A stretch of DNA of 64,000 nt, taken from Candidatus Tectimicrobiota bacterium (GTDB lineage Bacteria; JACPUC01). The stretch lies in the NCBI GenBank assembly GCA_016192455.1, contig JACPUC010000006.1, positions 124,001 to 188,000 of the forward strand, read 5' to 3'. Position 1 is the first letter of the stretch, and each line of letters begins with the position of its first letter. This document shows, one piece after another, positions 1 through 64,000 of the stretch. The position numbers were made by a program, and so were the translations under genes. The notes below the pieces were generated by a model. That model was not told the origin of the DNA. It did no database searches and was given only the letters and a program-made list of their open reading frames with translations.

Positions 1-123
1 CTCGCCGAGCTTGTGGGTGACCCCCGTATAGAACAGGATGCGCTCCGACACGGTGGTCTTCCCCGCATCAATATGCGAGATAATGCCGATATTCCTGATG
101 CGATGGATCGGTACCTTACTCAT
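1..123 (-). CDS. fusA: Elongation factor G, N-terminal fragment (runs off the window edge)
   Basis: Manual translation of the minus strand from ATG at 123 gives [41 protein letters not shown], the EF-G G1 motif region. Not in the ORF track. Confidence 0.93.
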
Positions 124-165
124 GGAGAGCGTCCCCGCGTGTTCCGGGAGAGAAAAATTCGCCTT

Positions 166-194
166 ACCATAGAAAGGCGACCCCTCTCTGTCAA
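166..194 (-). promoter_or_regulatory. Sigma70-type promoter of fusA
   Basis: Minus strand TTGACA (194-189), 17 nt spacer, TATGGT (171-166), about 40 nt upstream of the ATG. Confidence 0.65.
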
Positions 195-266
195 CCGTGG
201 GGCGCGGCGGGGGCGCCCCTCCGCCGCGCCGCGTAGACCGCCGCGGGAGTCATCGAGAGTTTCGCC

Positions 267-677
267 GTGAGCCGTCTCTTTGCGTTGCTGCGAGACTGGT
301 GGCTAGGCCGGCAGGGGGCCGGCGCGGGGGATGACGTCGGCGCCCCGGCATTCGGGCGGGGCCGGCTCGGCGGGGTGCTTCCCACCCTCGACCTCCACGG
401 CGTGGGGGTGCGCGAGGCGATTGAGCAGGTGGAGGAGTTCCTGCGCGCCTCGCGGCACCTCGGCGTGCGGCGCGTGCGCATCGTCTACGGCAAAGGCAGG
501 CACAGCCGCGGCGGCCGGGGCATCCTTCGCGAGGTGGTGCCCAGGTGGCTGGAGACAGAGGGCGCGCGCTACGTGGCGCGCTGGGAGCGTCGCCTCGATG
601 CCAGCGGCCTCGATGGCGGCGCCGAGGTGGTGCTCCGCCCGGCAAGTCCGCAGCAGCGGGAGGAGAGCGAGACGTAA
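267..677 (+). CDS. Stand-alone Smr/MutS2 C-terminal domain protein
   Basis: LDLHG...EA...IVYGKGRHS...ILR...V..WL...GG Smr signature. Confidence 0.88.
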   Translation: MSRLFALLRDWWLGRQGAGAGDDVGAPAFGRGRLGGVLPTLDLHGVGVREAIEQVEEFLRASRHLGVRRVRIVYGKGRHSRGGRGILREVVPRWLETEGARYVARWERRLDASGLDGGAEVVLRPASPQQREESET

Positions 678-713
678 CCGCTGCCGCATGGCCTCGTTGG
701 GAACGCTGCCCCC

Positions 714-2465
714 TCACCTCGTGCGGTAGCCGCCGAGGCTGCGGCGTAAGTTCTCGCGCGCCCCCTGGAGACCCGGCTTCCGCAGCACCGCTGCGGCATA
801 GGCGGCGTGGGCCTTGTCGGGCCGTCCGCGCGCCGCGAGCACGAGGCCGAGGTTGTTGCGGGCCTCGGCGTAGTCCGGCAGCAGGGCGAGGGCGCGCCGC
901 AGCGTCGCTTCGGCCGGCTCGTACTCCCCCAGCCCGTAGTGGGCGATCCCCAGGTTGGCGAGGCTCCTGGCCTGGGCCGGATGCTCCGCCACGAGCCTGC
1001 GGTACTCCCGCCGCGCCGCCTGCCAAGCGTGTCGCTGTAGGAGCACCGTCGCCAGGTTGTGGCGGGCGGCGGCGTAGCTCGGCTTCGCGGCCAGGCTCTG
1101 CGCGTAGCTTAGCAGGGCCTTGTCCCAGGCGCCCCGACCTTGCAGGGCCGCGCCGAGATTCTGGTATCCCAGAAAGCTGCGCGGGAAGCGCGCCACCACC
1201 GGCGTCCAGAGGGTCTCCGCCCGCCGCCAGGCGTAGGTGCGCTGCACGCTGAGCAGGGCGAAGGAGAGGGGCACGAGGAGGGCAAGCGCAAGGGGCGCTG
1301 CGGCCGCGCTCCTCCCTCGTTGCGGCCCGGTCCCCGGCGGCAGCGCCCGGCGATGCCACAGCGCCGCCCAGCCAAGCCCACCCAGCATGCACCCCCCAAG
1401 CAGCGGCAGGTAGAGGTAGCGCTCGGCGAGCGGGTGAGCCAGGGGGTACACGTTGCTCGCCGGCAGCCAGCTCACCAGCAGCCAGCCCAAACCTAGCCCA
1501 ACGGCGCTGCCACGCAGGCGCCACGCGGCCAGCAGATACGCGGCGAGGCCGAGCACCGCGGCGACGCCGAACGGCCAGGCCCCGATTCCAGGCGCCAGCC
1601 CAGCGCGCGCCGCCACGACATAGTCCACGCTTAGCGGCGCCGGCAACCACAGCAGCTTCAGCTCGTAGGCGAAGATGCGGCTCGTCACGAAGAGCCGCTG
1701 CAGCCAGCCAAGGTGCGTCAAACCGCGCGCCGCCTCGGCGGGATTCACCAACAGCGCGAACCGCAGCACGAGGTAGGCCGCGGTCACCAGCGCGACGGAG
1801 GCGAGCAGACCTGCGGACCTTGACGGTGGCCGGGGCGCCGGCGAGTCCGCCGCGCCGGCCCCGGGCGCGATGATGAGCAGCCCCACCAGGAGCGGCAAGG
1901 CGAGCGCCGACTCCTTCGCCAGCAGCGCCAGGACATAGGCGAGGAGGGCGAGCGCAAGGTAGGCCCAAGTTCGGTATCGCCCTGTGGTACTCAGCCACGA
2001 GAGCGCCAGGCGGCACGCCAGGAGGACGAAGAGCGCCGCCAGGAGGTCCTCGCGGAAGCCGATGGCGTTGACCGCCTCGGTCGCCGCGGGATGGACCGCG
2101 AAGAGCACCGCCGCCGCGACCGCGGCGCTGGTCGGCAAGCGGCAAGCGAGCAGGAGGGAGAAGAACGTCAGCGCCACGAGGGCATGAAGGAGCGTGTTCG
2201 TCAGGTGGAAACCGGCGGGTCGCAGCCCCCAGAGGAGGCTATCGAGACGGTAGCTCAGCGTCACGAGCGGACGATAGCTCAGCTCGCCGGCGGCCTCGAA
2301 GTAGCCGCGGCTGACAAGGTTGCGCCATCGCCACGCGGTCCGCAGATGCTCGTTCTGCACGACGACGGCCCAGTCATCGTAGACGAAGCCGTTCCGCAGG
2401 CTCGGCAGGTAGACGAGCAGGGCCAGGAGGAAGAGAGCCAGGGGTGCAAGGCGCCTGACGGTCAC
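714..2465 (-). CDS. Polytopic GT-C-type membrane protein with C-terminal TPR repeats (TMTC-like)
   Basis: GFVYDD, YRPL, HP..TEAV, LAKE and AERYLYLP motifs; many TM helices; TPRs such as YAEARNNLG. Confidence 0.82.
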   Translation of the reverse strand: MTVRRLAPLALFLLALLVYLPSLRNGFVYDDWAVVVQNEHLRTAWRWRNLVSRGYFEAAGELSYRPLVTLSYRLDSLLWGLRPAGFHLTNTLLHALVALTFFSLLLACRLPTSAAVAAAVLFAVHPAATEAVNAIGFREDLLAALFVLLACRLALSWLSTTGRYRTWAYLALALLAYVLALLAKESALALPLLVGLLIIAPGAGAADSPAPRPPSRSAGLLASVALVTAAYLVLRFALLVNPAEAARGLTHLGWLQRLFVTSRIFAYELKLLWLPAPLSVDYVVAARAGLAPGIGAWPFGVAAVLGLAAYLLAAWRLRGSAVGLGLGWLLVSWLPASNVYPLAHPLAERYLYLPLLGGCMLGGLGWAALWHRRALPPGTGPQRGRSAAAAPLALALLVPLSFALLSVQRTYAWRRAETLWTPVVARFPRSFLGYQNLGAALQGRGAWDKALLSYAQSLAAKPSYAAARHNLATVLLQRHAWQAARREYRRLVAEHPAQARSLANLGIAHYGLGEYEPAEATLRRALALLPDYAEARNNLGLVLAARGRPDKAHAAYAAAVLRKPGLQGARENLRRSLGGYRTR

Positions 2466-2563
2466 GGCGTGCAGCGGCTAGGGGAGGGCCGGCAGGGTGG
2501 CCGGGGGACGGTGGCCTGCCGCGCCGCCTCTCGTTCGGCGGCCGGCGGCGAGGGCGGAACGAT

Positions 2564-3757
2564 TCAGATGATCCCGGCCTGCCGGAGTTCGGCGCACGGC
2601 TCGGCGCTCAAGCCGAGAAGCTCCTGGTAGTACGTCCGGTTGTGCTCGCCGAGCGCGGGCGGGCCGGCGTCGGGTCCCACCGGGGTTTCGGAGAGCTTCA
2701 TCGGGGAGGCTACCAGACGGGCGGTCTCCTGGCCGTCTCCCACGGGCACCTCGGCGATCATGCCGCGGGCCTGAATCTGCGGGTGCGCCACCACCTCGTT
2801 GATGCGGTTGATCTCGCCGTAGGCGATGCCGGTCGGCTCGAGGAGCTGCGTCCACTCCGCCGTCGTCCGCTGCGCCGTCAAGGAGCGCAGGATCTCATCC
2901 AGCTCCTCGCGGTGCGCCGTTCGCGCGTTCTTCTCCTGGAAGCGCGGGTCGGTCAGAAGGTGCGCCACGCCGGCAACCCGGCAGAAGCGCTGCCACTGGC
3001 GCTCCTCGCCGATGGCCAGGACGATGTACCCGTCGCCGGTGGGGTAGGCCTGGATGGGCGTCACCACGGGGTGTTTCGTTCCCAGCGGCCCCGCCACCTC
3101 GCCGGTGGCGAAGTAGCGCGCCACGGCGTTCTCCAGCAGCGCCACCTGGCAATCCATCATCGACACGTCGAGGAATTGGCCCCGGCCGCTGTTGCCGCGC
3201 TCGATGAGGGCGGCCAGCAGGCCCATGGCGGTGAACATGCCGCCGGCGAGGTCGCCGATGGAGTAGCCCACCCGCACCGGCTCGCCGCCGGGCGTGCCGG
3301 TGACGCTCACCGTGCCTCCCATCGCCTGCACCACCAAGTCGTAGGCGGCGCGCTGCGCCAGGGGACCTGTCTGCCCGAAGCCGGAGCAGGCGGCGTAGAT
3401 GAGCCGCGCATTCCGCTCCCGCAGCACGGGCCAATCGAGGCCCAGGGCGCGCATGACGCCGGGGCGGTAGTTCTCGACCACCGCGTCGGCGTGATCCACC
3501 AGCCGCAGGAAGAGGTCGCGCCCCCGCGCCTCCTTGAGGTTGCAGGTGATGCTCTTCTTGCCGCGATTGACGCTCAGGAAGTAGGTGCTCACGCCGTGCA
3601 CGAAGGGCCCGTTGCGGCGCGCCGGATCACCCCCTTCCGGCGCCTCCACCTTCACCACCTCGGCGCCGAGGTCGGCCAGGAGCATCGTCGCGTAGGGTCC
3701 GGCGAGGAACCGCGTCAGGTCGAGGATGCGGATGCCGTGCAGGGGTTTGGCGCGCAT
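2564..3757 (-). CDS. Family III CoA-transferase (CaiB/BaiF)
   Basis: Starts MRAKPLHGIRILDLTRFLAGP; LADLGAEVVKVE, NRGKKS, ENYRPG, GFGQTGP, catalytic IGD, PPALGEH. The ORF-track N-terminal extension is spurious. Confidence 0.93.
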   Translation of the reverse strand: MRAKPLHGIRILDLTRFLAGPYATMLLADLGAEVVKVEAPEGGDPARRNGPFVHGVSTYFLSVNRGKKSITCNLKEARGRDLFLRLVDHADAVVENYRPGVMRALGLDWPVLRERNARLIYAACSGFGQTGPLAQRAAYDLVVQAMGGTVSVTGTPGGEPVRVGYSIGDLAGGMFTAMGLLAALIERGNSGRGQFLDVSMMDCQVALLENAVARYFATGEVAGPLGTKHPVVTPIQAYPTGDGYIVLAIGEERQWQRFCRVAGVAHLLTDPRFQEKNARTAHREELDEILRSLTAQRTTAEWTQLLEPTGIAYGEINRINEVVAHPQIQARGMIAEVPVGDGQETARLVASPMKLSETPVGPDAGPPALGEHNRTYYQELLGLSAEPCAELRQAGII

Positions 3758-3876
3758 GGCTCGGTTATGAGCAGAAGGAAGGAAGCAGACAGGGCGGCAC
3801 CGCGCGGCGCCGCTCCGCCGAGATGAGACGATCGCGCCACGGAGACGCCGACAGCCGGCGGGCGGAGCGCGGCGGC

Positions 3877-4683
3877 CTAGCCGCGAGCCTCCTGATCGCC
3901 GTCCTGACGCGACGGGCAGTGCGGCGCCACGACGCACCGCCGGCAGGCGGGTTTGCGGGCGCCGCAGACGTAGCGCCCGTGCAAGATGAGGCGATGCGAA
4001 AGGGAGGTCCACACGCGGCGCGGCGTCACCGCCATGAGGTCCTGCTCGATCTTCTCGGGGTCCTGCTGGCGGCTGAGGCCGAGGCGCTGCGCCAGTCGCT
4101 TCACGTGCGTATCGACCACCACGCCGGGAACTCCGAAGGCGTTCCCCAGGATGACGTTGGCGGTCTTGCGGCCGACGCCGTCGAGCGCCACCAGCTCCTC
4201 CATCGTCGCCGGCACTTCGCCGCCGTGGCGCTCCACGATCCTCTTGCAGCAGGCGATGAGGCTCTTCGCCTTGTTGCGGTAGAAGCCGGTGCTGCGGACC
4301 TGCTCCTCCAGCTCCTCCTGCCGCGCCGCGGCGAAGTCCTGGGCAGCGCGGTACCTGGCGAAGAGGCCCGGCGTCACCAGATTCACCCGCTCGTCGGTGC
4401 ACTGCGCCGAGAGGATCGTCGCCACCAGGAGCTGCAAGGGGTTCGCGGAGTCGAGGGTGCAGTGCGCGTCCGGGTAGGCTTTCTTCAGGGCGGCGACGAT
4501 CTTCCGGGCGCGGGCCTGGGTCGCCTCGAGGGACTCCGGCTGCGCGCCGGCGGCAGGCTGCACGTCGGCCGGTGACGGAGGCGCCGCACGTCCCCGCCGT
4601 TCCCCCACGTTGCGGACACGCCCTCTCGCCGCAGCCACCGCTGCCCCTCCTCTCGCCGCGACATCCCGTAAGTGTCGCTTCAC
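3877..4683 (-). CDS. nth: Endonuclease III (start uncertain, possibly GTG at 4563)
   Basis: [13 protein letters not shown], Hh[16 protein letters not shown], 4Fe-4S motif C-x6-C-x2-C-x5-C. Confidence 0.95.
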
Positions 4684-4734
4684 CCGCTCCGCCGCGCCTC
4701 GCGCTGCCTCGTGCTACCCGCCACGGCCCCGCGT

Positions 4735-6447
4735 TTAGCGCCGGGCGAGGGCCGCCGCCACCTCCTCCGCATCCAGCGTCGTGACGACCTGCCCCGCCTC
4801 CAGCCAGCCCTTGCGAGCCACCGCCACGCCGTAGGCGGTATCCGCCAGCCCGTCGAGGTGGTGGGCATCGGGATTGATGCTGAACCGCGCGCCGCGCTCG
4901 GTGGCGTAGCGGCAGAGGCGCCAATCGAGGTCGAGGCGGTGCGGGTTGGCGTTGATCTCGATGATCTTGCCGTGCTCCGCGGCGGCATCGATGACGGCGT
5001 GCATGTCCACCGAGTAGGGATCGCGCGCCAGCAGCAGGCGGCCCGTCGGGTGCCCGAGCATTGTCAGGTAGGGATTGCTGAGGGCCCGGCAGAGGCGCGC
5101 CGTCATCTCCCCCTCGCTGAGATTGAAGTGACTGTGCACGGAGCCGATAACGAAGTCAAACGACGCCAACACGTCGTCATCGTAGTCGAGGCGGCCGTCC
5201 GGCAGGATATCGGCCTCGATGCCGCGGAAGATGCGGATGCCTTCGAGCCGGGCGTCGAGCGCCGCCAGCTCCGCGGCCTGCTGGCGGACGCGTTCCTCGT
5301 CCAGACCGCGGGCATAGAAGGCCGACTTACTGTGGTCGGAGATGCCGAGGTAGGCGTAGCCCAGCTCGCGCGCCCGCAGCGCCATGGCCTCGGCGCCGGC
5401 GGCGCCGTCGCTCCAGGTGGTGTGGACGTGGAAGATGCCCCGCACCGCCGTCTCGTCGAAAAGCCGCGGCAAGCTGCCGGCCTCCGCCGCCACGACCTCG
5501 CCGTAGTCCTCGCGCAGCTCGGGGGGGATGAAGGCCAGGTCGAGGGCCTGGTAAATGGCCGCCTCGTCGGCGCAGGCCAGGGGGCGGTCGCCCTGCAAGA
5601 GGCCGTCCTTGGTCAGCGTCAACCCCCGCGCCCGGGCCCGCTGCCGCAGCAGCGCGGTGTGCTCGGCGCTCCCCGTCAGCGCCAGGAGCGCGAAGGGGAA
5701 CGCCGCATCGGGCACGACGTGGAGCTCGGCGCGCATACCGTTGTCGAGGATGACCGTGGCCCGCGTCTCCTCCCGCTCCTCAACACGCTCCACGCCCGGC
5801 AGGCTGGCGAAGGCGTCCAGGAGAGCCGCGGGAGCTGCGCTCGCGGCCACGAGGTCGAGATCGCGGATCGTCTCGCGGCAGCGGCGCAGGCTGCCGGCGA
5901 TGCTCAGGCGCCGCGTCGCCGGGTGCCGCGCCAGGTGCTCGAGGAGCGGCGCGGCGCGCTGACGCGCGGCGCTCAGGTGGTAGCGGCCGCGGAAGCGCTT
6001 CAGGCGCTCGATCCCTTGCAGGACCTTTTCCTGGGAGCGGGCGCCGAAGCCCTCGAGCACGACGAGGCGGTTCTCGTTGCAGGCATACTCGAGTTCGCCC
6101 AGCGACTCGATGCCGAGCTGCGTCCAGAGGAGGCGCGTCTTCTTGGGACCGAGGCCCGGCACCTGGAGGATGTCGAGGAGGCCGGCGGGGACCGAAGCTT
6201 TCAGCTTCTCATGGTAGGCGAGCTTGCCGGTGGCGGCGAGCTCGGTGATCTTCTCCGCGAGCGCCTTGCCGATGCCCTTCACCTGGTGCGATTTCATCCG
6301 CTCGACGAGGCTCGGCAGGGCGTCGGGAAGCAACTCGAGCGCGCGGGCGGCGTTGACATACGCGCGGCTCTTGAAGGGGTTCTCGCCTTGCAGTTCGAGG
6401 AGCGTGCCGATCTCTTGCAGGACGTGGGTGATTTCTTTCTTGTCCAT
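4735..6447 (-). CDS. polX: Family X DNA polymerase with PHP domain (possibly non-canonical polymerase site)
   Basis: GENPFK..AY, GIGK, PGLGPKK, GSLRR..ETIRDLD, IPPELRE; PHP motifs HVHT.WSDG, SDHS, GHPTGR, PDAH. Confidence 0.95.
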   Translation of the reverse strand: MDKKEITHVLQEIGTLLELQGENPFKSRAYVNAARALELLPDALPSLVERMKSHQVKGIGKALAEKITELAATGKLAYHEKLKASVPAGLLDILQVPGLGPKKTRLLWTQLGIESLGELEYACNENRLVVLEGFGARSQEKVLQGIERLKRFRGRYHLSAARQRAAPLLEHLARHPATRRLSIAGSLRRCRETIRDLDLVAASAAPAALLDAFASLPGVERVEEREETRATVILDNGMRAELHVVPDAAFPFALLALTGSAEHTALLRQRARARGLTLTKDGLLQGDRPLACADEAAIYQALDLAFIPPELREDYGEVVAAEAGSLPRLFDETAVRGIFHVHTTWSDGAAGAEAMALRARELGYAYLGISDHSKSAFYARGLDEERVRQQAAELAALDARLEGIRIFRGIEADILPDGRLDYDDDVLASFDFVIGSVHSHFNLSEGEMTARLCRALSNPYLTMLGHPTGRLLLARDPYSVDMHAVIDAAAEHGKIIEINANPHRLDLDWRLCRYATERGARFSINPDAHHLDGLADTAYGVAVARKGWLEAGQVVTTLDAEEVAAALARR

Positions 6448-6512
6448 GATTGCTTCATGCCGGGTCCGCCTGCCTCTACGATCGACGGGCCACGGAGCCA
6501 GGCGCGCCTGGC

Positions 6513-8879
6513 CTATGAGCGCCGGCGGCCGGGGGGCGCCGCCGGCTGCCGGCGCACGGAGATGCCCTCGCTGGGTCGGGCGCCCTGCCGGTTCCGCCCG
6601 TCGCGCTCCCCGCGGTTGCGCTGCCAACGCGCCTCCGCGGCGCGCTGTCGCTGGATTGCCAGGCGCAGGCGCTCCGGCGTGATCGGCAGGTCGTGGAGGC
6701 GCACCCCGACGGCGTGGTAGATGGCGTTGGCGAGCGCCGCGGCGGTCGGCACGCAGGGGGGCTCGCCGATTGCCTTGGCGCCGTACGGCCCCTCGCCCAG
6801 GCCGGCCTCGACGATGCAGGCGACGATAGGCGGCTGATCGAGCGGCGTCGGCATGCGGTAGTCGGTGAGGTGGGGGTTGAGCACGACGCCGTCCCGCACC
6901 ACGGTCTCCTCCATGAGGGCATAGCCGATGCCCTGCAGGACGCCGCCTTCGATCTGCCCCTCGACCGCCAGGGGGTTCACCGCCAACCCCAGGTCGTGGG
7001 CCGCGAAGAGTCGATGCACAAGAACCTTGCCGGTGTCGGGATCGACCTCGACGTCCGCCACCTGCACCGCGAAGGCCGGGCCGGGGCGAACCTTCGACTG
7101 GAAGCTGCCGCGCCCGATGAGCGGCCCGCCGCTGCGCTGGTGGGCGTGCTGCGAGACCTGCGCGTAGCTCAGGCGGCGATCCGGCGCTCCCCGCACCAGC
7201 GCGGCGCCGTCGCGCAGCACCACATCCGCCGCAGCCGCCTCGAGGAGCTCCGCCGCCACGCGCTGCATCTGCGCCCGCAGATCGGCGGCCGCGTTCTGCA
7301 CCGCGAAGCCGGCGGTGAACATGATCTTGCTGCCGCCGGTGCCGGAGTCGAAGGGGGTGCGCTCCGTATCGGCGGTGACCAGGCTGATGCGCCCCACGCC
7401 GACGTGCAGCTCCTCCGCCAGCACCTGGGTGAGCGCCGTATCCGACCCGGTCAGATCGACGACCCCGGTGAAGAGCGTCAGCGTGCCGTCTTCGTTGAGC
7501 GTCACCACCGCGCTGCTCGTCTGGGCGCCCGAGGGACGGTGGCTGCAGGCGATGCCGATGCCGCGGTTCGGAGCGGGCCTCAGGTTGGCGGCCCCCGGTC
7601 TCCAGCCGAGCTCCGCCGCGGCGCGCTCGAGGGTCTCCCGGAAGGCTACGTGGTGCGCCGGCTTGCCGGTGATCTCGAGATCGCCGTCCCGCAGCGCGTT
7701 GCGCAGGCGCAGCTCGAGCGGATCGAGGCGCAACGCCTCGGCGATGGCGTCGAGCTGGGTTTCACCCGCGAAGAAGGCCTGGGGATCGCCCGGCGCGCGG
7801 CAGATGCCGCAGCCGACCTTGTTCGTGTAGACGGAGAAGGCTTCGATGCGCTGGTGCGGGATGCGGTACGGGCCGCAGACCCGCGTGCCGCCGCCCGGCG
7901 GCACGACGACGTTGGCGCCGTTGAAGGCGCCGGCGTCCCAGATGAGCGTGGCCTGGCGCGCTAGGAGCGTGCCGTCGCGACGCACCCCCGTCTTCATGCG
8001 GAGGCGGGCCGGATGCCGGTGGTAGGAGGCGAGGAACTCCTCCTCGCGCGACAGGGTGAGCTGCACGGCGCGTCTGCAGGCGCGCGCCAGCAGCAGCGCG
8101 ATCGGTTCGAGGAGGAGGTAGAACTTGCCGCCGAAACCGCCGCCCACGCGCGTGCCGATGACCCGCAGCTTCGTCATCGGCAGTGCGAAGATCTCCGCGA
8201 GCGCGCGCCGGGCAATGAAGACCTCCTGGGTCGGGGTCCAGATGGTGATCTTGCCGCTGGCCTCGGCGACGGCGGTGACGCTGTGCGGCTCGAGGTAGCC
8301 GTGGTGCATCTTCTGGGTGGTGTAGGCGTCCTCGAAGACCTCGTCGCAGGTGGCGAAGGCCGCCGCGCAGTCGCCGAGCTCCAGGAGTTGGTAGGCGCTG
8401 AGGTTGCGGCAGCCCGGCGGCGCTCCCTTCGGGGCCGGCAGATCGGCATGGATGAGGGGCGCGTCGGGAGCCATCGCCGCCTCGGGATCGAAGAGGGCGG
8501 GGAGCGGCTCGTACTCGACGTTGATGAGGGCCAGGGCCTCCTCCGCCGTGTCCTCATCAACGGCGGCCACCGCCGCCACCGGCTCGCCGGCATAGCGGAC
8601 GCGCTCCCACGGCAGCACGATGAGGTCGCGCACCGGACCGCGCCCGTGGCGCGTGCGCGGCGCATCCTGACCGGTCACCACGGCGCGGACGCCGGGGAGG
8701 CGGCGCGCCCGGGCCACCTCAACAGAGCGGATGAGGGCGTGGGGATGAGGGCTGAGGAGGAGCCTCCCCGTCAGCATGCCCGGCAGCCGCACGTCATCGC
8801 CGTACACCGCGGCGCCCGTCGCCTTCTCCACCCCCTCCACCCGTGGCAGGCGCGTGCCGATAACCTCGTAGGGACTCAC
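6513..8879 (-). CDS. Xanthine dehydrogenase-family molybdopterin-binding (large) subunit
   Basis: KATG.A.Y.DD, SPHPHA, GGGFGGK, CRAPGDPQ, VEGQIEGG, GAKAIGEPP; GTG start after a GAGGAG RBS. Confidence 0.9.
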   Translation of the reverse strand: MSPYEVIGTRLPRVEGVEKATGAAVYGDDVRLPGMLTGRLLLSPHPHALIRSVEVARARRLPGVRAVVTGQDAPRTRHGRGPVRDLIVLPWERVRYAGEPVAAVAAVDEDTAEEALALINVEYEPLPALFDPEAAMAPDAPLIHADLPAPKGAPPGCRNLSAYQLLELGDCAAAFATCDEVFEDAYTTQKMHHGYLEPHSVTAVAEASGKITIWTPTQEVFIARRALAEIFALPMTKLRVIGTRVGGGFGGKFYLLLEPIALLLARACRRAVQLTLSREEEFLASYHRHPARLRMKTGVRRDGTLLARQATLIWDAGAFNGANVVVPPGGGTRVCGPYRIPHQRIEAFSVYTNKVGCGICRAPGDPQAFFAGETQLDAIAEALRLDPLELRLRNALRDGDLEITGKPAHHVAFRETLERAAAELGWRPGAANLRPAPNRGIGIACSHRPSGAQTSSAVVTLNEDGTLTLFTGVVDLTGSDTALTQVLAEELHVGVGRISLVTADTERTPFDSGTGGSKIMFTAGFAVQNAAADLRAQMQRVAAELLEAAAADVVLRDGAALVRGAPDRRLSYAQVSQHAHQRSGGPLIGRGSFQSKVRPGPAFAVQVADVEVDPDTGKVLVHRLFAAHDLGLAVNPLAVEGQIEGGVLQGIGYALMEETVVRDGVVLNPHLTDYRMPTPLDQPPIVACIVEAGLGEGPYGAKAIGEPPCVPTAAALANAIYHAVGVRLHDLPITPERLRLAIQRQRAAEARWQRNRGERDGRNRQGARPSEGISVRRQPAAPPGRRRS

Positions 8880-8983
8880 GCGGCACTCTCCTCTGGTAGG
8901 GCTCGTCGCAGCACGCTGTTTCAGGGGACGGAGGCGGTGCGCCCACCACGTTCCTCGTTCCCGCCGCACCGCTCCGCGGCGCG

Positions 8984-9027
8984 CCCCGCCTCGCAGCAAA
9001 CCCCGCCTCGCAGCAAACCCCGCCTCG
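8984..9027. repeat. 17-bp tandem repeat CCCCGCCTCGCAGCAAA, about 2.6 copies
   Basis: Copies at 8984-9000, 9001-9017 and a partial copy at 9018-9027, intergenic. Confidence 0.85.
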
Positions 9028-9031
9028 GCGC

Positions 9032-9478
9032 TTAGGATCTCGTCTGCTCAGTATCACCAGGCTGCACGCGCTCCGCAAGGGTGTCCGCGTAAGCCTTGAG
9101 CTGGTGAATCTGCACCGTGAGCTTCGCCAGCTTCTCCGTCGTCACCCGCAGCCGGGTGATCAGCGCCAGGATGAGGGCGCGGTGTTGCTCCGACATCTTG
9201 TCGAACTCGGCGAGGAAATTGCGCTTGTTGATGATCGCCAGGCGCACCTCGGTCTTGGCGCGCACCGTGGCCGTATGCGGCAGGCGCCCGAGCACGCCCA
9301 TCTCGCCGAAGACGTCGCCCGCGGAGAGAGTTACCACCAACACCTTCTTCCCTTCGTAGTCCTTCAGGACGGCCACCTCGCCCGTCTCAATCAGGTAGGC
9401 CGCCTCGGAAGGGGTATCTTCGCGGATGATGGTGGCTCCAGCCTGGTACGTTTCGCGGTGGGAGATGTTGGTTGCCAT
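9032..9478 (-). CDS. Cyclic nucleotide-binding domain protein without HTH, with C-terminal coiled coil
   Basis: G.TIIRE, YLIETGEV, GDVFGEMGV...PHTATVRA; ends in a heptad-like helix. Confidence 0.85.
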   Translation of the reverse strand: MATNISHRETYQAGATIIREDTPSEAAYLIETGEVAVLKDYEGKKVLVVTLSAGDVFGEMGVLGRLPHTATVRAKTEVRLAIINKRNFLAEFDKMSEQHRALILALITRLRVTTEKLAKLTVQIHQLKAYADTLAERVQPGDTEQTRS

Positions 9479-9609
9479 CGTGCTCCTCGCTCTTCAGAAG
9501 GTGAACCTGCGCTGTTGAACTTGGCCTGGCGGGAGGCTCGACGAGCGCAACCCGCCGGGAATCGAAGCCAGGCCAGCAGCGTGGCGGCGGCGCGGCTTGC
9601 CTCCCAGTC

Positions 9610-12021
9610 CTAGGCTCCCCGCGAAGCCCGCCGCAGCGCCGCGTGGACCCTTTCCGGCGTCAGCGGCAAATCCGTCAGCACCACCCCGAGGTGGCGGAGG
9701 GCGTCATTCACGGCGTTCGTGATGGCGCCGGCGGGGGCGATCGTCCCCCCTTCTCCCATGCCTTTCAGGCCGCCCAGCGTGTGCGGCGAGGGGGTCTCGA
9801 GGTGGACGATGTCCGTCTCGGGCATCTCCATCGCCGACGGCACGAGGTAGTCCATGAAGCTCGCCGTGAGGAGCTGCCCGTGCTCATCATAGCGCAGGTG
9901 CTCGTAGAGCGCGCCGCCGATCCCCTGGGCGACGCCGCCCCAGACCTGCCCCTCGACGACGACGGGATTGATGACCTTGCCGCAGTCCTCGACGACGAGG
10001 TACTTCACGATGGAGACGTCGCCGGTGGCGAGGTCCACCTCGACGACGGCCGCGTGGGTGGCGTTGGAGGCCGTTCCCTCGTAGGGATCGTAGTAGCGCG
10101 TCGCGGTGAGGCCCGGCTCGAGGTCGCGCGGCAGCTTCTTGTTCAGGAAGTAGGCGGCGCGCGCCACCTCGGCGAGCTGCAGGAGGGGCTGGCGCTGCCC
10201 TTTCAGGTAAACCTGGCCGCGATGGAGGACGAGATCCTCAGGGTTGGCTTCGAGGAGGTGCGCGGCAATGCGCCGCAGCTTGGCGTTGAGGTCGCGCCCG
10301 GCGAGCATCGCCGCCCCGCCGCCGATGACCGCCGCGCGGCTGGCGAAGGTTCCCATGCCGTAGGGCGAGACGTCGGTATCGCCCTGGTGCACCGTCACGT
10401 CTTCAAGGCGCACCCCCACCTCATCCGCGACGACCTGGGCCAGCGTCGTCTCCAAGCTTTGGCCGTGCGAGGTGATGCCGAACTTCGCGGCGACTTTGCC
10501 GCTGGGGTCCATCTCCAGGCTTGCCGCGTCGCTCGCCGGGTTCTCCTCCAGCCCGGGGCCCGAGGGCGAGGCGGAGCCGAGCGCCGTGAGCTCGACGTAG
10601 CACGCCAGCCCGATGCCGCGGCAGCGCCCCTGGCGGCGCAGCTCTTCCTGTCGCCGGCGCTCCTCCGCGTAGTCGAGGTGCCGCAGCGCCGTCTCCAGGC
10701 AGGCGGGGTAGTCGCCGCTGTCGTAGACGAGGCGGCTGGCGGAGGTGTAGGGGAACTCCTCGGGGGTGAGGAGGTTGCGGCGCCGCACCTCGGCGGGGTC
10801 GAGGTCGAGGCGGCGGGCGATGAGGTCGATGGTGCACTCCATGGCGAACGTCGAGGCGGGGCGCGCCACGCCGCGGTACGGTCCCACCGGACACTTGTTC
10901 GTCGCCACGCCGTAGGTGGCGGCGTCGTAGTTGCTGATGCGGTACGGTCCCGGCAGGAAGCCGCCCGCCATGAGCGGCTCCATGGCCGCCGTCCAGGGCC
11001 AGACGTGGTAGGCCCCCACATCCACGACGATGCGCGCCCGCAGGCCGAGGATGACGCCCCGCCCATCGGTGGCGACCTCGATCTCATAGATGTGCTCGCG
11101 CGCATGGATGCTGCTCGTCAGGTCCTCGCGCCGGTCCTCCACCCACTTCACGGGCCGCCCGAGCAGGCGCGACGCGGCGCAGAGCGTCACCTCCTCCGGG
11201 AAGATGTGCCCTTTGATGCCGAAGCCGCCGCCCACGTCCGGCGCCACGACGCGCACCTGCGTCTCGGGGAGACCGAGGACCTCGGCGAGGCCCGTGCGCA
11301 GCAGGTGCGGAATCTGCGTCGAGGTCCAGAGGGTGAGCCGGCCGCCCCCCGGCGCGGAGTCGGCCACGGCGCCGCGCGTCTCCAGGGGCGCCGCCGTGTG
11401 CCGCTGCGTCGTGAAGCGCGCCGATAGGACGTGCGCCGCCTCGGCGAAGGCGCGCCGGCAGTCGCCGGCGCGGAAGTGGCGCGCCACGATGAGGTTGTCC
11501 GGCAGTTCCTCATGCAGGAGGGCGCTCTCCGGCAGCATGGCGGCTTCCATGTCGACCACCGGCGGCAGCGGCGCGTACTCGACGTCGATGAGCTCCAGCG
11601 CGTCCTCCGCGACGTAGCGGCTCGTCGCCGCCACCATGGCGAGGGCCTCGCCGACGAAGCGCACCTTCTCCGTGGCCAGGGGAGGGAGCCTGGTGGCCTT
11701 GAACTCCTTCAGGCGGGAGCGCGGAGAGATCGGCTTCACCAGCGCCGTCAGGTCCGCCCCCACGAGCACGCCCTCGACGCCCGGCAGGGCCTGCGCCGCC
11801 CGCACGTCGATCGCGGCGAGCCGCGCATGGGCGTGGGGACTGCGTAGGAACGCCGCGTGGAGCATGCGCGGCAGGACGATATCGGGCACGAAGCGCCCGC
11901 CGCCGCGCAGATGCCGCGGGTCCTCGAGGCGCTTCACGGCCGCCCCGACGTAGCGCGCCCCCAGGGCGCCATCGCCCGGTATGCCCGTGACCTCCTGGGT
12001 GCGCGGCTGTGGCTGCTGCAT
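9610..12021 (-). CDS. CoxL-like molybdopterin-binding large subunit (not a form I CO dehydrogenase)
   Basis: KRLEDPR, SPHAHA, DVGGGFG.K, active-site loop PYRGVAR (form I CoxL has AYxCSFR), GLKGMGEGG. Confidence 0.9.
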   Translation of the reverse strand: MQQPQPRTQEVTGIPGDGALGARYVGAAVKRLEDPRHLRGGGRFVPDIVLPRMLHAAFLRSPHAHARLAAIDVRAAQALPGVEGVLVGADLTALVKPISPRSRLKEFKATRLPPLATEKVRFVGEALAMVAATSRYVAEDALELIDVEYAPLPPVVDMEAAMLPESALLHEELPDNLIVARHFRAGDCRRAFAEAAHVLSARFTTQRHTAAPLETRGAVADSAPGGGRLTLWTSTQIPHLLRTGLAEVLGLPETQVRVVAPDVGGGFGIKGHIFPEEVTLCAASRLLGRPVKWVEDRREDLTSSIHAREHIYEIEVATDGRGVILGLRARIVVDVGAYHVWPWTAAMEPLMAGGFLPGPYRISNYDAATYGVATNKCPVGPYRGVARPASTFAMECTIDLIARRLDLDPAEVRRRNLLTPEEFPYTSASRLVYDSGDYPACLETALRHLDYAEERRRQEELRRQGRCRGIGLACYVELTALGSASPSGPGLEENPASDAASLEMDPSGKVAAKFGITSHGQSLETTLAQVVADEVGVRLEDVTVHQGDTDVSPYGMGTFASRAAVIGGGAAMLAGRDLNAKLRRIAAHLLEANPEDLVLHRGQVYLKGQRQPLLQLAEVARAAYFLNKKLPRDLEPGLTATRYYDPYEGTASNATHAAVVEVDLATGDVSIVKYLVVEDCGKVINPVVVEGQVWGGVAQGIGGALYEHLRYDEHGQLLTASFMDYLVPSAMEMPETDIVHLETPSPHTLGGLKGMGEGGTIAPAGAITNAVNDALRHLGVVLTDLPLTPERVHAALRRASRGA

Positions 12022-12095
12022 CACGGCGCTCCGGCACGAGACAATTGCATCACCTGCTGGTCACGAGGGGAAGACCCGCACCCGCCGCGCGCCCC

Positions 12096-13094
12096 TCACG
12101 GCCTGATGAGGGTTGCGGCGCGGGCATCCCAGAGGGCCTCCGGCAGGCCGCCGAGACCGGTGATCACGGCGCAGCGCCCGCCGCCGCGCACGAACTCGAT
12201 CGCCGCCTCAACCTTCGGTCCCATGCTGCCGGCGGGGAAATGGCCGGCCTCGAGGTACGCCTGCGCCTGGTCGGCGCGCAGCTCCCCGAGGCCGCGCTGC
12301 GCCGGGGTGCCGTAGTCGAGGTAGGCGCGCTCTTCGCCGGTGAGCATCGCCAGGTGCGTGGCGCCGATCTCGCGCGCCACGAGGGAGGAGGCGAGGTCCT
12401 TGTCGATGACCGCGTCGACCCCCTCGAGGCTGCCGTCGGCCAGCTCGCGGACGGGAATCCCGCCGCCGCCGACCGCGATGACGACATCGCCGCCGAGGAG
12501 CAGCCGACGGATGGACTCCCGCTCGATAATGGCGCGCGGTCGCGGCGAGGGAACCACGCGCCGCCAGCCGCGGCCGGGCGCCTCGACGAACTGCCAGCCG
12601 CGGCGCTGCTCGAAGGCCGCCGCCTCGTCGCGGCGGAGGTAGGGGCCGATCGGCTTCGTGGCGTGCTGGAACGCCGGGTCCGCCGCGTCCACGAGCACCT
12701 GCGTGATGAGCGTCACGACGTTGCGCCACAGGCGGCGGGCGTGCAAGCCGTTGATGATCGTCTGCTGCAGGAGGTAGCCGAGCGCCCCCTCGGTGTCGGC
12801 CACGCAGACGCCCAGCGGCAGCTCGGGGACGCGCCCGCGCGCCGCCTCCACCATGAGCAGCATCTGCCCCACCTGCGGCCCGTTGCCATGGGTGAGGAGG
12901 ACCGTCCAGCCCCGCTCGAGGAGATCGAGGATGCCGCGCAGGCTGCTGCGGATGTTGGCGAGCTGCTCGTCGATGCTGCCCTGCTGGCCGGGCTTGATGA
13001 GGGCGTTGCCCCCCAGGGCGAGCACGGCGGTGGACGGGGAGACCGTCGCCTCCGCGGGGGCCTCCTCAGGTGCCGGCTGAGAGACTCGTGTCAT
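12096..13094 (-). CDS. arcC: Carbamate kinase
   Basis: ALGGNA, THGNGPQVG, DPAF...TKPIGP, RRVVPSP.P, GGGGIPV, AVIDKD, GSMGPKVEAA. Confidence 0.96.
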   Translation of the reverse strand: MTRVSQPAPEEAPAEATVSPSTAVLALGGNALIKPGQQGSIDEQLANIRSSLRGILDLLERGWTVLLTHGNGPQVGQMLLMVEAARGRVPELPLGVCVADTEGALGYLLQQTIINGLHARRLWRNVVTLITQVLVDAADPAFQHATKPIGPYLRRDEAAAFEQRRGWQFVEAPGRGWRRVVPSPRPRAIIERESIRRLLLGGDVVIAVGGGGIPVRELADGSLEGVDAVIDKDLASSLVAREIGATHLAMLTGEERAYLDYGTPAQRGLGELRADQAQAYLEAGHFPAGSMGPKVEAAIEFVRGGGRCAVITGLGGLPEALWDARAATLIRP

Positions 13095-13144
13095 GCGACA
13101 GCGAACTCGCGCGTCCGTGGGATGCGGGAGAACCCACGGCGGCG

Positions 13145-14467
13145 CTAGAGGAGCGGCTTGAGGGCGTCGCGCAGGGTCGGCGCGCCAACTTCCTGCACCC
13201 CGTAGCGCGCCCGAATGATCGGCTTGTCGATGCGCAGGAGGCGTCCCAGGTCGATGGGAGTCCCCGCCACCACGAGGTCGCAGGGGGTGCGATTGATCGT
13301 CTCGCGCAGCTCGGCGATCTGGCGCTCGCCGTAGCCCATCGCAGGCAGCACCCCCTGGAGGTGCGGGTAGCGGCGCAAGGTCTCGACGATGGAGCCGGTC
13401 GCCCACGGTCTTGGGTCCACGCGCTCCGCCGCGCCGCCGCGCTCCGCCGCCAGCACCCCGGCGCCGAACGCCATGCCGCCGTGGGTGACGGTCGGCCCAT
13501 CCTCCACCACCAGCACGCGCTTGCCGCGCAGGCGCTCCCCCTCTTCTACCACGACCGGGGAGATGGCGTCGATGACCATGGCGCGCGGGTTCCAGGTCTC
13601 GATGCTCTGCTTCACCTGGCGGACCTGTTCCGGCCGGGCGCTGTCCTGTTTTGGCACGAGCAGGACGTGCGCCCGCAGCAGGTTGGCAAATCCGGGGTAG
13701 TAGGTCAACTCGTGGCCCGGGCGGTGTGGATCGACGAGGGTGATGTGGAGGCGCGGCTCGTAGAAGGGGAGGTCGTTGTTCCCTCCATCCCAGATGAGCA
13801 CGTCGCACTCCTGCTCGGCCTGGGCGAGGATGGCGCCGTAATCGACGCCGGCGTAGACGATGGTCCCCTCGGCGAGGTGCGGCTCGTACTCCTCGCGCTC
13901 CTCGATGGTGCAGTGCTGGGTATCGAGGTCGGCGAGGGAAGCGAAGCGCTGCACCCGCTCCGCCTCCAGGTCGCCGTACGGCATCGGGTGGCGCACGACG
14001 ATGACGCGCTTGCCGGCCTCCCGCAGGAGGGCGGCGACGCGCCGCGTCACGGCGCTCTTGCCGCAGCCGGTGCGCACGGCGCAGACCGCCACCACCGGCA
14101 CCGCGCTGCGCAGGGCATGGCGCGCGCCCAGGAGGGCGAAGTCCGCGCCCGCGGCCACGACGCGCCCGGCGCGCTGCATGACGTAGTCCGCCGGCACATC
14201 GCTGTAGGCGAAGACGACGAGCTCCACCTGCAAGCGCTCGATGAGCCGCTCGAGTTCGCTCTCGTCGAAGATCGGAATGCCGGCGGGGTATCCCGGTCCC
14301 GCCAGGCTCGCCGGATAGGTGCGTCCGGTGATGTTGGGAATTTGTGCCGCGGTGAAGGCGACGACATTGGAGGCCGGGTCGCCGCGGAAGAGGGTATTGA
14401 AGGTATGGAAGTCGCGCCCGGCGGCCCCCATGATGAGAACGCGCTTCGCTTCGGTGTGACGGTTCAT
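13145..14467 (-). CDS. COG2403 cyclic-2,3-diphosphoglycerate-synthetase-like P-loop enzyme; probable arginine synthetase (ArcE-like)
   Basis: IMGAAGRDFH.FN, AVRTGCGKS, RHPMPYG, CTIEEREEYEPH, WDGGNND, VEDGPT.THGGM, LPAMGY; adjacent to arcC. Confidence 0.82.
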   Translation of the reverse strand: MNRHTEAKRVLIMGAAGRDFHTFNTLFRGDPASNVVAFTAAQIPNITGRTYPASLAGPGYPAGIPIFDESELERLIERLQVELVVFAYSDVPADYVMQRAGRVVAAGADFALLGARHALRSAVPVVAVCAVRTGCGKSAVTRRVAALLREAGKRVIVVRHPMPYGDLEAERVQRFASLADLDTQHCTIEEREEYEPHLAEGTIVYAGVDYGAILAQAEQECDVLIWDGGNNDLPFYEPRLHITLVDPHRPGHELTYYPGFANLLRAHVLLVPKQDSARPEQVRQVKQSIETWNPRAMVIDAISPVVVEEGERLRGKRVLVVEDGPTVTHGGMAFGAGVLAAERGGAAERVDPRPWATGSIVETLRRYPHLQGVLPAMGYGERQIAELRETINRTPCDLVVAGTPIDLGRLLRIDKPIIRARYGVQEVGAPTLRDALKPLL

Positions 14468-14621
14468 GGCAGGTACTCGGCAGGGTGCTCGCGCGGGAAG
14501 CCCCCGCTGCCGCACCTTCCGGTCGCCGCGCTCTCCTCGACCAGGACGACGCGCGCCGCGCCGTCCTACTGGCGGCAGGCGCTCCTGCGCCGGCGGCCCA
14601 AGGCGCCGCGGCCCGCGCGGC

Positions 14622-16088
14622 TCAGGCCAAAAATTGCGCGATGCTCTCCAGCGCCAGGCTGCCGACGGCGATCTCCGGCGCCAGGACGCTCTCCTCGCTG
14701 CCCCAGACGAGCGTGGCGTGGCGCTCCCGCGAGATGCCCACAATGTCGTTGAAGAGGCGCAGGAAGTTATCGTTCACCCGCAGCGTATTGGGTTTCACGG
14801 GGCGGCTCAGCTTGCCGCCCTCGATGAGGTAGGAGTCCCCGACGATGGTGCCGGTGAAATCGCCCGGCCCCAGGCCGTGGATGGGGTAGGTGTACCACAG
14901 GCGGCCGACGTAGACGCCGCGCTCGATGCCGGCGAGCAACGCTTCGGGGGGCGCCTCGTTGTGGCCGCAGACGACGACGTTCGTCGGGAAGACCGTGGCG
15001 CGCCGCCGGAAGTCGCGCCCATTGTTGAAGCGGAAGCCGTTGCGCGGCGCGAACTCGCGCACGGGGCTGCGCAGCTTCTGCGAGGTGTAGTGATCGGCCA
15101 GGAAGCCGACGAGGCGGCCCTCCTCGATGAGGTCGGTGCGGCCCGTCGGCAGCCCCTCGCAGGTCACCTTCTTGCTGGCGATCTCGCCGGGGAGGGCGCC
15201 GTCGTCGTAGAGGCTCAGGCAAGGCGAGGCCACGCGCTCGCCCAGGCGGCCGCAGAAGGGACTGGCCTTGGCGTCGACGACATCGAGGCTCAGGGAGGGG
15301 ACGAGGAGGTTGCTCACCAGTTCCGTCACCGCCTGGCGCCCGAGCACGGCGGCGTAGCCGCCGGACGGCAGGCGCACGCCGCCGATGGTGTTGATGGCGC
15401 TCTGCGCGGCCTGGGCGCCGGCATCGCGGGGGGTGAACTTCGCCAGGTGCGTGGCGAGGCTCCAGCCGGTCCCCTTCACCTGCTCGCGCTCGATCATCGA
15501 GGTGATCGTCGCCATCAGGATGGTGGACTCGTCCGCCACGTCGATGCCCGTGGTGCTGACGATGGCCATGCGCTCCCGCAGCACGGTCACGTCGCCGTTG
15601 ACGATGAGCGTCTGCGTGAAGCCGGCGTCCTTGTACGTCAGCACGGCTCCCGACAGCGCCTGCCAGCCGAGATCGACGAGGGTCTCATCATCGAGCGCCA
15701 TGACCTGGGGGTCGTGGTAGTCCACCAGCCGTGGCGCCTCGGACGGCGGCTGGGGGAGGGAGTGGAAATCCGGGTCCAGCACGGCGTTGCGCGCCGCCTT
15801 CGTCACCGCCCGGTCCAGCCCGTCCGGCGTTAGACTCCCCACCTCGCTGCCGAAGCCGAGGCGGCGCTCCGTCCCGGCGCGGAAGACGGCCAGCACACCG
15901 ACGCCGAAGGAGGTGCTCGACTTCGGCTCGTGGACGCCGTTGCAGGGGATGTCGGAGGTGTAGTTCAGGCGGGCGATGAGCTGCTCATTGGCGGCCACGA
16001 ACAGTTCCGCCGCCTCCACGTCGGAACGCCGCCGCAGCCGCGCCAGGCCGTCGCGCGCGAAGCCCTGGAGTTCGTCGAGGGCGATCAA
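14622..16088 (-). CDS. PmbA/TldE-family protein
   Basis: TldD/PmbA fold features (DDG.LPG, EG.PT.R, G.FTG...YLIEGG), no HExxGH motif; start overlaps the tldD stop. Confidence 0.82.
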   Translation of the reverse strand: MIALDELQGFARDGLARLRRRSDVEAAELFVAANEQLIARLNYTSDIPCNGVHEPKSSTSFGVGVLAVFRAGTERRLGFGSEVGSLTPDGLDRAVTKAARNAVLDPDFHSLPQPPSEAPRLVDYHDPQVMALDDETLVDLGWQALSGAVLTYKDAGFTQTLIVNGDVTVLRERMAIVSTTGIDVADESTILMATITSMIEREQVKGTGWSLATHLAKFTPRDAGAQAAQSAINTIGGVRLPSGGYAAVLGRQAVTELVSNLLVPSLSLDVVDAKASPFCGRLGERVASPCLSLYDDGALPGEIASKKVTCEGLPTGRTDLIEEGRLVGFLADHYTSQKLRSPVREFAPRNGFRFNNGRDFRRRATVFPTNVVVCGHNEAPPEALLAGIERGVYVGRLWYTYPIHGLGPGDFTGTIVGDSYLIEGGKLSRPVKPNTLRVNDNFLRLFNDIVGISRERHATLVWGSEESVLAPEIAVGSLALESIAQFLA

Positions 16089-17662
16089 TGGGCACCTCCC
16101 GCGAGCCGGGCGCGTCCGCGCATCGTCGGGCCGCCGTTGCCGACGCGCATCGTCTGCATCGGCTGTCCCTTGCCGCAGTTCGGGATGGGGTAGACCTTGA
16201 AGTCGTTGCCCACGGCGTCGATGCTCATGAGGTAATCCTTCGAGTCCGCCGAGATGCCGCCGTTGCGGTAGAGCGTCGTCAGCTCGCCGCGCTCGATCTT
16301 GTAGACCTTGCGCGCCGTGATGCGGAAGTTCTCGCGCGACTCGCTGATCGACGGGATGCGATGCCCCGCCAGGTAGTAGCCCTCCTCCACCTCCCGCAAG
16401 ATCGAGTGCGGATCGCGCTCTCCCCCGGCGAAGACGGTGTTCGTCATGCGCACGAGCGGCACGTAGACCGGGTCGGTGGCGCGCATCGAGCCGTTCGGCT
16501 CCGTTCCCATGATGGCGGCCGACTCGCGGCTGTTCATGAAGCCGGTGAAGATGCCGCGGTCGATGTGGACGACGCGGCGGGCCTTCACCCCTTCAGCGTC
16601 GTACGCGTAGTGGCCGAACCCCTGCAGCGCCGGATCGGAGTAAGCGCTGACCAGCTCCGAGGCGACGCGCTGGCCGAGCATGTTCTGCCGCAGGCCGCCG
16701 TAGAGCCAGGTGCGGCCGGCGTAGCCGGTCTCCATCTTCAGGGCGCGGTCGGCCTCCACCGGATGGCCGACAATCTCGTGCACGAGGAGGGCATTGTAGT
16801 GCGGATCGGTGACGACGACGGCCTCGCCGAGGTCCGCCGGCAGCGGCGGCGCCTGCGCCAGCTCCAGGGTCTCCTCGGTGAGGCTTTGGGCGAAGTGGAG
16901 GAAATCCGTCCCCGCGACGTTCTCCCCGCGCAGCACCTCGTAGCCCTTCAGGTCGCCGAGGGTGTCGTAGTGAGCTTCGGGCGCGCCGCTGCCCGCCGCC
17001 ACCACGTAGAAGAAGCCGCGCGTCAGCGGGTAGGTCTGGTCGATGCAGGCGCCCTCGGAGCTGACGAAGAGCTCGCGGATGAGGCCGCTCGCCACCGCGG
17101 CGTGACTCGAGAGGACCCGGGGACTCAGCCCGGCGGCGCATTTCGTGGCCTCCACCGCCTCGCGCAGCATCTGCTCGCTCGGAATGCCGCGGGGGTCCTC
17201 GCGCCAGGGGAAGACGACGCTGTCCCGGCAGACCTCGACGCGCGCCAGGGTGGTGGAGTGCAGCGAGTTGCTCAGGGAACCGAAGAGGCGCTCGGCCTCC
17301 TGCTTGCGACGGGCATTGGCGATGGCGCGCTCGTAGGCGTGGCGCAGGCCCTCCGCGAGGACCTCCTGGAGGGCGTCCAGGCTGCCGCCGCCGAGCGCCT
17401 GGCCGAAGTAGCCCGGGGCGACCATTCCTTCTCGCCCACCCGCGCCCGCCAGGACGCGCACCCCGAACGACATCTCGGCGTCGTCGCCGCACTCCTTCGC
17501 CTTGCCGTCCTCGGCGGCGCCGTAGCGCGTCTCGCGCACCTCAAGGCGGACATCGGCGTAGGCGCAGCCTGGGCGACGGGCGGCGAAGTCCCGCACAAAC
17601 TGGGAGAGGCGTTCCTTCAGCTCGTCGATGACCTCGAGGCGCAGCGCGGATCGCTCGAGCAT
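16085..17662 (-). CDS. tldD: TldD-family metalloprotease
   Basis: HEIVGH.VEAD, YD.EG, RMTNT, CGKGQP.Q...VG.GGP. Confidence 0.9.
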   Translation of the reverse strand: MLERSALRLEVIDELKERLSQFVRDFAARRPGCAYADVRLEVRETRYGAAEDGKAKECGDDAEMSFGVRVLAGAGGREGMVAPGYFGQALGGGSLDALQEVLAEGLRHAYERAIANARRKQEAERLFGSLSNSLHSTTLARVEVCRDSVVFPWREDPRGIPSEQMLREAVEATKCAAGLSPRVLSSHAAVASGLIRELFVSSEGACIDQTYPLTRGFFYVVAAGSGAPEAHYDTLGDLKGYEVLRGENVAGTDFLHFAQSLTEETLELAQAPPLPADLGEAVVVTDPHYNALLVHEIVGHPVEADRALKMETGYAGRTWLYGGLRQNMLGQRVASELVSAYSDPALQGFGHYAYDAEGVKARRVVHIDRGIFTGFMNSRESAAIMGTEPNGSMRATDPVYVPLVRMTNTVFAGGERDPHSILREVEEGYYLAGHRIPSISESRENFRITARKVYKIERGELTTLYRNGGISADSKDYLMSIDAVGNDFKVYPIPNCGKGQPMQTMRVGNGGPTMRGRARLAGGAH

Positions 17663-18000
17663 TGCCCACCGCTCCTTTCTCCCCCGTGCGCCTCAGCCGG
17701 CGCGAGCAGGATGTCAGCCCCCTCCACCTTCACCTGGTAGGAGGCGACGCGCAGGCCCGGATCGAAGGTGCAGGCGCCGCTGCGCACGTCGAAGGACCAC
17801 ATGTGCCAGGGGCAGGTGACCTCGGCGCCGTTGAGGAACCCATCGGCCAGCGGACCACCCGCATGCGGGCAGGTGTTGTCGATGGCGTAGAACGAACCCG
17901 CCACCCTGAAGAGGGCCACACTGGTTTGACCATACTGCGCCATGATGCCGGCCCCCTCCGGGACCTCGTCTATTTCGGCGACTTTCACGAACTCAGCCAT
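17617..18000 (-). CDS. Rieske [2Fe-2S] ferredoxin
   Basis: MAEFVKVA...CPHAGGPL...CPWH.W.FD..SG; its 3' end overlaps the tldD start. Confidence 0.9.
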   Translation of the reverse strand: MAEFVKVAEIDEVPEGAGIMAQYGQTSVALFRVAGSFYAIDNTCPHAGGPLADGFLNGAEVTCPWHMWSFDVRSGACTFDPGLRVASYQVKVEGADILLAPAEAHGGERSGGQCSSDPRCASRSSTS

Positions 18001-18721
18001 GGAGGACTCCATACTCCCATGTCTCCAGGGGAACTCCACCCCGAGGCGGCATCCCTGAAGCTCCCCGTCCACGTCCGCTTGCGCCTGACGGCAGGACGAA
18101 ACACCGTCGCGGCGCGCCACGCCGCACCTTAGGTGGGGATGGCTCGATCGCATGTTCCGCCGCCCCACGCCTCCAGGATGCGCCGCTGCTTCCGGTGCTG
18201 GTTCGGGCGATTCCGCGACGCCCTGCGGTGGAGGGGGCATCCCTTCACCCCGCGGTCCGGGAAACCACCCTTGCGCCGGGTTCCTGTCCGCCCCGCCCCT
18301 GTTTCCGGCCCTGGATCACGCCGCAAAGTATAGGTGTTGACGGCTGCCCGGAAAAGGCCTTTCCGTCCGCAGCAGGTTGGCGGAGCCGCGCAGCCGCGCA
18401 GCGTGGCGCCATGGACCCAGCCCCTCATCGAGGCCGCGGCCCCCGCTGTCGCCGCCGGGGCGGGCGGCCCGGCGCACGTGCTGGGGCGGCGGCGGGTTGA
18501 GCCGGGGAGAGTTTCCGCGCGGTGCCGGCCGGGCGAGATCGGCGCAGACAGGTGGCGGCTGGCCGCGGCGGGCTGAAAGGAGAGGAGGCAAGGAAGGGCT
18601 TGACGGTGGGGCCGGAGGCTAAGCTAGAGAATACTGATGCGCACTTTCCTCGCACCGCCGCGGCGCCTCCCTCCATACCGCCCCCGGCTGCGCTGACATC
18701 TTGCTAAGTTCTCCTGGAACC

Positions 18722-18735
18722 TTGACGTTGATCAA
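18722..18735 (+). promoter_or_regulatory. FNR/CRP-family binding site
   Basis: TTGAC-GTTG-ATCAA, 9/10 match to TTGAT-N4-ATCAA; centred at -41.5 if TAAATT (18758-18763) is the -10 element. Confidence 0.68.
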
Positions 18736-18762
18736 GGAATTTCATGGAGCAGGGCCTTAAAT

Positions 18763-18781
18763 TCAAATGAGTGTCATTCTC
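18763..18781 (+). promoter_or_regulatory. Fur-like box upstream of the FTR1 operon
   Basis: TCAAATGAGTGTCATTCTC, 12/19 match to GATAATGATAATCATTATC, in an AT-rich patch upstream of an iron permease. Confidence 0.62.
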
Positions 18782-18879
18782 ACTTACGCTGCGGCGTCTG
18801 CTCCCCACCCTGGACCTTCCCACGCGCCGCCGCCAGCGGCAGGGTGGGAGAGGCAATCGCGTCGGCAAAGGGAATACCC

Positions 18880-20166
18880 ATGGAGGTTCTTTCCAAGCTC
18901 TTAGAGGCCCTCGTGGTGACGCTGCGCGAAGGCGTCGAGGCGGCGCTCGTCATCGGGATCGTGCTCGCCTACCTCGGCAAAACCCAGCAGCGCCACCTCG
19001 ATCGTTTCGTCTACCGCGGCTTGCTGGCCGCCGTTGGGGTGAGCTTCCTGACCGCTCTCTTGCTCTACAAACTCGGCCTGGATGCCGAAAACGAGCTCTT
19101 TGAGGGCATCTTCATGCTGCTCGCCGCGGCGCTGGTGGGGACCTTCCTCATCTGGATGTGGCGGACCAGCGGCACCCTGAAGCAGCGCCTGGAGGCCCGC
19201 CTTGGGCAGGTGACCGCGGCAGGATCGGGAGTCGGGATATTCTGCTTCACCTTCGTGATGGTGCTGCGGGAGGGCATTGAGACGGTGATGTTCCTCCTGG
19301 CGCTCTCCGCGAGCATCGGCGCCAACCCCTTCTACAATCTCCTGGGAGGCAGCCTCGGACTCCTGCTCGCCCTCATTTTCGGCATCCTCTTCGTGAAAGG
19401 GAGTGTGCGCGTCAATCTGAAGAGCTTCTTCGGCGCCACCAGCGTCGTCCTCGCACTGCTCCTCCTGAAGCTCGTGGCCAACGGCCTGCATGAGTTCTTC
19501 GAGGTCGGGGTGCTGCCCTCCACGCCATGGCTCCTTGCGGTGGTCGGATTCCTCACCAAGAAGAGCATCTCGGTCCTCATCCTCATCGCCTTGATCGCCA
19601 TCCCGGCCGCCGTGATGCTGCGCGATGGGCTGCGCAACCAGGCCGCCCTGCCCGATCCCTCCCTCTCGGAGGCGGAGCGGCGCAAGCTGCGCGCGGATGT
19701 CCGCCGCGCGAAACGCTGGACCGCCACCACGGCGGCGCTCGCTCTTGCCGTGAGCACACTGCTCGGCGTGTCGCTCGTGGCCGCGGCGCGCCGCGGTTTT
19801 GACCCGGCCCCGCAGGCCCTCGCCGCGAGCGCAACGATCCGCCTGCCGCTGGCGGAGGCGACGGCGCAGCCGATGCAGAAGTATGCCGTGGACCTCGACG
19901 GCGCCGCCGTCCGCTTCTTCACGGCGGTGAACGGCAAGGGTGGCGTTGCCGTCGCCTTCGACGCCTGCTCGATCTGTCCCGTCAAGGGATACTCCCATCA
20001 AGGCGATCATCTGGTCTGCAACAACTGCGGGGCGCCGATCGCCCTCCACAGCATCGGTGAGCAGGGCGGCTGCAACCCCATTCCCCTGTCCGCGGTGGTG
20101 ACCGAGGACGCCCTGGTGATTCGCGCGGCGGACCTGGCGGCGGAACGGGATCGCTTCCTGCGCTAA
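18880..20166 (+). CDS. FTR1-family iron permease fused to a C-terminal DUF2318 Cys-rich domain
   Basis: Two RExxE motifs (REGVE, REGIE); C-terminal FDACSIC...GY...LVCNNC...GGCNPIP. Confidence 0.88.
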   Translation: MEVLSKLLEALVVTLREGVEAALVIGIVLAYLGKTQQRHLDRFVYRGLLAAVGVSFLTALLLYKLGLDAENELFEGIFMLLAAALVGTFLIWMWRTSGTLKQRLEARLGQVTAAGSGVGIFCFTFVMVLREGIETVMFLLALSASIGANPFYNLLGGSLGLLLALIFGILFVKGSVRVNLKSFFGATSVVLALLLLKLVANGLHEFFEVGVLPSTPWLLAVVGFLTKKSISVLILIALIAIPAAVMLRDGLRNQAALPDPSLSEAERRKLRADVRRAKRWTATTAALALAVSTLLGVSLVAAARRGFDPAPQALAASATIRLPLAEATAQPMQKYAVDLDGAAVRFFTAVNGKGGVAVAFDACSICPVKGYSHQGDHLVCNNCGAPIALHSIGEQGGCNPIPLSAVVTEDALVIRAADLAAERDRFLR

Positions 20167-20208
20167 CCCGGAGCAGTCAAACAGGCGTGGTCAGGAAAGG
20201 GGAGCTCG

Positions 20209-21594
20209 GTGCTCGGTCGTCTCCTCGTGAAGTCGCTCCTGAAGCAGCGCAGCCGGACGCTCCTCGTGCTGCTCTCCGCCGCCACGGCGGCCACGCTGAT
20301 CTCGGCGTTCCTCAGCCTTGCCTTGCAGCTCACGGAGAAGGTGGCGGCAGAGCTGCGCTCCTTCGGTGCCAACATCGTGCTGAGCCCGCGCGCCGAGCCG
20401 CTCGAGGTGGAGATCGGCGGTTTGAAGCACGTCGCCGCGGCGGAGGCGGCCTACCTCGACGCCGCCGACCTGCCGAAGATCAAGGGCATCTTCTGGCGGC
20501 ACAACATTGTCAGCTTCGCGCCGTTCCTCTCGGGCGCGGTGGAGGTGGAGGGGAGGCGGGTCCTCCTCGTTGGCACCTGGTTCCAGCGGCCGGTCGACGT
20601 GCCCGGTGGGGGGAGTCTGCTGATCCGCGGCGGCAGCCAGCGCCGGGCCGTCTCCGAGGAGGCCTTGCGGAAGGCGGCCATGACCGCCCCCAGCGAGGCG
20701 ACGACGTTTCGCGCCGGTGTGCGCACCCTGGCCCCCTGGTGGCAGGTGGAGGGGAGATGGCTCGGCAACGAGGAGGATGCCGTCCTCGTCGGCCGCCTCC
20801 TCAGCCAGCGACTCAATGTCGGCCCCGGCGGCACGCTGCGCCTCACCGCCGAGGGTCGAAGCATGAGCCTGCCGGTGCGCGGCATCGTCGCCACCGGCGG
20901 GCCGGAGGAAGAGCAGCTCTTCGTTCGCCTGGAACTCGCCCAGGCGATCCTGGGGCTCCCCGGCAAGGTGGAGAAGGTCCAGGTCAGCGCTCTGGTCAGC
21001 CCGGACAACGCGCTGGCGGGGCGCGCCGAGCGTATCGGCCCGGAGAAGCTCCCCCAGGAGGAGTACGAGAAGTGGTACTGCACGCCCTACCTCAGCTCCA
21101 TCATCCATCAGCTTGAGGAGGCGCTGCCGGCGGCGAAAGGGAAAGCGATCCGCCGGGTGAGCGAGGCGGAGGCGGGCTTCCTGGGCAAGATGCGGCTGAC
21201 GCTCCTCCTCATCGCCGGCATCGCCTTGGTGGTCGCCGCCCTCGGCGTCATGGCGACGCTCATGACAGCCATCTACGAGCGGCGCGAGGAGTTCGGGCTC
21301 ATGAAGGCGATCGGCGCCAACCGGTCGCAGGTGGGGCTGCTGCTCCTCCTCGAGAGCGGGCTGACGGGCCTGGCGGGCGGGGCGCTCGGTTATGCCGCGG
21401 GCCTCACCTTCACGCGGCTCCTCGCTGCCTCCGTCTTCTCCGCCGCGCCTGCCGCGCCGCCCTCCCTGGCGCTCCAGGGCCTCGTCCTCACCCTCACCCT
21501 CCTCCTCTCGGCGGGGGTGGCGCTCCTGGGGGCGTTGCTGCCGATGCGAGGCGCGATGCGGCTCGATCCGGTTCAGACCCTGCGAGGAGAGTAA
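20209..21594 (+). CDS. MacB/FtsX-type ABC transporter permease
   Basis: ELRSFGANI, large periplasmic loop (contains WYCTPY), ERREEFGLMKAIGA, ends LRGE. Confidence 0.9.
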   Translation: MLGRLLVKSLLKQRSRTLLVLLSAATAATLISAFLSLALQLTEKVAAELRSFGANIVLSPRAEPLEVEIGGLKHVAAAEAAYLDAADLPKIKGIFWRHNIVSFAPFLSGAVEVEGRRVLLVGTWFQRPVDVPGGGSLLIRGGSQRRAVSEEALRKAAMTAPSEATTFRAGVRTLAPWWQVEGRWLGNEEDAVLVGRLLSQRLNVGPGGTLRLTAEGRSMSLPVRGIVATGGPEEEQLFVRLELAQAILGLPGKVEKVQVSALVSPDNALAGRAERIGPEKLPQEEYEKWYCTPYLSSIIHQLEEALPAAKGKAIRRVSEAEAGFLGKMRLTLLLIAGIALVVAALGVMATLMTAIYERREEFGLMKAIGANRSQVGLLLLLESGLTGLAGGALGYAAGLTFTRLLAASVFSAAPAAPPSLALQGLVLTLTLLLSAGVALLGALLPMRGAMRLDPVQTLRGE

Positions 21595-21595
21595 G

Positions 21596-22711
21596 ATGCG
21601 CGGCATGCGCTGGATCATCCTCTGCGGCGCCCTGCGCCATCGCAAGGCGCGGGTCCTCCTCTCGGTGTCTGCCCTCACGCTCGGCGCCGCGCTCATCGTC
21701 ACCACGGTGAACCTGCGGCAAGGCATCCGCGGCAAGCTGGCCGCGGAGCTGCAGAACTACGGCGCCAACCTCCTCGTCACCCCGGCGCCCGGCGCCGCGC
21801 CGCAGCTCGCCGAGGCGCGCCTGGCGGTGCTTGAGGGGGAAGCGACGCGGGGTCGCCTGGTGGGGTACGCGCCGGTCCTCTACGTGAGAGCCAAGGCCGG
21901 CGGTCGCGACGTCGTCGTCGTCGGCACGGACGTCGCCGCCATGCAGCGCATTAGCCCCTGGTGGAAGGTGGCGGGGGCCTGGCCGCGGCGTCCCGACGAA
22001 GCGCTCGTCGGCGCCAACGCCGCGGCGAAGCTGGGACTGCGCGTCGGCGACAGATTTCGCGCGGCGCAGGGCGCAGAGGCGCTCGAGCTCGCCGTAGCCG
22101 GCATCCTGCAGACGGGGGACGCCGAGGAGCACCAGGTCTTCGTGGCGCTGCCGGGCGCCCAGCGTCTTGCCCAGCGCCCCGGGCAGATCACCTCGGTGCT
22201 CCTCCGCAGCCGCGCCGGGGAGGGTCTCGAGGCCCTTGCCGCGGCGCTCCAGGCGGCCTGGCCGGATGCCGTGGTGCGCACCCTGCGCCAGACCGCGCTG
22301 GCGGAAGCAGCGCTGCTCGGCAACCTCGAGCGCTTCCTCCTCGCGGTCAGCCTTCTCGTCCTCTTCGCCGCCGGACTCTGCGCCTTTGCGACGATGAACA
22401 CGGAAGCCCTGGAGCGCAAGGTCGAGATCGCACTCATGCGGGCCCTCGGAGCCGATGGGCGGGAAATCGGCTGGATCTTCACCTGCGAGGCCCTGGGGGT
22501 CGGCCTCCTGGCGGGGCTCCTCGGCTGCGTCCTTGGTATCCTCCTGGCGCTGGTTATCGGCATGAGCGTCTTTCATACCCTCGTCGTGCCGAGTTTCGTC
22601 AGCCTCCCCGCCGGACTCCTGGCGGGCCTGCTCGTGTCGCTCCTGGCAAGCCTGTCGGTTGTCCGCCGCGCGGCGAGCCTGCCCCCGGCGCTGGTACTGC
22701 GCGGCGAGTGA
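21596..22711 (+). CDS. MacB/FtsX-type ABC transporter permease (second)
   Basis: ELQNYGANL, ERKVEIALMRALGA, ends LRGE; ATG 1 nt after the previous stop. Confidence 0.9.
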   Translation: MRGMRWIILCGALRHRKARVLLSVSALTLGAALIVTTVNLRQGIRGKLAAELQNYGANLLVTPAPGAAPQLAEARLAVLEGEATRGRLVGYAPVLYVRAKAGGRDVVVVGTDVAAMQRISPWWKVAGAWPRRPDEALVGANAAAKLGLRVGDRFRAAQGAEALELAVAGILQTGDAEEHQVFVALPGAQRLAQRPGQITSVLLRSRAGEGLEALAAALQAAWPDAVVRTLRQTALAEAALLGNLERFLLAVSLLVLFAAGLCAFATMNTEALERKVEIALMRALGADGREIGWIFTCEALGVGLLAGLLGCVLGILLALVIGMSVFHTLVVPSFVSLPAGLLAGLLVSLLASLSVVRRAASLPPALVLRGE

Positions 22712-22778
22712 GCGCTACCACGTCGACAAGGGGACACGTCACCCCGATGCCGCTTCACTCTCGCTCGAGGGATTGATC

Positions 22779-23519
22779 ATGGCGCCCTTGATTCACCTGC
22801 ATGAGTTGACGAAGGACTACCCGAACGGCGTGCGCTCCCTCGATCGCATCAGCGTGGAGATCGAACGGGGCGAGTGGGTTGCCGTGATGGGAGCCTCAGG
22901 CTCGGGGAAGACCACCCTCCTGAACATGATCGCCGCCCTCGACCGGCCCACCGCGGGCTCGCTCCGGATCGACGGCATCGACCTCGTCAGTCTTGGAGAG
23001 GAGGATCGCACGCGTTTCCGGCGCGAGAAGGTGGGCCTCGTCTTCCAGCAGTTCTACCTCATCCCTTACCTGAGCGCCGTCGAGAACGTCATGCTGGCGC
23101 AGTACTTCCACAGCATGGCCGACCGCGACGAAGCCGCCCGGGCGCTCCATCAGGTGGGGCTGGGAGAGCGGCTCCACCACCTGCCGGCGCAGCTCTCCGG
23201 TGGTGAGCAGCAGCGCGTCTGCCTGGCGCGGGCGCTGATCAACGACCCCGCCATCATCCTCGCCGACGAGCCGACGGGGAATCTCGACGCGCAGAACGAG
23301 GTGCTGGTGATGGAGCTCTTTCAGGCCCTGCACGCCGCCGGCCACACCCTCCTCATCGTCACCCACGATGCGCACATCGGCGCCCGGGCGGACCGCATCG
23401 TCCAGCTCGAACACGGGCGCGTCGTTCCCGCCGGAGCAGAGCCTGCCGCTCCTCTGATGGGGAATGGCGACGCCGGGGCCGCCCGCCGACAGGTGGCCTG
23501 GACGCCGGGCGGGGCCTGA
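22779..23519 (+). CDS. ABC transporter ATP-binding protein (LolD/MacB type)
   Basis: [32 protein letters not shown]. Confidence 0.95.
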
Positions 23520-23602
23520 GGGGGAGGTCGCCCCTCGCGCCGGCGCGGCGCCGACTCCCGGCCGTGACGGTGGTCGGGCCGGGCCTGTCACGCAGACGCT
23601 GC

Positions 23603-23631
23603 TTGACAGGAGGGGGGAGGGCGCCTATATT
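23603..23631 (+). promoter_or_regulatory. Sigma70 promoter of the apbE operon
   Basis: TTGACA (23603-23608), 17 nt spacer, TATATT (23626-23631). Confidence 0.8.
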
Positions 23632-23633
23632 TT

Positions 23634-23652
23634 GAGATTGAAACTCATTCTC
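23634..23652 (+). promoter_or_regulatory. Fur-like box over the predicted transcription start
   Basis: GAGATTGAAACTCATTCTC, 14/19 match to the Fur consensus; shares TCATTCTCA with the site at 18763. Confidence 0.75.
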
Positions 23653-23686
23653 ATTTATCCTAACGACGTTGCAGGTCGATCGCCGC

Positions 23687-24778
23687 ATGCTCTCCCGACG
23701 CCGCTTTCTCCGTAGCACCCTGGGCGCCCTTGCCGGACTGCTCGTCCTCCAGCGTCCCGCTCATACCTCAGCGCTGCGGCGCTACCGCGCCCTGCCCATG
23801 CTCGGCACGCTCGTCGAGGTGAGCATCTCGGCGTCGCCGGAGACCGCCGCCCCACCGCCGCGCCAGGCCGTCTCGCCCAGCGAGGCATGCTTCCGCACCG
23901 CGTTCGCCGCCGTGCGGCAGGTCGACCACCGCATGAGCGTCTTCCAGGCCGCCAGCGACGTGAGCCGGGTCAACGCCGCCGCCGGCTCCGGCGCCGTGCC
24001 GATTGGCGCCGACACCGCCCTTGTCCTCACGACGGCGGGGCACATCGCCAGGCAGAGCGGCGGCGCCCTCGATGTCACGCTGGGCCGCCTGAGCGCCTGG
24101 CAGCGCCGCAGCGGAGCGTTCGTCCTGCCCCATCGCCTCATTGATGCCGCGCTTGCGGCTGGAGGCATGGCTGCCCTGCACCTCGGGGCCGGAGGCAGGC
24201 TCGCCCGGCTCGCCACGCCGCAGGCGCAGCTCGATCTCGGCGCGATCGCCAAGGGCTACGCGGTGGATGCGGCACTCACGGCGCTGCGGCGGGATAGGGA
24301 TGTGACAGCGGCGCTGGTCAACGCGGGAGGCGATCTCCGGGCCTGGGGAGAACCGCCGGGCGCGGCCGCCTGGCGGATCGGCGTGCGGCACCCGCTGGAG
24401 CCGCGCCGCCTGCTCCTCGTCCTCCTTCTCGAGGAAGGCGCGGTGGCCACCTCCGGGAACGACCTCGAGGGCTACGGGGAGGGGCAGGCTCGCGCCGCGT
24501 CGGGCCTGGTGCTCGATCCCCGCAGCGGCGCCGCGACGCCGCGGGATCTCACCGCCACGGTGCTCGCCGGCTCCGCCATGGAGGCCGATGCGCACGCCAC
24601 GGCGGCGCTGGTCCTCGGCCCCGAGGAGGGCCTCCCCTACCTTGCCAGGGTGGGGGCGGAAGGGCTCTTCGCGCGCGGCGTCGAGCGCAAGTCCGGCCCG
24701 CGCCTCCTGGTGCTCTGCGGGGAGCGCACCCGGAGCCGCATCGTGTGGCTGGCGGAGGAGGCGGAGATCGTCTCGTAA
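23687..24778 (+). CDS. apbE: FAD:protein FMN transferase with Tat signal peptide
   Basis: MLSRRRFL twin-arginine signal; MLGT, S.VSRVN, GALDVT, LDLGAIAKGYAVD, NAGGD, ATSG, ADAHATA. Confidence 0.92.
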   Translation: MLSRRRFLRSTLGALAGLLVLQRPAHTSALRRYRALPMLGTLVEVSISASPETAAPPPRQAVSPSEACFRTAFAAVRQVDHRMSVFQAASDVSRVNAAAGSGAVPIGADTALVLTTAGHIARQSGGALDVTLGRLSAWQRRSGAFVLPHRLIDAALAAGGMAALHLGAGGRLARLATPQAQLDLGAIAKGYAVDAALTALRRDRDVTAALVNAGGDLRAWGEPPGAAAWRIGVRHPLEPRRLLLVLLLEEGAVATSGNDLEGYGEGQARAASGLVLDPRSGAATPRDLTATVLAGSAMEADAHATAALVLGPEEGLPYLARVGAEGLFARGVERKSGPRLLVLCGERTRSRIVWLAEEAEIVS

Positions 24779-25034
24779 GGAAGGTCAGCGCCCCGCCGGC
24801 CGAGCCTGCGGGGCGCCACCACGAGCAGCATGCCAGGGGACAACGGGGACGCGGCTGGCCAGAGCACGACCCCCGTCGCCCCTGGGGGTGGTTCCGACTG
24901 CAGAGCTCCCATGGAGTGCAGCAACGGAACCCCTGCGTGTTCCTCTCGATCTCTCTACCACAGGGGTGAAGAGAGGTAAACCTTGCGCGCCATGCTCTCC
25001 TGTCTTGTTCCTTGCTGGCATGGAGGTGTCGAAG

Positions 25035-26462
25035 GTGCATCCTCTCTCCGACCGAGTGCATCGTCTCAGAGTCGGCATGTGGTGGGCGGCGTTCCTGGGC
25101 GCGTGGTTTCTGCTGCTCCTGGCGCTGGCGGACGTCACGGCGCAGGAGCGCCCGGCGGCCGGCGGCGCTTCGCCCGCGGAGGTCCGCATGCAGCAGCTTG
25201 AAGCGGAGATGCGGGCCCTGACGAAGGAGCTCGCCGCCATGCGCGAGCAGTTCAAAGGCGACGGGCGGCTGGCCGAGGTGGATCGCAAGATCGAGGTGCT
25301 GGCCGGTGAGCTGGAGAGCCTGCGCACCCAGCTCACCGTGCCGGCGAAGAAGGAGCTGAAGAGCCAGTTCGGCCTGGGGCCGGCGGCCTCGTCGGTCTAC
25401 CAGCTCACCCAGGGGCTCTCCATCGGCGGCTACGGCGAGGCGAGCTACCGCAGCTTCTTCGATCCCGACGATCCCCCTGCCAAGGTGGACTTGACGCGGG
25501 CAGTCCTCTACTTCGGTTACAAATTCTCCGACCGTATCGTCTTCAACTCTGAGATCGAGTTCGAGCATGCCACCACGGGTTCGACGGTGAGCGCCGGGAG
25601 CGGCGAGGCCTCCGTAGAGTTCGCGGCGCTGGACTTCTTCCTGAGGCCGGAGATCAACGCGCGCGCCGGTCTGCTCCTCGTTCCCATGGGGTTCCTCAAT
25701 GAGACGCACGAGCCGCCGTTCTACCATGGCGTGCAGCGGCCCGAGGTGGAGCGCCAGATCATCCCCTCCACCTGGCGCGAGAACGGCTTCGGCATCTTCG
25801 GCAATCTCGGCGACAAGGTGAGCTATCGCACCTACCTCATCAACAGCGTGAACGCCAAGGGATTCCGCGCCTCCGACTTGCGCAACGTCCGGCAGAAAGG
25901 GAACGAGGCGCTGGCCGAAGACTTCGCCTGGGTCGGGCGCCTCGACGTGAAACCGATCCCGGAGCTCCTCCTTGGCGGCTCCTTCTTCCTGGGCGATACC
26001 GGCCAGGACCAGACGTTCGCCGGACGCAAGGTGGACGCCTTCACCGCGCTCGGCTCGCTGCACGCCCAGCTTCGCTATCGTGGAATGGAGCTGCGGGGCC
26101 TAGGGGTGTGGGGGTCCATCGACGACGCCGAGGCGCTGAGCGCCGATCCGGCCATTCGCGGCCCCATCAGCGAGGAGGTCTGGGGCGCCTACGGCGAGAT
26201 CGCCTACGACCTCATGCGCCTCATCAAGCCCGAGTCGCAGCAGTCGCTCACGCCCTTCTATCGCTTCGAGCGCTGGAACACCCAGGATGACGTGCCGCGC
26301 GGCTTCGTCGCCGACCTGCGGCGCGATGTCACCCTCAACACCTTGGGCCTCGACTACAAGCCCCACCCGAACGTGGTCTTGAAGAGCGAGTTCCGCTTCT
26401 TCGAGCAGGAGCGGGGCGAACGGTCCGACGAGTTTGCCTTAGGCATCGGCTATGTCTTTTGA
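25035..26462 (+). CDS. Outer-membrane beta-barrel porin with N-terminal coiled coil
   Basis: Signal peptide (..ADVTA/QE), coiled coil, IGGYGE, SEIEFEH, C-terminal GIGYVF beta signal; GTG start 8 nt after GGAGG (alternative ATG at 25020). Confidence 0.8.
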   Translation: MHPLSDRVHRLRVGMWWAAFLGAWFLLLLALADVTAQERPAAGGASPAEVRMQQLEAEMRALTKELAAMREQFKGDGRLAEVDRKIEVLAGELESLRTQLTVPAKKELKSQFGLGPAASSVYQLTQGLSIGGYGEASYRSFFDPDDPPAKVDLTRAVLYFGYKFSDRIVFNSEIEFEHATTGSTVSAGSGEASVEFAALDFFLRPEINARAGLLLVPMGFLNETHEPPFYHGVQRPEVERQIIPSTWRENGFGIFGNLGDKVSYRTYLINSVNAKGFRASDLRNVRQKGNEALAEDFAWVGRLDVKPIPELLLGGSFFLGDTGQDQTFAGRKVDAFTALGSLHAQLRYRGMELRGLGVWGSIDDAEALSADPAIRGPISEEVWGAYGEIAYDLMRLIKPESQQSLTPFYRFERWNTQDDVPRGFVADLRRDVTLNTLGLDYKPHPNVVLKSEFRFFEQERGERSDEFALGIGYVF

Positions 26463-27079
26463 TGAAGGAACGGCTTTCGATGCGGCAACGCTTCGTGGTG
26501 GGTCGTAGCGGCTGGGGCCGCGGCGCGGGTCTCGGGTTCGCGGCGCTCTGCCTCGGCTTCTGGAGTCTTGGCCTCTGGGGCTGGGGAGGTCCGGCCGCGC
26601 AGGCGCGGGTCTTCTTCAGCATCGAGGAGGGGCTGCAGCAAGCCTTTCCCGAGGCGACACGCTTCAGCAGCCGCACCTTCATCCCCACGCCGGAGCAGCA
26701 GGCCGCCCTGGAGAAACGCGCCGCGGCGGCCTTCTCGCGCCAGCTCCTGAAGGTCTGGATGGCGCACGCCGGGGAGCGGCTCCTCGGCTACGCCAGCATT
26801 GACATCCACACCGTGCGCACGCTCCCCGAAGCGGTTCTCATTGCGCTCACGCCGCAGGGGAGCGTGCGCACCGTCATCATTCTGGCGTTCCATGAGCCGT
26901 CCGAGTACCAGCCGCCGGGGCGGTGGCTCGAACTCTTCCAGGAGAAGCGTCTTGCCCCCACCCTGGCGTTCGGGCGGGATATCGCCGGCATCACCGGCTC
27001 GACGTTGAGCTCCCGCGCCATCACGAGTTCGGTGCGCCGGGCGCTCGCTGTGTACGAGGTTTTTCTGCGAGGATCGTAA
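26462..27079 (+). CDS. FMN-binding (flavinylated) periplasmic protein
   Basis: Signal peptide; HEP..Y.P...WL..F; DIAGITGSTLSSRAI resembles the ApbE target motif; TGATG overlap with the porin. Confidence 0.82.
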   Translation: MKERLSMRQRFVVGRSGWGRGAGLGFAALCLGFWSLGLWGWGGPAAQARVFFSIEEGLQQAFPEATRFSSRTFIPTPEQQAALEKRAAAAFSRQLLKVWMAHAGERLLGYASIDIHTVRTLPEAVLIALTPQGSVRTVIILAFHEPSEYQPPGRWLELFQEKRLAPTLAFGRDIAGITGSTLSSRAITSSVRRALAVYEVFLRGS

Positions 27080-27080
27080 C

Positions 27081-27596
27081 ATGCGCTTCGTGGTGACCGG
27101 CGAGTGGCGCGCCAATACGTTGCTCCGCCTCATCCTTCTCCTCTTCCTGCTCTTCGTCGCCCTCCTCTGGCTGACGAACGCGCTCCTCTTCTTCTCCAAG
27201 ATGAGCCTCTCGCCAGCATCCATCGTGGAGTTCTACCGTGGCTCCGAGGCGCGCTTCCTGACCCCCCGCAGCTACCAGGGGCTGCTCGAGATGAGCCACT
27301 TCCACCTCTTCGCCATGGGCATCCTGCTCATGACCATGGCGCACCTGCTGCTCTTCGCGCGCCTCTCGAACCGCGTCAAGGCGTGGACGATCCTCATCTC
27401 CTTCCTGGGGGCCCTCGCCGATGAAGGGGGCGGCTGGCTCGTGCGCTTCGCGCATCCCGGTTTCGCCTCCCTGAAGCTGGCGGGGTTCGTCGCCTTGCAG
27501 CTTGGCCTGGGCGTTATGATCATCGCCTGCGCCCTGGCGGCGGCCTACCCGCAGACGCTGGCCTCGCGCGCCTCGGGGATCATTTCCTCGACGTAG
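27081..27596 (+). CDS. Small 4-TM membrane protein with His residues, candidate heme b protein
   Basis: Hydrophobic helices; SHFHLFAMGILLMTMAH places two His 13 residues apart in one helix; 1 nt after the upstream stop. Confidence 0.72.
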   Translation: MRFVVTGEWRANTLLRLILLLFLLFVALLWLTNALLFFSKMSLSPASIVEFYRGSEARFLTPRSYQGLLEMSHFHLFAMGILLMTMAHLLLFARLSNRVKAWTILISFLGALADEGGGWLVRFAHPGFASLKLAGFVALQLGLGVMIIACALAAAYPQTLASRASGIISST

Positions 27597-27786
27597 GGAG
27601 CCCATTCCTCTTCAGGCTGGCAGCCCCGGAGAGCGCCCGCGAGGGCGCGCCGCCGTGGCGACGCGAAGAGGCTGGGACGACGCTTCGGCTCCACCGCGCG
27701 GTGGGCCAGGGGGGCAATTCCTCCCACCTGAGGGAAGACTGAACGCCAACATGGGCAACGAGCCCAGTCCAGAGAAGGAAGCCTCG

Positions 27787-28290
27787 ATGCAGCACCAACC
27801 TGTGTACGTGCAAGCACTCCAGCCGTGTCCGCGCTCGGCACACGCCGACGCCATCCTGGCCCAACGCGACGGACCGGCGACCTGGCGGTTCTGCCTCCGT
27901 CACGACGAAGGACCCCTCCTGCACCAGTTCCAGCATCAGGGCACGATCTGCTCTCACTCCCCCTATGCCGTGTCGCTGCTGCTCCTCTTCCTGGCCAGGA
28001 TACGGCTCGCCTCCGCCGTGATCGCTCCCTGCGAGCACGCCGGCTACCTCGGCATCCTGAACTTGGAGCACGACGGCAACCAGGCCGAGCTGCGCTGCGC
28101 TCCCGCCGCAGCCATCCTCATGGCGACGGTGTGCAAGGCGCCGCTCCTCATAGCCCGGTCGCGGCGCGCGTGCACCGACTGCCCCCCGGTCCCCTTCAGC
28201 AGGCCTGAAGGCGCCACGCTGCGGGAACCCTGGCGCGAGGAGGAGCTCCGTTCCTGGCTCGCGGGCCTGACACCGGAGGATTTCCGCTAA
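27787..28290 (+). CDS. Degenerate bifunctional-nuclease (DUF151)-like protein
   Basis: Layout matches DUF151 (ELRCAPAAAILMA...APLLI, C-terminal EELRSWLAGLTPEDF) but the conserved RP.THD and RPSDA motifs are replaced. Confidence 0.6.
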   Translation: MQHQPVYVQALQPCPRSAHADAILAQRDGPATWRFCLRHDEGPLLHQFQHQGTICSHSPYAVSLLLLFLARIRLASAVIAPCEHAGYLGILNLEHDGNQAELRCAPAAAILMATVCKAPLLIARSRRACTDCPPVPFSRPEGATLREPWREEELRSWLAGLTPEDFR

Positions 28291-28494
28291 GCCGCCTGCG
28301 GGGTGGCGGCGGCGCCCCCGCGACGAGATGACGAGGAGGCGGCAACGTTTGGCAGGCGAGGAGTGGAGGCTCGCCCCCCGGGCCTCCCCCTTCCAAGGGA
28401 GGTGACCGGCAGACGCAGCGCTTCAGGGGTGCGACGGTGCCGCGCGTTCTCCCCCTCGACCCGCAGGCTCGGTACTGCTTGAAGCGCTGCGGAC

Positions 28495-28523
28495 TTGCAC
28501 CGCCGGGCGCAACGGCGTATAGA
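28495..28523 (+). promoter_or_regulatory. Possible sigma70 promoter of the MFS gene
   Basis: TTGCAC, 17 nt spacer, TATAGA. Confidence 0.4.
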
Positions 28524-28600
28524 GGTCTGGGCGGCGGCGCCGCCTGGCGCGCGGCAAGCGCCCAACGCCGCATCGTTTCGCCGGTTTCTCCACACCGAAC

Positions 28601-29857
28601 GTGGTCGCTGCCTCACGTATCCCGAAGGGTCCCGACATCGTCCCGCCTGTTCTCTCCAGTACGGCATCACAGTATCGCTGGATCATCCTGGGCGTCGTCT
28701 CCCTGAGCATGATGTGCTACGCCCTGGTCTACCAGTCCATCCCGCCGGTCATCTCATTCATCATCCGGGACCTCGGCATCAGCCATGGTCAGGCTGGACT
28801 CTTGACGAGCGGCTTTGCCTTGCCTGGGATCATCATCGCCGTGCCGGTCGGCATCCTGGCCGGCGTCTACGGTCCACACCGGCTCGGCGTCCTGGCGTAC
28901 GCCGCGCTCGCCGGCGGTGCGCTCCTGGCGGCTCTGAGCACCACGTACGCCCTCCTCCTCGCCGGCAGGCTTCTGGCCGGGATCGGCGCCATGAGCCTGA
29001 TGGTCCTCCTGCCGCCGATGTTGGTTCATTGGTTCCACGGCCGCGAGGTCGGGCTGGCCATGGGGGTCTTCCACACCTCTTACACCGTGGCGGCGATCCT
29101 TGCGTTCAACGTCTACAGCCACATCGGCGCCGCCTTCACCTGGCAGACCACACTCTTCGTGAGCGCCCTCATCGCCCTGCTGGGCGGCATCCTGTATGCC
29201 AGCCTGGTGCGACCGTTGCCCTCAACTACGGCCTCCGTCAGCCGGGCTGCCACCTTCCGGGCCGACTGGTCGCTGGTGCTGCGCCGCATCTGGCCGCTCG
29301 CCCTGTCGTGGTTTTGGCTCAATGCCGCCATGCTCTCGATGTTCACCTTCACGCCCGACGCCCTCATCGAGCGCGGCTGGACGGCCGGCGCCGCGGGCCG
29401 GCAGACGAGCATGGTCCTGTGGCCGGCTTTCTGTCTCACCTCCTTCGCCGGCATCCTCATCGACCGCACCCAGCGCAAGCTGCTCTTTATCGTCGGCGGC
29501 GGGGGACTGACCACCATCGCCATCCTCGGTTTGGCCACGCCGGCGATTCCCGTCTGGTCCGCCATGCTCGTCATGGGGCTGGGGATTTCCTTCTTCCCCT
29601 CGGCCCTCTACTCCCTGCCGAATGACCTCGTGCCGCCGCGCGCCTTGAACCTCGCCTTCGCGCTGTTGATCACCTTCCAGAACCTGGGGGTGGCGCTGGG
29701 GCCGTTCTTTTCAGGCCGCGTGCGCGACGCGACGGGAGCCTACACCTGGCCCTACCTCCTGATGACCGCCTACCAGGCTCTGGCGCCGCTCTCGGCGCTG
29801 GCGATCCTGCCGATCCGGCGGCGCGTCCAGCAGGAGCGCCGCCACGCCGGCGCCTGA
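28601..29857 (+). CDS. MFS transporter
   Basis: About 12 TM helices; GILAGVYG.H and GILIDRT.R loop motifs; GR...G.G; G.VRDATG.Y. Confidence 0.88.
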   Translation: MVAASRIPKGPDIVPPVLSSTASQYRWIILGVVSLSMMCYALVYQSIPPVISFIIRDLGISHGQAGLLTSGFALPGIIIAVPVGILAGVYGPHRLGVLAYAALAGGALLAALSTTYALLLAGRLLAGIGAMSLMVLLPPMLVHWFHGREVGLAMGVFHTSYTVAAILAFNVYSHIGAAFTWQTTLFVSALIALLGGILYASLVRPLPSTTASVSRAATFRADWSLVLRRIWPLALSWFWLNAAMLSMFTFTPDALIERGWTAGAAGRQTSMVLWPAFCLTSFAGILIDRTQRKLLFIVGGGGLTTIAILGLATPAIPVWSAMLVMGLGISFFPSALYSLPNDLVPPRALNLAFALLITFQNLGVALGPFFSGRVRDATGAYTWPYLLMTAYQALAPLSALAILPIRRRVQQERRHAGA

Positions 29858-29889
29858 GCGGCGGGCGCGCGGGCCGCACTTCGCGGCGG

Positions 29890-31209
29890 TCAGTCGTCCA
29901 ATGAGGTGTCAGGGGCAGCCGTGGGGGTGGGGGAGGAACGGAACAGCAGGCCATCCAGCACGATGACGAAGATCATGGCGGAGAGCACCGGGTTCCGCAG
30001 GATGAGGGCGAGGACGTTCGGCATGCCCCGCAGGGACTCCGGCGGCAGTGCCGTGAAGCCGAGGGCGCAGAAGATGGCGAAGCCGACCGTGAAGGCGTGG
30101 CGCTTTGTGAAGCGCGCCGTTCCGGCGCCCCAGATTTCGGCCCCCAGCCCGATGTTCATGCCGGCGATGGCGAGCAGCACCGCCCCGGCGACGGGACGCG
30201 GAATCGCCGCCAGCAGGGCGCTGAGCGGTCCGAGGGAACTGAGCACGACGAGGAGCGCCCCGCCCGCCGCCATGGCCCAGCGGCTGGCGACGTTGGTCAT
30301 GGAGACGAAGCCCAGGCTGCCGGGGTAGCCGACGAGGGGCACCGCCGAGAGCAGCGCCGCCAGCGTTCCCTCGCCCAGGCTGTTGATGACCGCCTGCCGC
30401 AGCAGGTGGCCCTCCTGCCGTCGCACGCGCACCGCCGTGGAGACGCCGAGGGTGGCCCCCATGCCGAACGCCGCGGTGGCGAGCTGCACGAAGGTGAAAA
30501 GAATGAGCAGCCCCAGGGGCGGCCAGCGCAGCCCCAGGAGCGCCGGCCGCGGCGGGCTGATCCAGGGCAACACCGGCACCTGCACGAGCCACCAGCCCGG
30601 CAGGAGACGAAAAAGAAGGTAGCCCAGGGTCACCACCACGATCACCGGCACCGTGGCGATGAACCCCCGCAGGCGCAGGGCGATGAAGCCGCAGAGGAGG
30701 GCCAGGCCGAACGCCGCCAGGCCCGGTCCGGCGCCCTGGGCGACCATGAGGCGGATGCCGAACGGCGCGGAGGAAAGGCCGATCATCATCACCAAGGTGC
30801 CGATGACCAGCGGGGTGAAGAGGGGCCGGATGCGCCCCACCAAGCGGCTGGCGGCGAGGATGGCCACGATGACGCCGCTGAGCGCCAGGGCGCCGAAGAT
30901 GCTGGCGAAGTCATGCCCGGCGCGATGCGACTCGAGCATGGCGAAGATCGTCAAGACGAACGGTCCCGACATCATGCAGAGGGCGTGACCGAAGAACGCC
31001 TGCAGCAGTGATCCCAGGCCGATGATCCAGAGGGTTGCGGCGATGAACTTGCCCAGCACCGGCCCCTCGAGGTTCCATCCCAGGCCGAGGAGCACCAGGC
31101 TGAACATCAGGGGGTAGGTGGCGAACGCCACCCACTGGGCCGCATAGATGAGGAGCTGCAAGGCGGGAGGACGCTCTTCGACGCCGAATCGGAAAGCTTG
31201 CGCCGTCAT
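29890..31209 (-). CDS. NCS2 (xanthine/uracil permease) family transporter
   Basis: FGVEERPP, SLLQ.FFG, LFTPLV.G, T.VASR, AIP.PV.G; several substrate-site residues look divergent. Confidence 0.85.
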   Translation of the reverse strand: MTAQAFRFGVEERPPALQLLIYAAQWVAFATYPLMFSLVLLGLGWNLEGPVLGKFIAATLWIIGLGSLLQAFFGHALCMMSGPFVLTIFAMLESHRAGHDFASIFGALALSGVIVAILAASRLVGRIRPLFTPLVIGTLVMMIGLSSAPFGIRLMVAQGAGPGLAAFGLALLCGFIALRLRGFIATVPVIVVVTLGYLLFRLLPGWWLVQVPVLPWISPPRPALLGLRWPPLGLLILFTFVQLATAAFGMGATLGVSTAVRVRRQEGHLLRQAVINSLGEGTLAALLSAVPLVGYPGSLGFVSMTNVASRWAMAAGGALLVVLSSLGPLSALLAAIPRPVAGAVLLAIAGMNIGLGAEIWGAGTARFTKRHAFTVGFAIFCALGFTALPPESLRGMPNVLALILRNPVLSAMIFVIVLDGLLFRSSPTPTAAPDTSLDD

Positions 31210-31514
31210 CCGGGCCCTCGTGAGGCGGAGCAGACTGCGCGGGGAAGAAGCGTGGCGCGTCGGAAGCCGCGCGGGCCCGCTGCCCGGCGATGGTACCGCC
31301 GCCGCGGCGGACCTGTCAATGAGGGCGCCGCCGGCGTTCGCTGCGCCAGCGCGGCGCCAGGCGTCGCCCCCGCGCGGCGCCCCGCGGCCAAGGCGCCGGC
31401 ATTGCGCCGTCGGGGTCGAACCGGCTAGGCTGGCATGGTGCGGGACCGCAGGTCCTCCCCGCGGCGGCAGGCCGGTCGAAGTTCTCACCACTGCTGTGCG
31501 CCAACCGAGGTCCC

Positions 31515-33143
31515 ATGGCAAAGCGCGCCCTCACCCCGCAGCGGGCAACCTCCGCTGCTCACCGCGGCGCAGAGCGAGCCACCCTCCCTGGCTGGTTCCT
31601 CTACCTCACCGTCTTTCTCTGCGGCCATGCGGTGATGATGGTCGAGATTCTGGGGGCGCGCATCATCGGGCCGTACTTCGGCGTCAGCCTCTACGTCTGG
31701 ACCGCCATCATCGCCGTCACCCTCGTCTCCCTGACGCTCGGGTACTGGTGGGGGGGATGGCTGGCGGACCGCCGGGGATCGGCCGATACGCTCTTCACGG
31801 TGATCAGCGCCGCCGGTCTCTCCATCCTCCTCATTGCGCTGGTGAAGAACGCCGTGCTGACGGCGAGCGGCTCGCTTGGCCTCCGCCTGGGGGCGCTCAC
31901 GAGCGCCTTCCTTCTCTTCAGCGTGCCGCTCCTCCTCCTTGGCGTCGTGGCGCCGCTGGCGGTGAAGCTGCAGGCCTCCTCGCTGCTGGGGCTGGGCGGC
32001 ACGGTCGGCAGGCTCTACGCCGTCTCGACGCTGGGGAGCGTCATCGGCAGCATCGACACCGGCTTCTTCCTCATCCCCCACCTGGCGGTGCCGAGCGTCC
32101 TGGCGCTCGCCGCCGCGGTCCTCCTGGCGCTCGGCGCGGCCTACTGGGGGATGCGCCGCAGCCCCCGCGCCGCCGTGGCGCTCCTCCTGCTGCCGGCGAT
32201 GGGGATCCCCTGGTGGCCCAGCCCCTCCGCCACCTTCACCCGCAACGGCGTCACCTGGAAGGTTATCGACAAGCGTGAGAGCCCCTACGGCGTCATCCAT
32301 GTCCTGGACATCACGAGCGGCGCGCAGACGAGCCGCATCCTGCTGAATGACGGCATTGGGCAATCGGCGATGGACGTCGCCACGGGCTTGTCGCTGGCGC
32401 CCTACACCTACGGCATGGAGCTGCTGGCGCTGCGCTACCAGCCGCGGGCCAAGCGCGCCCTCGCCGTGGGGCTGGGCGCCGGTCTCCTCAGCCGGGGGCT
32501 CGAAGCGCGCGGCATCCGCACCGATGTCGTCGAGATCAACCCCGTCATCCTCGAGGTGGCGCGGCGTCTCTTCAGCTACCCGGGCGCCACGGGCCGCACC
32601 TTCCTCGAGGACGCCCGGGTCACCATCCAGCGCAGCCAGGAGCGCTATGACATCATCAGCCTCGATGCCTTCCTGGGCGAGATCGCCCCGAGCCACCTGT
32701 TGACGCGCGAGATGTTCAGCGCCATCGACCGCCTGCTGAGCCAGGACGGCGTCGTCATCCTCAACCTGCCCGGCTATCGCCGCGGGCCGCAGAGCCTTGC
32801 CGCCGCCTCGCTCCAGGCCACGCTGCGGCAGGTCTTCGCGCAAGTCGATGTCTATTTCTCCCCGTTCAGCCAGCGCCCCCAGGACGCCGATTTCGGCAAC
32901 CTCCTCTTTGCGGCCTACCGCCACGAACCGCTCGACCCCTTGCCGACGCCTCAGCTCACGGTCCACCCCAGCGCCCAGGCAGCCCTGCGGAACCTTCTTG
33001 CCTCGCGATTCCGCTTGCCGACCGAGGGCGCCCTCCTTCTCACCGACGACTACAACCCCATCGACTACTACGACCTTGCCGCCAAGGAGGCCTTCCGCCG
33101 CCGCATGCAGGAGATCCTCGGCGCGAATATCCTCCTGCAGTGA
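31515..33143 (+). CDS. Fused membrane domain/spermidine synthase-like SAM-dependent protein
   Basis: M.EI.G.R...PYFG.S..VW, G.LYA.ST.GS, GLGAG, VEINP, DAR, LLTDDYNP. Confidence 0.9.
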   Translation: MAKRALTPQRATSAAHRGAERATLPGWFLYLTVFLCGHAVMMVEILGARIIGPYFGVSLYVWTAIIAVTLVSLTLGYWWGGWLADRRGSADTLFTVISAAGLSILLIALVKNAVLTASGSLGLRLGALTSAFLLFSVPLLLLGVVAPLAVKLQASSLLGLGGTVGRLYAVSTLGSVIGSIDTGFFLIPHLAVPSVLALAAAVLLALGAAYWGMRRSPRAAVALLLLPAMGIPWWPSPSATFTRNGVTWKVIDKRESPYGVIHVLDITSGAQTSRILLNDGIGQSAMDVATGLSLAPYTYGMELLALRYQPRAKRALAVGLGAGLLSRGLEARGIRTDVVEINPVILEVARRLFSYPGATGRTFLEDARVTIQRSQERYDIISLDAFLGEIAPSHLLTREMFSAIDRLLSQDGVVILNLPGYRRGPQSLAAASLQATLRQVFAQVDVYFSPFSQRPQDADFGNLLFAAYRHEPLDPLPTPQLTVHPSAQAALRNLLASRFRLPTEGALLLTDDYNPIDYYDLAAKEAFRRRMQEILGANILLQ

Positions 33144-33317
33144 GACCCGACAGGAACGTCACCCTCGCCTGGGCCGAGCGCAAGCCAGGAGCGAGGCGAC
33201 GACCGTTGTCGGGCCGCGGACCGGCGCCAGGGTGGGGACGACAAGCGTTCCGCAGGCGTTGAGAGAGGCGCCGGGAGCGCGGCAAGGAGGCGGGAGGGAG
33301 AAAGAGGCGGAGGCGGC

Positions 33318-34742
33318 TCACACGGAGCCGCCAAGGACCCCGCCTCGATGCAGCGCATGGAGCGCCGTAAAAGCGCCCTGCCGCACCCGCTCGTCGGCGT
33401 CGTTGAGGAGCCGCAGCAGCGTAGGGAGGGAAGCGCCGCCGGCGACTCGTACCAGGGAGAGCGCGGCGTTCCGGCGCACCGCGCCGTCGGCATCGGCGCA
33501 GGCCTCCTCGAGGAGGCGGCGCTCTTCCTTGCCCCCGCAGAACCCCAGGACCTCGGCGGCGCGCGCCCGCAGTCTGGCGTCGGGGCTGGAAAGGAGCCGC
33601 GCCACCTGTGGCCGTGCCAGGACCATCCCACTCTCCCCCAGGGCCAGGACGGCGCGCTCGCGCAGTTCCGCATCCTCTCCCCCAAGCAGCTCCTCAAGGC
33701 AGGCAGACGCCGCCGGGTCCGCGATGTTCCCCAATGCCTCGATCACCTTCAGGCGCACGCTCCGAGCGCGGTCATGCAGCGCCGCGCGGAGCGCCGGCAC
33801 GGCGAGGGCGTGGCCGCTGTTGCCGAGACCCACGGCGGCGCGCCCGCGCAGCTCCGGCTCGGCATTGCGGAGCATCCGGCTGAGCGGCGGGATGCAGGAG
33901 GGCAAGGCAAGGAGGCCGAGGGCGAAGGTGGCCCGCTTGCGCACCGGCGCCGCGGCGTCTTCCAGGGCGGCCGTCAGCGCCGGCACCGCCTCCTCCTGCC
34001 CAAGGAGGCCGAGCTGCTCGACGGCGCAGTAGCGCTGGAAAACCTCCGGGCTTTGGAGCTTCTCGAGAAGCCGCTGAAGCGCGGCAGCCGGATCAGCATG
34101 AGCCAACGCCCGCGCCGCGGCATGACGGACGGCCAGCGCGTCATCCGCCAGCGCCGCCAGGAGGGCCGCGCACGCCGCCGCCGCACCCGCCTCATCTCGA
34201 CATCCTGCTTCAAGGGGGACGGGCCGTGAGCCCTCCTCCTGAGCCGCGCCGGACACCGCGCTGGGCCGCCGCCCGCGGCCAAGCTGGGGAGGCCGGAGAT
34301 CACCCCGTTGCGCCAGCGCTTCCGCCGCCGCGCGCCGCACCCGCGAGGAGCGATCGCCGAGCAGCACCGCCAGCGTCGCGAGCGTCCCCCTTGCCCTGCT
34401 CTCGCCGAAGACCATGGCCAGGGCGGCGCGCACCTCGGCGTCGGCGTCCTGGAGCATGCCCATGACCAGACCGGCCCCCGCCTCCCCAAGACTTCCCAGC
34501 GCCAGGATGGCAAGAACCCGGAGATGCGCCTGCGGCTCGACAAGGAGGGGCACCAGCTCGTCCCCCACCTCCTGGAGATCATAGCGCAGGAGCAGCTCGC
34601 GGCACTCCTCGCGGAGTGCCTCGTAGGGCGTGCTCAGGTAGAGCGCCGCAAGCTCCGCAACAATCCCGCGGCGCTCCGCGCCGGCGGCGGGGCGGAGCGT
34701 GGCCCGCTCGATGAGGTCGGTGTGGAGGAGCTGGTCGATCAT
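33318..34742 (-). CDS. HEAT/PBS-lyase-like repeat protein
   Basis: About 12 repeats of L.D....VR..AA.ALG. Confidence 0.85.
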   Translation of the reverse strand: MIDQLLHTDLIERATLRPAAGAERRGIVAELAALYLSTPYEALREECRELLLRYDLQEVGDELVPLLVEPQAHLRVLAILALGSLGEAGAGLVMGMLQDADAEVRAALAMVFGESRARGTLATLAVLLGDRSSRVRRAAAEALAQRGDLRPPQLGRGRRPSAVSGAAQEEGSRPVPLEAGCRDEAGAAAACAALLAALADDALAVRHAAARALAHADPAAALQRLLEKLQSPEVFQRYCAVEQLGLLGQEEAVPALTAALEDAAAPVRKRATFALGLLALPSCIPPLSRMLRNAEPELRGRAAVGLGNSGHALAVPALRAALHDRARSVRLKVIEALGNIADPAASACLEELLGGEDAELRERAVLALGESGMVLARPQVARLLSSPDARLRARAAEVLGFCGGKEERRLLEEACADADGAVRRNAALSLVRVAGGASLPTLLRLLNDADERVRQGAFTALHALHRGGVLGGSV

Positions 34743-34820
34743 GGGCTGCTGCCGCCGCCGAGGGCCGCCGGTCCGGAACGCAGCCCCCCCCTCGCGTGCC
34801 GGCCGCCGCGGGCGCGGCGA

Positions 34821-35723
34821 TTACAACGCCACCACGTAGCGGCCGATGAACTCCCGCAGCGCCTCGTAGACGCTGCGCTCGCGGCCGCTGTAGTGGTGGT
34901 CCGCGCCGTCGATGACGGTGAACTGCTTGGCGATGCTCGGCAGCCGCTCGCAGGAGCGCCGCCACAGCTCGAGGCGCGACTCCATGCTGCCGGCCAGCCA
35001 GAGGGTGGGCAGGCGCACCTTGGCGAGGGCGTCATCGAACCAGCCTTGGCGCTCATGGAAGCGGTCGAGGAGGCTGGCGGCGCTGATGGCCCAGTACCAG
35101 CTCGGCAGCGGCAGGAGGTGGTGCCCCCGTCCCTCAGCCACCAGAGCCTCCGCCTGGCGTCGCGCCGCCTGGCGCTCCTCCTCGCTCTCGAACCAGAATG
35201 ACAGGGCGGTCTTGGTCGTGGTGAGGGGCGAGAGGAGGACGAGCGCGGCGACCTGATTGGAGCGGCTCAGGTAGTCGACGGCGTAGTAGCCGCCGGAGCT
35301 GTGGCCGCAGAGAACGATCTGACTGTAGCCGAGCTGGCGCAGCAGCTCAACCCCGGCCTTGATGTCCTTGTGGCCGTCCTCCAGCCTCTCCCAGGCGCCG
35401 CCGGCCATGGTGAAGGCGTCGGGGGAGACGCTCCCCCGCAGGTCCGGCCGTGCGTAGCCGAGATCGTGGCAGCGCAGGTTGATCGAGAAGGAGGAGATGC
35501 CGTCATTCGCCAAGAGCGGCGGCAGCGTGCGCCCCAGGCCGCTGTAGAAGTTGCTGGTCTTGCCGTGCACGATGAGCACCGCGGTGGCGATGGCCTCCAC
35601 GCGCAGCGGCACGAAGAGGGCGCCGTCGATCGTCACGCCATCTTCCGTGCGTAGGGTAAAGAGGTCCGTCGAGTAAGATTTCACCGGGCGGCGCGAGGCT
35701 CCGGCTGGTCGGCGGTTGGGCAT
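34821..35723 (-). CDS. Alpha/beta hydrolase (paralog 1)
   Basis: HG oxyanion motif, GHSSGG nucleophile elbow, GADH.Y. Confidence 0.87.
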   Translation of the reverse strand: MPNRRPAGASRRPVKSYSTDLFTLRTEDGVTIDGALFVPLRVEAIATAVLIVHGKTSNFYSGLGRTLPPLLANDGISSFSINLRCHDLGYARPDLRGSVSPDAFTMAGGAWERLEDGHKDIKAGVELLRQLGYSQIVLCGHSSGGYYAVDYLSRSNQVAALVLLSPLTTTKTALSFWFESEEERQAARRQAEALVAEGRGHHLLPLPSWYWAISAASLLDRFHERQGWFDDALAKVRLPTLWLAGSMESRLELWRRSCERLPSIAKQFTVIDGADHHYSGRERSVYEALREFIGRYVVAL

Positions 35724-35832
35724 GGGGGCAGGCTCCTCTGGTCGCAGAGCGCCATGGAACGAACCATCTTCCGTGCGGCGGACGGCGAGACCTTGCCGCG
35801 GGCGCCTCGCCGGCCAGGTGAGGCGGCACGGA

Positions 35833-36732
35833 TCACCTGATCCCAACCGTCGCGAGGAACTGGGCGATCGCGGCGAAGACGGCCTCCTCGTGGCCGAGGT
35901 ACTGGTGCTCCGAGCCTGCAATGATGCTGAGGTGTTTCTGCTCGTTGCGCATCGTTTCGTAGTAGCGCCGCCAGAGGTCCACGCGGTCCTCGCTGCTGCC
36001 GTAGAGCCAGAGGGTGGGCACGTCCACCGTGGCAAGCGCCTCATCGAACCACCCCTGGCGCTCGCCGAGGCGGTCGAGGAGGCTGGCCGCGCTGATGGCG
36101 TGGTACCAGGTCCGCAAGGGGATGATCTCGTGGCCGCGCCCCTGCACCACCAGCGTCTCGGCCTGGCGCCGGGCCGCCGCGAGCTCGGCATCGGTAGGGA
36201 ACCAAAGGCGCAGGGGGGTCTTGTTCGTCGTCAGGGGAGAGAGGAGCACCAGCGCCGCCGCATCGCGATGGCGGCTCACGTAGTCGACGGCATAGAAGCC
36301 GCCGGAGCTGTGCCCGCAAAGCACAATGCGCTCGAAGCCGAGTCGCCGCAGGTGGGCCACGCCCGCCTTGAGGTCGAGGTGGCCGGCGTCGAGCTGCTCC
36401 CAGGCGCCGCCGGCCATGCGAAAGGCGCCGGCCGCGCTGCCGGAGGAGGGCAGGTCGGCGCGGTTGTAACCGAGATCATGGCAGCGCATGTTCATCGAGA
36501 GGCTGGCATAGCCCAGCTTGGCAAAGCGCGGCGGCAGGAAGCGGTTGACGCAGGTGTAGAAATTGCCGGCCTTGCCATGGATGATGAGGAGCGCGGCTTT
36601 CGAGGCCGGTCGCTTCCTGGCGAGGTAGAGTGCGCCATCGAGGAGCATGCCATCGTCGGTCGTCAGCGTGACGAGATCGACGGCGTATGGTTTGCGATCG
36701 GCAGCCCCTCTGCGGTGCGTTGTCTCAGCCAT
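35833..36732 (-). CDS. Alpha/beta hydrolase (paralog 2)
   Basis: HGK..NFY, GHSSGG, GSSED, GSEH.Y; clearly homologous to the downstream gene. Confidence 0.87.
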   Translation of the reverse strand: MAETTHRRGAADRKPYAVDLVTLTTDDGMLLDGALYLARKRPASKAALLIIHGKAGNFYTCVNRFLPPRFAKLGYASLSMNMRCHDLGYNRADLPSSGSAAGAFRMAGGAWEQLDAGHLDLKAGVAHLRRLGFERIVLCGHSSGGFYAVDYVSRHRDAAALVLLSPLTTNKTPLRLWFPTDAELAAARRQAETLVVQGRGHEIIPLRTWYHAISAASLLDRLGERQGWFDEALATVDVPTLWLYGSSEDRVDLWRRYYETMRNEQKHLSIIAGSEHQYLGHEEAVFAAIAQFLATVGIR

Positions 36733-37397
36733 GCGGCGTACTCCTCGGGAGCCAGGGGAGAAGGCCCGGGGGAGCAGAGGAGCGGCGCCCTCCGCCGTGC
36801 GGCGCTCCCCCGCGGCCTTTGCCATCAGCATACACATCGAGACTCTCCGAAACAATGGCACGCCGCCGGCGGGCCAGCCCACGGAGGGGGCGAGAGTGGA
36901 TGCGGGGAACTCGCTGGGACCTGGAGACTGGCCGGACCCGCGGTATCAAAAGGGGGAGGCACCGTGATCCAGGGCTCCATCCTTCTGCGCTGACGCGCCT
37001 CCTCTCGCGACGGCGCGCGGGACCTCGTCGGCGCCGTGGCGACCGCCGCAGAAGCGCTGGCGACGCAGCCGCGCGAAGTGCTCCCCCTATGTTCAACGGC
37101 TGCGCTTGCCGGGAACCTGAAATTCAGGTAATGCTTGGGGTCGAGACGTCAGAGGCAGCGTAGCGAAAGGAGCCGCCCACGCCGCACAGCGTGGGCTCGC
37201 TCGCCTGCCGCGGGCGGCTCCTCTTGGAGCAGCGGGAGAGTGGAGCGGCGGGAAGGTAAGGGTTTGTCTCCGCTCGGCTTGCGCCCCGAGGCGGCGCGGG
37301 ACGCTGTGACGGACGGCCCCGTGGAGTCCGGCCGGGTCATCGTCTCCTCGCCCCCGGGGATACCTCACAGAGTGCCTAGGAAGGGAGGACGCGTGCC

Positions 37398-38120
37398 ATG
37401 CCGTTTACGCTCTCGCCGCAAGTTGACGCCTTGATTGCCATGCAGGTGGGGAAGCTCACGGAGCAGCTCCGCAAGCGTCGGGAGGAGGCCAGGCGGGCCT
37501 ACCCGTTCGTGACGGTGTCGCGCGAGTTTGGCTGCCAGGGCTACCCGTTCAGCGAGAGCCTCTACAAGAAGCTCAACGCGCGTTCGCCCGAGGATGCACC
37601 CTGGACGGTCTGGGACCGCGAGCTCATCACCAAGGTGAGCAAAGATACGGGGCTGAACAAGGAACTCATCGAGGCCCTCAGTGGCGAACATCGTTCACAG
37701 CTCACGCAGGTGCGCGACGAGTTCTTTGCCGGCCGGCCCAATGACTTCAAGGTCTACCTCGCCATCTTCCAAACGATGTCAACGATGGCCATGAACGGCC
37801 GCGTCATCCTCATGGGGCATGGCAGCGCCATCGCCACCAAGAACCTGCCGCGCAGCGTGCACGTGCGCCTCTACGGGTCGCTGCAGTTCCGTCTCGAGGG
37901 GCTCATGCGCGCTCACCATATCCCGCAGGAAGAAGCCCTGCGCCTGGCCCGCACCAGGGAGGCCGAGCGGGAGGACTTCGTGCGCCGCTACGCCAACGCC
38001 GACGTTCGCGACCCCCTGCACTACCACCTCATGTTCAAGAACGATACGAGCACCCCGGACGAGATGGCCGAGACGGTGATCCGCTTCATGGAGGTGAAGC
38101 ACCTCTTCGAGCCGAGGTAG
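37398..38120 (+). CDS. Cytidylate kinase-like family protein
   Basis: TVSREFGCQG, WDREL, G.VILMGHG, HVRL, R..FVRRY...D..DP..YHL. Confidence 0.85.
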   Translation: MPFTLSPQVDALIAMQVGKLTEQLRKRREEARRAYPFVTVSREFGCQGYPFSESLYKKLNARSPEDAPWTVWDRELITKVSKDTGLNKELIEALSGEHRSQLTQVRDEFFAGRPNDFKVYLAIFQTMSTMAMNGRVILMGHGSAIATKNLPRSVHVRLYGSLQFRLEGLMRAHHIPQEEALRLARTREAEREDFVRRYANADVRDPLHYHLMFKNDTSTPDEMAETVIRFMEVKHLFEPR

Positions 38121-38150
38121 GCGGCGCGGCACGCCCGGGCAGGAGATTCC

Positions 38151-38190
38151 AAAAGAGCGAGGCCGGAACTGTCGCGTTCCGGCCTCGTTC
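38151..38190. terminator. Hairpin terminator between convergent genes
   Basis: Perfect 12-bp stem CGAGGCCGGAAC (38158-38169)/GTTCCGGCCTCG (38176-38187); CTCTTTT follows on the minus strand. Confidence 0.65.
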
Positions 38191-38295
38191 CTCATCGTTC
38201 CCGGTCATCACCGGCGGCTCGCAGGCCAGTCGGCCGCGCCATGCCTCGTGCCGGCGTCGCCAGAGGCGGGTGCCCCGCGGCGAGGACTCCCCAGG

Positions 38296-39150
38296 TTAGT
38301 TGAGGTAGTCCTTCAGCGTCTTCGCCTTGGCCCGAGCGCGTAGGCGCAGCTTGGCTTTCTCTTCGATCTGGCGAATGCGCTCGCGGGAAAGCTTCAGCCG
38401 CTTGCCGATCTCCTCGAGCGTCATGGGATCGCCGTCGAACCCGAAGCGCATGCGCAGAATCTCCTTCTCGCGGCTGCTGAGCTCGGCAAGGATCTCTTCG
38501 ATCTCATGGGAGAGCGAGGCGCGCAGCAGGTGCTCATCCACCGCCGGGGTGTTCTTCGACTCGAGCTGGTCGAGGTAGCTGGTCTCCTCACTGTCGCCGA
38601 TGGGCGCGTTGAGAGACAGGTAGTTGCGGTAGACGCGCAGGATCGACTCGATGTCCTCCGGGCTCATCTGCATCTCGCGGGCGAGGTCCTGGCTGGAGGG
38701 TTCGCGGCCTTCCGAGTTCCACAGCGCCTGGTACTTCTCGGCGATCTTGTAGAGCACCCCCGCCTGCTTGATCGGCAACCGCACCGTCCCAGACTGCTCG
38801 GCCAGCGCATGCATGAGGGCCTGGCGAATCCACCAGATGGCGTAGGTGATGAACTTCACGCCGCGCTCGGGGTCGAAGCGCTTCGCGGCCTGGATGAGGC
38901 CGATGTTCCCCTCATTAATGAGGTCGAGCAGAGGCAAGCCGCAGTTCTTGTATTTGTTCGATACGCTGACCACGTAGCGCAAATTCGCCTGGACCAGTTT
39001 ATGGAGCGCGCCCTGGTCGCCACGCTGAATCTTGCGCGCCAGTTCCTGCTCCTCCTCACGCGTCAACAACGGCGTGCGGCTGATCTTCTTCAGGTAAGAA
39101 GAGAGGGTATCACTCCCCACTCTTTCACGTGCAGTCTTGTATGCCGTCAC
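38296..39150 (-). CDS. Alternative sigma70-family factor (regions 1.2-4, no region 1.1)
   Basis: YL..I...PLLT.EEE, ANLRYV, DLINEGNIGL..A..RFDP.RG.KF.TYA.WWIRQ, TLEEIG....LSRERIRQIE. Confidence 0.93.
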   Translation of the reverse strand: MTAYKTARERVGSDTLSSYLKKISRTPLLTREEEQELARKIQRGDQGALHKLVQANLRYVVSVSNKYKNCGLPLLDLINEGNIGLIQAAKRFDPERGVKFITYAIWWIRQALMHALAEQSGTVRLPIKQAGVLYKIAEKYQALWNSEGREPSSQDLAREMQMSPEDIESILRVYRNYLSLNAPIGDSEETSYLDQLESKNTPAVDEHLLRASLSHEIEEILAELSSREKEILRMRFGFDGDPMTLEEIGKRLKLSRERIRQIEEKAKLRLRARAKAKTLKDYLN

Positions 39151-39304
39151 TCTCGCCTTCCTTCCGATCCGAGGAAGCCCCCCTCGGCCTCCGTTGGATC
39201 AAATCTGTCCCATCATCTCAGCTCGTTTGGGGCTTTTTAGCTCCTGCGCGGTGAGCTGCGGTGCCCCAGCGTCTCCCAGAAATCCCTCCGCCCGTTCCCT
39301 CCTC

Positions 39305-39643
39305 TCATCGGTTTTCCTTTTGTTTCCATGAGCTTAGATCGACGCCCAGGTCGCGCTCCACGTACTCGATGAGGGCCTGGTGCTCTCCCTGAAGCGCCGA
39401 CAGCCGTTTCCGTAACTCCAAGATGACCTGCACTCCAGCAAGATTCACGCCAAGCTGCCGGGTGAGGGTTTGGATCATCCTGATCTGCTCAACATCTTCC
39501 TGGGAGTAAAGCCGGGTGTTGCCCCGTGTTCGCGAGGGACGGATGAAGCCTTCGCGCTCGTAGAGGCGGAGCGTCTGCGGATGAATGCGAAGTTGACTCG
39601 CGACGACGCTGATCATGAAGAGCGGTTCAGAGTTGTACCCCAT
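39305..39643 (-). CDS. hspR: HspR-like MerR-family heat-shock repressor
   Basis: MISVVA..L.IHPQTLR.YEREG...PSRT.GNTRLYS..D...LTR.LGVNLAGV. Confidence 0.85.
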   Translation of the reverse strand: MGYNSEPLFMISVVASQLRIHPQTLRLYEREGFIRPSRTRGNTRLYSQEDVEQIRMIQTLTRQLGVNLAGVQVILELRKRLSALQGEHQALIEYVERDLGVDLSSWKQKENR

Positions 39644-39997
39644 AGCCTGCCTCGAACCTAGCGGCAACGCTCCCCAGCTTGCCCCTTCCCGCCCGGGCTT
39701 CCTCGCCGGGGCCGCCTCGCCCCAGCGATGCGCCACCGCGGCCGCTCTCCACGGCGCTCGCCGCCCACGAAACACTCCCGGCTCGGTTGCCACGCGGAAA
39801 TGCCGATAGGGGACGCCACGCCGGCGGACCGCTGAGCATCCCGCCTATTCCTCATCATCCACCTTGCCTGTGCCGCATCAGCCGGCGAGCGCTCCCCGGG
39901 GTCTTCCCCGCGGCTCTCCTCCGATGGTTTACTTCAGGGGCCAGGTACCTCCAATATTGTCAAAGTTTGGGACATTTCACCCCTTTAGTCTATCCAA

Positions 39998-40027
39998 AAC
40001 GTAAGTTTTTAGTCACATGATCTCAAT
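39998..40027 (-). promoter_or_regulatory. Candidate promoter overlapped by a HAIR-like operator
   Basis: Minus strand TTGAGA (40026-40021), 17 nt spacer, TACGTT (40003-39998); TTTTAGT-N7-TCTCAAT (40007-40027) matches CTTGAGT-N7-ACTCAAG at 10/14. Confidence 0.45.
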
Positions 40028-40085
40028 TCACTGCGGGAGGCTCACGCCCCGCAGGCTCCTTGGTTTGCTCTCTACCCAATTCGAC

Positions 40086-40253
40086 AGCCCCGGGGATTTC
40101 GTGGTTCCTCGAAACGTGCCCCGCCAGGCACCGGCATCCTGCCTTGCTAGATGGCCTGGCCGTTCAACCTGCGATGACCAGGCGGGGGCGTCTTGGCTCT
40201 GAGGCGTTTGAAAGCTGCCTGGTGGTGCAAGGGGTGCCTCACCGATCCCGGCT
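40086..40253 (+). ncRNA. Candidate rod-like structured RNA (6S-like architecture)
   Basis: Nested stems 40117-40130/40216-40229 and 40154-40159/40178-40183, plus loose terminal pairing, around an internal bubble; no convincing ORF. Confidence 0.3.
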
Positions 40254-40569
40254 ACTCCACGTTCACGCCGGGCCCCTGAGGCTCAGCCCGGCGTGGAGAG
40301 CTGCATCTGTCTCTCTCCGCATCCGACCCCCGCCGAAGCCGGCGCGGCGACGAGCGGGGCCCAGGCGTGCATTGCCCCAACGGAGCACCTCTCTGCGGCG
40401 GCAGGACAAAGAGCACGGTCGGCAGCAACAGCTCAACCTGAGGAGAGGGGGAGGGTGACACAGGAACGGCGCGGAATGGTCGGTGGAGCGCAAGTTGCTG
40501 AGGGCCGCGTGGAGGCCGCGAAGGAGAGAAGGTGTCGGCGTCTGCGCTGCCTGTGGGGATGAGCGAAGC

Positions 40570-42252
40570 TCAGGGGATGATCTTTCCGAGAGTCTTTTTT
40601 ACACCGCTGCCGAACCAGCGGAACACTCCGACGGTCTTGGAAAGAATGCCCCCCTGGTTCTCTTCGGAAACCTGCGAGGGCGCCTCGCCGGACTGCGCTC
40701 CGGCATCTGCGTCAGTGCCGTTGGCGCGCTCCGCCGCCGCCACGGCGTTGCCGCCCGCTTCATTCCCCACGCTCCGGGCGACGCGTTCCTCCCCGCCCGC
40801 CGGACGGACAGGGCCAACCTGTGGCGCGGCGATCATCTCGCCCTGAAACCCCACCTGAACCGTGGGCGCGTCAAGCGTCTTCAGGCTTTGGACTCGTTCC
40901 GTGGGAGCTGCTTGAGCTGTCCGGCGACCCCTCGAGGTCTCAGCCTGACTTCCTTTCGATGCTGCGGCCGGCGGCGAGCCAGAGAGGCGCGGCGGCGCCG
41001 TCCCTTCCCCAGCCGCGCCGCTGCCGCCCGCTCCCGAGCCTCCAGGAGCAAACGGGGCCGACGCAGCGGTCTCGGACAAGAGAGGGGCACGGCCCGATTC
41101 TGCCTGGGGGGTGGCCGGGGAGGCGTTCTTCACAGAGAGAGCTGCCGAGGACGCCGCGAGAGCTGCCTTGCCGCCATTCTCCGGCGTACCGCCACGGAGC
41201 TCCGCCGCGTGGTCTTGGGCAGGCGTCGCAAGGGATTCCGGCGCACCTTCTTGGATGGGCACCGCGGCGCGCTCGAGGTCGGTGCGAATGGCGGACGGCG
41301 CGGCGGCGTAAGCGGGCTGCGCGTTCTCTCCGCTTCCCATGCCTACCAGGGAGAGGAGCTTGTTTCCTGCCTTGGCGAAGGGCTGCACGATGCCTTGCAG
41401 GCTGCCGACATCGAAGAGGCGCTCGCTGTAGCTCGTTGTAACCTTGTCACCGTTCATCTGCCAGTGGGATTTGGCGAGACTGGCGAACTCAGTATGCGCG
41501 TACCCGGTTTCCAGTTTGGTCAGGATAGCCGGAATTTCCTGCCCCTTTTCCTGGCGGATGAGGCTCTCACCAAGGTAGAAATACGTCTTGCTGATCTCCC
41601 GGAACTCCGGGTAGCGCCCGATCAGGTACTCGAAGCGCAACTGGGCGGCTCGGTACTTCCCTTGCCGGAAGTAGAACATGCCGACGTACTGCTCGTGTTG
41701 CGCTAGGCGGTTGCGGGAGTACGTGATCTTCGCCGCCGCATCGGCGGCATACTCGCTCTTCGGGTGTTGCTTGACGACCATGGTGAAGGAATCAAGCGCC
41801 TTCTGGGCGAATGACTGGTCGCGGTCCGCTTCGCGGAGCTGGCGCACATTCACCATGCCAAGCCGGTAGTGCGCCTTGGCTGCCAGCTCGTGGCTAGGGT
41901 ACACTTCCAGGAAGCGCTGGTAGTAGAACTCCGCATCCTGCCAGGCTTGCGCGTCGTAGTAGGCATCGGCCATGTTCATGATCGCCGCGACGCGCACGCG
42001 GGTATCGCTCGCTCCTTGCACCACCTCCTCGAACTTCTCGCGGGCGGCGTTGAGGTTCCCCGAGCGTGCGTCAGCCTGCGCCTTGCGGAAGAGGGAGAAG
42101 AGGTCGGACCGTTGCTGCGGTTGCTTCGCCGTGCCGCAGGCGCTGAGTAGAAGCGAGAGCGGCAGCACGGCTAAGAGAAAACGCTTCGTTCGATGCCTCG
42201 CGAGGGAGGTGCAGGACGCTGCGCCTTCAGGTCTCCGTGGGCGACGAGGCAT
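40570..42252 (-). CDS. bamD: Outer-membrane assembly lipoprotein BamD with long low-complexity C-terminal extension
   Basis: Lipobox LSAC; Y.RFL..YP.H, DRDQ, F..V....P.S.YA, RLA.HE.YVG.FY; AAGGAGG RBS. Confidence 0.87.
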   Translation of the reverse strand: MPRRPRRPEGAASCTSLARHRTKRFLLAVLPLSLLLSACGTAKQPQQRSDLFSLFRKAQADARSGNLNAAREKFEEVVQGASDTRVRVAAIMNMADAYYDAQAWQDAEFYYQRFLEVYPSHELAAKAHYRLGMVNVRQLREADRDQSFAQKALDSFTMVVKQHPKSEYAADAAAKITYSRNRLAQHEQYVGMFYFRQGKYRAAQLRFEYLIGRYPEFREISKTYFYLGESLIRQEKGQEIPAILTKLETGYAHTEFASLAKSHWQMNGDKVTTSYSERLFDVGSLQGIVQPFAKAGNKLLSLVGMGSGENAQPAYAAAPSAIRTDLERAAVPIQEGAPESLATPAQDHAAELRGGTPENGGKAALAASSAALSVKNASPATPQAESGRAPLLSETAASAPFAPGGSGAGGSGAAGEGTAPPRLSGSPPAAASKGSQAETSRGRRTAQAAPTERVQSLKTLDAPTVQVGFQGEMIAAPQVGPVRPAGGEERVARSVGNEAGGNAVAAAERANGTDADAGAQSGEAPSQVSEENQGGILSKTVGVFRWFGSGVKKTLGKIIP

Positions 42253-42551
42253 CACACCTCCTTGAGGCAGAACCGAGGAGAGAGAACGAGTAAGAAGGGG
42301 AGAAACAGCCCGGGAGAACGTGGACCCCGGCAGCTACAACCGCGCCTCCCTTCCCCCAGGGCATGAGCACAGTTACTCTACCGCAGAGGCGGTGTTTCCG
42401 CAAGAAAAAAAGTGGCAACCCTTACGGCTGACGGCGCGCCGAGCCGTCGCCCAGCGGACGCGGCTGGTTGCCGCACCGCGAGGCGCCTGCGGCCCGGCTT
42501 CTCGTTGGTAGGTCCTGCTCTTCCTGCGACGCACATCGCGCGGAGGTTTCC

Positions 42552-42971
42552 ATGACCCTGGAGCAGTTACGAAAAGGGATTGACCGTCTGGATCGCAAGA
42601 TCGTTGCGCTCCTCAATGAGCGCGCGCAGATCGCCCTGCGGGTGGGTGAGCTGAAGTGGCAGCAAAACCTGCCGATTGTGGCGCGCGGCCGCGAGCAGGA
42701 GGTGTATGCGCACCTTGCCGCCATGAACGCCGGTCCGCTCGAGAACGAGCAGCTCAACCGCATCTACCTGCGCATCATGCGCGAGATGAAGCAGTTGCAG
42801 CGCGGCCTGTCCACCCGCAGCGCCGCCGCCCGGCGCCGGCAAGGCGCAGCGCGGGCAGGCGCTGCGGCGACGCGGCGGGCCACGGCGGCCGGCGCGCCCA
42901 CCGCAAAGACAGCCGCTGGACGCCGCGCACCGGCAGCGAAGAAGAGTAGTGCACGAAAGACTGGGCGGTAG
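42552..42971 (+). CDS. AroQ-type chorismate mutase with basic Ala/Lys/Arg tail
   Basis: LEQLR..ID.LD..IV.LLNERA......G.LK...RE; GGAGG RBS. Confidence 0.88.
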   Translation: MTLEQLRKGIDRLDRKIVALLNERAQIALRVGELKWQQNLPIVARGREQEVYAHLAAMNAGPLENEQLNRIYLRIMREMKQLQRGLSTRSAAARRRQGAARAGAAATRRATAAGAPTAKTAAGRRAPAAKKSSARKTGR

Positions 42972-43220
42972 CGCCAAGTGAAGCCACCGCGGCTCCCCTT
43001 CCGGGCGGCTTGGGCGGGCCTGCAGGTGCCCTGCGGCCTCCACTCGCCCGCAAGCAGGCGGGGTGGTGGCGAGGCTCGGCGGGCGGGCGGCGGGCTTGTC
43101 TGGGGGGCCAACATTCGCTGGGCGAGGAGCCCTCGCCCCCTCGCGCACCCGGGCTCCCGCCCACCGATAGTCTTCCGAGATTCGTCTCGGTCGGCAACTG
43201 AAAGATACAAAGACGCAACG

Positions 43221-43457
43221 CTAGCGCGTTTCGAGGTGTTGTTTCACGGCGCGGATGAAGTCGTCCACGGCGCAATTGTGCATCGCCGCCACGAAGGCGA
43301 GGTTCTCGATCTTCGTTCCCGGACAGGTGAAGCATTCGCTGCCGAAGTAGGCGGCGACGATGGGCCGGGCGGCGGGGTAGTGCTGCAGCAGATCGGCCAG
43401 CAGCATCGTCTTCGTGATCGGCGGTTTGGGAGCACGGGACGGCGTGGGCTCGTGCAT
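43221..43457 (-). CDS. DUF1858-like small Cys-containing protein
   Basis: ITK.M...D.L..YP....FG..CFTCP....E.L...A.MH. Confidence 0.78.
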   Translation of the reverse strand: MHEPTPSRAPKPPITKTMLLADLLQHYPAARPIVAAYFGSECFTCPGTKIENLAFVAAMHNCAVDDFIRAVKQHLETR

Positions 43458-43882
43458 GGGAGGTTCCTTTGCTCCTGAGCTGGGCGCCGGGGTTGGGACG
43501 CCGCCGGAGTCAGGGGGACGCCAGACGACTGACTCCCCTGCACCTGTCTGCCGACAAGGCAGGTCCTGGGCCCACAACCTCTCCTCATAGCTTAGGACCT
43601 TGAGGGCCGGATGCGCAATCGTTACCTGGGGAGCGCGACGCCACTTGCGCGGCCTCGCCCAAGGTCCTTCCTCGCCCAGGCGCGGCCGCCGATGCCGTCG
43701 GGGCGACGTCTGATCCCGCCTCAAGCTGCGGTCTGCGCGGCGGGAGGTGCGCCGGTGCGGCGAGGGTTGTTGGAGAGCAAGGCTTGGGACCCGTCTTCGA
43801 GAGGGTCTCCTGCGCCGCTGATCGTTCTGCAACGATCGGCGCACCGCTCGGAGTTGGCGGGGAGAATCTCTGCCGCCAGCGG

Positions 43883-43911
43883 TTGAAAGAGGGTCAGCCG
43901 CAGGATATATT
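43883..43911 (+). promoter_or_regulatory. Sigma70 promoter candidate for the ccm operon
   Basis: TTGAAA, 17 nt spacer, TATATT; about 320 nt upstream of ccmE. Confidence 0.55.
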
Positions 43912-44239
43912 GAAGAGGGAATTTGCGCTTGGGTTCCTTTCCAGGGGAACGCCCTGCCCCGCGGAATACGAGGAGGGTGGATGGCGTTCCCTGAAGGTGG
44001 AGGAAAAGGGTGGCCTGACTCCGGCGGCCCCGCCGAGCCTCGCGTCAGAGGCATGATCGCCACCTGGCTGGCGGGATGGTGATCTCCCCACCCCTTGCAG
44101 GCGGTGAGATGACAGCAATGACAGAGAGTGCGCCGTGGGCCTCGCCACCAGGGGGTGGCCCGCGAGTCGCAGAGGCGCCGCACGATCGACGCTCGCCGGG
44201 GTGCGGTTTCCGGAAGCCCGGCGGTGCAAAGGGGTAACG

Positions 44240-44809
44240 GTGAAGAAGAACAACCTGCGATTCCTCGTCGGTGGTGTGATCATCCTCGGGGCGATAGCGT
44301 ATCTCGTTTACACCGGGGCGCGCGACACGATGATGTACTACCTCACGGTTGCGGAGGTCCACGCTAAGGGAGAGAGCCTCATTGGGCAGGGTGTGCGGAT
44401 CGCCGGCAAGGTGCAGCCGAACAGCATCAAGCGCGACACGCAGGGCTTCGGCGTCAACTTCCTCATGGTCGATGTGCCGGCGAAAACCAATGATACCGAG
44501 AGTGGTCTCGTTGCCGTTCGTCAAGCCTCGCTGCTTAGAGACGGCGCGCCGAAGACGCTCCCGGTCCACTTTGCGGGCATTGTTCCTGACATGTTCAAGG
44601 ATAACGCCGATGTCATCGTCGAAGGGCAGGTGAGGTCGGATGGCAGCTTCCACGCCAAGACCCTGATGACCCAGTGTCCTTCCAAGTACGAGTCCGATCC
44701 CAAGGCATTGGCCGGAAAGCCTGCCGAGGCCGGCGACGCTGCAACCAAGGACCGCCCGTCTCAGCGTGTCCCAGCCGCGGTCTCCACCGGCAATGGAAGT
44801 CCCTCGTGA
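44240..44809 (+). CDS. ccmE: Heme chaperone CcmE, Cys variant
   Basis: N-terminal TM, YYLTV.E, VR.AG.V, G.VPD.F, V.VEG, CPSKY in place of HxxxY. Confidence 0.93.
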   Translation: MKKNNLRFLVGGVIILGAIAYLVYTGARDTMMYYLTVAEVHAKGESLIGQGVRIAGKVQPNSIKRDTQGFGVNFLMVDVPAKTNDTESGLVAVRQASLLRDGAPKTLPVHFAGIVPDMFKDNADVIVEGQVRSDGSFHAKTLMTQCPSKYESDPKALAGKPAEAGDAATKDRPSQRVPAAVSTGNGSPS

Positions 44810-44981
44810 CAGGCCGTGGGCCTCAGGCTAGCGAAGTGGTGGCGGCGCCGGGGTGCGCCCCCGCGACGACCATCGCGGCGCGACACCGCCCCTCGCCTGC
44901 GGCGGCGGCATCGCGCCTGCCGCTGCGCTCTCTGCCTACCTGGGCTCTCTACGAGCCTTTAGCATAGAAAGGATGCCGCCG

Positions 44982-46982
<2,001 letters not shown>

Positions 46983-47082
46983 CGAGCGTGAGCGGCGCGG
47001 CGCCTGCCGCGACCGCCGCACGGTGCGGGAGCTGGGTGGCGGCAGACCTGTCCGGCCTGGCCCAAAGCGGAGACGAGCGTTC

Positions 47083-47808
47083 ATGAGTGCGTGGCCCAGT
47101 CTGCAGTGGTTCTTCGCCGTCGTCCTCGTGCTCCTCGGTGGGGCGTGGGTGATCGTGCCCTTCTTCTGGACGCGGCGCGGCGCCGCAGAGCCGCGCGAGC
47201 CGGCTGCCGCCGGGGAACGCGGCACGGCGGTGGGCCGCGCTGCGGCAAGCGACGGCGCGCCAGGGGGCGCCGTGAACGGCGAGCGGCGGGCGGAGCTGCT
47301 GCGGCGCAAGGCGTTGGCCTACGCGGAGCTGAAGGAGCTTGAGTTCGACTACAAGGTGGGGAAGCTCTCAGAGAGCGACTACGAGCAGCTTGCGCAAGTG
47401 CAGCGGGCGACGGCGCTGGAAATCCTGCGCCAGCTCGAGGCGCAGCAGGAGCCGGACGATCTCGACCGCGCCATCGATGCCGAGGTGAGCCGGCGCCTGC
47501 AGGCGCGCCGCGCCGCCCAGGCTGCCGGGGGGCGAGGTGGCGGCGCCAGGGCGACGCAGCTCGCCGACCTGTCGCCCGCGGGACACGGCGCGGCGCCGCC
47601 GAGCGAGGAGACCTCGGCAGCTCGCGCCGGCGGGGCAGCGGCAATCCCGCCTGGAGTGTGCGGCGGCTGCGGCGGCGAGTTGCCGCCCGAGGCGCGCTTC
47701 TGCTCGCAGTGCGGCGCGCCCGCGGGCGCCCGCTGCGCCGCGTGTCAGCAACCGCTCACCCAGGGTGACAGGTTCTGCTCGCAGTGCGGCGCCCCCGTCG
47801 CGGTATGA
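47083..47808 (+). CDS. Membrane-anchored protein with CcmI-like helical segment and double zinc ribbon
   Basis: N-terminal TM; LKELEFDY..GKLS..DY..L; C-terminal CxxC x4 (CGGC, CSQC, CAAC, CSQC). Confidence 0.8.
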   Translation: MSAWPSLQWFFAVVLVLLGGAWVIVPFFWTRRGAAEPREPAAAGERGTAVGRAAASDGAPGGAVNGERRAELLRRKALAYAELKELEFDYKVGKLSESDYEQLAQVQRATALEILRQLEAQQEPDDLDRAIDAEVSRRLQARRAAQAAGGRGGGARATQLADLSPAGHGAAPPSEETSAARAGGAAAIPPGVCGGCGGELPPEARFCSQCGAPAGARCAACQQPLTQGDRFCSQCGAPVAV

Positions 47809-47936
47809 GCTTTGTTCCTCCTGCCGGTGGATTGATCCGACAGCGCTGGGGTCATCTCCCCTCGAAGGTCCTCGCGTAGGTCCTCGGGGCACCCCCGGCG
47901 GCGTCTCTCCGGTGTAGGTTGCGCGCCGAGGTTACC

Positions 47937-49361
47937 ATGACACGAGTTGCGCTCCCATCGCTTCGCCGACGTTTCTTCCTGGCAGCCGTCGCCCTGACGC
48001 TCCTCTGCGGCGCCGGCGCGCGGGCCCAGCAAGGGGAGCCGGTCGGGCAGAGGCCGGCAGGGGTGATCCACGGCAGCGTCACCCTCGAGGGGCAACCCCT
48101 GGCCGGCAAGCAGGTGGTGCTCTATGTCCTGCGTCGCGGCGAGGAAGAGACGCGCTCCTTCACGCGCACCGAGAGCACCGGCGCCTTCCAGTTCGACCGC
48201 ATCAAGACCGATCCCTCGTATTCCTACGTCGCGGCTGCCGAGCATGAGGGGGTCTCCTACCAATCCCAACCGCTCACCTTTGCGATCCCCGAGCTGAAGA
48301 AGGAGGTGGAGCTGAAGGTCGCCCACACCACCACCTCTGATGCCGACATCTCCGTGGCTCGGGAGCACTCGATCCTCGACTTCGCCTCCGGCAAGCTGCT
48401 CGTGACCACGGTGCTCATGGCGCGCAATGGCGGCAGCAGAGCGTACATCGGTTTCGAGCAGGTCGGGCTGGGACGCCGCGAAGTGTTGAAGCTGCCGCTG
48501 CCGGTCGGGTTCAAGAACTTCCAGCTCCTGCAGGGCGGCACGACGCAGGAGGTGGAGCTGGCCGATTGGGGGGGAAGCTACACCCGCCCCATGCCACCCG
48601 GCGTCGTGACCCTGGCGTACCGCTATGAGCTGCCGGTCAAGGGCGAGGATCTCACCTTCACCCGCAAGGTCGCCTACCAGACGGGGCAGCTTGACGTGCT
48701 CGTGGCCATGGCGGGGAACGGTGGGGAGATGCAGGGGATGCCGGGAATGCAGGGTCCCCCAAGCCGCTTTCCGCAGCGTCAAAGTTCCGAGCTGCGCATC
48801 GCCTCCACAACCCTGGCCGACCAGGGTCTGCTCGATATGCAGGGGCGGCAGGTGCGACGGCTCAGCGGCCAAGGTCTGCAGAAGGGGAGCGCTATTTCGC
48901 TCACCATCGCCGGCCTGACGCCGGCCGGGTTCTGGACGAGGCATAGCAGCATCGCCTATGGCATCATCGTCCTGATCATCCTCGGCGGCATGCTCGTGCC
49001 GCTGATCTCGGCGAAGCGGCGCAAGCAGGCGCAGATGGCGGATCGACCCGTGACCCACCGTCCGCAGCAGCGCCCCGCAAAGAACCGGGCCGGCGCCCCG
49101 GAGAACGGTGCGCAGGCGGCGTCCAAGGGCGCCGCGGCGGGGCGTCGGGGCGCGGAGCGCCCGGCGCGGGAGCCGAAGCGGAGCGCGCGCCGGGAGGAAG
49201 GCCCGGCGGTTCGCCGCGAGGAGCTCTACGAGGCGCTCGTGGCGATCGAGGAGCAACGGCAGGCCGGCGCGATCGCGGAGCAGAGCTACGAACTGCAGCG
49301 CGAGGAGCTGCGGCGCGAGCTCAAGGACCTCCTGCGGGCAACGCCGCCCAACCTCGCCTGA
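47937..49361 (+). CDS. Exported beta-rich protein with C-terminal TM and cytoplasmic helical tail
   Basis: Signal peptide, carboxypeptidase-regulatory-like start (G.IHG.V...T..TG.F.F), TM at about aa 340-360, tail REEL...L..IE....AG.I....Y...REEL. Confidence 0.75.
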   Translation: MTRVALPSLRRRFFLAAVALTLLCGAGARAQQGEPVGQRPAGVIHGSVTLEGQPLAGKQVVLYVLRRGEEETRSFTRTESTGAFQFDRIKTDPSYSYVAAAEHEGVSYQSQPLTFAIPELKKEVELKVAHTTTSDADISVAREHSILDFASGKLLVTTVLMARNGGSRAYIGFEQVGLGRREVLKLPLPVGFKNFQLLQGGTTQEVELADWGGSYTRPMPPGVVTLAYRYELPVKGEDLTFTRKVAYQTGQLDVLVAMAGNGGEMQGMPGMQGPPSRFPQRQSSELRIASTTLADQGLLDMQGRQVRRLSGQGLQKGSAISLTIAGLTPAGFWTRHSSIAYGIIVLIILGGMLVPLISAKRRKQAQMADRPVTHRPQQRPAKNRAGAPENGAQAASKGAAAGRRGAERPAREPKRSARREEGPAVRREELYEALVAIEEQRQAGAIAEQSYELQREELRRELKDLLRATPPNLA

Positions 49362-49536
49362 GCGGTGCGGACGCGCCGAGGGCGCGCAGCTTGCGGCGGG
49401 GTTGCGCGCCGGGGACGCGCGGCGCCGCAGCGTCGAACGCCTTGGACTGCGCCCTCACCTGCTTGGTAGCGGAGAGGCGAGGCAGCCCGCTGAGGTACGG
49501 GAGGGAGCGTGGGCCCCGCCGTCCCCCGGGAGCGCT

Positions 49537-50298
49537 GTGGTGGGTAAAGCATCGGTTGTCGAGGCGGTTGGGCTCAGCAAGCAGTTCGGGCATTTCATCG
49601 CCCTCCACCCCCTTGATCTCCAGCTTGGCAGCGGAGAGTTCCTCTCCATCTTCGGACCCAACGGCGCCGGCAAGACGACGCTCCTGAAGGTGCTCGCAAC
49701 CCTCATGAAACCGAGCTCGGGGCAGGTGCGGATTCTCGGCCTTGATCCGAGCGAGGATGGCATCGCGGTCCGGCGGCAAATCAGCCTGGTCTCCCACAGC
49801 ACCTTCCTCTACGAGAACCTGACGGCGTACGAGAACCTCCTCTTCTACGGCAGGATGTACGAGGTGGAGAACCTGCCGAAGCGCATCGCCGAGGTCTTCG
49901 AGGAGGTCGGCTTGACGAGCCGGCAGCGCGACCTCGTCGGCAGCTTCTCCGATGGCATGCAGCGCCGCCTCTCCATCGCGCGCGCCTTCCTGCATCGGCC
50001 GCGCCTCCTCCTGCTCGACGAGCCGTACGTCGGCCTTGACCCGGAGGCCGCCCACAACCTCGGCAAGGTGCTCGCCGGCCTCCACGACGGCGAACGCAGC
50101 CTCATCATGACCACCCACAACATCAGCCGCGGCCTCGAGCTCTGCGACCGCGCCGCCATCCTCGTGGGGGGACGACTCGTCTATGACGAGGTCCGCTCCG
50201 CCATCAGCGCGGACGACTTCGAAGCCACCTACCTCGCGGCGCAGCACCAGGCACGCGCAGTGCGCCCCCCCCGACGTTTCGATGGGGGGGGGCCATGA
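49537..50298 (+). CDS. ccmA: Heme export ABC ATPase CcmA
   Basis: GPNGAGKTT, LYENLTA.ENL, FSDGMQRR, LLLDEP; position in the ccm operon. Confidence 0.88.
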   Translation: MVGKASVVEAVGLSKQFGHFIALHPLDLQLGSGEFLSIFGPNGAGKTTLLKVLATLMKPSSGQVRILGLDPSEDGIAVRRQISLVSHSTFLYENLTAYENLLFYGRMYEVENLPKRIAEVFEEVGLTSRQRDLVGSFSDGMQRRLSIARAFLHRPRLLLLDEPYVGLDPEAAHNLGKVLAGLHDGERSLIMTTHNISRGLELCDRAAILVGGRLVYDEVRSAISADDFEATYLAAQHQARAVRPPRRFDGGGP

Positions 50299-50963
50299 GC
50301 AAGCTCATCGTCCTCCTGAAGAAAGACTTCACCGCCGAGCTGCGCAGCAAGGACATCGTGCTCACGATGCTCCTCTTCGTGCTCCTCGTCATCGTCACCT
50401 TCAGCTTCGCCTTCGAGCCCGGCAGCATCGAGGTGGGCGTGCTCGCCCCCGGTATGCTCTGGATCAGCTTCGTCTTCGCGGGGGTCTTGGGGCTGTTGCG
50501 CTCCTTCGTGAACGAGCAGCAGAATGATTGCCTGCTGGGGCTGATGCTCTGCCCGGTGGATCGCGGCGTGGTCTACCTCGGCAAGGCGCTCGGCAACATC
50601 ATCTTCATGCTCGCCGTCGAAGCGGTGACCTTGCCGGTCTTCGCGCTGCTCCTCAACTTCGACATCTGGCGCTTCCTGCCGGCCATCGCCGTCATCTTCA
50701 GCCTCTGCACGGTGGGCTACGCGGCGGTCGGCACGCTCTTCTCCGCCATGGCAATCACCATGCGCAGCCGGGAGCTCATGCTGCCGCTCCTGCAGTTCCC
50801 CATCAGCGTGCCGCTCATCATCGCCGCCGTGAAAGCGACCGGCGGCATCCTGGCCGGGCAAACGCTGGCCGAGGTGAGCGGCTGGTTGAAGCTCGTCGGA
50901 GCGTTCGATGTCATCTTCCTGACGGTCTCGTTCCTCATCTTCGAGTACGCCATCGCCGAGTAG
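50295..50963 (+). CDS. ccmB: Heme exporter CcmB
   Basis: KD...ELRS, W....FAG.LGL.RSF..E, RE..LP.L.FP..VP. Confidence 0.93.
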   Translation: MSKLIVLLKKDFTAELRSKDIVLTMLLFVLLVIVTFSFAFEPGSIEVGVLAPGMLWISFVFAGVLGLLRSFVNEQQNDCLLGLMLCPVDRGVVYLGKALGNIIFMLAVEAVTLPVFALLLNFDIWRFLPAIAVIFSLCTVGYAAVGTLFSAMAITMRSRELMLPLLQFPISVPLIIAAVKATGGILAGQTLAEVSGWLKLVGAFDVIFLTVSFLIFEYAIAE

Positions 50964-51023
50964 TGGTGCGCCGCGCGCACCGGCGGACCACGGCTCGGAG
51001 GGCGCAAGGAGTTCGGCTCACCC

Positions 51024-51728
51024 ATGCAGGTTCACGAGCGTCTGAATGATCGTTGGGTTACGGTGCTGGGGATCGCCGTCTTCATCACCATGCTGCTGAC
51101 CCTCTACGGCGTCTTCCTCTATGCGCCCACCGACCGCAACCTCGGCCACGTGCAGCGCATCTTCTACTTCCACGTCCCCTCGGCCTGGATCGCGTTCCTG
51201 GCGTTCGGCATCGTCTTCGTGGCCAGCATCCTCTACCTCGTCCTCAAGGAGGCGTGGGCCGATCGCCTGGCGCATGCCTCCGCCGAGGTGGGGGTGATCT
51301 TCTGCACCCTGGTGCTCCTCACCGGCCCCATCTGGGGACGGCCCGTCTGGGGCGTCTGGTGGACCTGGGACCCGAGCCTCACCGCCACCCTCGTCCTCTG
51401 GCTCATCTACGTCGCCTACCTCATGCTGCGTTCGCAGATGCCGGAGGGGCCTTCGCAGGCCCGGCTGGCGGCGATCCTGGGGATCATCGGGGCGCTCGAC
51501 CTGCCCATCATCCACATCGCCGTGCATTGGTGGCGCACCCTGCACCCCAAGCCGGTCGTCATGCAGACGAAGGGATTTGGCGGCGGGCTGGAGCCGCCGA
51601 TGCTGCAGACGTTCCTCGTTGCCCTGCTGACGTTTACGATCCTCTATGTCTACCTGACGGTGCTGCGCTACCGGCACGAGTCGGACAAGGCTGAGCTGGC
51701 GAGTGTGAAACGCCGCCTGCAGGCCTGA
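51024..51728 (+). CDS. ccmC: Heme exporter CcmC
   Basis: RIFYFHVP.AW, WGRPVWG.WWTWDP, WWRTLHP. Confidence 0.95.
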   Translation: MQVHERLNDRWVTVLGIAVFITMLLTLYGVFLYAPTDRNLGHVQRIFYFHVPSAWIAFLAFGIVFVASILYLVLKEAWADRLAHASAEVGVIFCTLVLLTGPIWGRPVWGVWWTWDPSLTATLVLWLIYVAYLMLRSQMPEGPSQARLAAILGIIGALDLPIIHIAVHWWRTLHPKPVVMQTKGFGGGLEPPMLQTFLVALLTFTILYVYLTVLRYRHESDKAELASVKRRLQA

Positions 51729-51818
51729 GCAGGCCGGCAGCCTCGGCCTCGGCGGAGCTGTCGGCCGCGGCCAGGCAGCGCCGCAACACTTTCCCCCGCC
51801 AACGGAAGGAGGGTCAGA

Positions 51819-51962
51819 GTGTCTGGGAACCTGGGCTACCTCTTTGCAGCCTACACGGTGACGTGGGTCGTCGTCTTCCTCTACATCTTCAGCTTGCAGA
51901 GGCGTCAGGGCGACCTGCGCCGCGAGCTCGTCGCCTTGCGGGATCTCCTGCAACGCAAGTGA
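51819..51962 (+). CDS. ccmD: CcmD-family small protein (47 aa, below the ORF-track cutoff)
   Basis: GTG after AAGGAGG; MSGNLGYLFAAYTVTWVVVFLYIFSLQRRQGDLRRELVALRDLLQRK. Confidence 0.85.
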   Translation: MSGNLGYLFAAYTVTWVVVFLYIFSLQRRQGDLRRELVALRDLLQRK

Positions 51963-52200
51963 CGCCGTGAGCTGCAACCGTGGCAGCTAGCGAGTAAGGC
52001 GATACGGCGAGGCGGGCGAACGTGCGAGGATATGGGGAGACACCCCGTCATGACAACGGGGCTGGGGGCCTGGTGGACGCGCACCGCCACGGCGGCGAGA
52101 AAACACCCGTCAACGAGACCTGGGCGGGGACGTGCGGCGGGACTCCTAGCGCGGTGTAGGCCGGCGAGCCGCCGAGCCGCGTCGGCGCTTGCCGATGGGC

Positions 52201-52407
52201 TCAGGTCTGCTCCTCCTCTTCGCGTCGCTTCTGATCCATCTGCAACAGCGCTTCATACTCCGCGAAGAGGAAGAGGATCATGAAGCTGAGGATCAGGTAG
52301 ATGGAGACCGACGCGTCGTTCAGGCCGATCGCGGCAATCCCCACCATACACAGGATGGCAGCCACCCATGTGAGTGTGATGAGCTTCACCAGGGTCTTCC
52401 GTTTCAT
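52201..52407 (-). CDS. Small two-TM hypothetical protein
   Basis: MKRKTLVKLITLTW..., two hydrophobic segments and a charged tail. Confidence 0.6.
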   Translation of the reverse strand: MKRKTLVKLITLTWVAAILCMVGIAAIGLNDASVSIYLILSFMILFLFAEYEALLQMDQKRREEEEQT

Positions 52408-52616
52408 TGCGAACCACGCCTCTGCTCTCGTCGAGTGAATCTCTCCAGCGCTACGGATTGAGGAGGATTGAAAATACCACCTCAAGCTCCTGCCGTCAAG
52501 CGCGGCAGCGCCTGCGTCACCTCAAGGTCGGGGGGCGCGGCCTGAACTTCCTGAGAAGGCGGGGAGGGGAGGCGGGGAAAGGTGGCGCGGCGCCCCGCCT
52601 GGGGATTCCTTCCTCC

Positions 52617-52970
52617 TCACACGAGGTACGAGGTCACGTAGTTGAGCGCCCGCAGCGTCAGGAAGACCTTCGCCGCGTGGCGATGCAGGCGGCGCCAGCG
52701 ATTCCGTCGCAGCACCATGATGCCGGCGCAGACCATGACGACGTAGCCGAGCAGCATGAGCACGGAGATCAGCACGTGCAGCAGGAGCAGCCGGCTCGGC
52801 TGGCGGCTGACCTTCTCAATGGCGTGACGGGTGATCTCGATGTGAAGGAGGAGACCGAGATCGATCGCGAAAGCGCTCAGCATGAGGGGGATGTGGCGGC
52901 GGCGGTGGAACCGATTCAGGAAGCCCGCGGCCAGGATGAGCAGCGCCAGGGTGGAAACGGCGTAGGTCAT
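52617..52970 (-). CDS. DUF420-like membrane protein
   Basis: Four TM helices with H..LM..AF..D, LH, and LH motifs. Confidence 0.65.
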   Translation of the reverse strand: MTYAVSTLALLILAAGFLNRFHRRRHIPLMLSAFAIDLGLLLHIEITRHAIEKVSRQPSRLLLLHVLISVLMLLGYVVMVCAGIMVLRRNRWRRLHRHAAKVFLTLRALNYVTSYLV

Positions 52971-53238
52971 GCAGGCGTCTTCCCGTCGCGGTCTGCCTGC
53001 CGAGGTCTTGCCGGCAACCGAACAGCGCAAGTTTGCCGCATCCGGCTCTCCCTGGTCAACGCGCGGGGACTGCCGCGGCAAGCCGACCCGCCCGGAAAAG
53101 GAGCGCGGAGGTGCGCGCCCCAGCCGCCAGCCGCGCCCAATCGCCGGGAGACCCTCTCCGCAGACATCGGCGCGGCAGTGTCCGGCTCTTCCATCGCTCC
53201 GCGCCCACAACGGTCGCGGAGTGGTTTGAGGCAGGTCC

Positions 53239-53931
53239 ATGAAGTTCGGTGTGGTTGTCTTTCCAGGCACGAATAACGACCACGACTGCGAGGAGGCGCT
53301 TGGCCGGGTACTGGGCCAGGCGGTGCGCCGGCTCTGGCATCGGGCGACGGACCTGGAAGGGGTCGACTGCGTCATCCTCCCTGGCGGCTTCTCCTACGGC
53401 GACTACCTGCGCGTCGGTGCCATCGCGCGCTTTGCACCCATCATGGAGGCCGTCCTGGCGCATGCGCGGCGCGGCGCGCCCGTCCTGGGCATCTGCAACG
53501 GCTTCCAGATCCTCCTCGAGGCCGGCCTCCTGCCCGGGGCGATGCTGCGCAACCGCGTGCCGAAGTTCATCTGCGAGTTCGTCCACCTGCGGGTCGGCTC
53601 CACCGCCACCCCCTTCACGCACGCCTACCGGGAGGGACAGCTCATTCGTCTGCCGATTGCTCATGGTGACGGCAACTACTTCGCCGAGGCCGACGTGTTG
53701 GCGGAGCTGACCCAGGAGGCGCGCATCATCTTCCGTTACTGCAACGCGCGCGGCGAGGTGGACGACGCCGCCAATCCGAATGGTTCCCTCTTGAACATCG
53801 CCGGTATCTGCAACCGCGAGCGCAACGTCCTCGGCATGATGCCGCACCCCGAGCGGGCCAGCGACGCCCTCCTCGGCAGCACCGACGGCCTCGGCATCTT
53901 CCAGGCGCTGCTGGGGCGGGCCGGCGCCTGA
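53239..53931 (+). CDS. purQ: FGAM synthase glutaminase subunit
   Basis: [48 protein letters not shown]. Confidence 0.97.
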
Positions 53932-54167
53932 GCCCTGGCGGCCGCGGAGAACCCCCATGCCGGCCGCGGGCCACGGCTGCGGCAGGCAAGGTCTGCCCCT
54001 GCCGGGCAAGGGGAATGCAGGCCGGGCGCGCGCAGGGTGATCGGCAGTCCCACGGCTGAGAGAGGCGGCGCGCGGCACCCCCTTCCGAGGCGAGGGAGTG
54101 TCATGCCTGGGGAGTGGGGTTCAGGATCGCAACCCGCTGGCTCGCCCGAAGGAGCAGGAGACGCGAC

Positions 54168-55688
54168 TTATCGAGGGTCTGGCGCCTCTGGGGCGATCTT
54201 CAGGAGCGCGAACTTCGGGTTCAGGTAGAGCACACTGATGGGGTAGGGGGAGGCGCGGACGACCTCGTCAAGGTCTTCCCGCCTGATGACGAGGTACCAG
54301 ATTTCGCCCCTCTCGCGCAGCTCCTCTTGCAGCGTCTCCATCCGAGGCGACTCGAGGGTATGCTCCGGGTCTACAGCTTCCAGGCTCACGATCTCGGTGC
54401 GCGGGTACGTATAGAAGAGCAGCGAGGGGTTGATGAAGTTGTCGGGAAAGATCACCTCGTACCGTTGGCTGCCGGCATCGCGCGCAATCAACTGAGCCCA
54501 GAGGTTCGTTGGACGGGAGTCCTTCAAGGTGACGAAGCTGCTCCCGAAGGCTAGCGCCAGGAGGAGCAGCCCGTGCGCCGGCAGGGCCGGGCGCAGCAGA
54601 CGTTGGTAGTGGCGCAGCGGCACGGCGCGCAGCCTACTGGTGAAGGACTCCGCCGCCATGAGGGCCAGCGGCGCGGCGAGCGCCAGGACATAGAGCGGCA
54701 TGCGCGAGCGGGCAAGCGAGAAGCCAAGGAAGGGGATGCCGAACCAGAGCAGGTAGAGGAGGCTGAGCGCGTCGGGCCGGCGCGCCTGCCAGCAGGCGCG
54801 CCGGCGCACCCAGAGGGTGTGGAGGCAAAACGGCGTCCACGGCAGGAGGCCCACCACGAGGACCGCCACGTACATCAACCACGGCAGGTTGCGCCGGTGC
54901 TCGGTTGTCGCCAGCCGCTTGACGACCTCTTCGACCACCCAGTAACGCAGCCGCTGCGGATCGTCGATCGCCAGGAGGATGAACCAACTGAAGGCGACGG
55001 CGCAGCAGAGCAGGAAGAGACGCCAGCGCCGCAGCGGCGTTGGCAGCCACGTCCGGTGCGCCAGGCGGTGCCAGAGCACGAGCGGGACGAAAGCGAGGAG
55101 GAGCGCGGGGGGGCCTTTCGTCAGGAAGGCGAAGCCCAGGGCCAGCGCGTAGCCCGCGCCGCACCAGCGCGGCGGCGCTTCCTGGGAGGCCGCCAGAAAG
55201 CAGAGGACGGCGCTCGTCGCCAGGGCCGCAAGGAGGCTGTCGGTGGTCAGCACGTTCCCCGCCACAAAGGGAAGGAGGGAGGTGGCCCAGACGATCCCGG
55301 CCCACGCGCCGCTCTGGCGCGGCTGCAGGCGGGCACTAATCCGCACCACCGCGCAGGCGCTGGCCACATACGCCAGAGCCAGGGGGAGGCGCGCCGCCCA
55401 GACGCTCTTGCCGAAGAGCCACAGGCAGAGGGCGATGAGCCAGTAGGTGAGGGGTGGCTTGCTGAGGTGCGGGTCGACCCACAACGTTGGGACAAGGACG
55501 TTGTGGCTCGTCACCATGTTCCAGGCGACGAGCGCGTAACGCCCCTCGTCCGGATCGAGGAGGGGCCGCAAACCCAAGAAAGGGAGAATGAGGCCGAGGG
55601 CGAGGAGGCCGACGGCGGCGGTGGGATGCCGCGCGGCCCAGTGGCGAAGCTGAGCGGGGAACGAGCGTCCTGTCGCCCGGATCATCAT
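54168..55688 (-). CDS. ArnT/GT39-like glycosyltransferase
   Basis: DPDEGRY, KPPL.YW, AARLP, FLTKGP, LPWT; many TM helices. Confidence 0.87.
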   Translation of the reverse strand: MMIRATGRSFPAQLRHWAARHPTAAVGLLALGLILPFLGLRPLLDPDEGRYALVAWNMVTSHNVLVPTLWVDPHLSKPPLTYWLIALCLWLFGKSVWAARLPLALAYVASACAVVRISARLQPRQSGAWAGIVWATSLLPFVAGNVLTTDSLLAALATSAVLCFLAASQEAPPRWCGAGYALALGFAFLTKGPPALLLAFVPLVLWHRLAHRTWLPTPLRRWRLFLLCCAVAFSWFILLAIDDPQRLRYWVVEEVVKRLATTEHRRNLPWLMYVAVLVVGLLPWTPFCLHTLWVRRRACWQARRPDALSLLYLLWFGIPFLGFSLARSRMPLYVLALAAPLALMAAESFTSRLRAVPLRHYQRLLRPALPAHGLLLLALAFGSSFVTLKDSRPTNLWAQLIARDAGSQRYEVIFPDNFINPSLLFYTYPRTEIVSLEAVDPEHTLESPRMETLQEELRERGEIWYLVIRREDLDEVVRASPYPISVLYLNPKFALLKIAPEAPDPR

Positions 55689-56031
55689 CAGCCCTCGCGC
55701 CCCCCCGGGTGGCGTGCCGCCCAGCCCCCGGCCGGCCGGCGGTGCGCGACGCTGCTGGCCGAGAGACCTGCCCCCCCAGCAGCGGTGGGACGGCACGCAG
55801 ATCGATCCCTCGTCCCCGGCTGCTCCTCGCCGTGCCCCATTGTACCAGCAACGGGGCCTGCCGAGGGAGTCCCATTCTGCTCTGCGCGTCGAGCGCCATG
55901 CGGCGGGGTGCGTCGTCCTGCCCGGCGACCGCCGGGAGCTTGCGCCCCCTGGACGGGGGGGCTATATTCCAGCCGGTGCGTGCGTCATGGCGGCGCGATT
56001 CGTTCTCGAGCCGGCGGAGTAGAATACCTTC

Positions 56032-57102
56032 ATGAGCCTCATCGCGGTCTTGCCAGGAGACGGCATCGGCGTCGAGGTCACCCGCGAGGCGCGCCGCGTC
56101 CTCGAGGTCGGCGCCAGGCGCTTTGGCTTCAAGCTGAGCTTCGAGGAGGCGCCGGTCGGCGGCGCCGCCTACGAGGCCTGTGGAGAGCCGCTGCCCGCCG
56201 CCACGCTCGATCTCGCCAGGCGCAGCGCGGCAGTCCTCTTCGGCGCCGTCGGCGGCCCAAGTTGGGAGGGGCTGCCGCGCCAAAAGCGGCCCGAGGCGGC
56301 GCTCCTCGGGCTGCGCAAGGGGCTGGGGGTCTACGCCAACCTGCGCCCCGCGAAGCTCTACCCAGCCCTCGCCGGCGCCTCGACCTTGAAGCCGGAGGTG
56401 GTGGCGGGGCTCGATATCATGGTGGTGCGGGAACTCACCGGCGGCATCTATTTCGGCGAACCGCGCGGCGTGGCGACGCGCGACGGCGAGGAAGAGGCCT
56501 GGAACACCCTGCGCTACACCAAGTCGGAAATCATCCGCATCGCCCGCATGGCCTTTGAGATCGCGCGCCGCCGCCGCCGCCGCCTCACCTCGGTGGACAA
56601 GGCGAACATCCTCGAGGTGATGGAGCTGTGGCGCCGCACCACCACCGAGGTGGCGCGGGAGTATCCGGACGTTGCCTTCGCCCACATGCTCGTTGATACC
56701 TGCGCCATGCAGCTCGTCAGCAACCCGAAGCAGTTCGACGTCATCGTCACCGGCAACATGTTCGGCGACATCCTCAGCGACGAGGCGGCGCAGCTCACCG
56801 GCTCGATCGGCATGCTCCCCTCCGCCAGTCTTGGGGGCACGGTCGGCTTCTACGAGCCGGTGCACGGCAGCGCGCCGGACATCGCTGGTCAAGACAAGGC
56901 GAACCCCATCGCCGCCATCGCCTCGGCCGCCATGCTGCTGCGCTATTCGCTGCATCAGGAAGCTGCCGCGCAGGCGGTTGAGGAGGCCATCGGCGCGGTC
57001 CTCGGGCAGAGCGTGCGCACCGCTGATATTGCGCAGCCCGGCTGCCGCGTCGTCGGCACGCGCGAGATGGGCGAGCGCATCTGTGCCGCGCTGGCCGGCT
57101 GA
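56032..57102 (+). CDS. leuB: 3-isopropylmalate dehydrogenase
   Basis: [46 protein letters not shown]. Confidence 0.98.
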
Positions 57103-57206
57103 GGCGCGGCCGCGGCGGATCGCCGGCGGCGGCGCCTCCCTGGGCGCGCCGGCCCGGCGGCATCACCAACCTCTCCACTCCCGTTGTCATTGCGAGGAAC
57201 ACGAAC

Positions 57207-58223
57207 GTGAGTAAGGCAGAATTCAACGTGGCTGTCGTCGGCGCCACCGGAGCGGTGGGAAACGAGATGATCAGCGTCCTCGAGGGGCGCGGCTTCCCGG
57301 TGCGCGACATCCGTCTCCTGGCCTCCAAGAACTCCATCGGCAAGAAGCTGTCGTTCCGCGGCAAGGAGGTGCCGGTGTTTGAACTGACGGCGGACTCCTT
57401 CGCGGGCATCGACATCGCTCTCTTCTCCGCCGGCGCGGCCCGCAGCCTGCAGTTCGCCCCCGCCGCGGTGCGCGCCGGCGCCGTCGTCGTCGATAACAGC
57501 AGCGCCTTCCGCATGGACCCCGAGGTGCCGCTCGTGGTCCCGGAAGTGAACCGCCACGACATCTTCACCCACAAGGGGATCATCGCCAACCCCAACTGCT
57601 CGACGATCCAGATGGTCGTCTGCCTGAAACCGATCCACGACGCCGTGGGGGTGAAGCGGGTGGTGGTCTCCACCTACCAGTCGGTCTCCGGCACCGGCAA
57701 GCGCGCCATCGAGGAGCTGGCCTTGCAGACGCGCGCCCTCCTCAACATGCAGGAGGCGGTGTGCAACGTCTATCCGCACCGCATCGCCTTCAATTGCCTG
57801 CCGCACATCGACAGCTTCACCGACTCCGGCTACACCAAGGAGGAGGTGAAGATGATGAACGAGACGAAGAAGATCATGGGCGACCCGGCGATCGCGGTGA
57901 CGGCGACGACGGTGCGTGTGCCGGTCTTCTACAGCCACTCCGAGTCGGTAAACGTGGAGACGCACCGCAAGCTGAGCGTCGAGCGTTGCCGCGAGCTGCT
58001 CGCCGGCGCCCCTGGGGTCATCGTTGTTGATGAGCCGGCGAAGAGCGGCTACCCGTTGGCCTCCGTGGCGGCGGGGCGCGACGAGGTCTTCGTGGGACGC
58101 ATCCGCGAGGACCGCAGCATCCAGAACGGCCTCGACATGTGGATCGTCTCGGACAACATCCGCAAGGGGGCGGCCCTCAACGCGGTGCAGATCGCCGAGA
58201 TCGTCGCCGAGGAGATGCTCTAG
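57207..58223 (+). CDS. asd: Aspartate-semialdehyde dehydrogenase
   Basis: GATGAVG, DNSSAFRM, ANPNCST, YQSVSGTG, VRVPV..SHS, DNIRKGAALN. Confidence 0.98.
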   Translation: MSKAEFNVAVVGATGAVGNEMISVLEGRGFPVRDIRLLASKNSIGKKLSFRGKEVPVFELTADSFAGIDIALFSAGAARSLQFAPAAVRAGAVVVDNSSAFRMDPEVPLVVPEVNRHDIFTHKGIIANPNCSTIQMVVCLKPIHDAVGVKRVVVSTYQSVSGTGKRAIEELALQTRALLNMQEAVCNVYPHRIAFNCLPHIDSFTDSGYTKEEVKMMNETKKIMGDPAIAVTATTVRVPVFYSHSESVNVETHRKLSVERCRELLAGAPGVIVVDEPAKSGYPLASVAAGRDEVFVGRIREDRSIQNGLDMWIVSDNIRKGAALNAVQIAEIVAEEML

Positions 58224-58231
58224 CCCTCCTT

Positions 58232-58619
58232 CTGCTTGGGGAAAAGAACCCCTACGTGGTTGATTTCACGTGACGGCGAGGCTGACGTTGGTGCGGCCGG
58301 TGTCCTTCACCTCTGCGCCCTCTGCGCCCCTACGGTTCAATGGAGTGCACCGCGGAGACGCAGAGAACGCGGAGAAGGTAGGGGAAGGAACCGCGGATGG
58401 ACACGGATGCACCCAGATATCAGTGTCCATCCGTGTTCATCAGTGGTTCTTTGCATCCCGGTGGTAGGGGCGGTTCGCGAACCGCCCCTACGGTCGAGGG
58501 CATGGATGCCTGCTGAGAAAGAAGTGTCCGCTTATTTTCATGACCTTGCGGGTGGGCCGAAGGCCCATGGGGAACTGCTGCTGCTTGGGGAAAAGAACCC
58601 CTACGTGGTTGATTTCACG
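58232..58619. repeat. Perfect 39-bp direct repeat pair
   Basis: CTGCTTGGGGAAAAGAACCCCTACGTGGTTGATTTCACG at 58232-58270 and 58581-58619. Confidence 0.92.
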
Positions 58620-58751
58620 ACCTTGCAGGTTTGCCACCGTGCGGGTTACAGCGGACGGGATGTGCAGAGCCGTAGGGGGCGGGGCTTGCCCCGCCCTCTG
58701 AGCCGCCCCCTCTGAGCCGCCGCGCTGGGGCGCGGCAAGCGGCGCCCCTAC
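58464..58751. repeat. GTAG-family REP elements
   Basis: Perfect palindrome GTAGGGGCGGTTCGCGAACCGCCCCTAC (58464-58491); inverted REP pair at 58672-58696 and 58728-58751. Confidence 0.8.
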
Positions 58752-58849
58752 ACCCAGGATGCCGAACCCTTCGACATGAGAGACGGTCGCCCCCTGTAAC
58801 CCCCCTTTTCATCCCTTCGCGGGCGGGCCAAAGGCCCATGGGGAACTGC
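58535..58849. repeat. Imperfect 44-bp direct repeat pair
   Basis: TTTTCAT...GGGCC.AAGGCCCATGGGGAACTGC at 58535-58578 and 58806-58849 (38/44 identical). Confidence 0.85.
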
Positions 58850-58985
58850 CTGGGTGCGGTTGCTGAGGCGCAGACGACGGGGCCGACCTCCGCCGGCGCC
58901 ACAGCGGCTCGACCACGGCGGCTTGCCAGCGCGGGCCGCCGCGGCATTCCTGGCCGCCATCGCTCCGGCGCTCCCCCCATGCCGC

Positions 58986-59876
58986 TTACGGCTGATCGAG
59001 CAGGGTTCTCAGCGCCTCGGCGCCGGCATGGTCGAGGGTCCCCTTCGCCAGGGCCAAGGGGATAATCAGCCGCGCCAGGTCGCGGTACGCCTCCCCCAGC
59101 TTCGGCTCCTCGGTCGCCAGGGCGCGCAGGTGGAGGCGGATGGTTTCCAGGTCGCCGCGGGCGACGGGGCCGGTGAGGGCCTGCGGCAACCCCACCGTGC
59201 CGATGTTCCCCAACGTCCCCTCGATCAGCGGCAGGACGGCTGGCCAAGCACGCTGCCGCGGGATGCCGGCGGCGGCGAAGAGGCGCAGCCCGGCGTCGAT
59301 CAACGCCGCCAGGCTGTTGCTGAGGACGCAGGCGGCGGCGTGGTAGAGGGCCTTGCGCTCGCTCGCCACCTCCAGCTCTTCTCCTCCCAGGGCGCGCACG
59401 ATGGCCCGCACCTCCGGCAGCGCCGCGGCGTCGGCCTCGATGCAGAAGGAGGTGCCGGGCAGCCGCCGCAGCGCCTGCTCAAGGTCGGCGAAGCTCTGCA
59501 GGGGATGGAGCGACGCCGTGAGGGCGCCGGCGCGCGCCGCCGCCTCGAGGAGGCCGCGGTTGAAGGCGCCGCTGCTGTGCAGGACGATCTGGCCGGGGCC
59601 GACCGCCTGCGCCGCCGCGAGATCGCCGCAGACCGCGGCAATGGCCGCGTCGGGCGTGGTGATGAAGACGTAGCGGCAGCCGCGCGCCACCTCGGCCGGC
59701 GCGCTGCTGGCGAGTCCGGCCCCGATACGCGCGACGGCGCGTTGCGCCTGCGCCAGGGTGCGGCTGGCCACCCCCCGGCAGGCGTAGCCGCGCTGCTGCA
59801 GCAGGGTGGCGAAGGCGACCCCGATCACTCCCGCGCCGATGACCGAGAAGGTACGGGGGGGTTGCTCCGCAGGCAT
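58986..59876 (-). CDS. Rossmann-like plus DUF2520 oxidoreductase (PanG-like)
   Basis: IGAG.IG, TTPD.AI, H.SGA, HPLQSF, YHAAA...SN, ALTGP.ARGD. Confidence 0.9.
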   Translation of the reverse strand: MPAEQPPRTFSVIGAGVIGVAFATLLQQRGYACRGVASRTLAQAQRAVARIGAGLASSAPAEVARGCRYVFITTPDAAIAAVCGDLAAAQAVGPGQIVLHSSGAFNRGLLEAAARAGALTASLHPLQSFADLEQALRRLPGTSFCIEADAAALPEVRAIVRALGGEELEVASERKALYHAAACVLSNSLAALIDAGLRLFAAAGIPRQRAWPAVLPLIEGTLGNIGTVGLPQALTGPVARGDLETIRLHLRALATEEPKLGEAYRDLARLIIPLALAKGTLDHAGAEALRTLLDQP

Positions 59877-60062
59877 CGGTGAGGTCCTCAGCGTGGGGGG
59901 CCTGGGCGGGGCCTGAGCAAAGGGTCAGGACGTGGTGCGGCGCACCCGGCGCCGTACCCCGCGTGCTGCACTCGCCGATCGTACCTCGCCGAGGTCGGCA
60001 TGCCGCCGCTCGCGGCTGCGGTCGTGGTCGCGTTCCCGAGTCCCCTTGCACAGGAGCAGATG

Positions 60063-60090
60063 TTGCCTCGCCGCCGCACGTGACTATAAT
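60063..60090 (+). promoter_or_regulatory. Sigma70 promoter of leuCD
   Basis: TTGCCT, 16 nt spacer, TATAAT. Confidence 0.6.
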
Positions 60091-60210
60091 CCTTGCAGGA
60101 GAGTGTATACCCCCTGGCCTGCTCCGGCGCCACCAGCAGCCGAAAAGTAAGGGGTCGCGTGCCGCGCCGGCCCCGCGCCGGCCCTCCCCTCCCTGAGGAG
60201 AAGATTGAGG

Positions 60211-61626
60211 ATGTCGCACGGGACGCTCTATGACAAAGTCTGGGAGCGGCACAAGGTCGCCACCCTCCCCACCGGGCAGGACCAGATTTTCATCGGGCTG
60301 CACCTCATCCACGAGGTGACGAGCCCCGCCGCCTTCGGCATGCTGCGCGAGGAGGGCCGCCACGTGGCCTTTCCCCAGCGCACCTTCGCCACCACCGACC
60401 ACATCATCCCGACGACGAGCGCGCGGCGCCCCTTCGCCGATCCGCAGGCGGAAGGCCTCCTTGCGGTGCTTGAGGAGAGCGTGGCGGCGAACGGCATCGA
60501 GTTCTTCGGTCTCGACTCCGGCAGCCAGGGCATCGTCCACGTCATCGGTCCGGAGCTCGGCCTCAGCCAGCCCGGCATGACGATCGCCTGCGGCGACAGC
60601 CACACGAGCACCCACGGCGCCTTCGGGGCCATCGCCATGGGCATCGGCACGACGCAGATCCGCCACGTCCTGGAGACGCAGACCCTGGCCCTCGACCGGC
60701 TGAAGGTGCGCCGCCTTGACGTCAACGGCGAGCTGCGTCCCGGCGTCACCGCGAAGGATGTCATTCTCGCCATCATCAACCGCCTGGGCGTGGGCGGCGG
60801 CAAGGGCTACGCCTACGAGTACGGCGGCTCCGCCGTCGAGCGCATGGACATGGAGGCGCGCCTCACCCTCTGCAACATGAGCATCGAGGGGGGCGCCCTG
60901 AACGGCTACGTCAACCCCGATGAGGTGACCTTCGCCTACCTGCGGGGGAGGCGGTATGCGCCGCGGGGCGCGGCCTTCGAGCGCGCCGTCGCCTACTGGC
61001 GCTCCGTCGCTTCCGATTCGACGGCGACGTACGACGACCGGGTGCGCTTCGATGCCGCGATCCTCGAGCCGATGGTCACCTGGGGCATCAACCCCGGCCA
61101 GTCCGTCGGCGTCACCCAGCGGCTGCCGGAGATTGCGGCCCTGGCCGAGGAGGAGCGTCGCGGCGCGGAGGCCGCCTACCGGCACATGAAGCTGCGGCCG
61201 GGGGATCCCATCCTCGGCACCCCCATCGATGTCGCCTTCATCGGCTCCTGCACGAACGGCCGCATTACCGACCTGCGCGCGGCGGCGGCGGTCTTCAAGG
61301 GACGCAAGGTGGCGGCCGGCGTCACGGTCCTGGTGGTGCCCGGGTCGCAGGCGGTGAATCGGCAGGCGGAGGAGGAGGGGCTGCCCGAGGTCTTCCGGGC
61401 GGCGGGCGCCGAGTGGCGTGGGCCGGGGTGCTCCATGTGCCTGGGAATGAATCCGGACAAGCTTGTCGGCGAGCAGATCTGCGCCTCCTCCTCGAACCGC
61501 AACTTCATCGGCCGTCAGGGCAGCCCGCGCGGCCGCACTCTCCTCATGAGCCCAGCCATGGCGGCGGCGGCCGCCGTGACGGGGAAGATCACCGACGTGC
61601 GCACGCTGGAGCGGGAACCATCATGA
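60211..61626 (+). CDS. leuC: 3-isopropylmalate dehydratase large subunit
   Basis: [52 protein letters not shown]. Confidence 0.97.
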
Positions 61627-62237
61627 CCACCGAGCCGCAACGGATCATCGAGATCATGGGGAGAGCCGTCCCCCTGCGCGAGGACAACGTCGATACCGAC
61701 CGCATCACCCCCGCCGTCGCCCTCATGGAGCCGACCTTCGACAACATGGCGGCCTACCTCTTCCGCGACGCCAGGAAGAGCGATCCCCGGCACCCGCTGA
61801 ATGATCCGAAGTACCAGGGCGCCACCCTCCTCGTCGTCGGCAAGAACTTCGGCAGCGGCTCCTCCCGCGAGTCGGCGCCGCAGGCGATCACGCGCGCCGG
61901 CTTCCGGGCCCTCATCGGCGAGTCGTTCGCCGAGATCTTCGCCGGCAACTGCAACGTCCTGGGCATCCCCGCGGTGGTGGCCTCCCACGAGGCGATCGCG
62001 CTCCTCTTCGCCGCCGCCGAGCGCCGCCCGGAGACGCTGTACCGCCTCAACCTGGAAACGAAGACCCTCACCTTCGAGGCGGACGGCGGCATGCAGCGGC
62101 TCGCCATCGACCTCGCCGAGCCGCGGCGCGTCGCTCTGCTGAGCGGGAGCTGGAATTCCCTCGCCATGCTGCAGGCGAATGAGGCCCGCGTGCGCCAGGT
62201 GGCGGCGGCCCTCCCCTACATGAACGAGTTCCGCTAG
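61623..62237 (+). CDS. leuD: 3-isopropylmalate dehydratase small subunit
   Basis: NVDTD.I.P, NFG.GSSRE.APQA, SFAEIF.GN; ATGA overlap with leuC. Confidence 0.95.
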
Positions 62238-62351
62238 CGCCGTGGCTGTCGCCCTTGGCAGCCGTGGTGGCGGTACCGGACCTGGGAAGCCGTCCGCGCG
62301 GCCACGGAGAGGGTTTTGGGGCCGAGCGGCTGGACCGCGGGGGGAGAGACC

Positions 62352-63989
62352 ATGCCCATCATCCTGGAGGTGCCGGATTCGTACCAAGAGTTTCGCGCCA
62401 GCGGCGCCTGGCTGGGCAAGACGCTGCACGCCTGCATCGACGAGTGGGCCGCGAGCCAGCCGGGCAGCGAGGCGGTCGTCTCACCGCGGGCGCGCCTCAC
62501 GTACAGTGCCCTCGCCGAGCGGAGCCGGCAGCTCGCGGCGGGCTTCCAGGAGATCGGCATCGGCCGCGGCGACGTCGTCTCCCTCCTCATCCCGAACCTC
62601 GTCGAGTTCAGCCTCATCCACGTTGCCCTCTCCCGCCTCGGCGCCGTCATCAACCCTCTCTACCTCGCCTTCCGCGAGCGCGAGGTGACGCAGTTCGTCA
62701 ACCTCGCCGAGTCCAAGGTAATCATCGCGGCGCCGAGCTACGGCGGCTTCGACTACGCCGGCATGCTGCGCACCCTACGGCCGCGGCTCCCCAGCGTCGA
62801 GCACCTCGTCGCCGTGGGGGCCGCCCTCGGCCAGGCCACCCCCGCCGGCTTCCTCGACCTGCGGCAGGTCATCGAGCGCGGCGGCCGCGCGGCGGACTTC
62901 CCCGACCCGCCGGTGAGCGCCGCTGAGCCGTTCTCCCTCTTCTTCACCTCCGGCAGCACCGGCGAGCCGAAGGGGGTAGTGCACCTGCACGACGCCCCGC
63001 TCAGCAACGCCGCGCACCTCATGCGCGCCTGGGCCTCCGACACGAGCGAGGTGATCCTGGGTCAGGCGCCCTACGGCTTCGCCTTCGGCGCCTACATCGC
63101 CTACTGCAGCCTCGTCGCGGGCGCCAAACTCGTGGTCCTCGAAGCCTTCACTCCGGAGGCGTACGCCCGCCTCGTGCAGGAGGAGCGCGTCACCTACACC
63201 TTCGGCGGGCCGACCCAGGTCCACATGGTGCTCGAGCAGCGGCTGCAGGAACGCTACGACTTCTCCAGCCTCAGGAAGTACCTCATCGGCGGCACGATCT
63301 CGCCACCCGAGTTGATCCGCGAGGCCGCGGCGAAGCTCGAGTGCTATCCTATCGCGCTCTGGGGGATGACGGAGACCTACGGCGGCCTCCATACCTCGTT
63401 TGGCGATCCCCCCGAGTTTGCCGCCACCTCCGTGGGCCGGCCCGCCTTCGGCAACGAGATCATGATTGCCGACGATCGGGGCGCGGAGCTGCCGCCGGGC
63501 GAGGTGGGCGAGCTCCTCTGCCGCGGCGCCATCCTCTTCCACTCCTACCACCAGCGGCCCGATCTCACCCGCGCCAGCTTCAGCAGCACCGCGCGCGGCG
63601 ACGGCTGGTTCCACACCGGCGACCTGGCGTGCCTGGATAGGGCTGGCAATGTGCGCATCGTCTCGCGCCTGAAGGACATGATCAACCGGGGCGGCGCCAA
63701 GGTCTACCCGGCGGAGGTCGAAACCCTCCTGAGCCGCCACCCGAGGATCGCCCAGGCCGCCATGGTGGGCATGCCGGACGAGCGCCTCGGCGAGCGCGCC
63801 TGTCTCTTCGTCACCACCCGCGACGCCGCCCCCCTCGGCCTCGACGAGGTGGTGGCCTTCCTGCGCGCCCAACGCATCGCCAGCTACAAGCTCCCCGAGC
63901 GCCTCGAGGTGATCGACCGCATGCCCCTCAACCCCGCCGCCAAGCTCGATAAGCAGGCCCTGCGCGCGCGCCTCCTGCCGCCGACCTAG
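62352..63989 (+). CDS. AMP-forming acyl-CoA/aryl-CoA ligase
   Basis: FTSGSTGEPKG, WGMTE, FHTGD, R.KD.I.RGG, PDERLGE, YKLPE, K.DK. Confidence 0.93.
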   Translation: MPIILEVPDSYQEFRASGAWLGKTLHACIDEWAASQPGSEAVVSPRARLTYSALAERSRQLAAGFQEIGIGRGDVVSLLIPNLVEFSLIHVALSRLGAVINPLYLAFREREVTQFVNLAESKVIIAAPSYGGFDYAGMLRTLRPRLPSVEHLVAVGAALGQATPAGFLDLRQVIERGGRAADFPDPPVSAAEPFSLFFTSGSTGEPKGVVHLHDAPLSNAAHLMRAWASDTSEVILGQAPYGFAFGAYIAYCSLVAGAKLVVLEAFTPEAYARLVQEERVTYTFGGPTQVHMVLEQRLQERYDFSSLRKYLIGGTISPPELIREAAAKLECYPIALWGMTETYGGLHTSFGDPPEFAATSVGRPAFGNEIMIADDRGAELPPGEVGELLCRGAILFHSYHQRPDLTRASFSSTARGDGWFHTGDLACLDRAGNVRIVSRLKDMINRGGAKVYPAEVETLLSRHPRIAQAAMVGMPDERLGERACLFVTTRDAAPLGLDEVVAFLRAQRIASYKLPERLEVIDRMPLNPAAKLDKQALRARLLPPT

Positions 63990-64000
63990 GCAGTGCGGCG

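Follow-up and report, generated by a model that had tools for sequence, protein, structure and literature searches.

The closest described relatives of the locus analysed here are the fetMP-fetABCDEF clusters of E. coli and Campylobacter jejuni (cFtr1-P19, Cj1658-1665). These carry an upstream Fur box, an FTR1-family permease, a DUF2318 membrane protein with the pattern CxxC-x13-CxxC-x14-C, and two FtsX-type permeases with an ABC ATPase. According to the parts of the literature consulted, the FetA-like motif of DUF2318 is CxxC-x13-CxxC-x14/15-C (PMC6083913), fetA-D are required for growth of C. jejuni under iron limitation (PMC10783030), and models of fet clusters invoke periplasmic reduction. 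In the same sources, a periplasmic redox protein is encoded downstream that is FMN-binding in some phyla, with FMN-binding proteins replacing the thioredoxins of some clusters (PMC6083913, PMC8238504).

Iron reduction is also associated with flavinylation, in systems whose membrane partners are PepSY-like (FoxB/VciB), MsrQ-like or DUF4405/FezC proteins. In the searched text of Meheust 2021 and the Huang 2024 preprint, these systems combine ApbE and an exported flavinylated protein with a His-bearing membrane partner, nearby iron transporters and Fur control. The FMN_bind fold itself, with a threonine motif (TGST) for covalent FMN, is that of RnfG and NqrC. Finally, FtrABCD of Bordetella and Brucella can be likened to the present locus, by Pfam name (PF10080 is 'FtrD-like'), as an FTR1 permease accompanied by a membrane redox protein. 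The present locus has neither P19 (FtrA) nor the cupredoxin (FtrB).

The window, which is the whole stretch of 64,000 nucleotides analysed, contains eight co-oriented genes on the + strand (18880-27596). As a sequence-only reading had described, they fall into two units, and a Fur-type 7-1-7 box precedes each of them. Unit 1 corresponds to module A (18880-23519) and unit 2 to module B (23687-27596), and the junction between them is bridged by single contigs of ~93%-identical relatives from two other studies (X6 record 20, X8 record 25). The features are as follows.

18768..18782, + strand: Fur-type 7-1-7 box 1, TGAGTGTCATTCTCA, with 2 mismatches to the local consensus
18880..20166, + strand: 428-aa FTR1 permease with a fused FtrD-like/DUF2318 domain (Pfam, motifs)
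20209..21594, + strand: FtsX-type ABC permease 1, FetB-like (Pfam; follows the fusion gene in homologous loci)
21596..22711, + strand: MacB_PCD/FtsX ABC permease 2, FetC-like (Pfam)
22779..23519, + strand: ABC ATPase, FetD-like, of MacB/LolD/FtsE type (Pfam)
23603..23631, + strand: sigma-70-like promoter of unit 2, TTGACA-17-TATATT (11/12 matches)
23633..23653, + strand: Fur-type box 2, made up of the 15-mers TGAGATTGAAACTCA and TGAAACTCATTCTCA, which overlap with an offset of 6 bases
23687..24778, + strand: Tat-exported ApbE FAD:protein FMN transferase (Pfam; alternative TTG start at 23669)
24779..25076, no strand: GC-rich spacer of about 300 nt between apbE and the porin gene
25077..26462, + strand: outer-membrane porin, 461 aa (structure model; alternative start at 25020)
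26480..27079, + strand: exported RnfG-like FMN_bind protein (Pfam, profile against RnfG)
27081..27596, + strand: 4-TM inner-membrane protein assigned to the Aq_1264_TM family, 171 aa (features, predicted structure)

The content of unit 1 confirms its reading as a fet-type (FTR1/DUF2318/FtsX/ABC) iron cluster. In contrast to fetMP-fetABCDEF, FTR1 (PF03239, 6e-37) and FtrD-like/DUF2318 (PF10080, 4.5e-25) are joined in a single protein of 428 aa, an architecture found in 119/120 of its best listed homologues. Both REXXE motifs are kept (REGVE at residues 16-20, REGIE at 139-143), and the DUF2318 part has CSIC-x13-CNNC-x14-C, that is, CxxC-x13-CxxC-x14-C. The two permeases had been called MacB-type; this holds for permease 2, which matches MacB_PCD (1e-14) and FtsX (2.7e-16), while permease 1 matches FtsX (4.7e-19) and has no MacB_PCD match in Pfam. 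The ATG of permease 2 lies 1 base past the stop of permease 1 and is preceded by an aggagag ribosome-binding site. The ATPase matches ABC_tran (1.4e-36) and shows no sign of an assembly chimera, since the same relatives come out on top for its N-terminal as for its C-terminal part. The two FtsX permeases and the ATPase have the same order as in fetMP-fetABCDEF, and they follow the fusion in this order in 24/25 homologous loci with enough sequence. Module A would thus be a version of fet without P19, in which an inner-membrane FTR1 permease is fused to a Cys-rich periplasmic domain and a heteromeric FtsX/MacB-type ABC machine works beside it.

The island has no thioredoxins and no P19 (PF10634), which is present in the canonical loci L137 and L141. 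A P19 or EfeO partner elsewhere had been named as something that would speak against a role of unit 2 in iron uptake; neither P19 nor imelysin/EfeO was found in the 88%-complete genome.

In unit 2, the predicted Tat-exported ApbE, porin, FMN-binding protein and His-bearing membrane protein are all recovered. ApbE (PF02424, 5.3e-57) has a twin-arginine signal, SRRRFLRS. The 461-aa protein matches no Pfam family; its sequence shows a signal peptide and a coiled coil at the N-terminus, and ends in GIGYVF, with an aromatic residue last. Its AlphaFold model (pLDDT 75.8) is a 16-strand barrel that matches 16-strand porins such as OmpM1, OmpT and OmpC (Foldseek E 3e-12 to 1e-10; TM by target 0.65-0.70), so that the model identifies it as a 16-strand outer-membrane porin of the general type. 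For Porin_O_P (PF07396, OprO/OprP), the window porin gives no match at E <= 0.01, a relative (L013) matches at 1e-5, and 2/120 listed porin homologues carry the family. The third protein matches FMN_bind (PF04205) weakly in Pfam (2.2e-4; at 22.2 bits, barely above the cut-off of 22). Its profile matches RnfG (9eri_G, E 4.6e-9), with ITGSTLSS aligned to ITGSTITS, and G173 and T175 of the flavinylation motif GITGSTLSS are invariant in 20 relatives. Unlike RnfG and NqrC, it is soluble and exported, and no further subunits of Rnf or Nqr are encoded with it; its additional N-terminal half is conserved, with the motifs HxVRTLPE and AFHEPxEYxP. By its motif, this protein may well be covalently flavinylated by the ApbE encoded with it.

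Unlike in fetMP-fetABCDEF, the FMN-binding protein belongs to a second operon, which has a Fur box and also encodes ApbE, a porin and the 4-TM partner. The porin also sets the cassette apart from the flavinylation systems above, and the cassette is not named in the searched text of Meheust 2021 or the Huang 2024 preprint. The combination, with unit 2 substituting for the thioredoxin part, had been said not to be known from characterised systems; FMN-binding proteins in place of the thioredoxins are already in print (PMC6083913, PMC8238504).

The membrane partner is the least familiar component. The 171-aa protein matches 0 Pfam families at E <= 0.01 and 0 NCBIfam families, and is assigned to Aq_1264_TM (PF27139) from features and predicted structure, the local Pfam copy giving no match: its Atlas feature score is 0.97, and its structure has a TM of 0.90 to a cluster with 100% PF27139 members, which meets the bar for naming. 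It has no Pfam match to PepSY-like, MsrQ-like, NapH-like, DsbD, NqrB/RnfD-like or DUF4405 carriers, and it differs from the partners in the known flavinylation systems in lying outside their Pfam families and in having 4 TM helices with three conserved His on one of them. Aq_1264_TM is new to the portion of the flavinylation literature that was searched. Near-invariant residues are Y52, G54, E70, H73, H75 and H88, of which E70, H73 and H75 lie where TM2 meets the periplasm and H88 at the opposite, cytoplasmic end of that helix. In a broad sample of 401 genomes the family occurs in 43, roughly a tenth, and FMN_bind lies within 1.5 kb in 24/29 loci anchored on Aq_1264_TM.

We read this protein as a putative electron carrier, with its cofactor and the direction of electron flow proposed from sequence. 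It might instead be an inner-membrane Fe(II) channel or sensor in its own right, or a flavin exporter for ApbE, with the electrons of the flavoprotein coming from elsewhere. A channel or sensor would suit the E/H/H cluster at the periplasmic mouth and the H at the other end of the same helix, the fusions in which a metal-binding, DtxR-type cytoplasmic domain and FeoA are attached at the C-terminus (Aq_1264_TM-DtxR_C-FeoA), the lack of a neighbouring permease in most cassettes, and genome G309, where Aq_1264_TM follows a fet-type ATPase without any FMN_bind; Aq_1264_TM-ApbE fusions would also fit flavin supply. Nevertheless, Aq_1264_TM is tightly adjacent to FMN_bind (80/80 cassette loci, besides the Aq_1264_TM-anchored ones above), and it shows no similarity to a known transporter fold, nor any recognisable cofactor fold. 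Histidines 13-15 residues apart on one TM helix have the spacing of haem ligands in dihaem membrane cytochromes, and by this analogy the conserved His may bind haem. We regard the channel, sensor or exporter reading as rather unlikely.

Several observations bear on regulation. The 9-mer TCATTCTCA is common to both upstream regions (18774-18782 and 23645-23653) and has 18 occurrences in the 4.46-Mb genome, both strands counted. As 15-mers, the two sites take the 7-1-7 form of Fur-type boxes (TGAGTGTCATTCTCA at 18768-18782, about 100 nt before the unit 1 start codon, and TGAAACTCATTCTCA at 23639-23653). The consensus TGAGAATNATTCTCA is found with <=2 mismatches at 6 places in the genome, 2 of which are boxes 1 and 2 and therefore circular, since they served to define the consensus. 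The best match (1 mismatch) is directly upstream of the only other FTR1 gene of the genome, a cytochrome c-FTR1 fusion on another contig, and this gives independent support for a Fur-type box. Box 2 abuts a strong promoter, directly downstream of its -10 hexamer. The promoter search found 2 sites against 0.3 expected in shuffles; none was called before box 1 for unit 1, and the apbE-porin spacer yielded neither an Rfam match nor a box or promoter. A box also precedes the porin gene in 33/59 related cassette loci against 48/1180 background windows, some of which may overlap real boxes, and the same motif class precedes homologues of the unit 1 fusion in 22/65 loci against 24/650 random windows. 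That both units are iron-related and preceded by Fur-like boxes sharing a sequence is therefore upheld. With an operator at the promoter and one Fur gene in the genome, the island probably belongs to the Fur regulon, and its two neighbouring operons are probably induced by iron starvation; both units would thus respond to iron in vivo.

The flavoprotein has relatives encoded in 579/599 pattern-matched genome stretches, which amounts to at least 579 genome loci, and the cassette is widely distributed among environmental MAGs of Myxococcota, Binatia, Methylomirabilota and Nitrospirota. Among the 80 best loci, Aq_1264_TM always follows FMN_bind (80/80), usually with a porin homologue (71/80) and ApbE (68/80); these loci, like the others counted here, come from related MAGs and are not independent. 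Beyond the cassette genes, a FUR-family gene is the most frequent neighbour (17/80); others are FTR1 of four architectures (6), FeoB (6-7), FeoA (5), imelysin (5) and also P19. FtsX permeases are near none of the 80, and for most of these cassettes no Fe(II) permease is encoded within 10 kb. Unit 2 is thus an autonomous cassette. Likewise, fused unit 1 is common and usually alone, as 15/18 evaluable metagenome contigs lack unit 2. The units are adjacent in the same order in 3/18 (L157, L176, L188), and one more contig has another order; linkage of the modules recurs in these three and in L167. The L176 island begins with a fur gene. In L157, L176 and L188, the small membrane protein after FMN_bind differs (hhalign probability 0.4 against the Aq_1264_TM profile). 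The island had been read as one joined system: the units do recur side by side, but in no fixed combination. Since most cassettes have no nearby permease and most fused unit 1 operons no cassette, coupling appears optional. Nor does unit 2 replace P19, as had been proposed; fused unit 1 mostly occurs without it, so the loss of P19 is tied to the fusion of FTR1 with DUF2318, and unit 2 does not make up for it.

Because each unit mostly occurs alone, they might be independent neighbours, with unit 2 serving another metal or oxidative stress under a Fur-family paralogue such as Zur, Mur or PerR; the Fur-family regulators next to cassettes are assigned at the level of PF01475. The iron-specific neighbours (FeoAB, FTR1, P19, imelysin, DtxR_C-FeoA), the fit of the boxes to the Fur 7-1-7 consensus, perfect in 5 cassette loci, and the same-order linkage in lineages so distant that the fusion proteins are 37-39% identical make such independence very improbable.

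The direction of electron flow admits another reading. FTR1-family permeases classically pair with an oxidising partner and not with a reductase, which counts against a reductive role for unit 2. As in Fet3/Ftr1 or FtrB/FtrD, the flavoprotein and the 4-TM protein could take up the electrons of periplasmic Fe(II), in an oxidation coupled to FTR1 transport, and pass them to the membrane. Double cytochrome c-FTR1 fusions directly upstream of FMN_bind/Aq_1264_TM in L027, L045 and L046 would agree with this, as would the cytochrome c fusion behind the same box in the present genome. However, FeoAB, a transporter that imports Fe(II) without oxidising it, is an equally frequent neighbour of the cassette, and no FTR1 is nearby in 74/80 loci. 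Protein-bound FMN is also a low-potential carrier, ill-suited to Fe(II) oxidation, and the fet models in the consulted literature invoke reduction in the periplasm. Oxidation by unit 2 is accordingly, in our judgement, quite unlikely.

We therefore favour, with fair confidence, a Fur-repressed iron-acquisition island of two separable modules, in which module B reduces iron for import by module A. Iron species would enter the periplasm through the porin, and the Tat-exported ApbE would attach FMN covalently to the RnfG-like protein. This flavoprotein, together with Aq_1264_TM carrying electrons from the membrane or cytoplasm, would reduce Fe(III) or its chelates, and the resulting Fe(II) would be imported through the FTR1 fusion. 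The complete reductive uptake pathway first proposed is plausible and supported in part: the iron-related units, the Fur boxes and the porin/flavin module stand, and the fixed combination and the replacement of P19 do not. More tentatively, and with less than even confidence, Aq_1264_TM proteins may be redox partners of a new kind in the inner membrane, perhaps as dimers that bind haem or a metal, and may wire an ApbE-flavinylated periplasmic protein to cellular electrons. With the dedicated porin, they would form an envelope-spanning, Fe(III)-reducing uptake route independent of TonB and siderophores, using whichever Fe(II) permease is at hand (here the P19-less FTR1-DUF2318/ABC system, elsewhere FeoAB or cytochrome c-FTR1).

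Little is understood of how siderophore-independent iron uptake proceeds in the periplasm, and the roles of FetA/DUF2318 and FetBCD are obscure even in Campylobacter. The island places side by side a stripped-down fet system, fused and without P19, a complete flavin module with a porin, and a membrane partner from a functionally uncharacterised family. Should the 4-TM proteins turn out to carry electrons or to conduct iron, the membrane components linked to flavinylation would gain a sixth or seventh class, and a reductive uptake route would be defined in diderm bacteria of iron-poor groundwater and soil.

The eight genes between 18880 and 27596 all lie on the + strand of a window of about 70% G+C, and their GC3 is of the coding type. 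Searches with Pfam and NCBIfam showed that the gene list and coordinates of the sequence-only reading were correct. Its description of two MacB-type permeases holds in that both are FtsX permeases, but the MacB periplasmic core domain is present only in the second.

Genes of the island, from 5′ to 3′, with families from Pfam and NCBIfam (for FMN_bind, Pfam).
Unit 1 (18880-23519), +, 428-aa protein: FTR1 (6e-37), then FtrD-like/DUF2318 (4.5e-25)
Unit 1, +, first permease: FtsX
Unit 1, +, second permease: MacB_PCD/FtsX, starting 1 base past the preceding stop
Unit 1, +, ABC ATPase of the MacB/LolD/FtsE type
Unit 2 (23687-27596), +, ApbE (5.3e-57) with a twin-arginine signal
Unit 2, +, 461-aa protein (porin) without a Pfam or NCBIfam family
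Unit 2, +, 199-aa protein: FMN_bind, borderline (22.2 bits against a cut-off of 22)
Unit 2, +, 171-aa membrane protein without a Pfam or NCBIfam family

On the 3′ side of the island, the same strand carries a 211-aa ORF without a Pfam family (27655-28290) and an MFS transporter gene (28601-29857). Elsewhere in the window, genes for CcmE, CcmF, CcmB, a CcmC-like protein and an ABC ATPase, which make up a cytochrome c maturation set, lie at 44135-51728, and a BamD/YfiO gene is found at 40570-42255. These genes point to a diderm organism with c-type cytochromes in its periplasm.

In unit 1, the FTR1-DUF2318 fusion retains both REXXE motifs of FTR1 permeases as well as a CxxC-x13-CxxC-x14-C motif. 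An excerpt of Liu et al. describes this set of CxxC motifs for the DUF2318 domain of C. jejuni 1651/FetA (PMC6083913). Across a broad sample, PF10080 scored above its cut-off in 22 of 401 genomes. The canonical order FTR1 - P19 - DUF2318 - FtsX - FtsX - ABC is found at loci L137 and L141, with a redoxin downstream in L137; in contrast to these, FTR1 and DUF2318 are fused in the window and P19 is absent. The same fused arrangement without P19 occurs in two further genomes (L139, L140), and short DUF2318 forms are seen at L128 and L134. Among metagenomes, both domains are present in 119 of the 120 best listed homologues of the fusion protein, and the listed homologues have source names such as Rokubacteria, NC10, Chloroflexi and Terriglobales, among others. 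The fusion gene is followed by the permeases and the ATPase at 24 of the 25 metagenome loci with enough sequence. Hence, the fusion is common enough in metagenomes not to be called rare. Neither P19 nor imelysin/EfeO was found in a search of the window's genome (88% complete), in line with the sequence-only reading. A FeoB_N search of the same genome gave weak GTPase-type matches (best, 52 bits) and no clear FeoB. According to an excerpt on C. jejuni genetics, fetA, B, C and D are each required under iron limitation, while their biochemical roles are unknown (PMC10783030).

In unit 2, the 461-aa porin combines a signal peptide with a coiled coil and a barrel, and at least 6648 homologues at E ≤ 0.001 were found among 8000 candidates scored. 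A profile of this family had no significant match to PDB sequences; its model (pLDDT 75.8) matched 16-strand porins in Foldseek, with E about 1e-11. In the FMN_bind protein, whose profile matches RnfG and aligns with it at the TGST motif that bears the flavin, G173 and T175 are invariant. Its N-terminal half is also conserved, with the motifs HxVRTLPE and AFHEPxEYxP. The 171-aa protein was assigned to Aq_1264_TM (PF27139) with the Atlas.

The linkage of the two units was assessed on metagenome contigs with the fusion protein as anchor, which gave 18 loci with at least 3.5 kb past the ATPase. The idea that the units belong together was borne out in part: ApbE, porin and FMN_bind follow unit 1 in the window's order at 3 of these 18 evaluable loci (L157, L176 and L188), but the cassette formed by unit 2 is autonomous. 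A fourth linked locus, L167, has another order, with FMN_bind, ApbE and Aq_1264_TM 5′ of the fusion gene. The island of L176 begins with a fur gene. Since the fusion proteins of L157, L176 and L188 are only 37-39% identical to that of the window (L167, 61% over a partial match), the linkage appears to be either old or repeated. No Aq_1264_TM homologue was found at L157. At the two other loci with the window's order, FMN_bind is followed by a different small membrane protein of 158-173 aa without a Pfam family (L176:12038-12514, L188:15390-15911). This protein has no detectable homology to Aq_1264_TM (hhalign probability 0.4) and carries an HxH motif at a helix start, as Aq_1264_TM does; it may be an analogous partner. 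In another genome (G309, L139:3469-4237), an Aq_1264_TM gene, together with a truncated copy in tandem, lies directly 3′ of the ATPase of a fused fet-type operon; neither FMN_bind nor ApbE is near the pair.

Logan contigs of four sequencing runs all end within a conserved ABC ATPase motif, at about 23120-23260, and there are no other breaks. An assembly chimera at the ATPase was considered and rejected because small exact contigs of run X2 tile the gap, the ATPase has the same top-ranked relatives for its N-terminal as for its C-terminal part, and an identical gene order is found on unrelated single contigs. In addition, a 15.6-kb contig of run X2 covers the whole of unit 2 and reaches back into the 3′ part of the ATPase gene, and the junction is also bridged by contigs that two other studies obtained from approximately 93%-identical relatives. 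As far as can be told, the junction in the window is real.

A survey of the cassette was carried out with the FMN_bind alignment as query and one genome per species, in which 579 of 599 pattern matches were FMN_bind relatives. At the best 80 of these 579 relatives' loci, FMN_bind is always followed by Aq_1264_TM (80/80); 71 loci have a porin homologue and 68 have ApbE, downstream as a rule and upstream, as in the window, in five. With Aq_1264_TM as anchor, 43 of 401 genomes were positive, and FMN_bind lay within 1.5 kb at 24 of 29 such loci. In the fetched flanks of the best 80 loci, FTR1 was found at six, FeoB at seven and FtsX permeases of the unit 1 kind at none. Clustering of all neighbours showed that the FUR family is the commonest extra one (17/80), just 5′ of the porin gene and on the same strand, followed by FeoA, FeoB, imelysin and a dihaem oxidoreductase. 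Four types of FTR1 neighbour occur: a double cytochrome c-FTR1 fusion that replaces the porin, a plain EfeU-like FTR1 accompanied by FeoB and DtxR_C-FeoA, an FTR1 accompanied by P19, and a plain FTR1. Thus, the cassette is a module found with any Fe(II) permease present, or with none nearby. The double fusions, of 812-867 aa, come from three MAGs (L027:6031-8469, L045:7299-9902 and L046:7328-9907), directly 5′ of FMN_bind/Aq_1264_TM, and are preceded by a fur gene in two of the three.

The 9-mer that the sequence-only reading had noticed before both units was located at 18774-18782 and 23645-23653, and both sites are indeed Fur-type 7-1-7 inverted repeats. The box of unit 2 consists of two copies offset by 6 bases and adjoins a promoter, TTGACA-17-TATATT, a geometry suited to repression. 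No promoter was called upstream of unit 1. An Rfam scan of 17500-30000 gave zero matches at E ≤ 0.1, so the spacers appear to be without an FMN or other riboswitch. Within unit 2, the GC-rich spacer of about 300 nt between apbE and the porin gene (24779-25076) has no Rfam match, and no box or promoter was called in it. A Rieske [2Fe-2S] protein gene (17617-18240, −) diverges from unit 1, and the 640-nt intergenic region contains the box of unit 1; this gene might share its iron control.

The consensus of the two boxes has six matches with up to 2 mismatches in the 4.46-Mb genome, two of them being the boxes from which it was made. This genome has one Fur-family gene. The best (1 mismatch, TGAGAATGATTGTCA; contig 20) is immediately 5′ of the only other FTR1 gene, which encodes a 676-aa fusion with an N-terminal cytochrome c (L012:7470-9505) and probably belongs to the island's regulon as its third member. 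Two of the remaining three matches sit within genes and look like chance. The last box-like site, TGAAAATAATTCGCA (contig 9, L096 at about 4359), lies in an AT-rich gap with small Pfam-less ORFs on either side and may mark another member. Across lineages, the classical 7-1-7 consensus for Fur served as the query. When up to 3 mismatches were allowed, a box was found within 350 nt 5′ of the porin gene at 33 of 59 evaluable related loci, against 48 of 1180 random windows from the same loci, and five loci had perfect matches. For fusion-gene homologues, 22 of 65 loci had a box, many of them with one common sequence and probably close kin, against 24 of 650 random windows. This enrichment is stronger support than the matches within the genome. 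The promoter and the box of unit 2 lie in the 197 bases that separate the ATPase gene from apbE (window 23476-23674); in an approximately 93%-identical relative (run X8), a different stretch of 257 letters takes their place. Close strains may regulate unit 2 differently.

The role of Aq_1264_TM is the least certain step of the mechanism. An all-against-all HMMER search gave 482 representative clusters for the family. Y52, G54, E70, H73, H75 and H88 are near-invariant. The model is confident (pLDDT 93) and has four transmembrane helices; by the positive-inside rule, both termini are predicted to be cytoplasmic. On TM2, this would place E70, H73 and H75 at the periplasmic end and H88 at the cytoplasmic one. 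This topology fits the C-terminal fusions to DtxR_C-FeoA and PilZ, and a fusion to ApbE that is joined via a basic linker and an extra hydrophobic segment. Foldseek found no PDB match at E ≤ 0.001, and a wide VIA-align search turned up nothing beyond generic four-helix bundles, with Z ≤ 9, which is under the meaningful level for helical bundles. The predicted complex with the mature FMN_bind protein scored 0.16 against a mark of 0.32, which counts neither way on binding. Dihaem membrane cytochromes have histidines 13-15 residues apart on one helix, a spacing also seen in Aq_1264_TM, and the protein could be an electron conduit. Small flavinylation-linked cytochromes have a precedent in the FezC-type dimers described in part of PMC10979944. 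Instead, Aq_1264_TM could act as a channel or sensor for iron, or export flavin.

Excerpts of earlier work establish the link of flavinylation to iron assimilation as a category (PMC8238504) and FMN-binding proteins in place of thioredoxins in fet clusters (PMC6083913). In the literature searched, the cluster tables of Meheust et al. aside, no description of the porin - FMN_bind - Aq_1264_TM - ApbE cassette was found. The same literature yielded neither a function for Aq_1264_TM nor a description of the cassette joined to a P19-less fused fet system. Aq_1264_TM is a widespread membrane partner without a characterised function.

A Fur-repressed, two-part iron island is the best-supported reading. 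We infer that electrons flow in the reductive direction from the association with FeoAB, the low potential of protein-bound FMN and the parallel with FMN-binding proteins that stand in for thioredoxins in fet clusters. The cassette would provide outer-membrane entry and flavin-based reduction of Fe(III) in the periplasm, and the iron would be carried across the inner membrane by the FTR1-DUF2318 fusion together with the ABC machinery that partners it.
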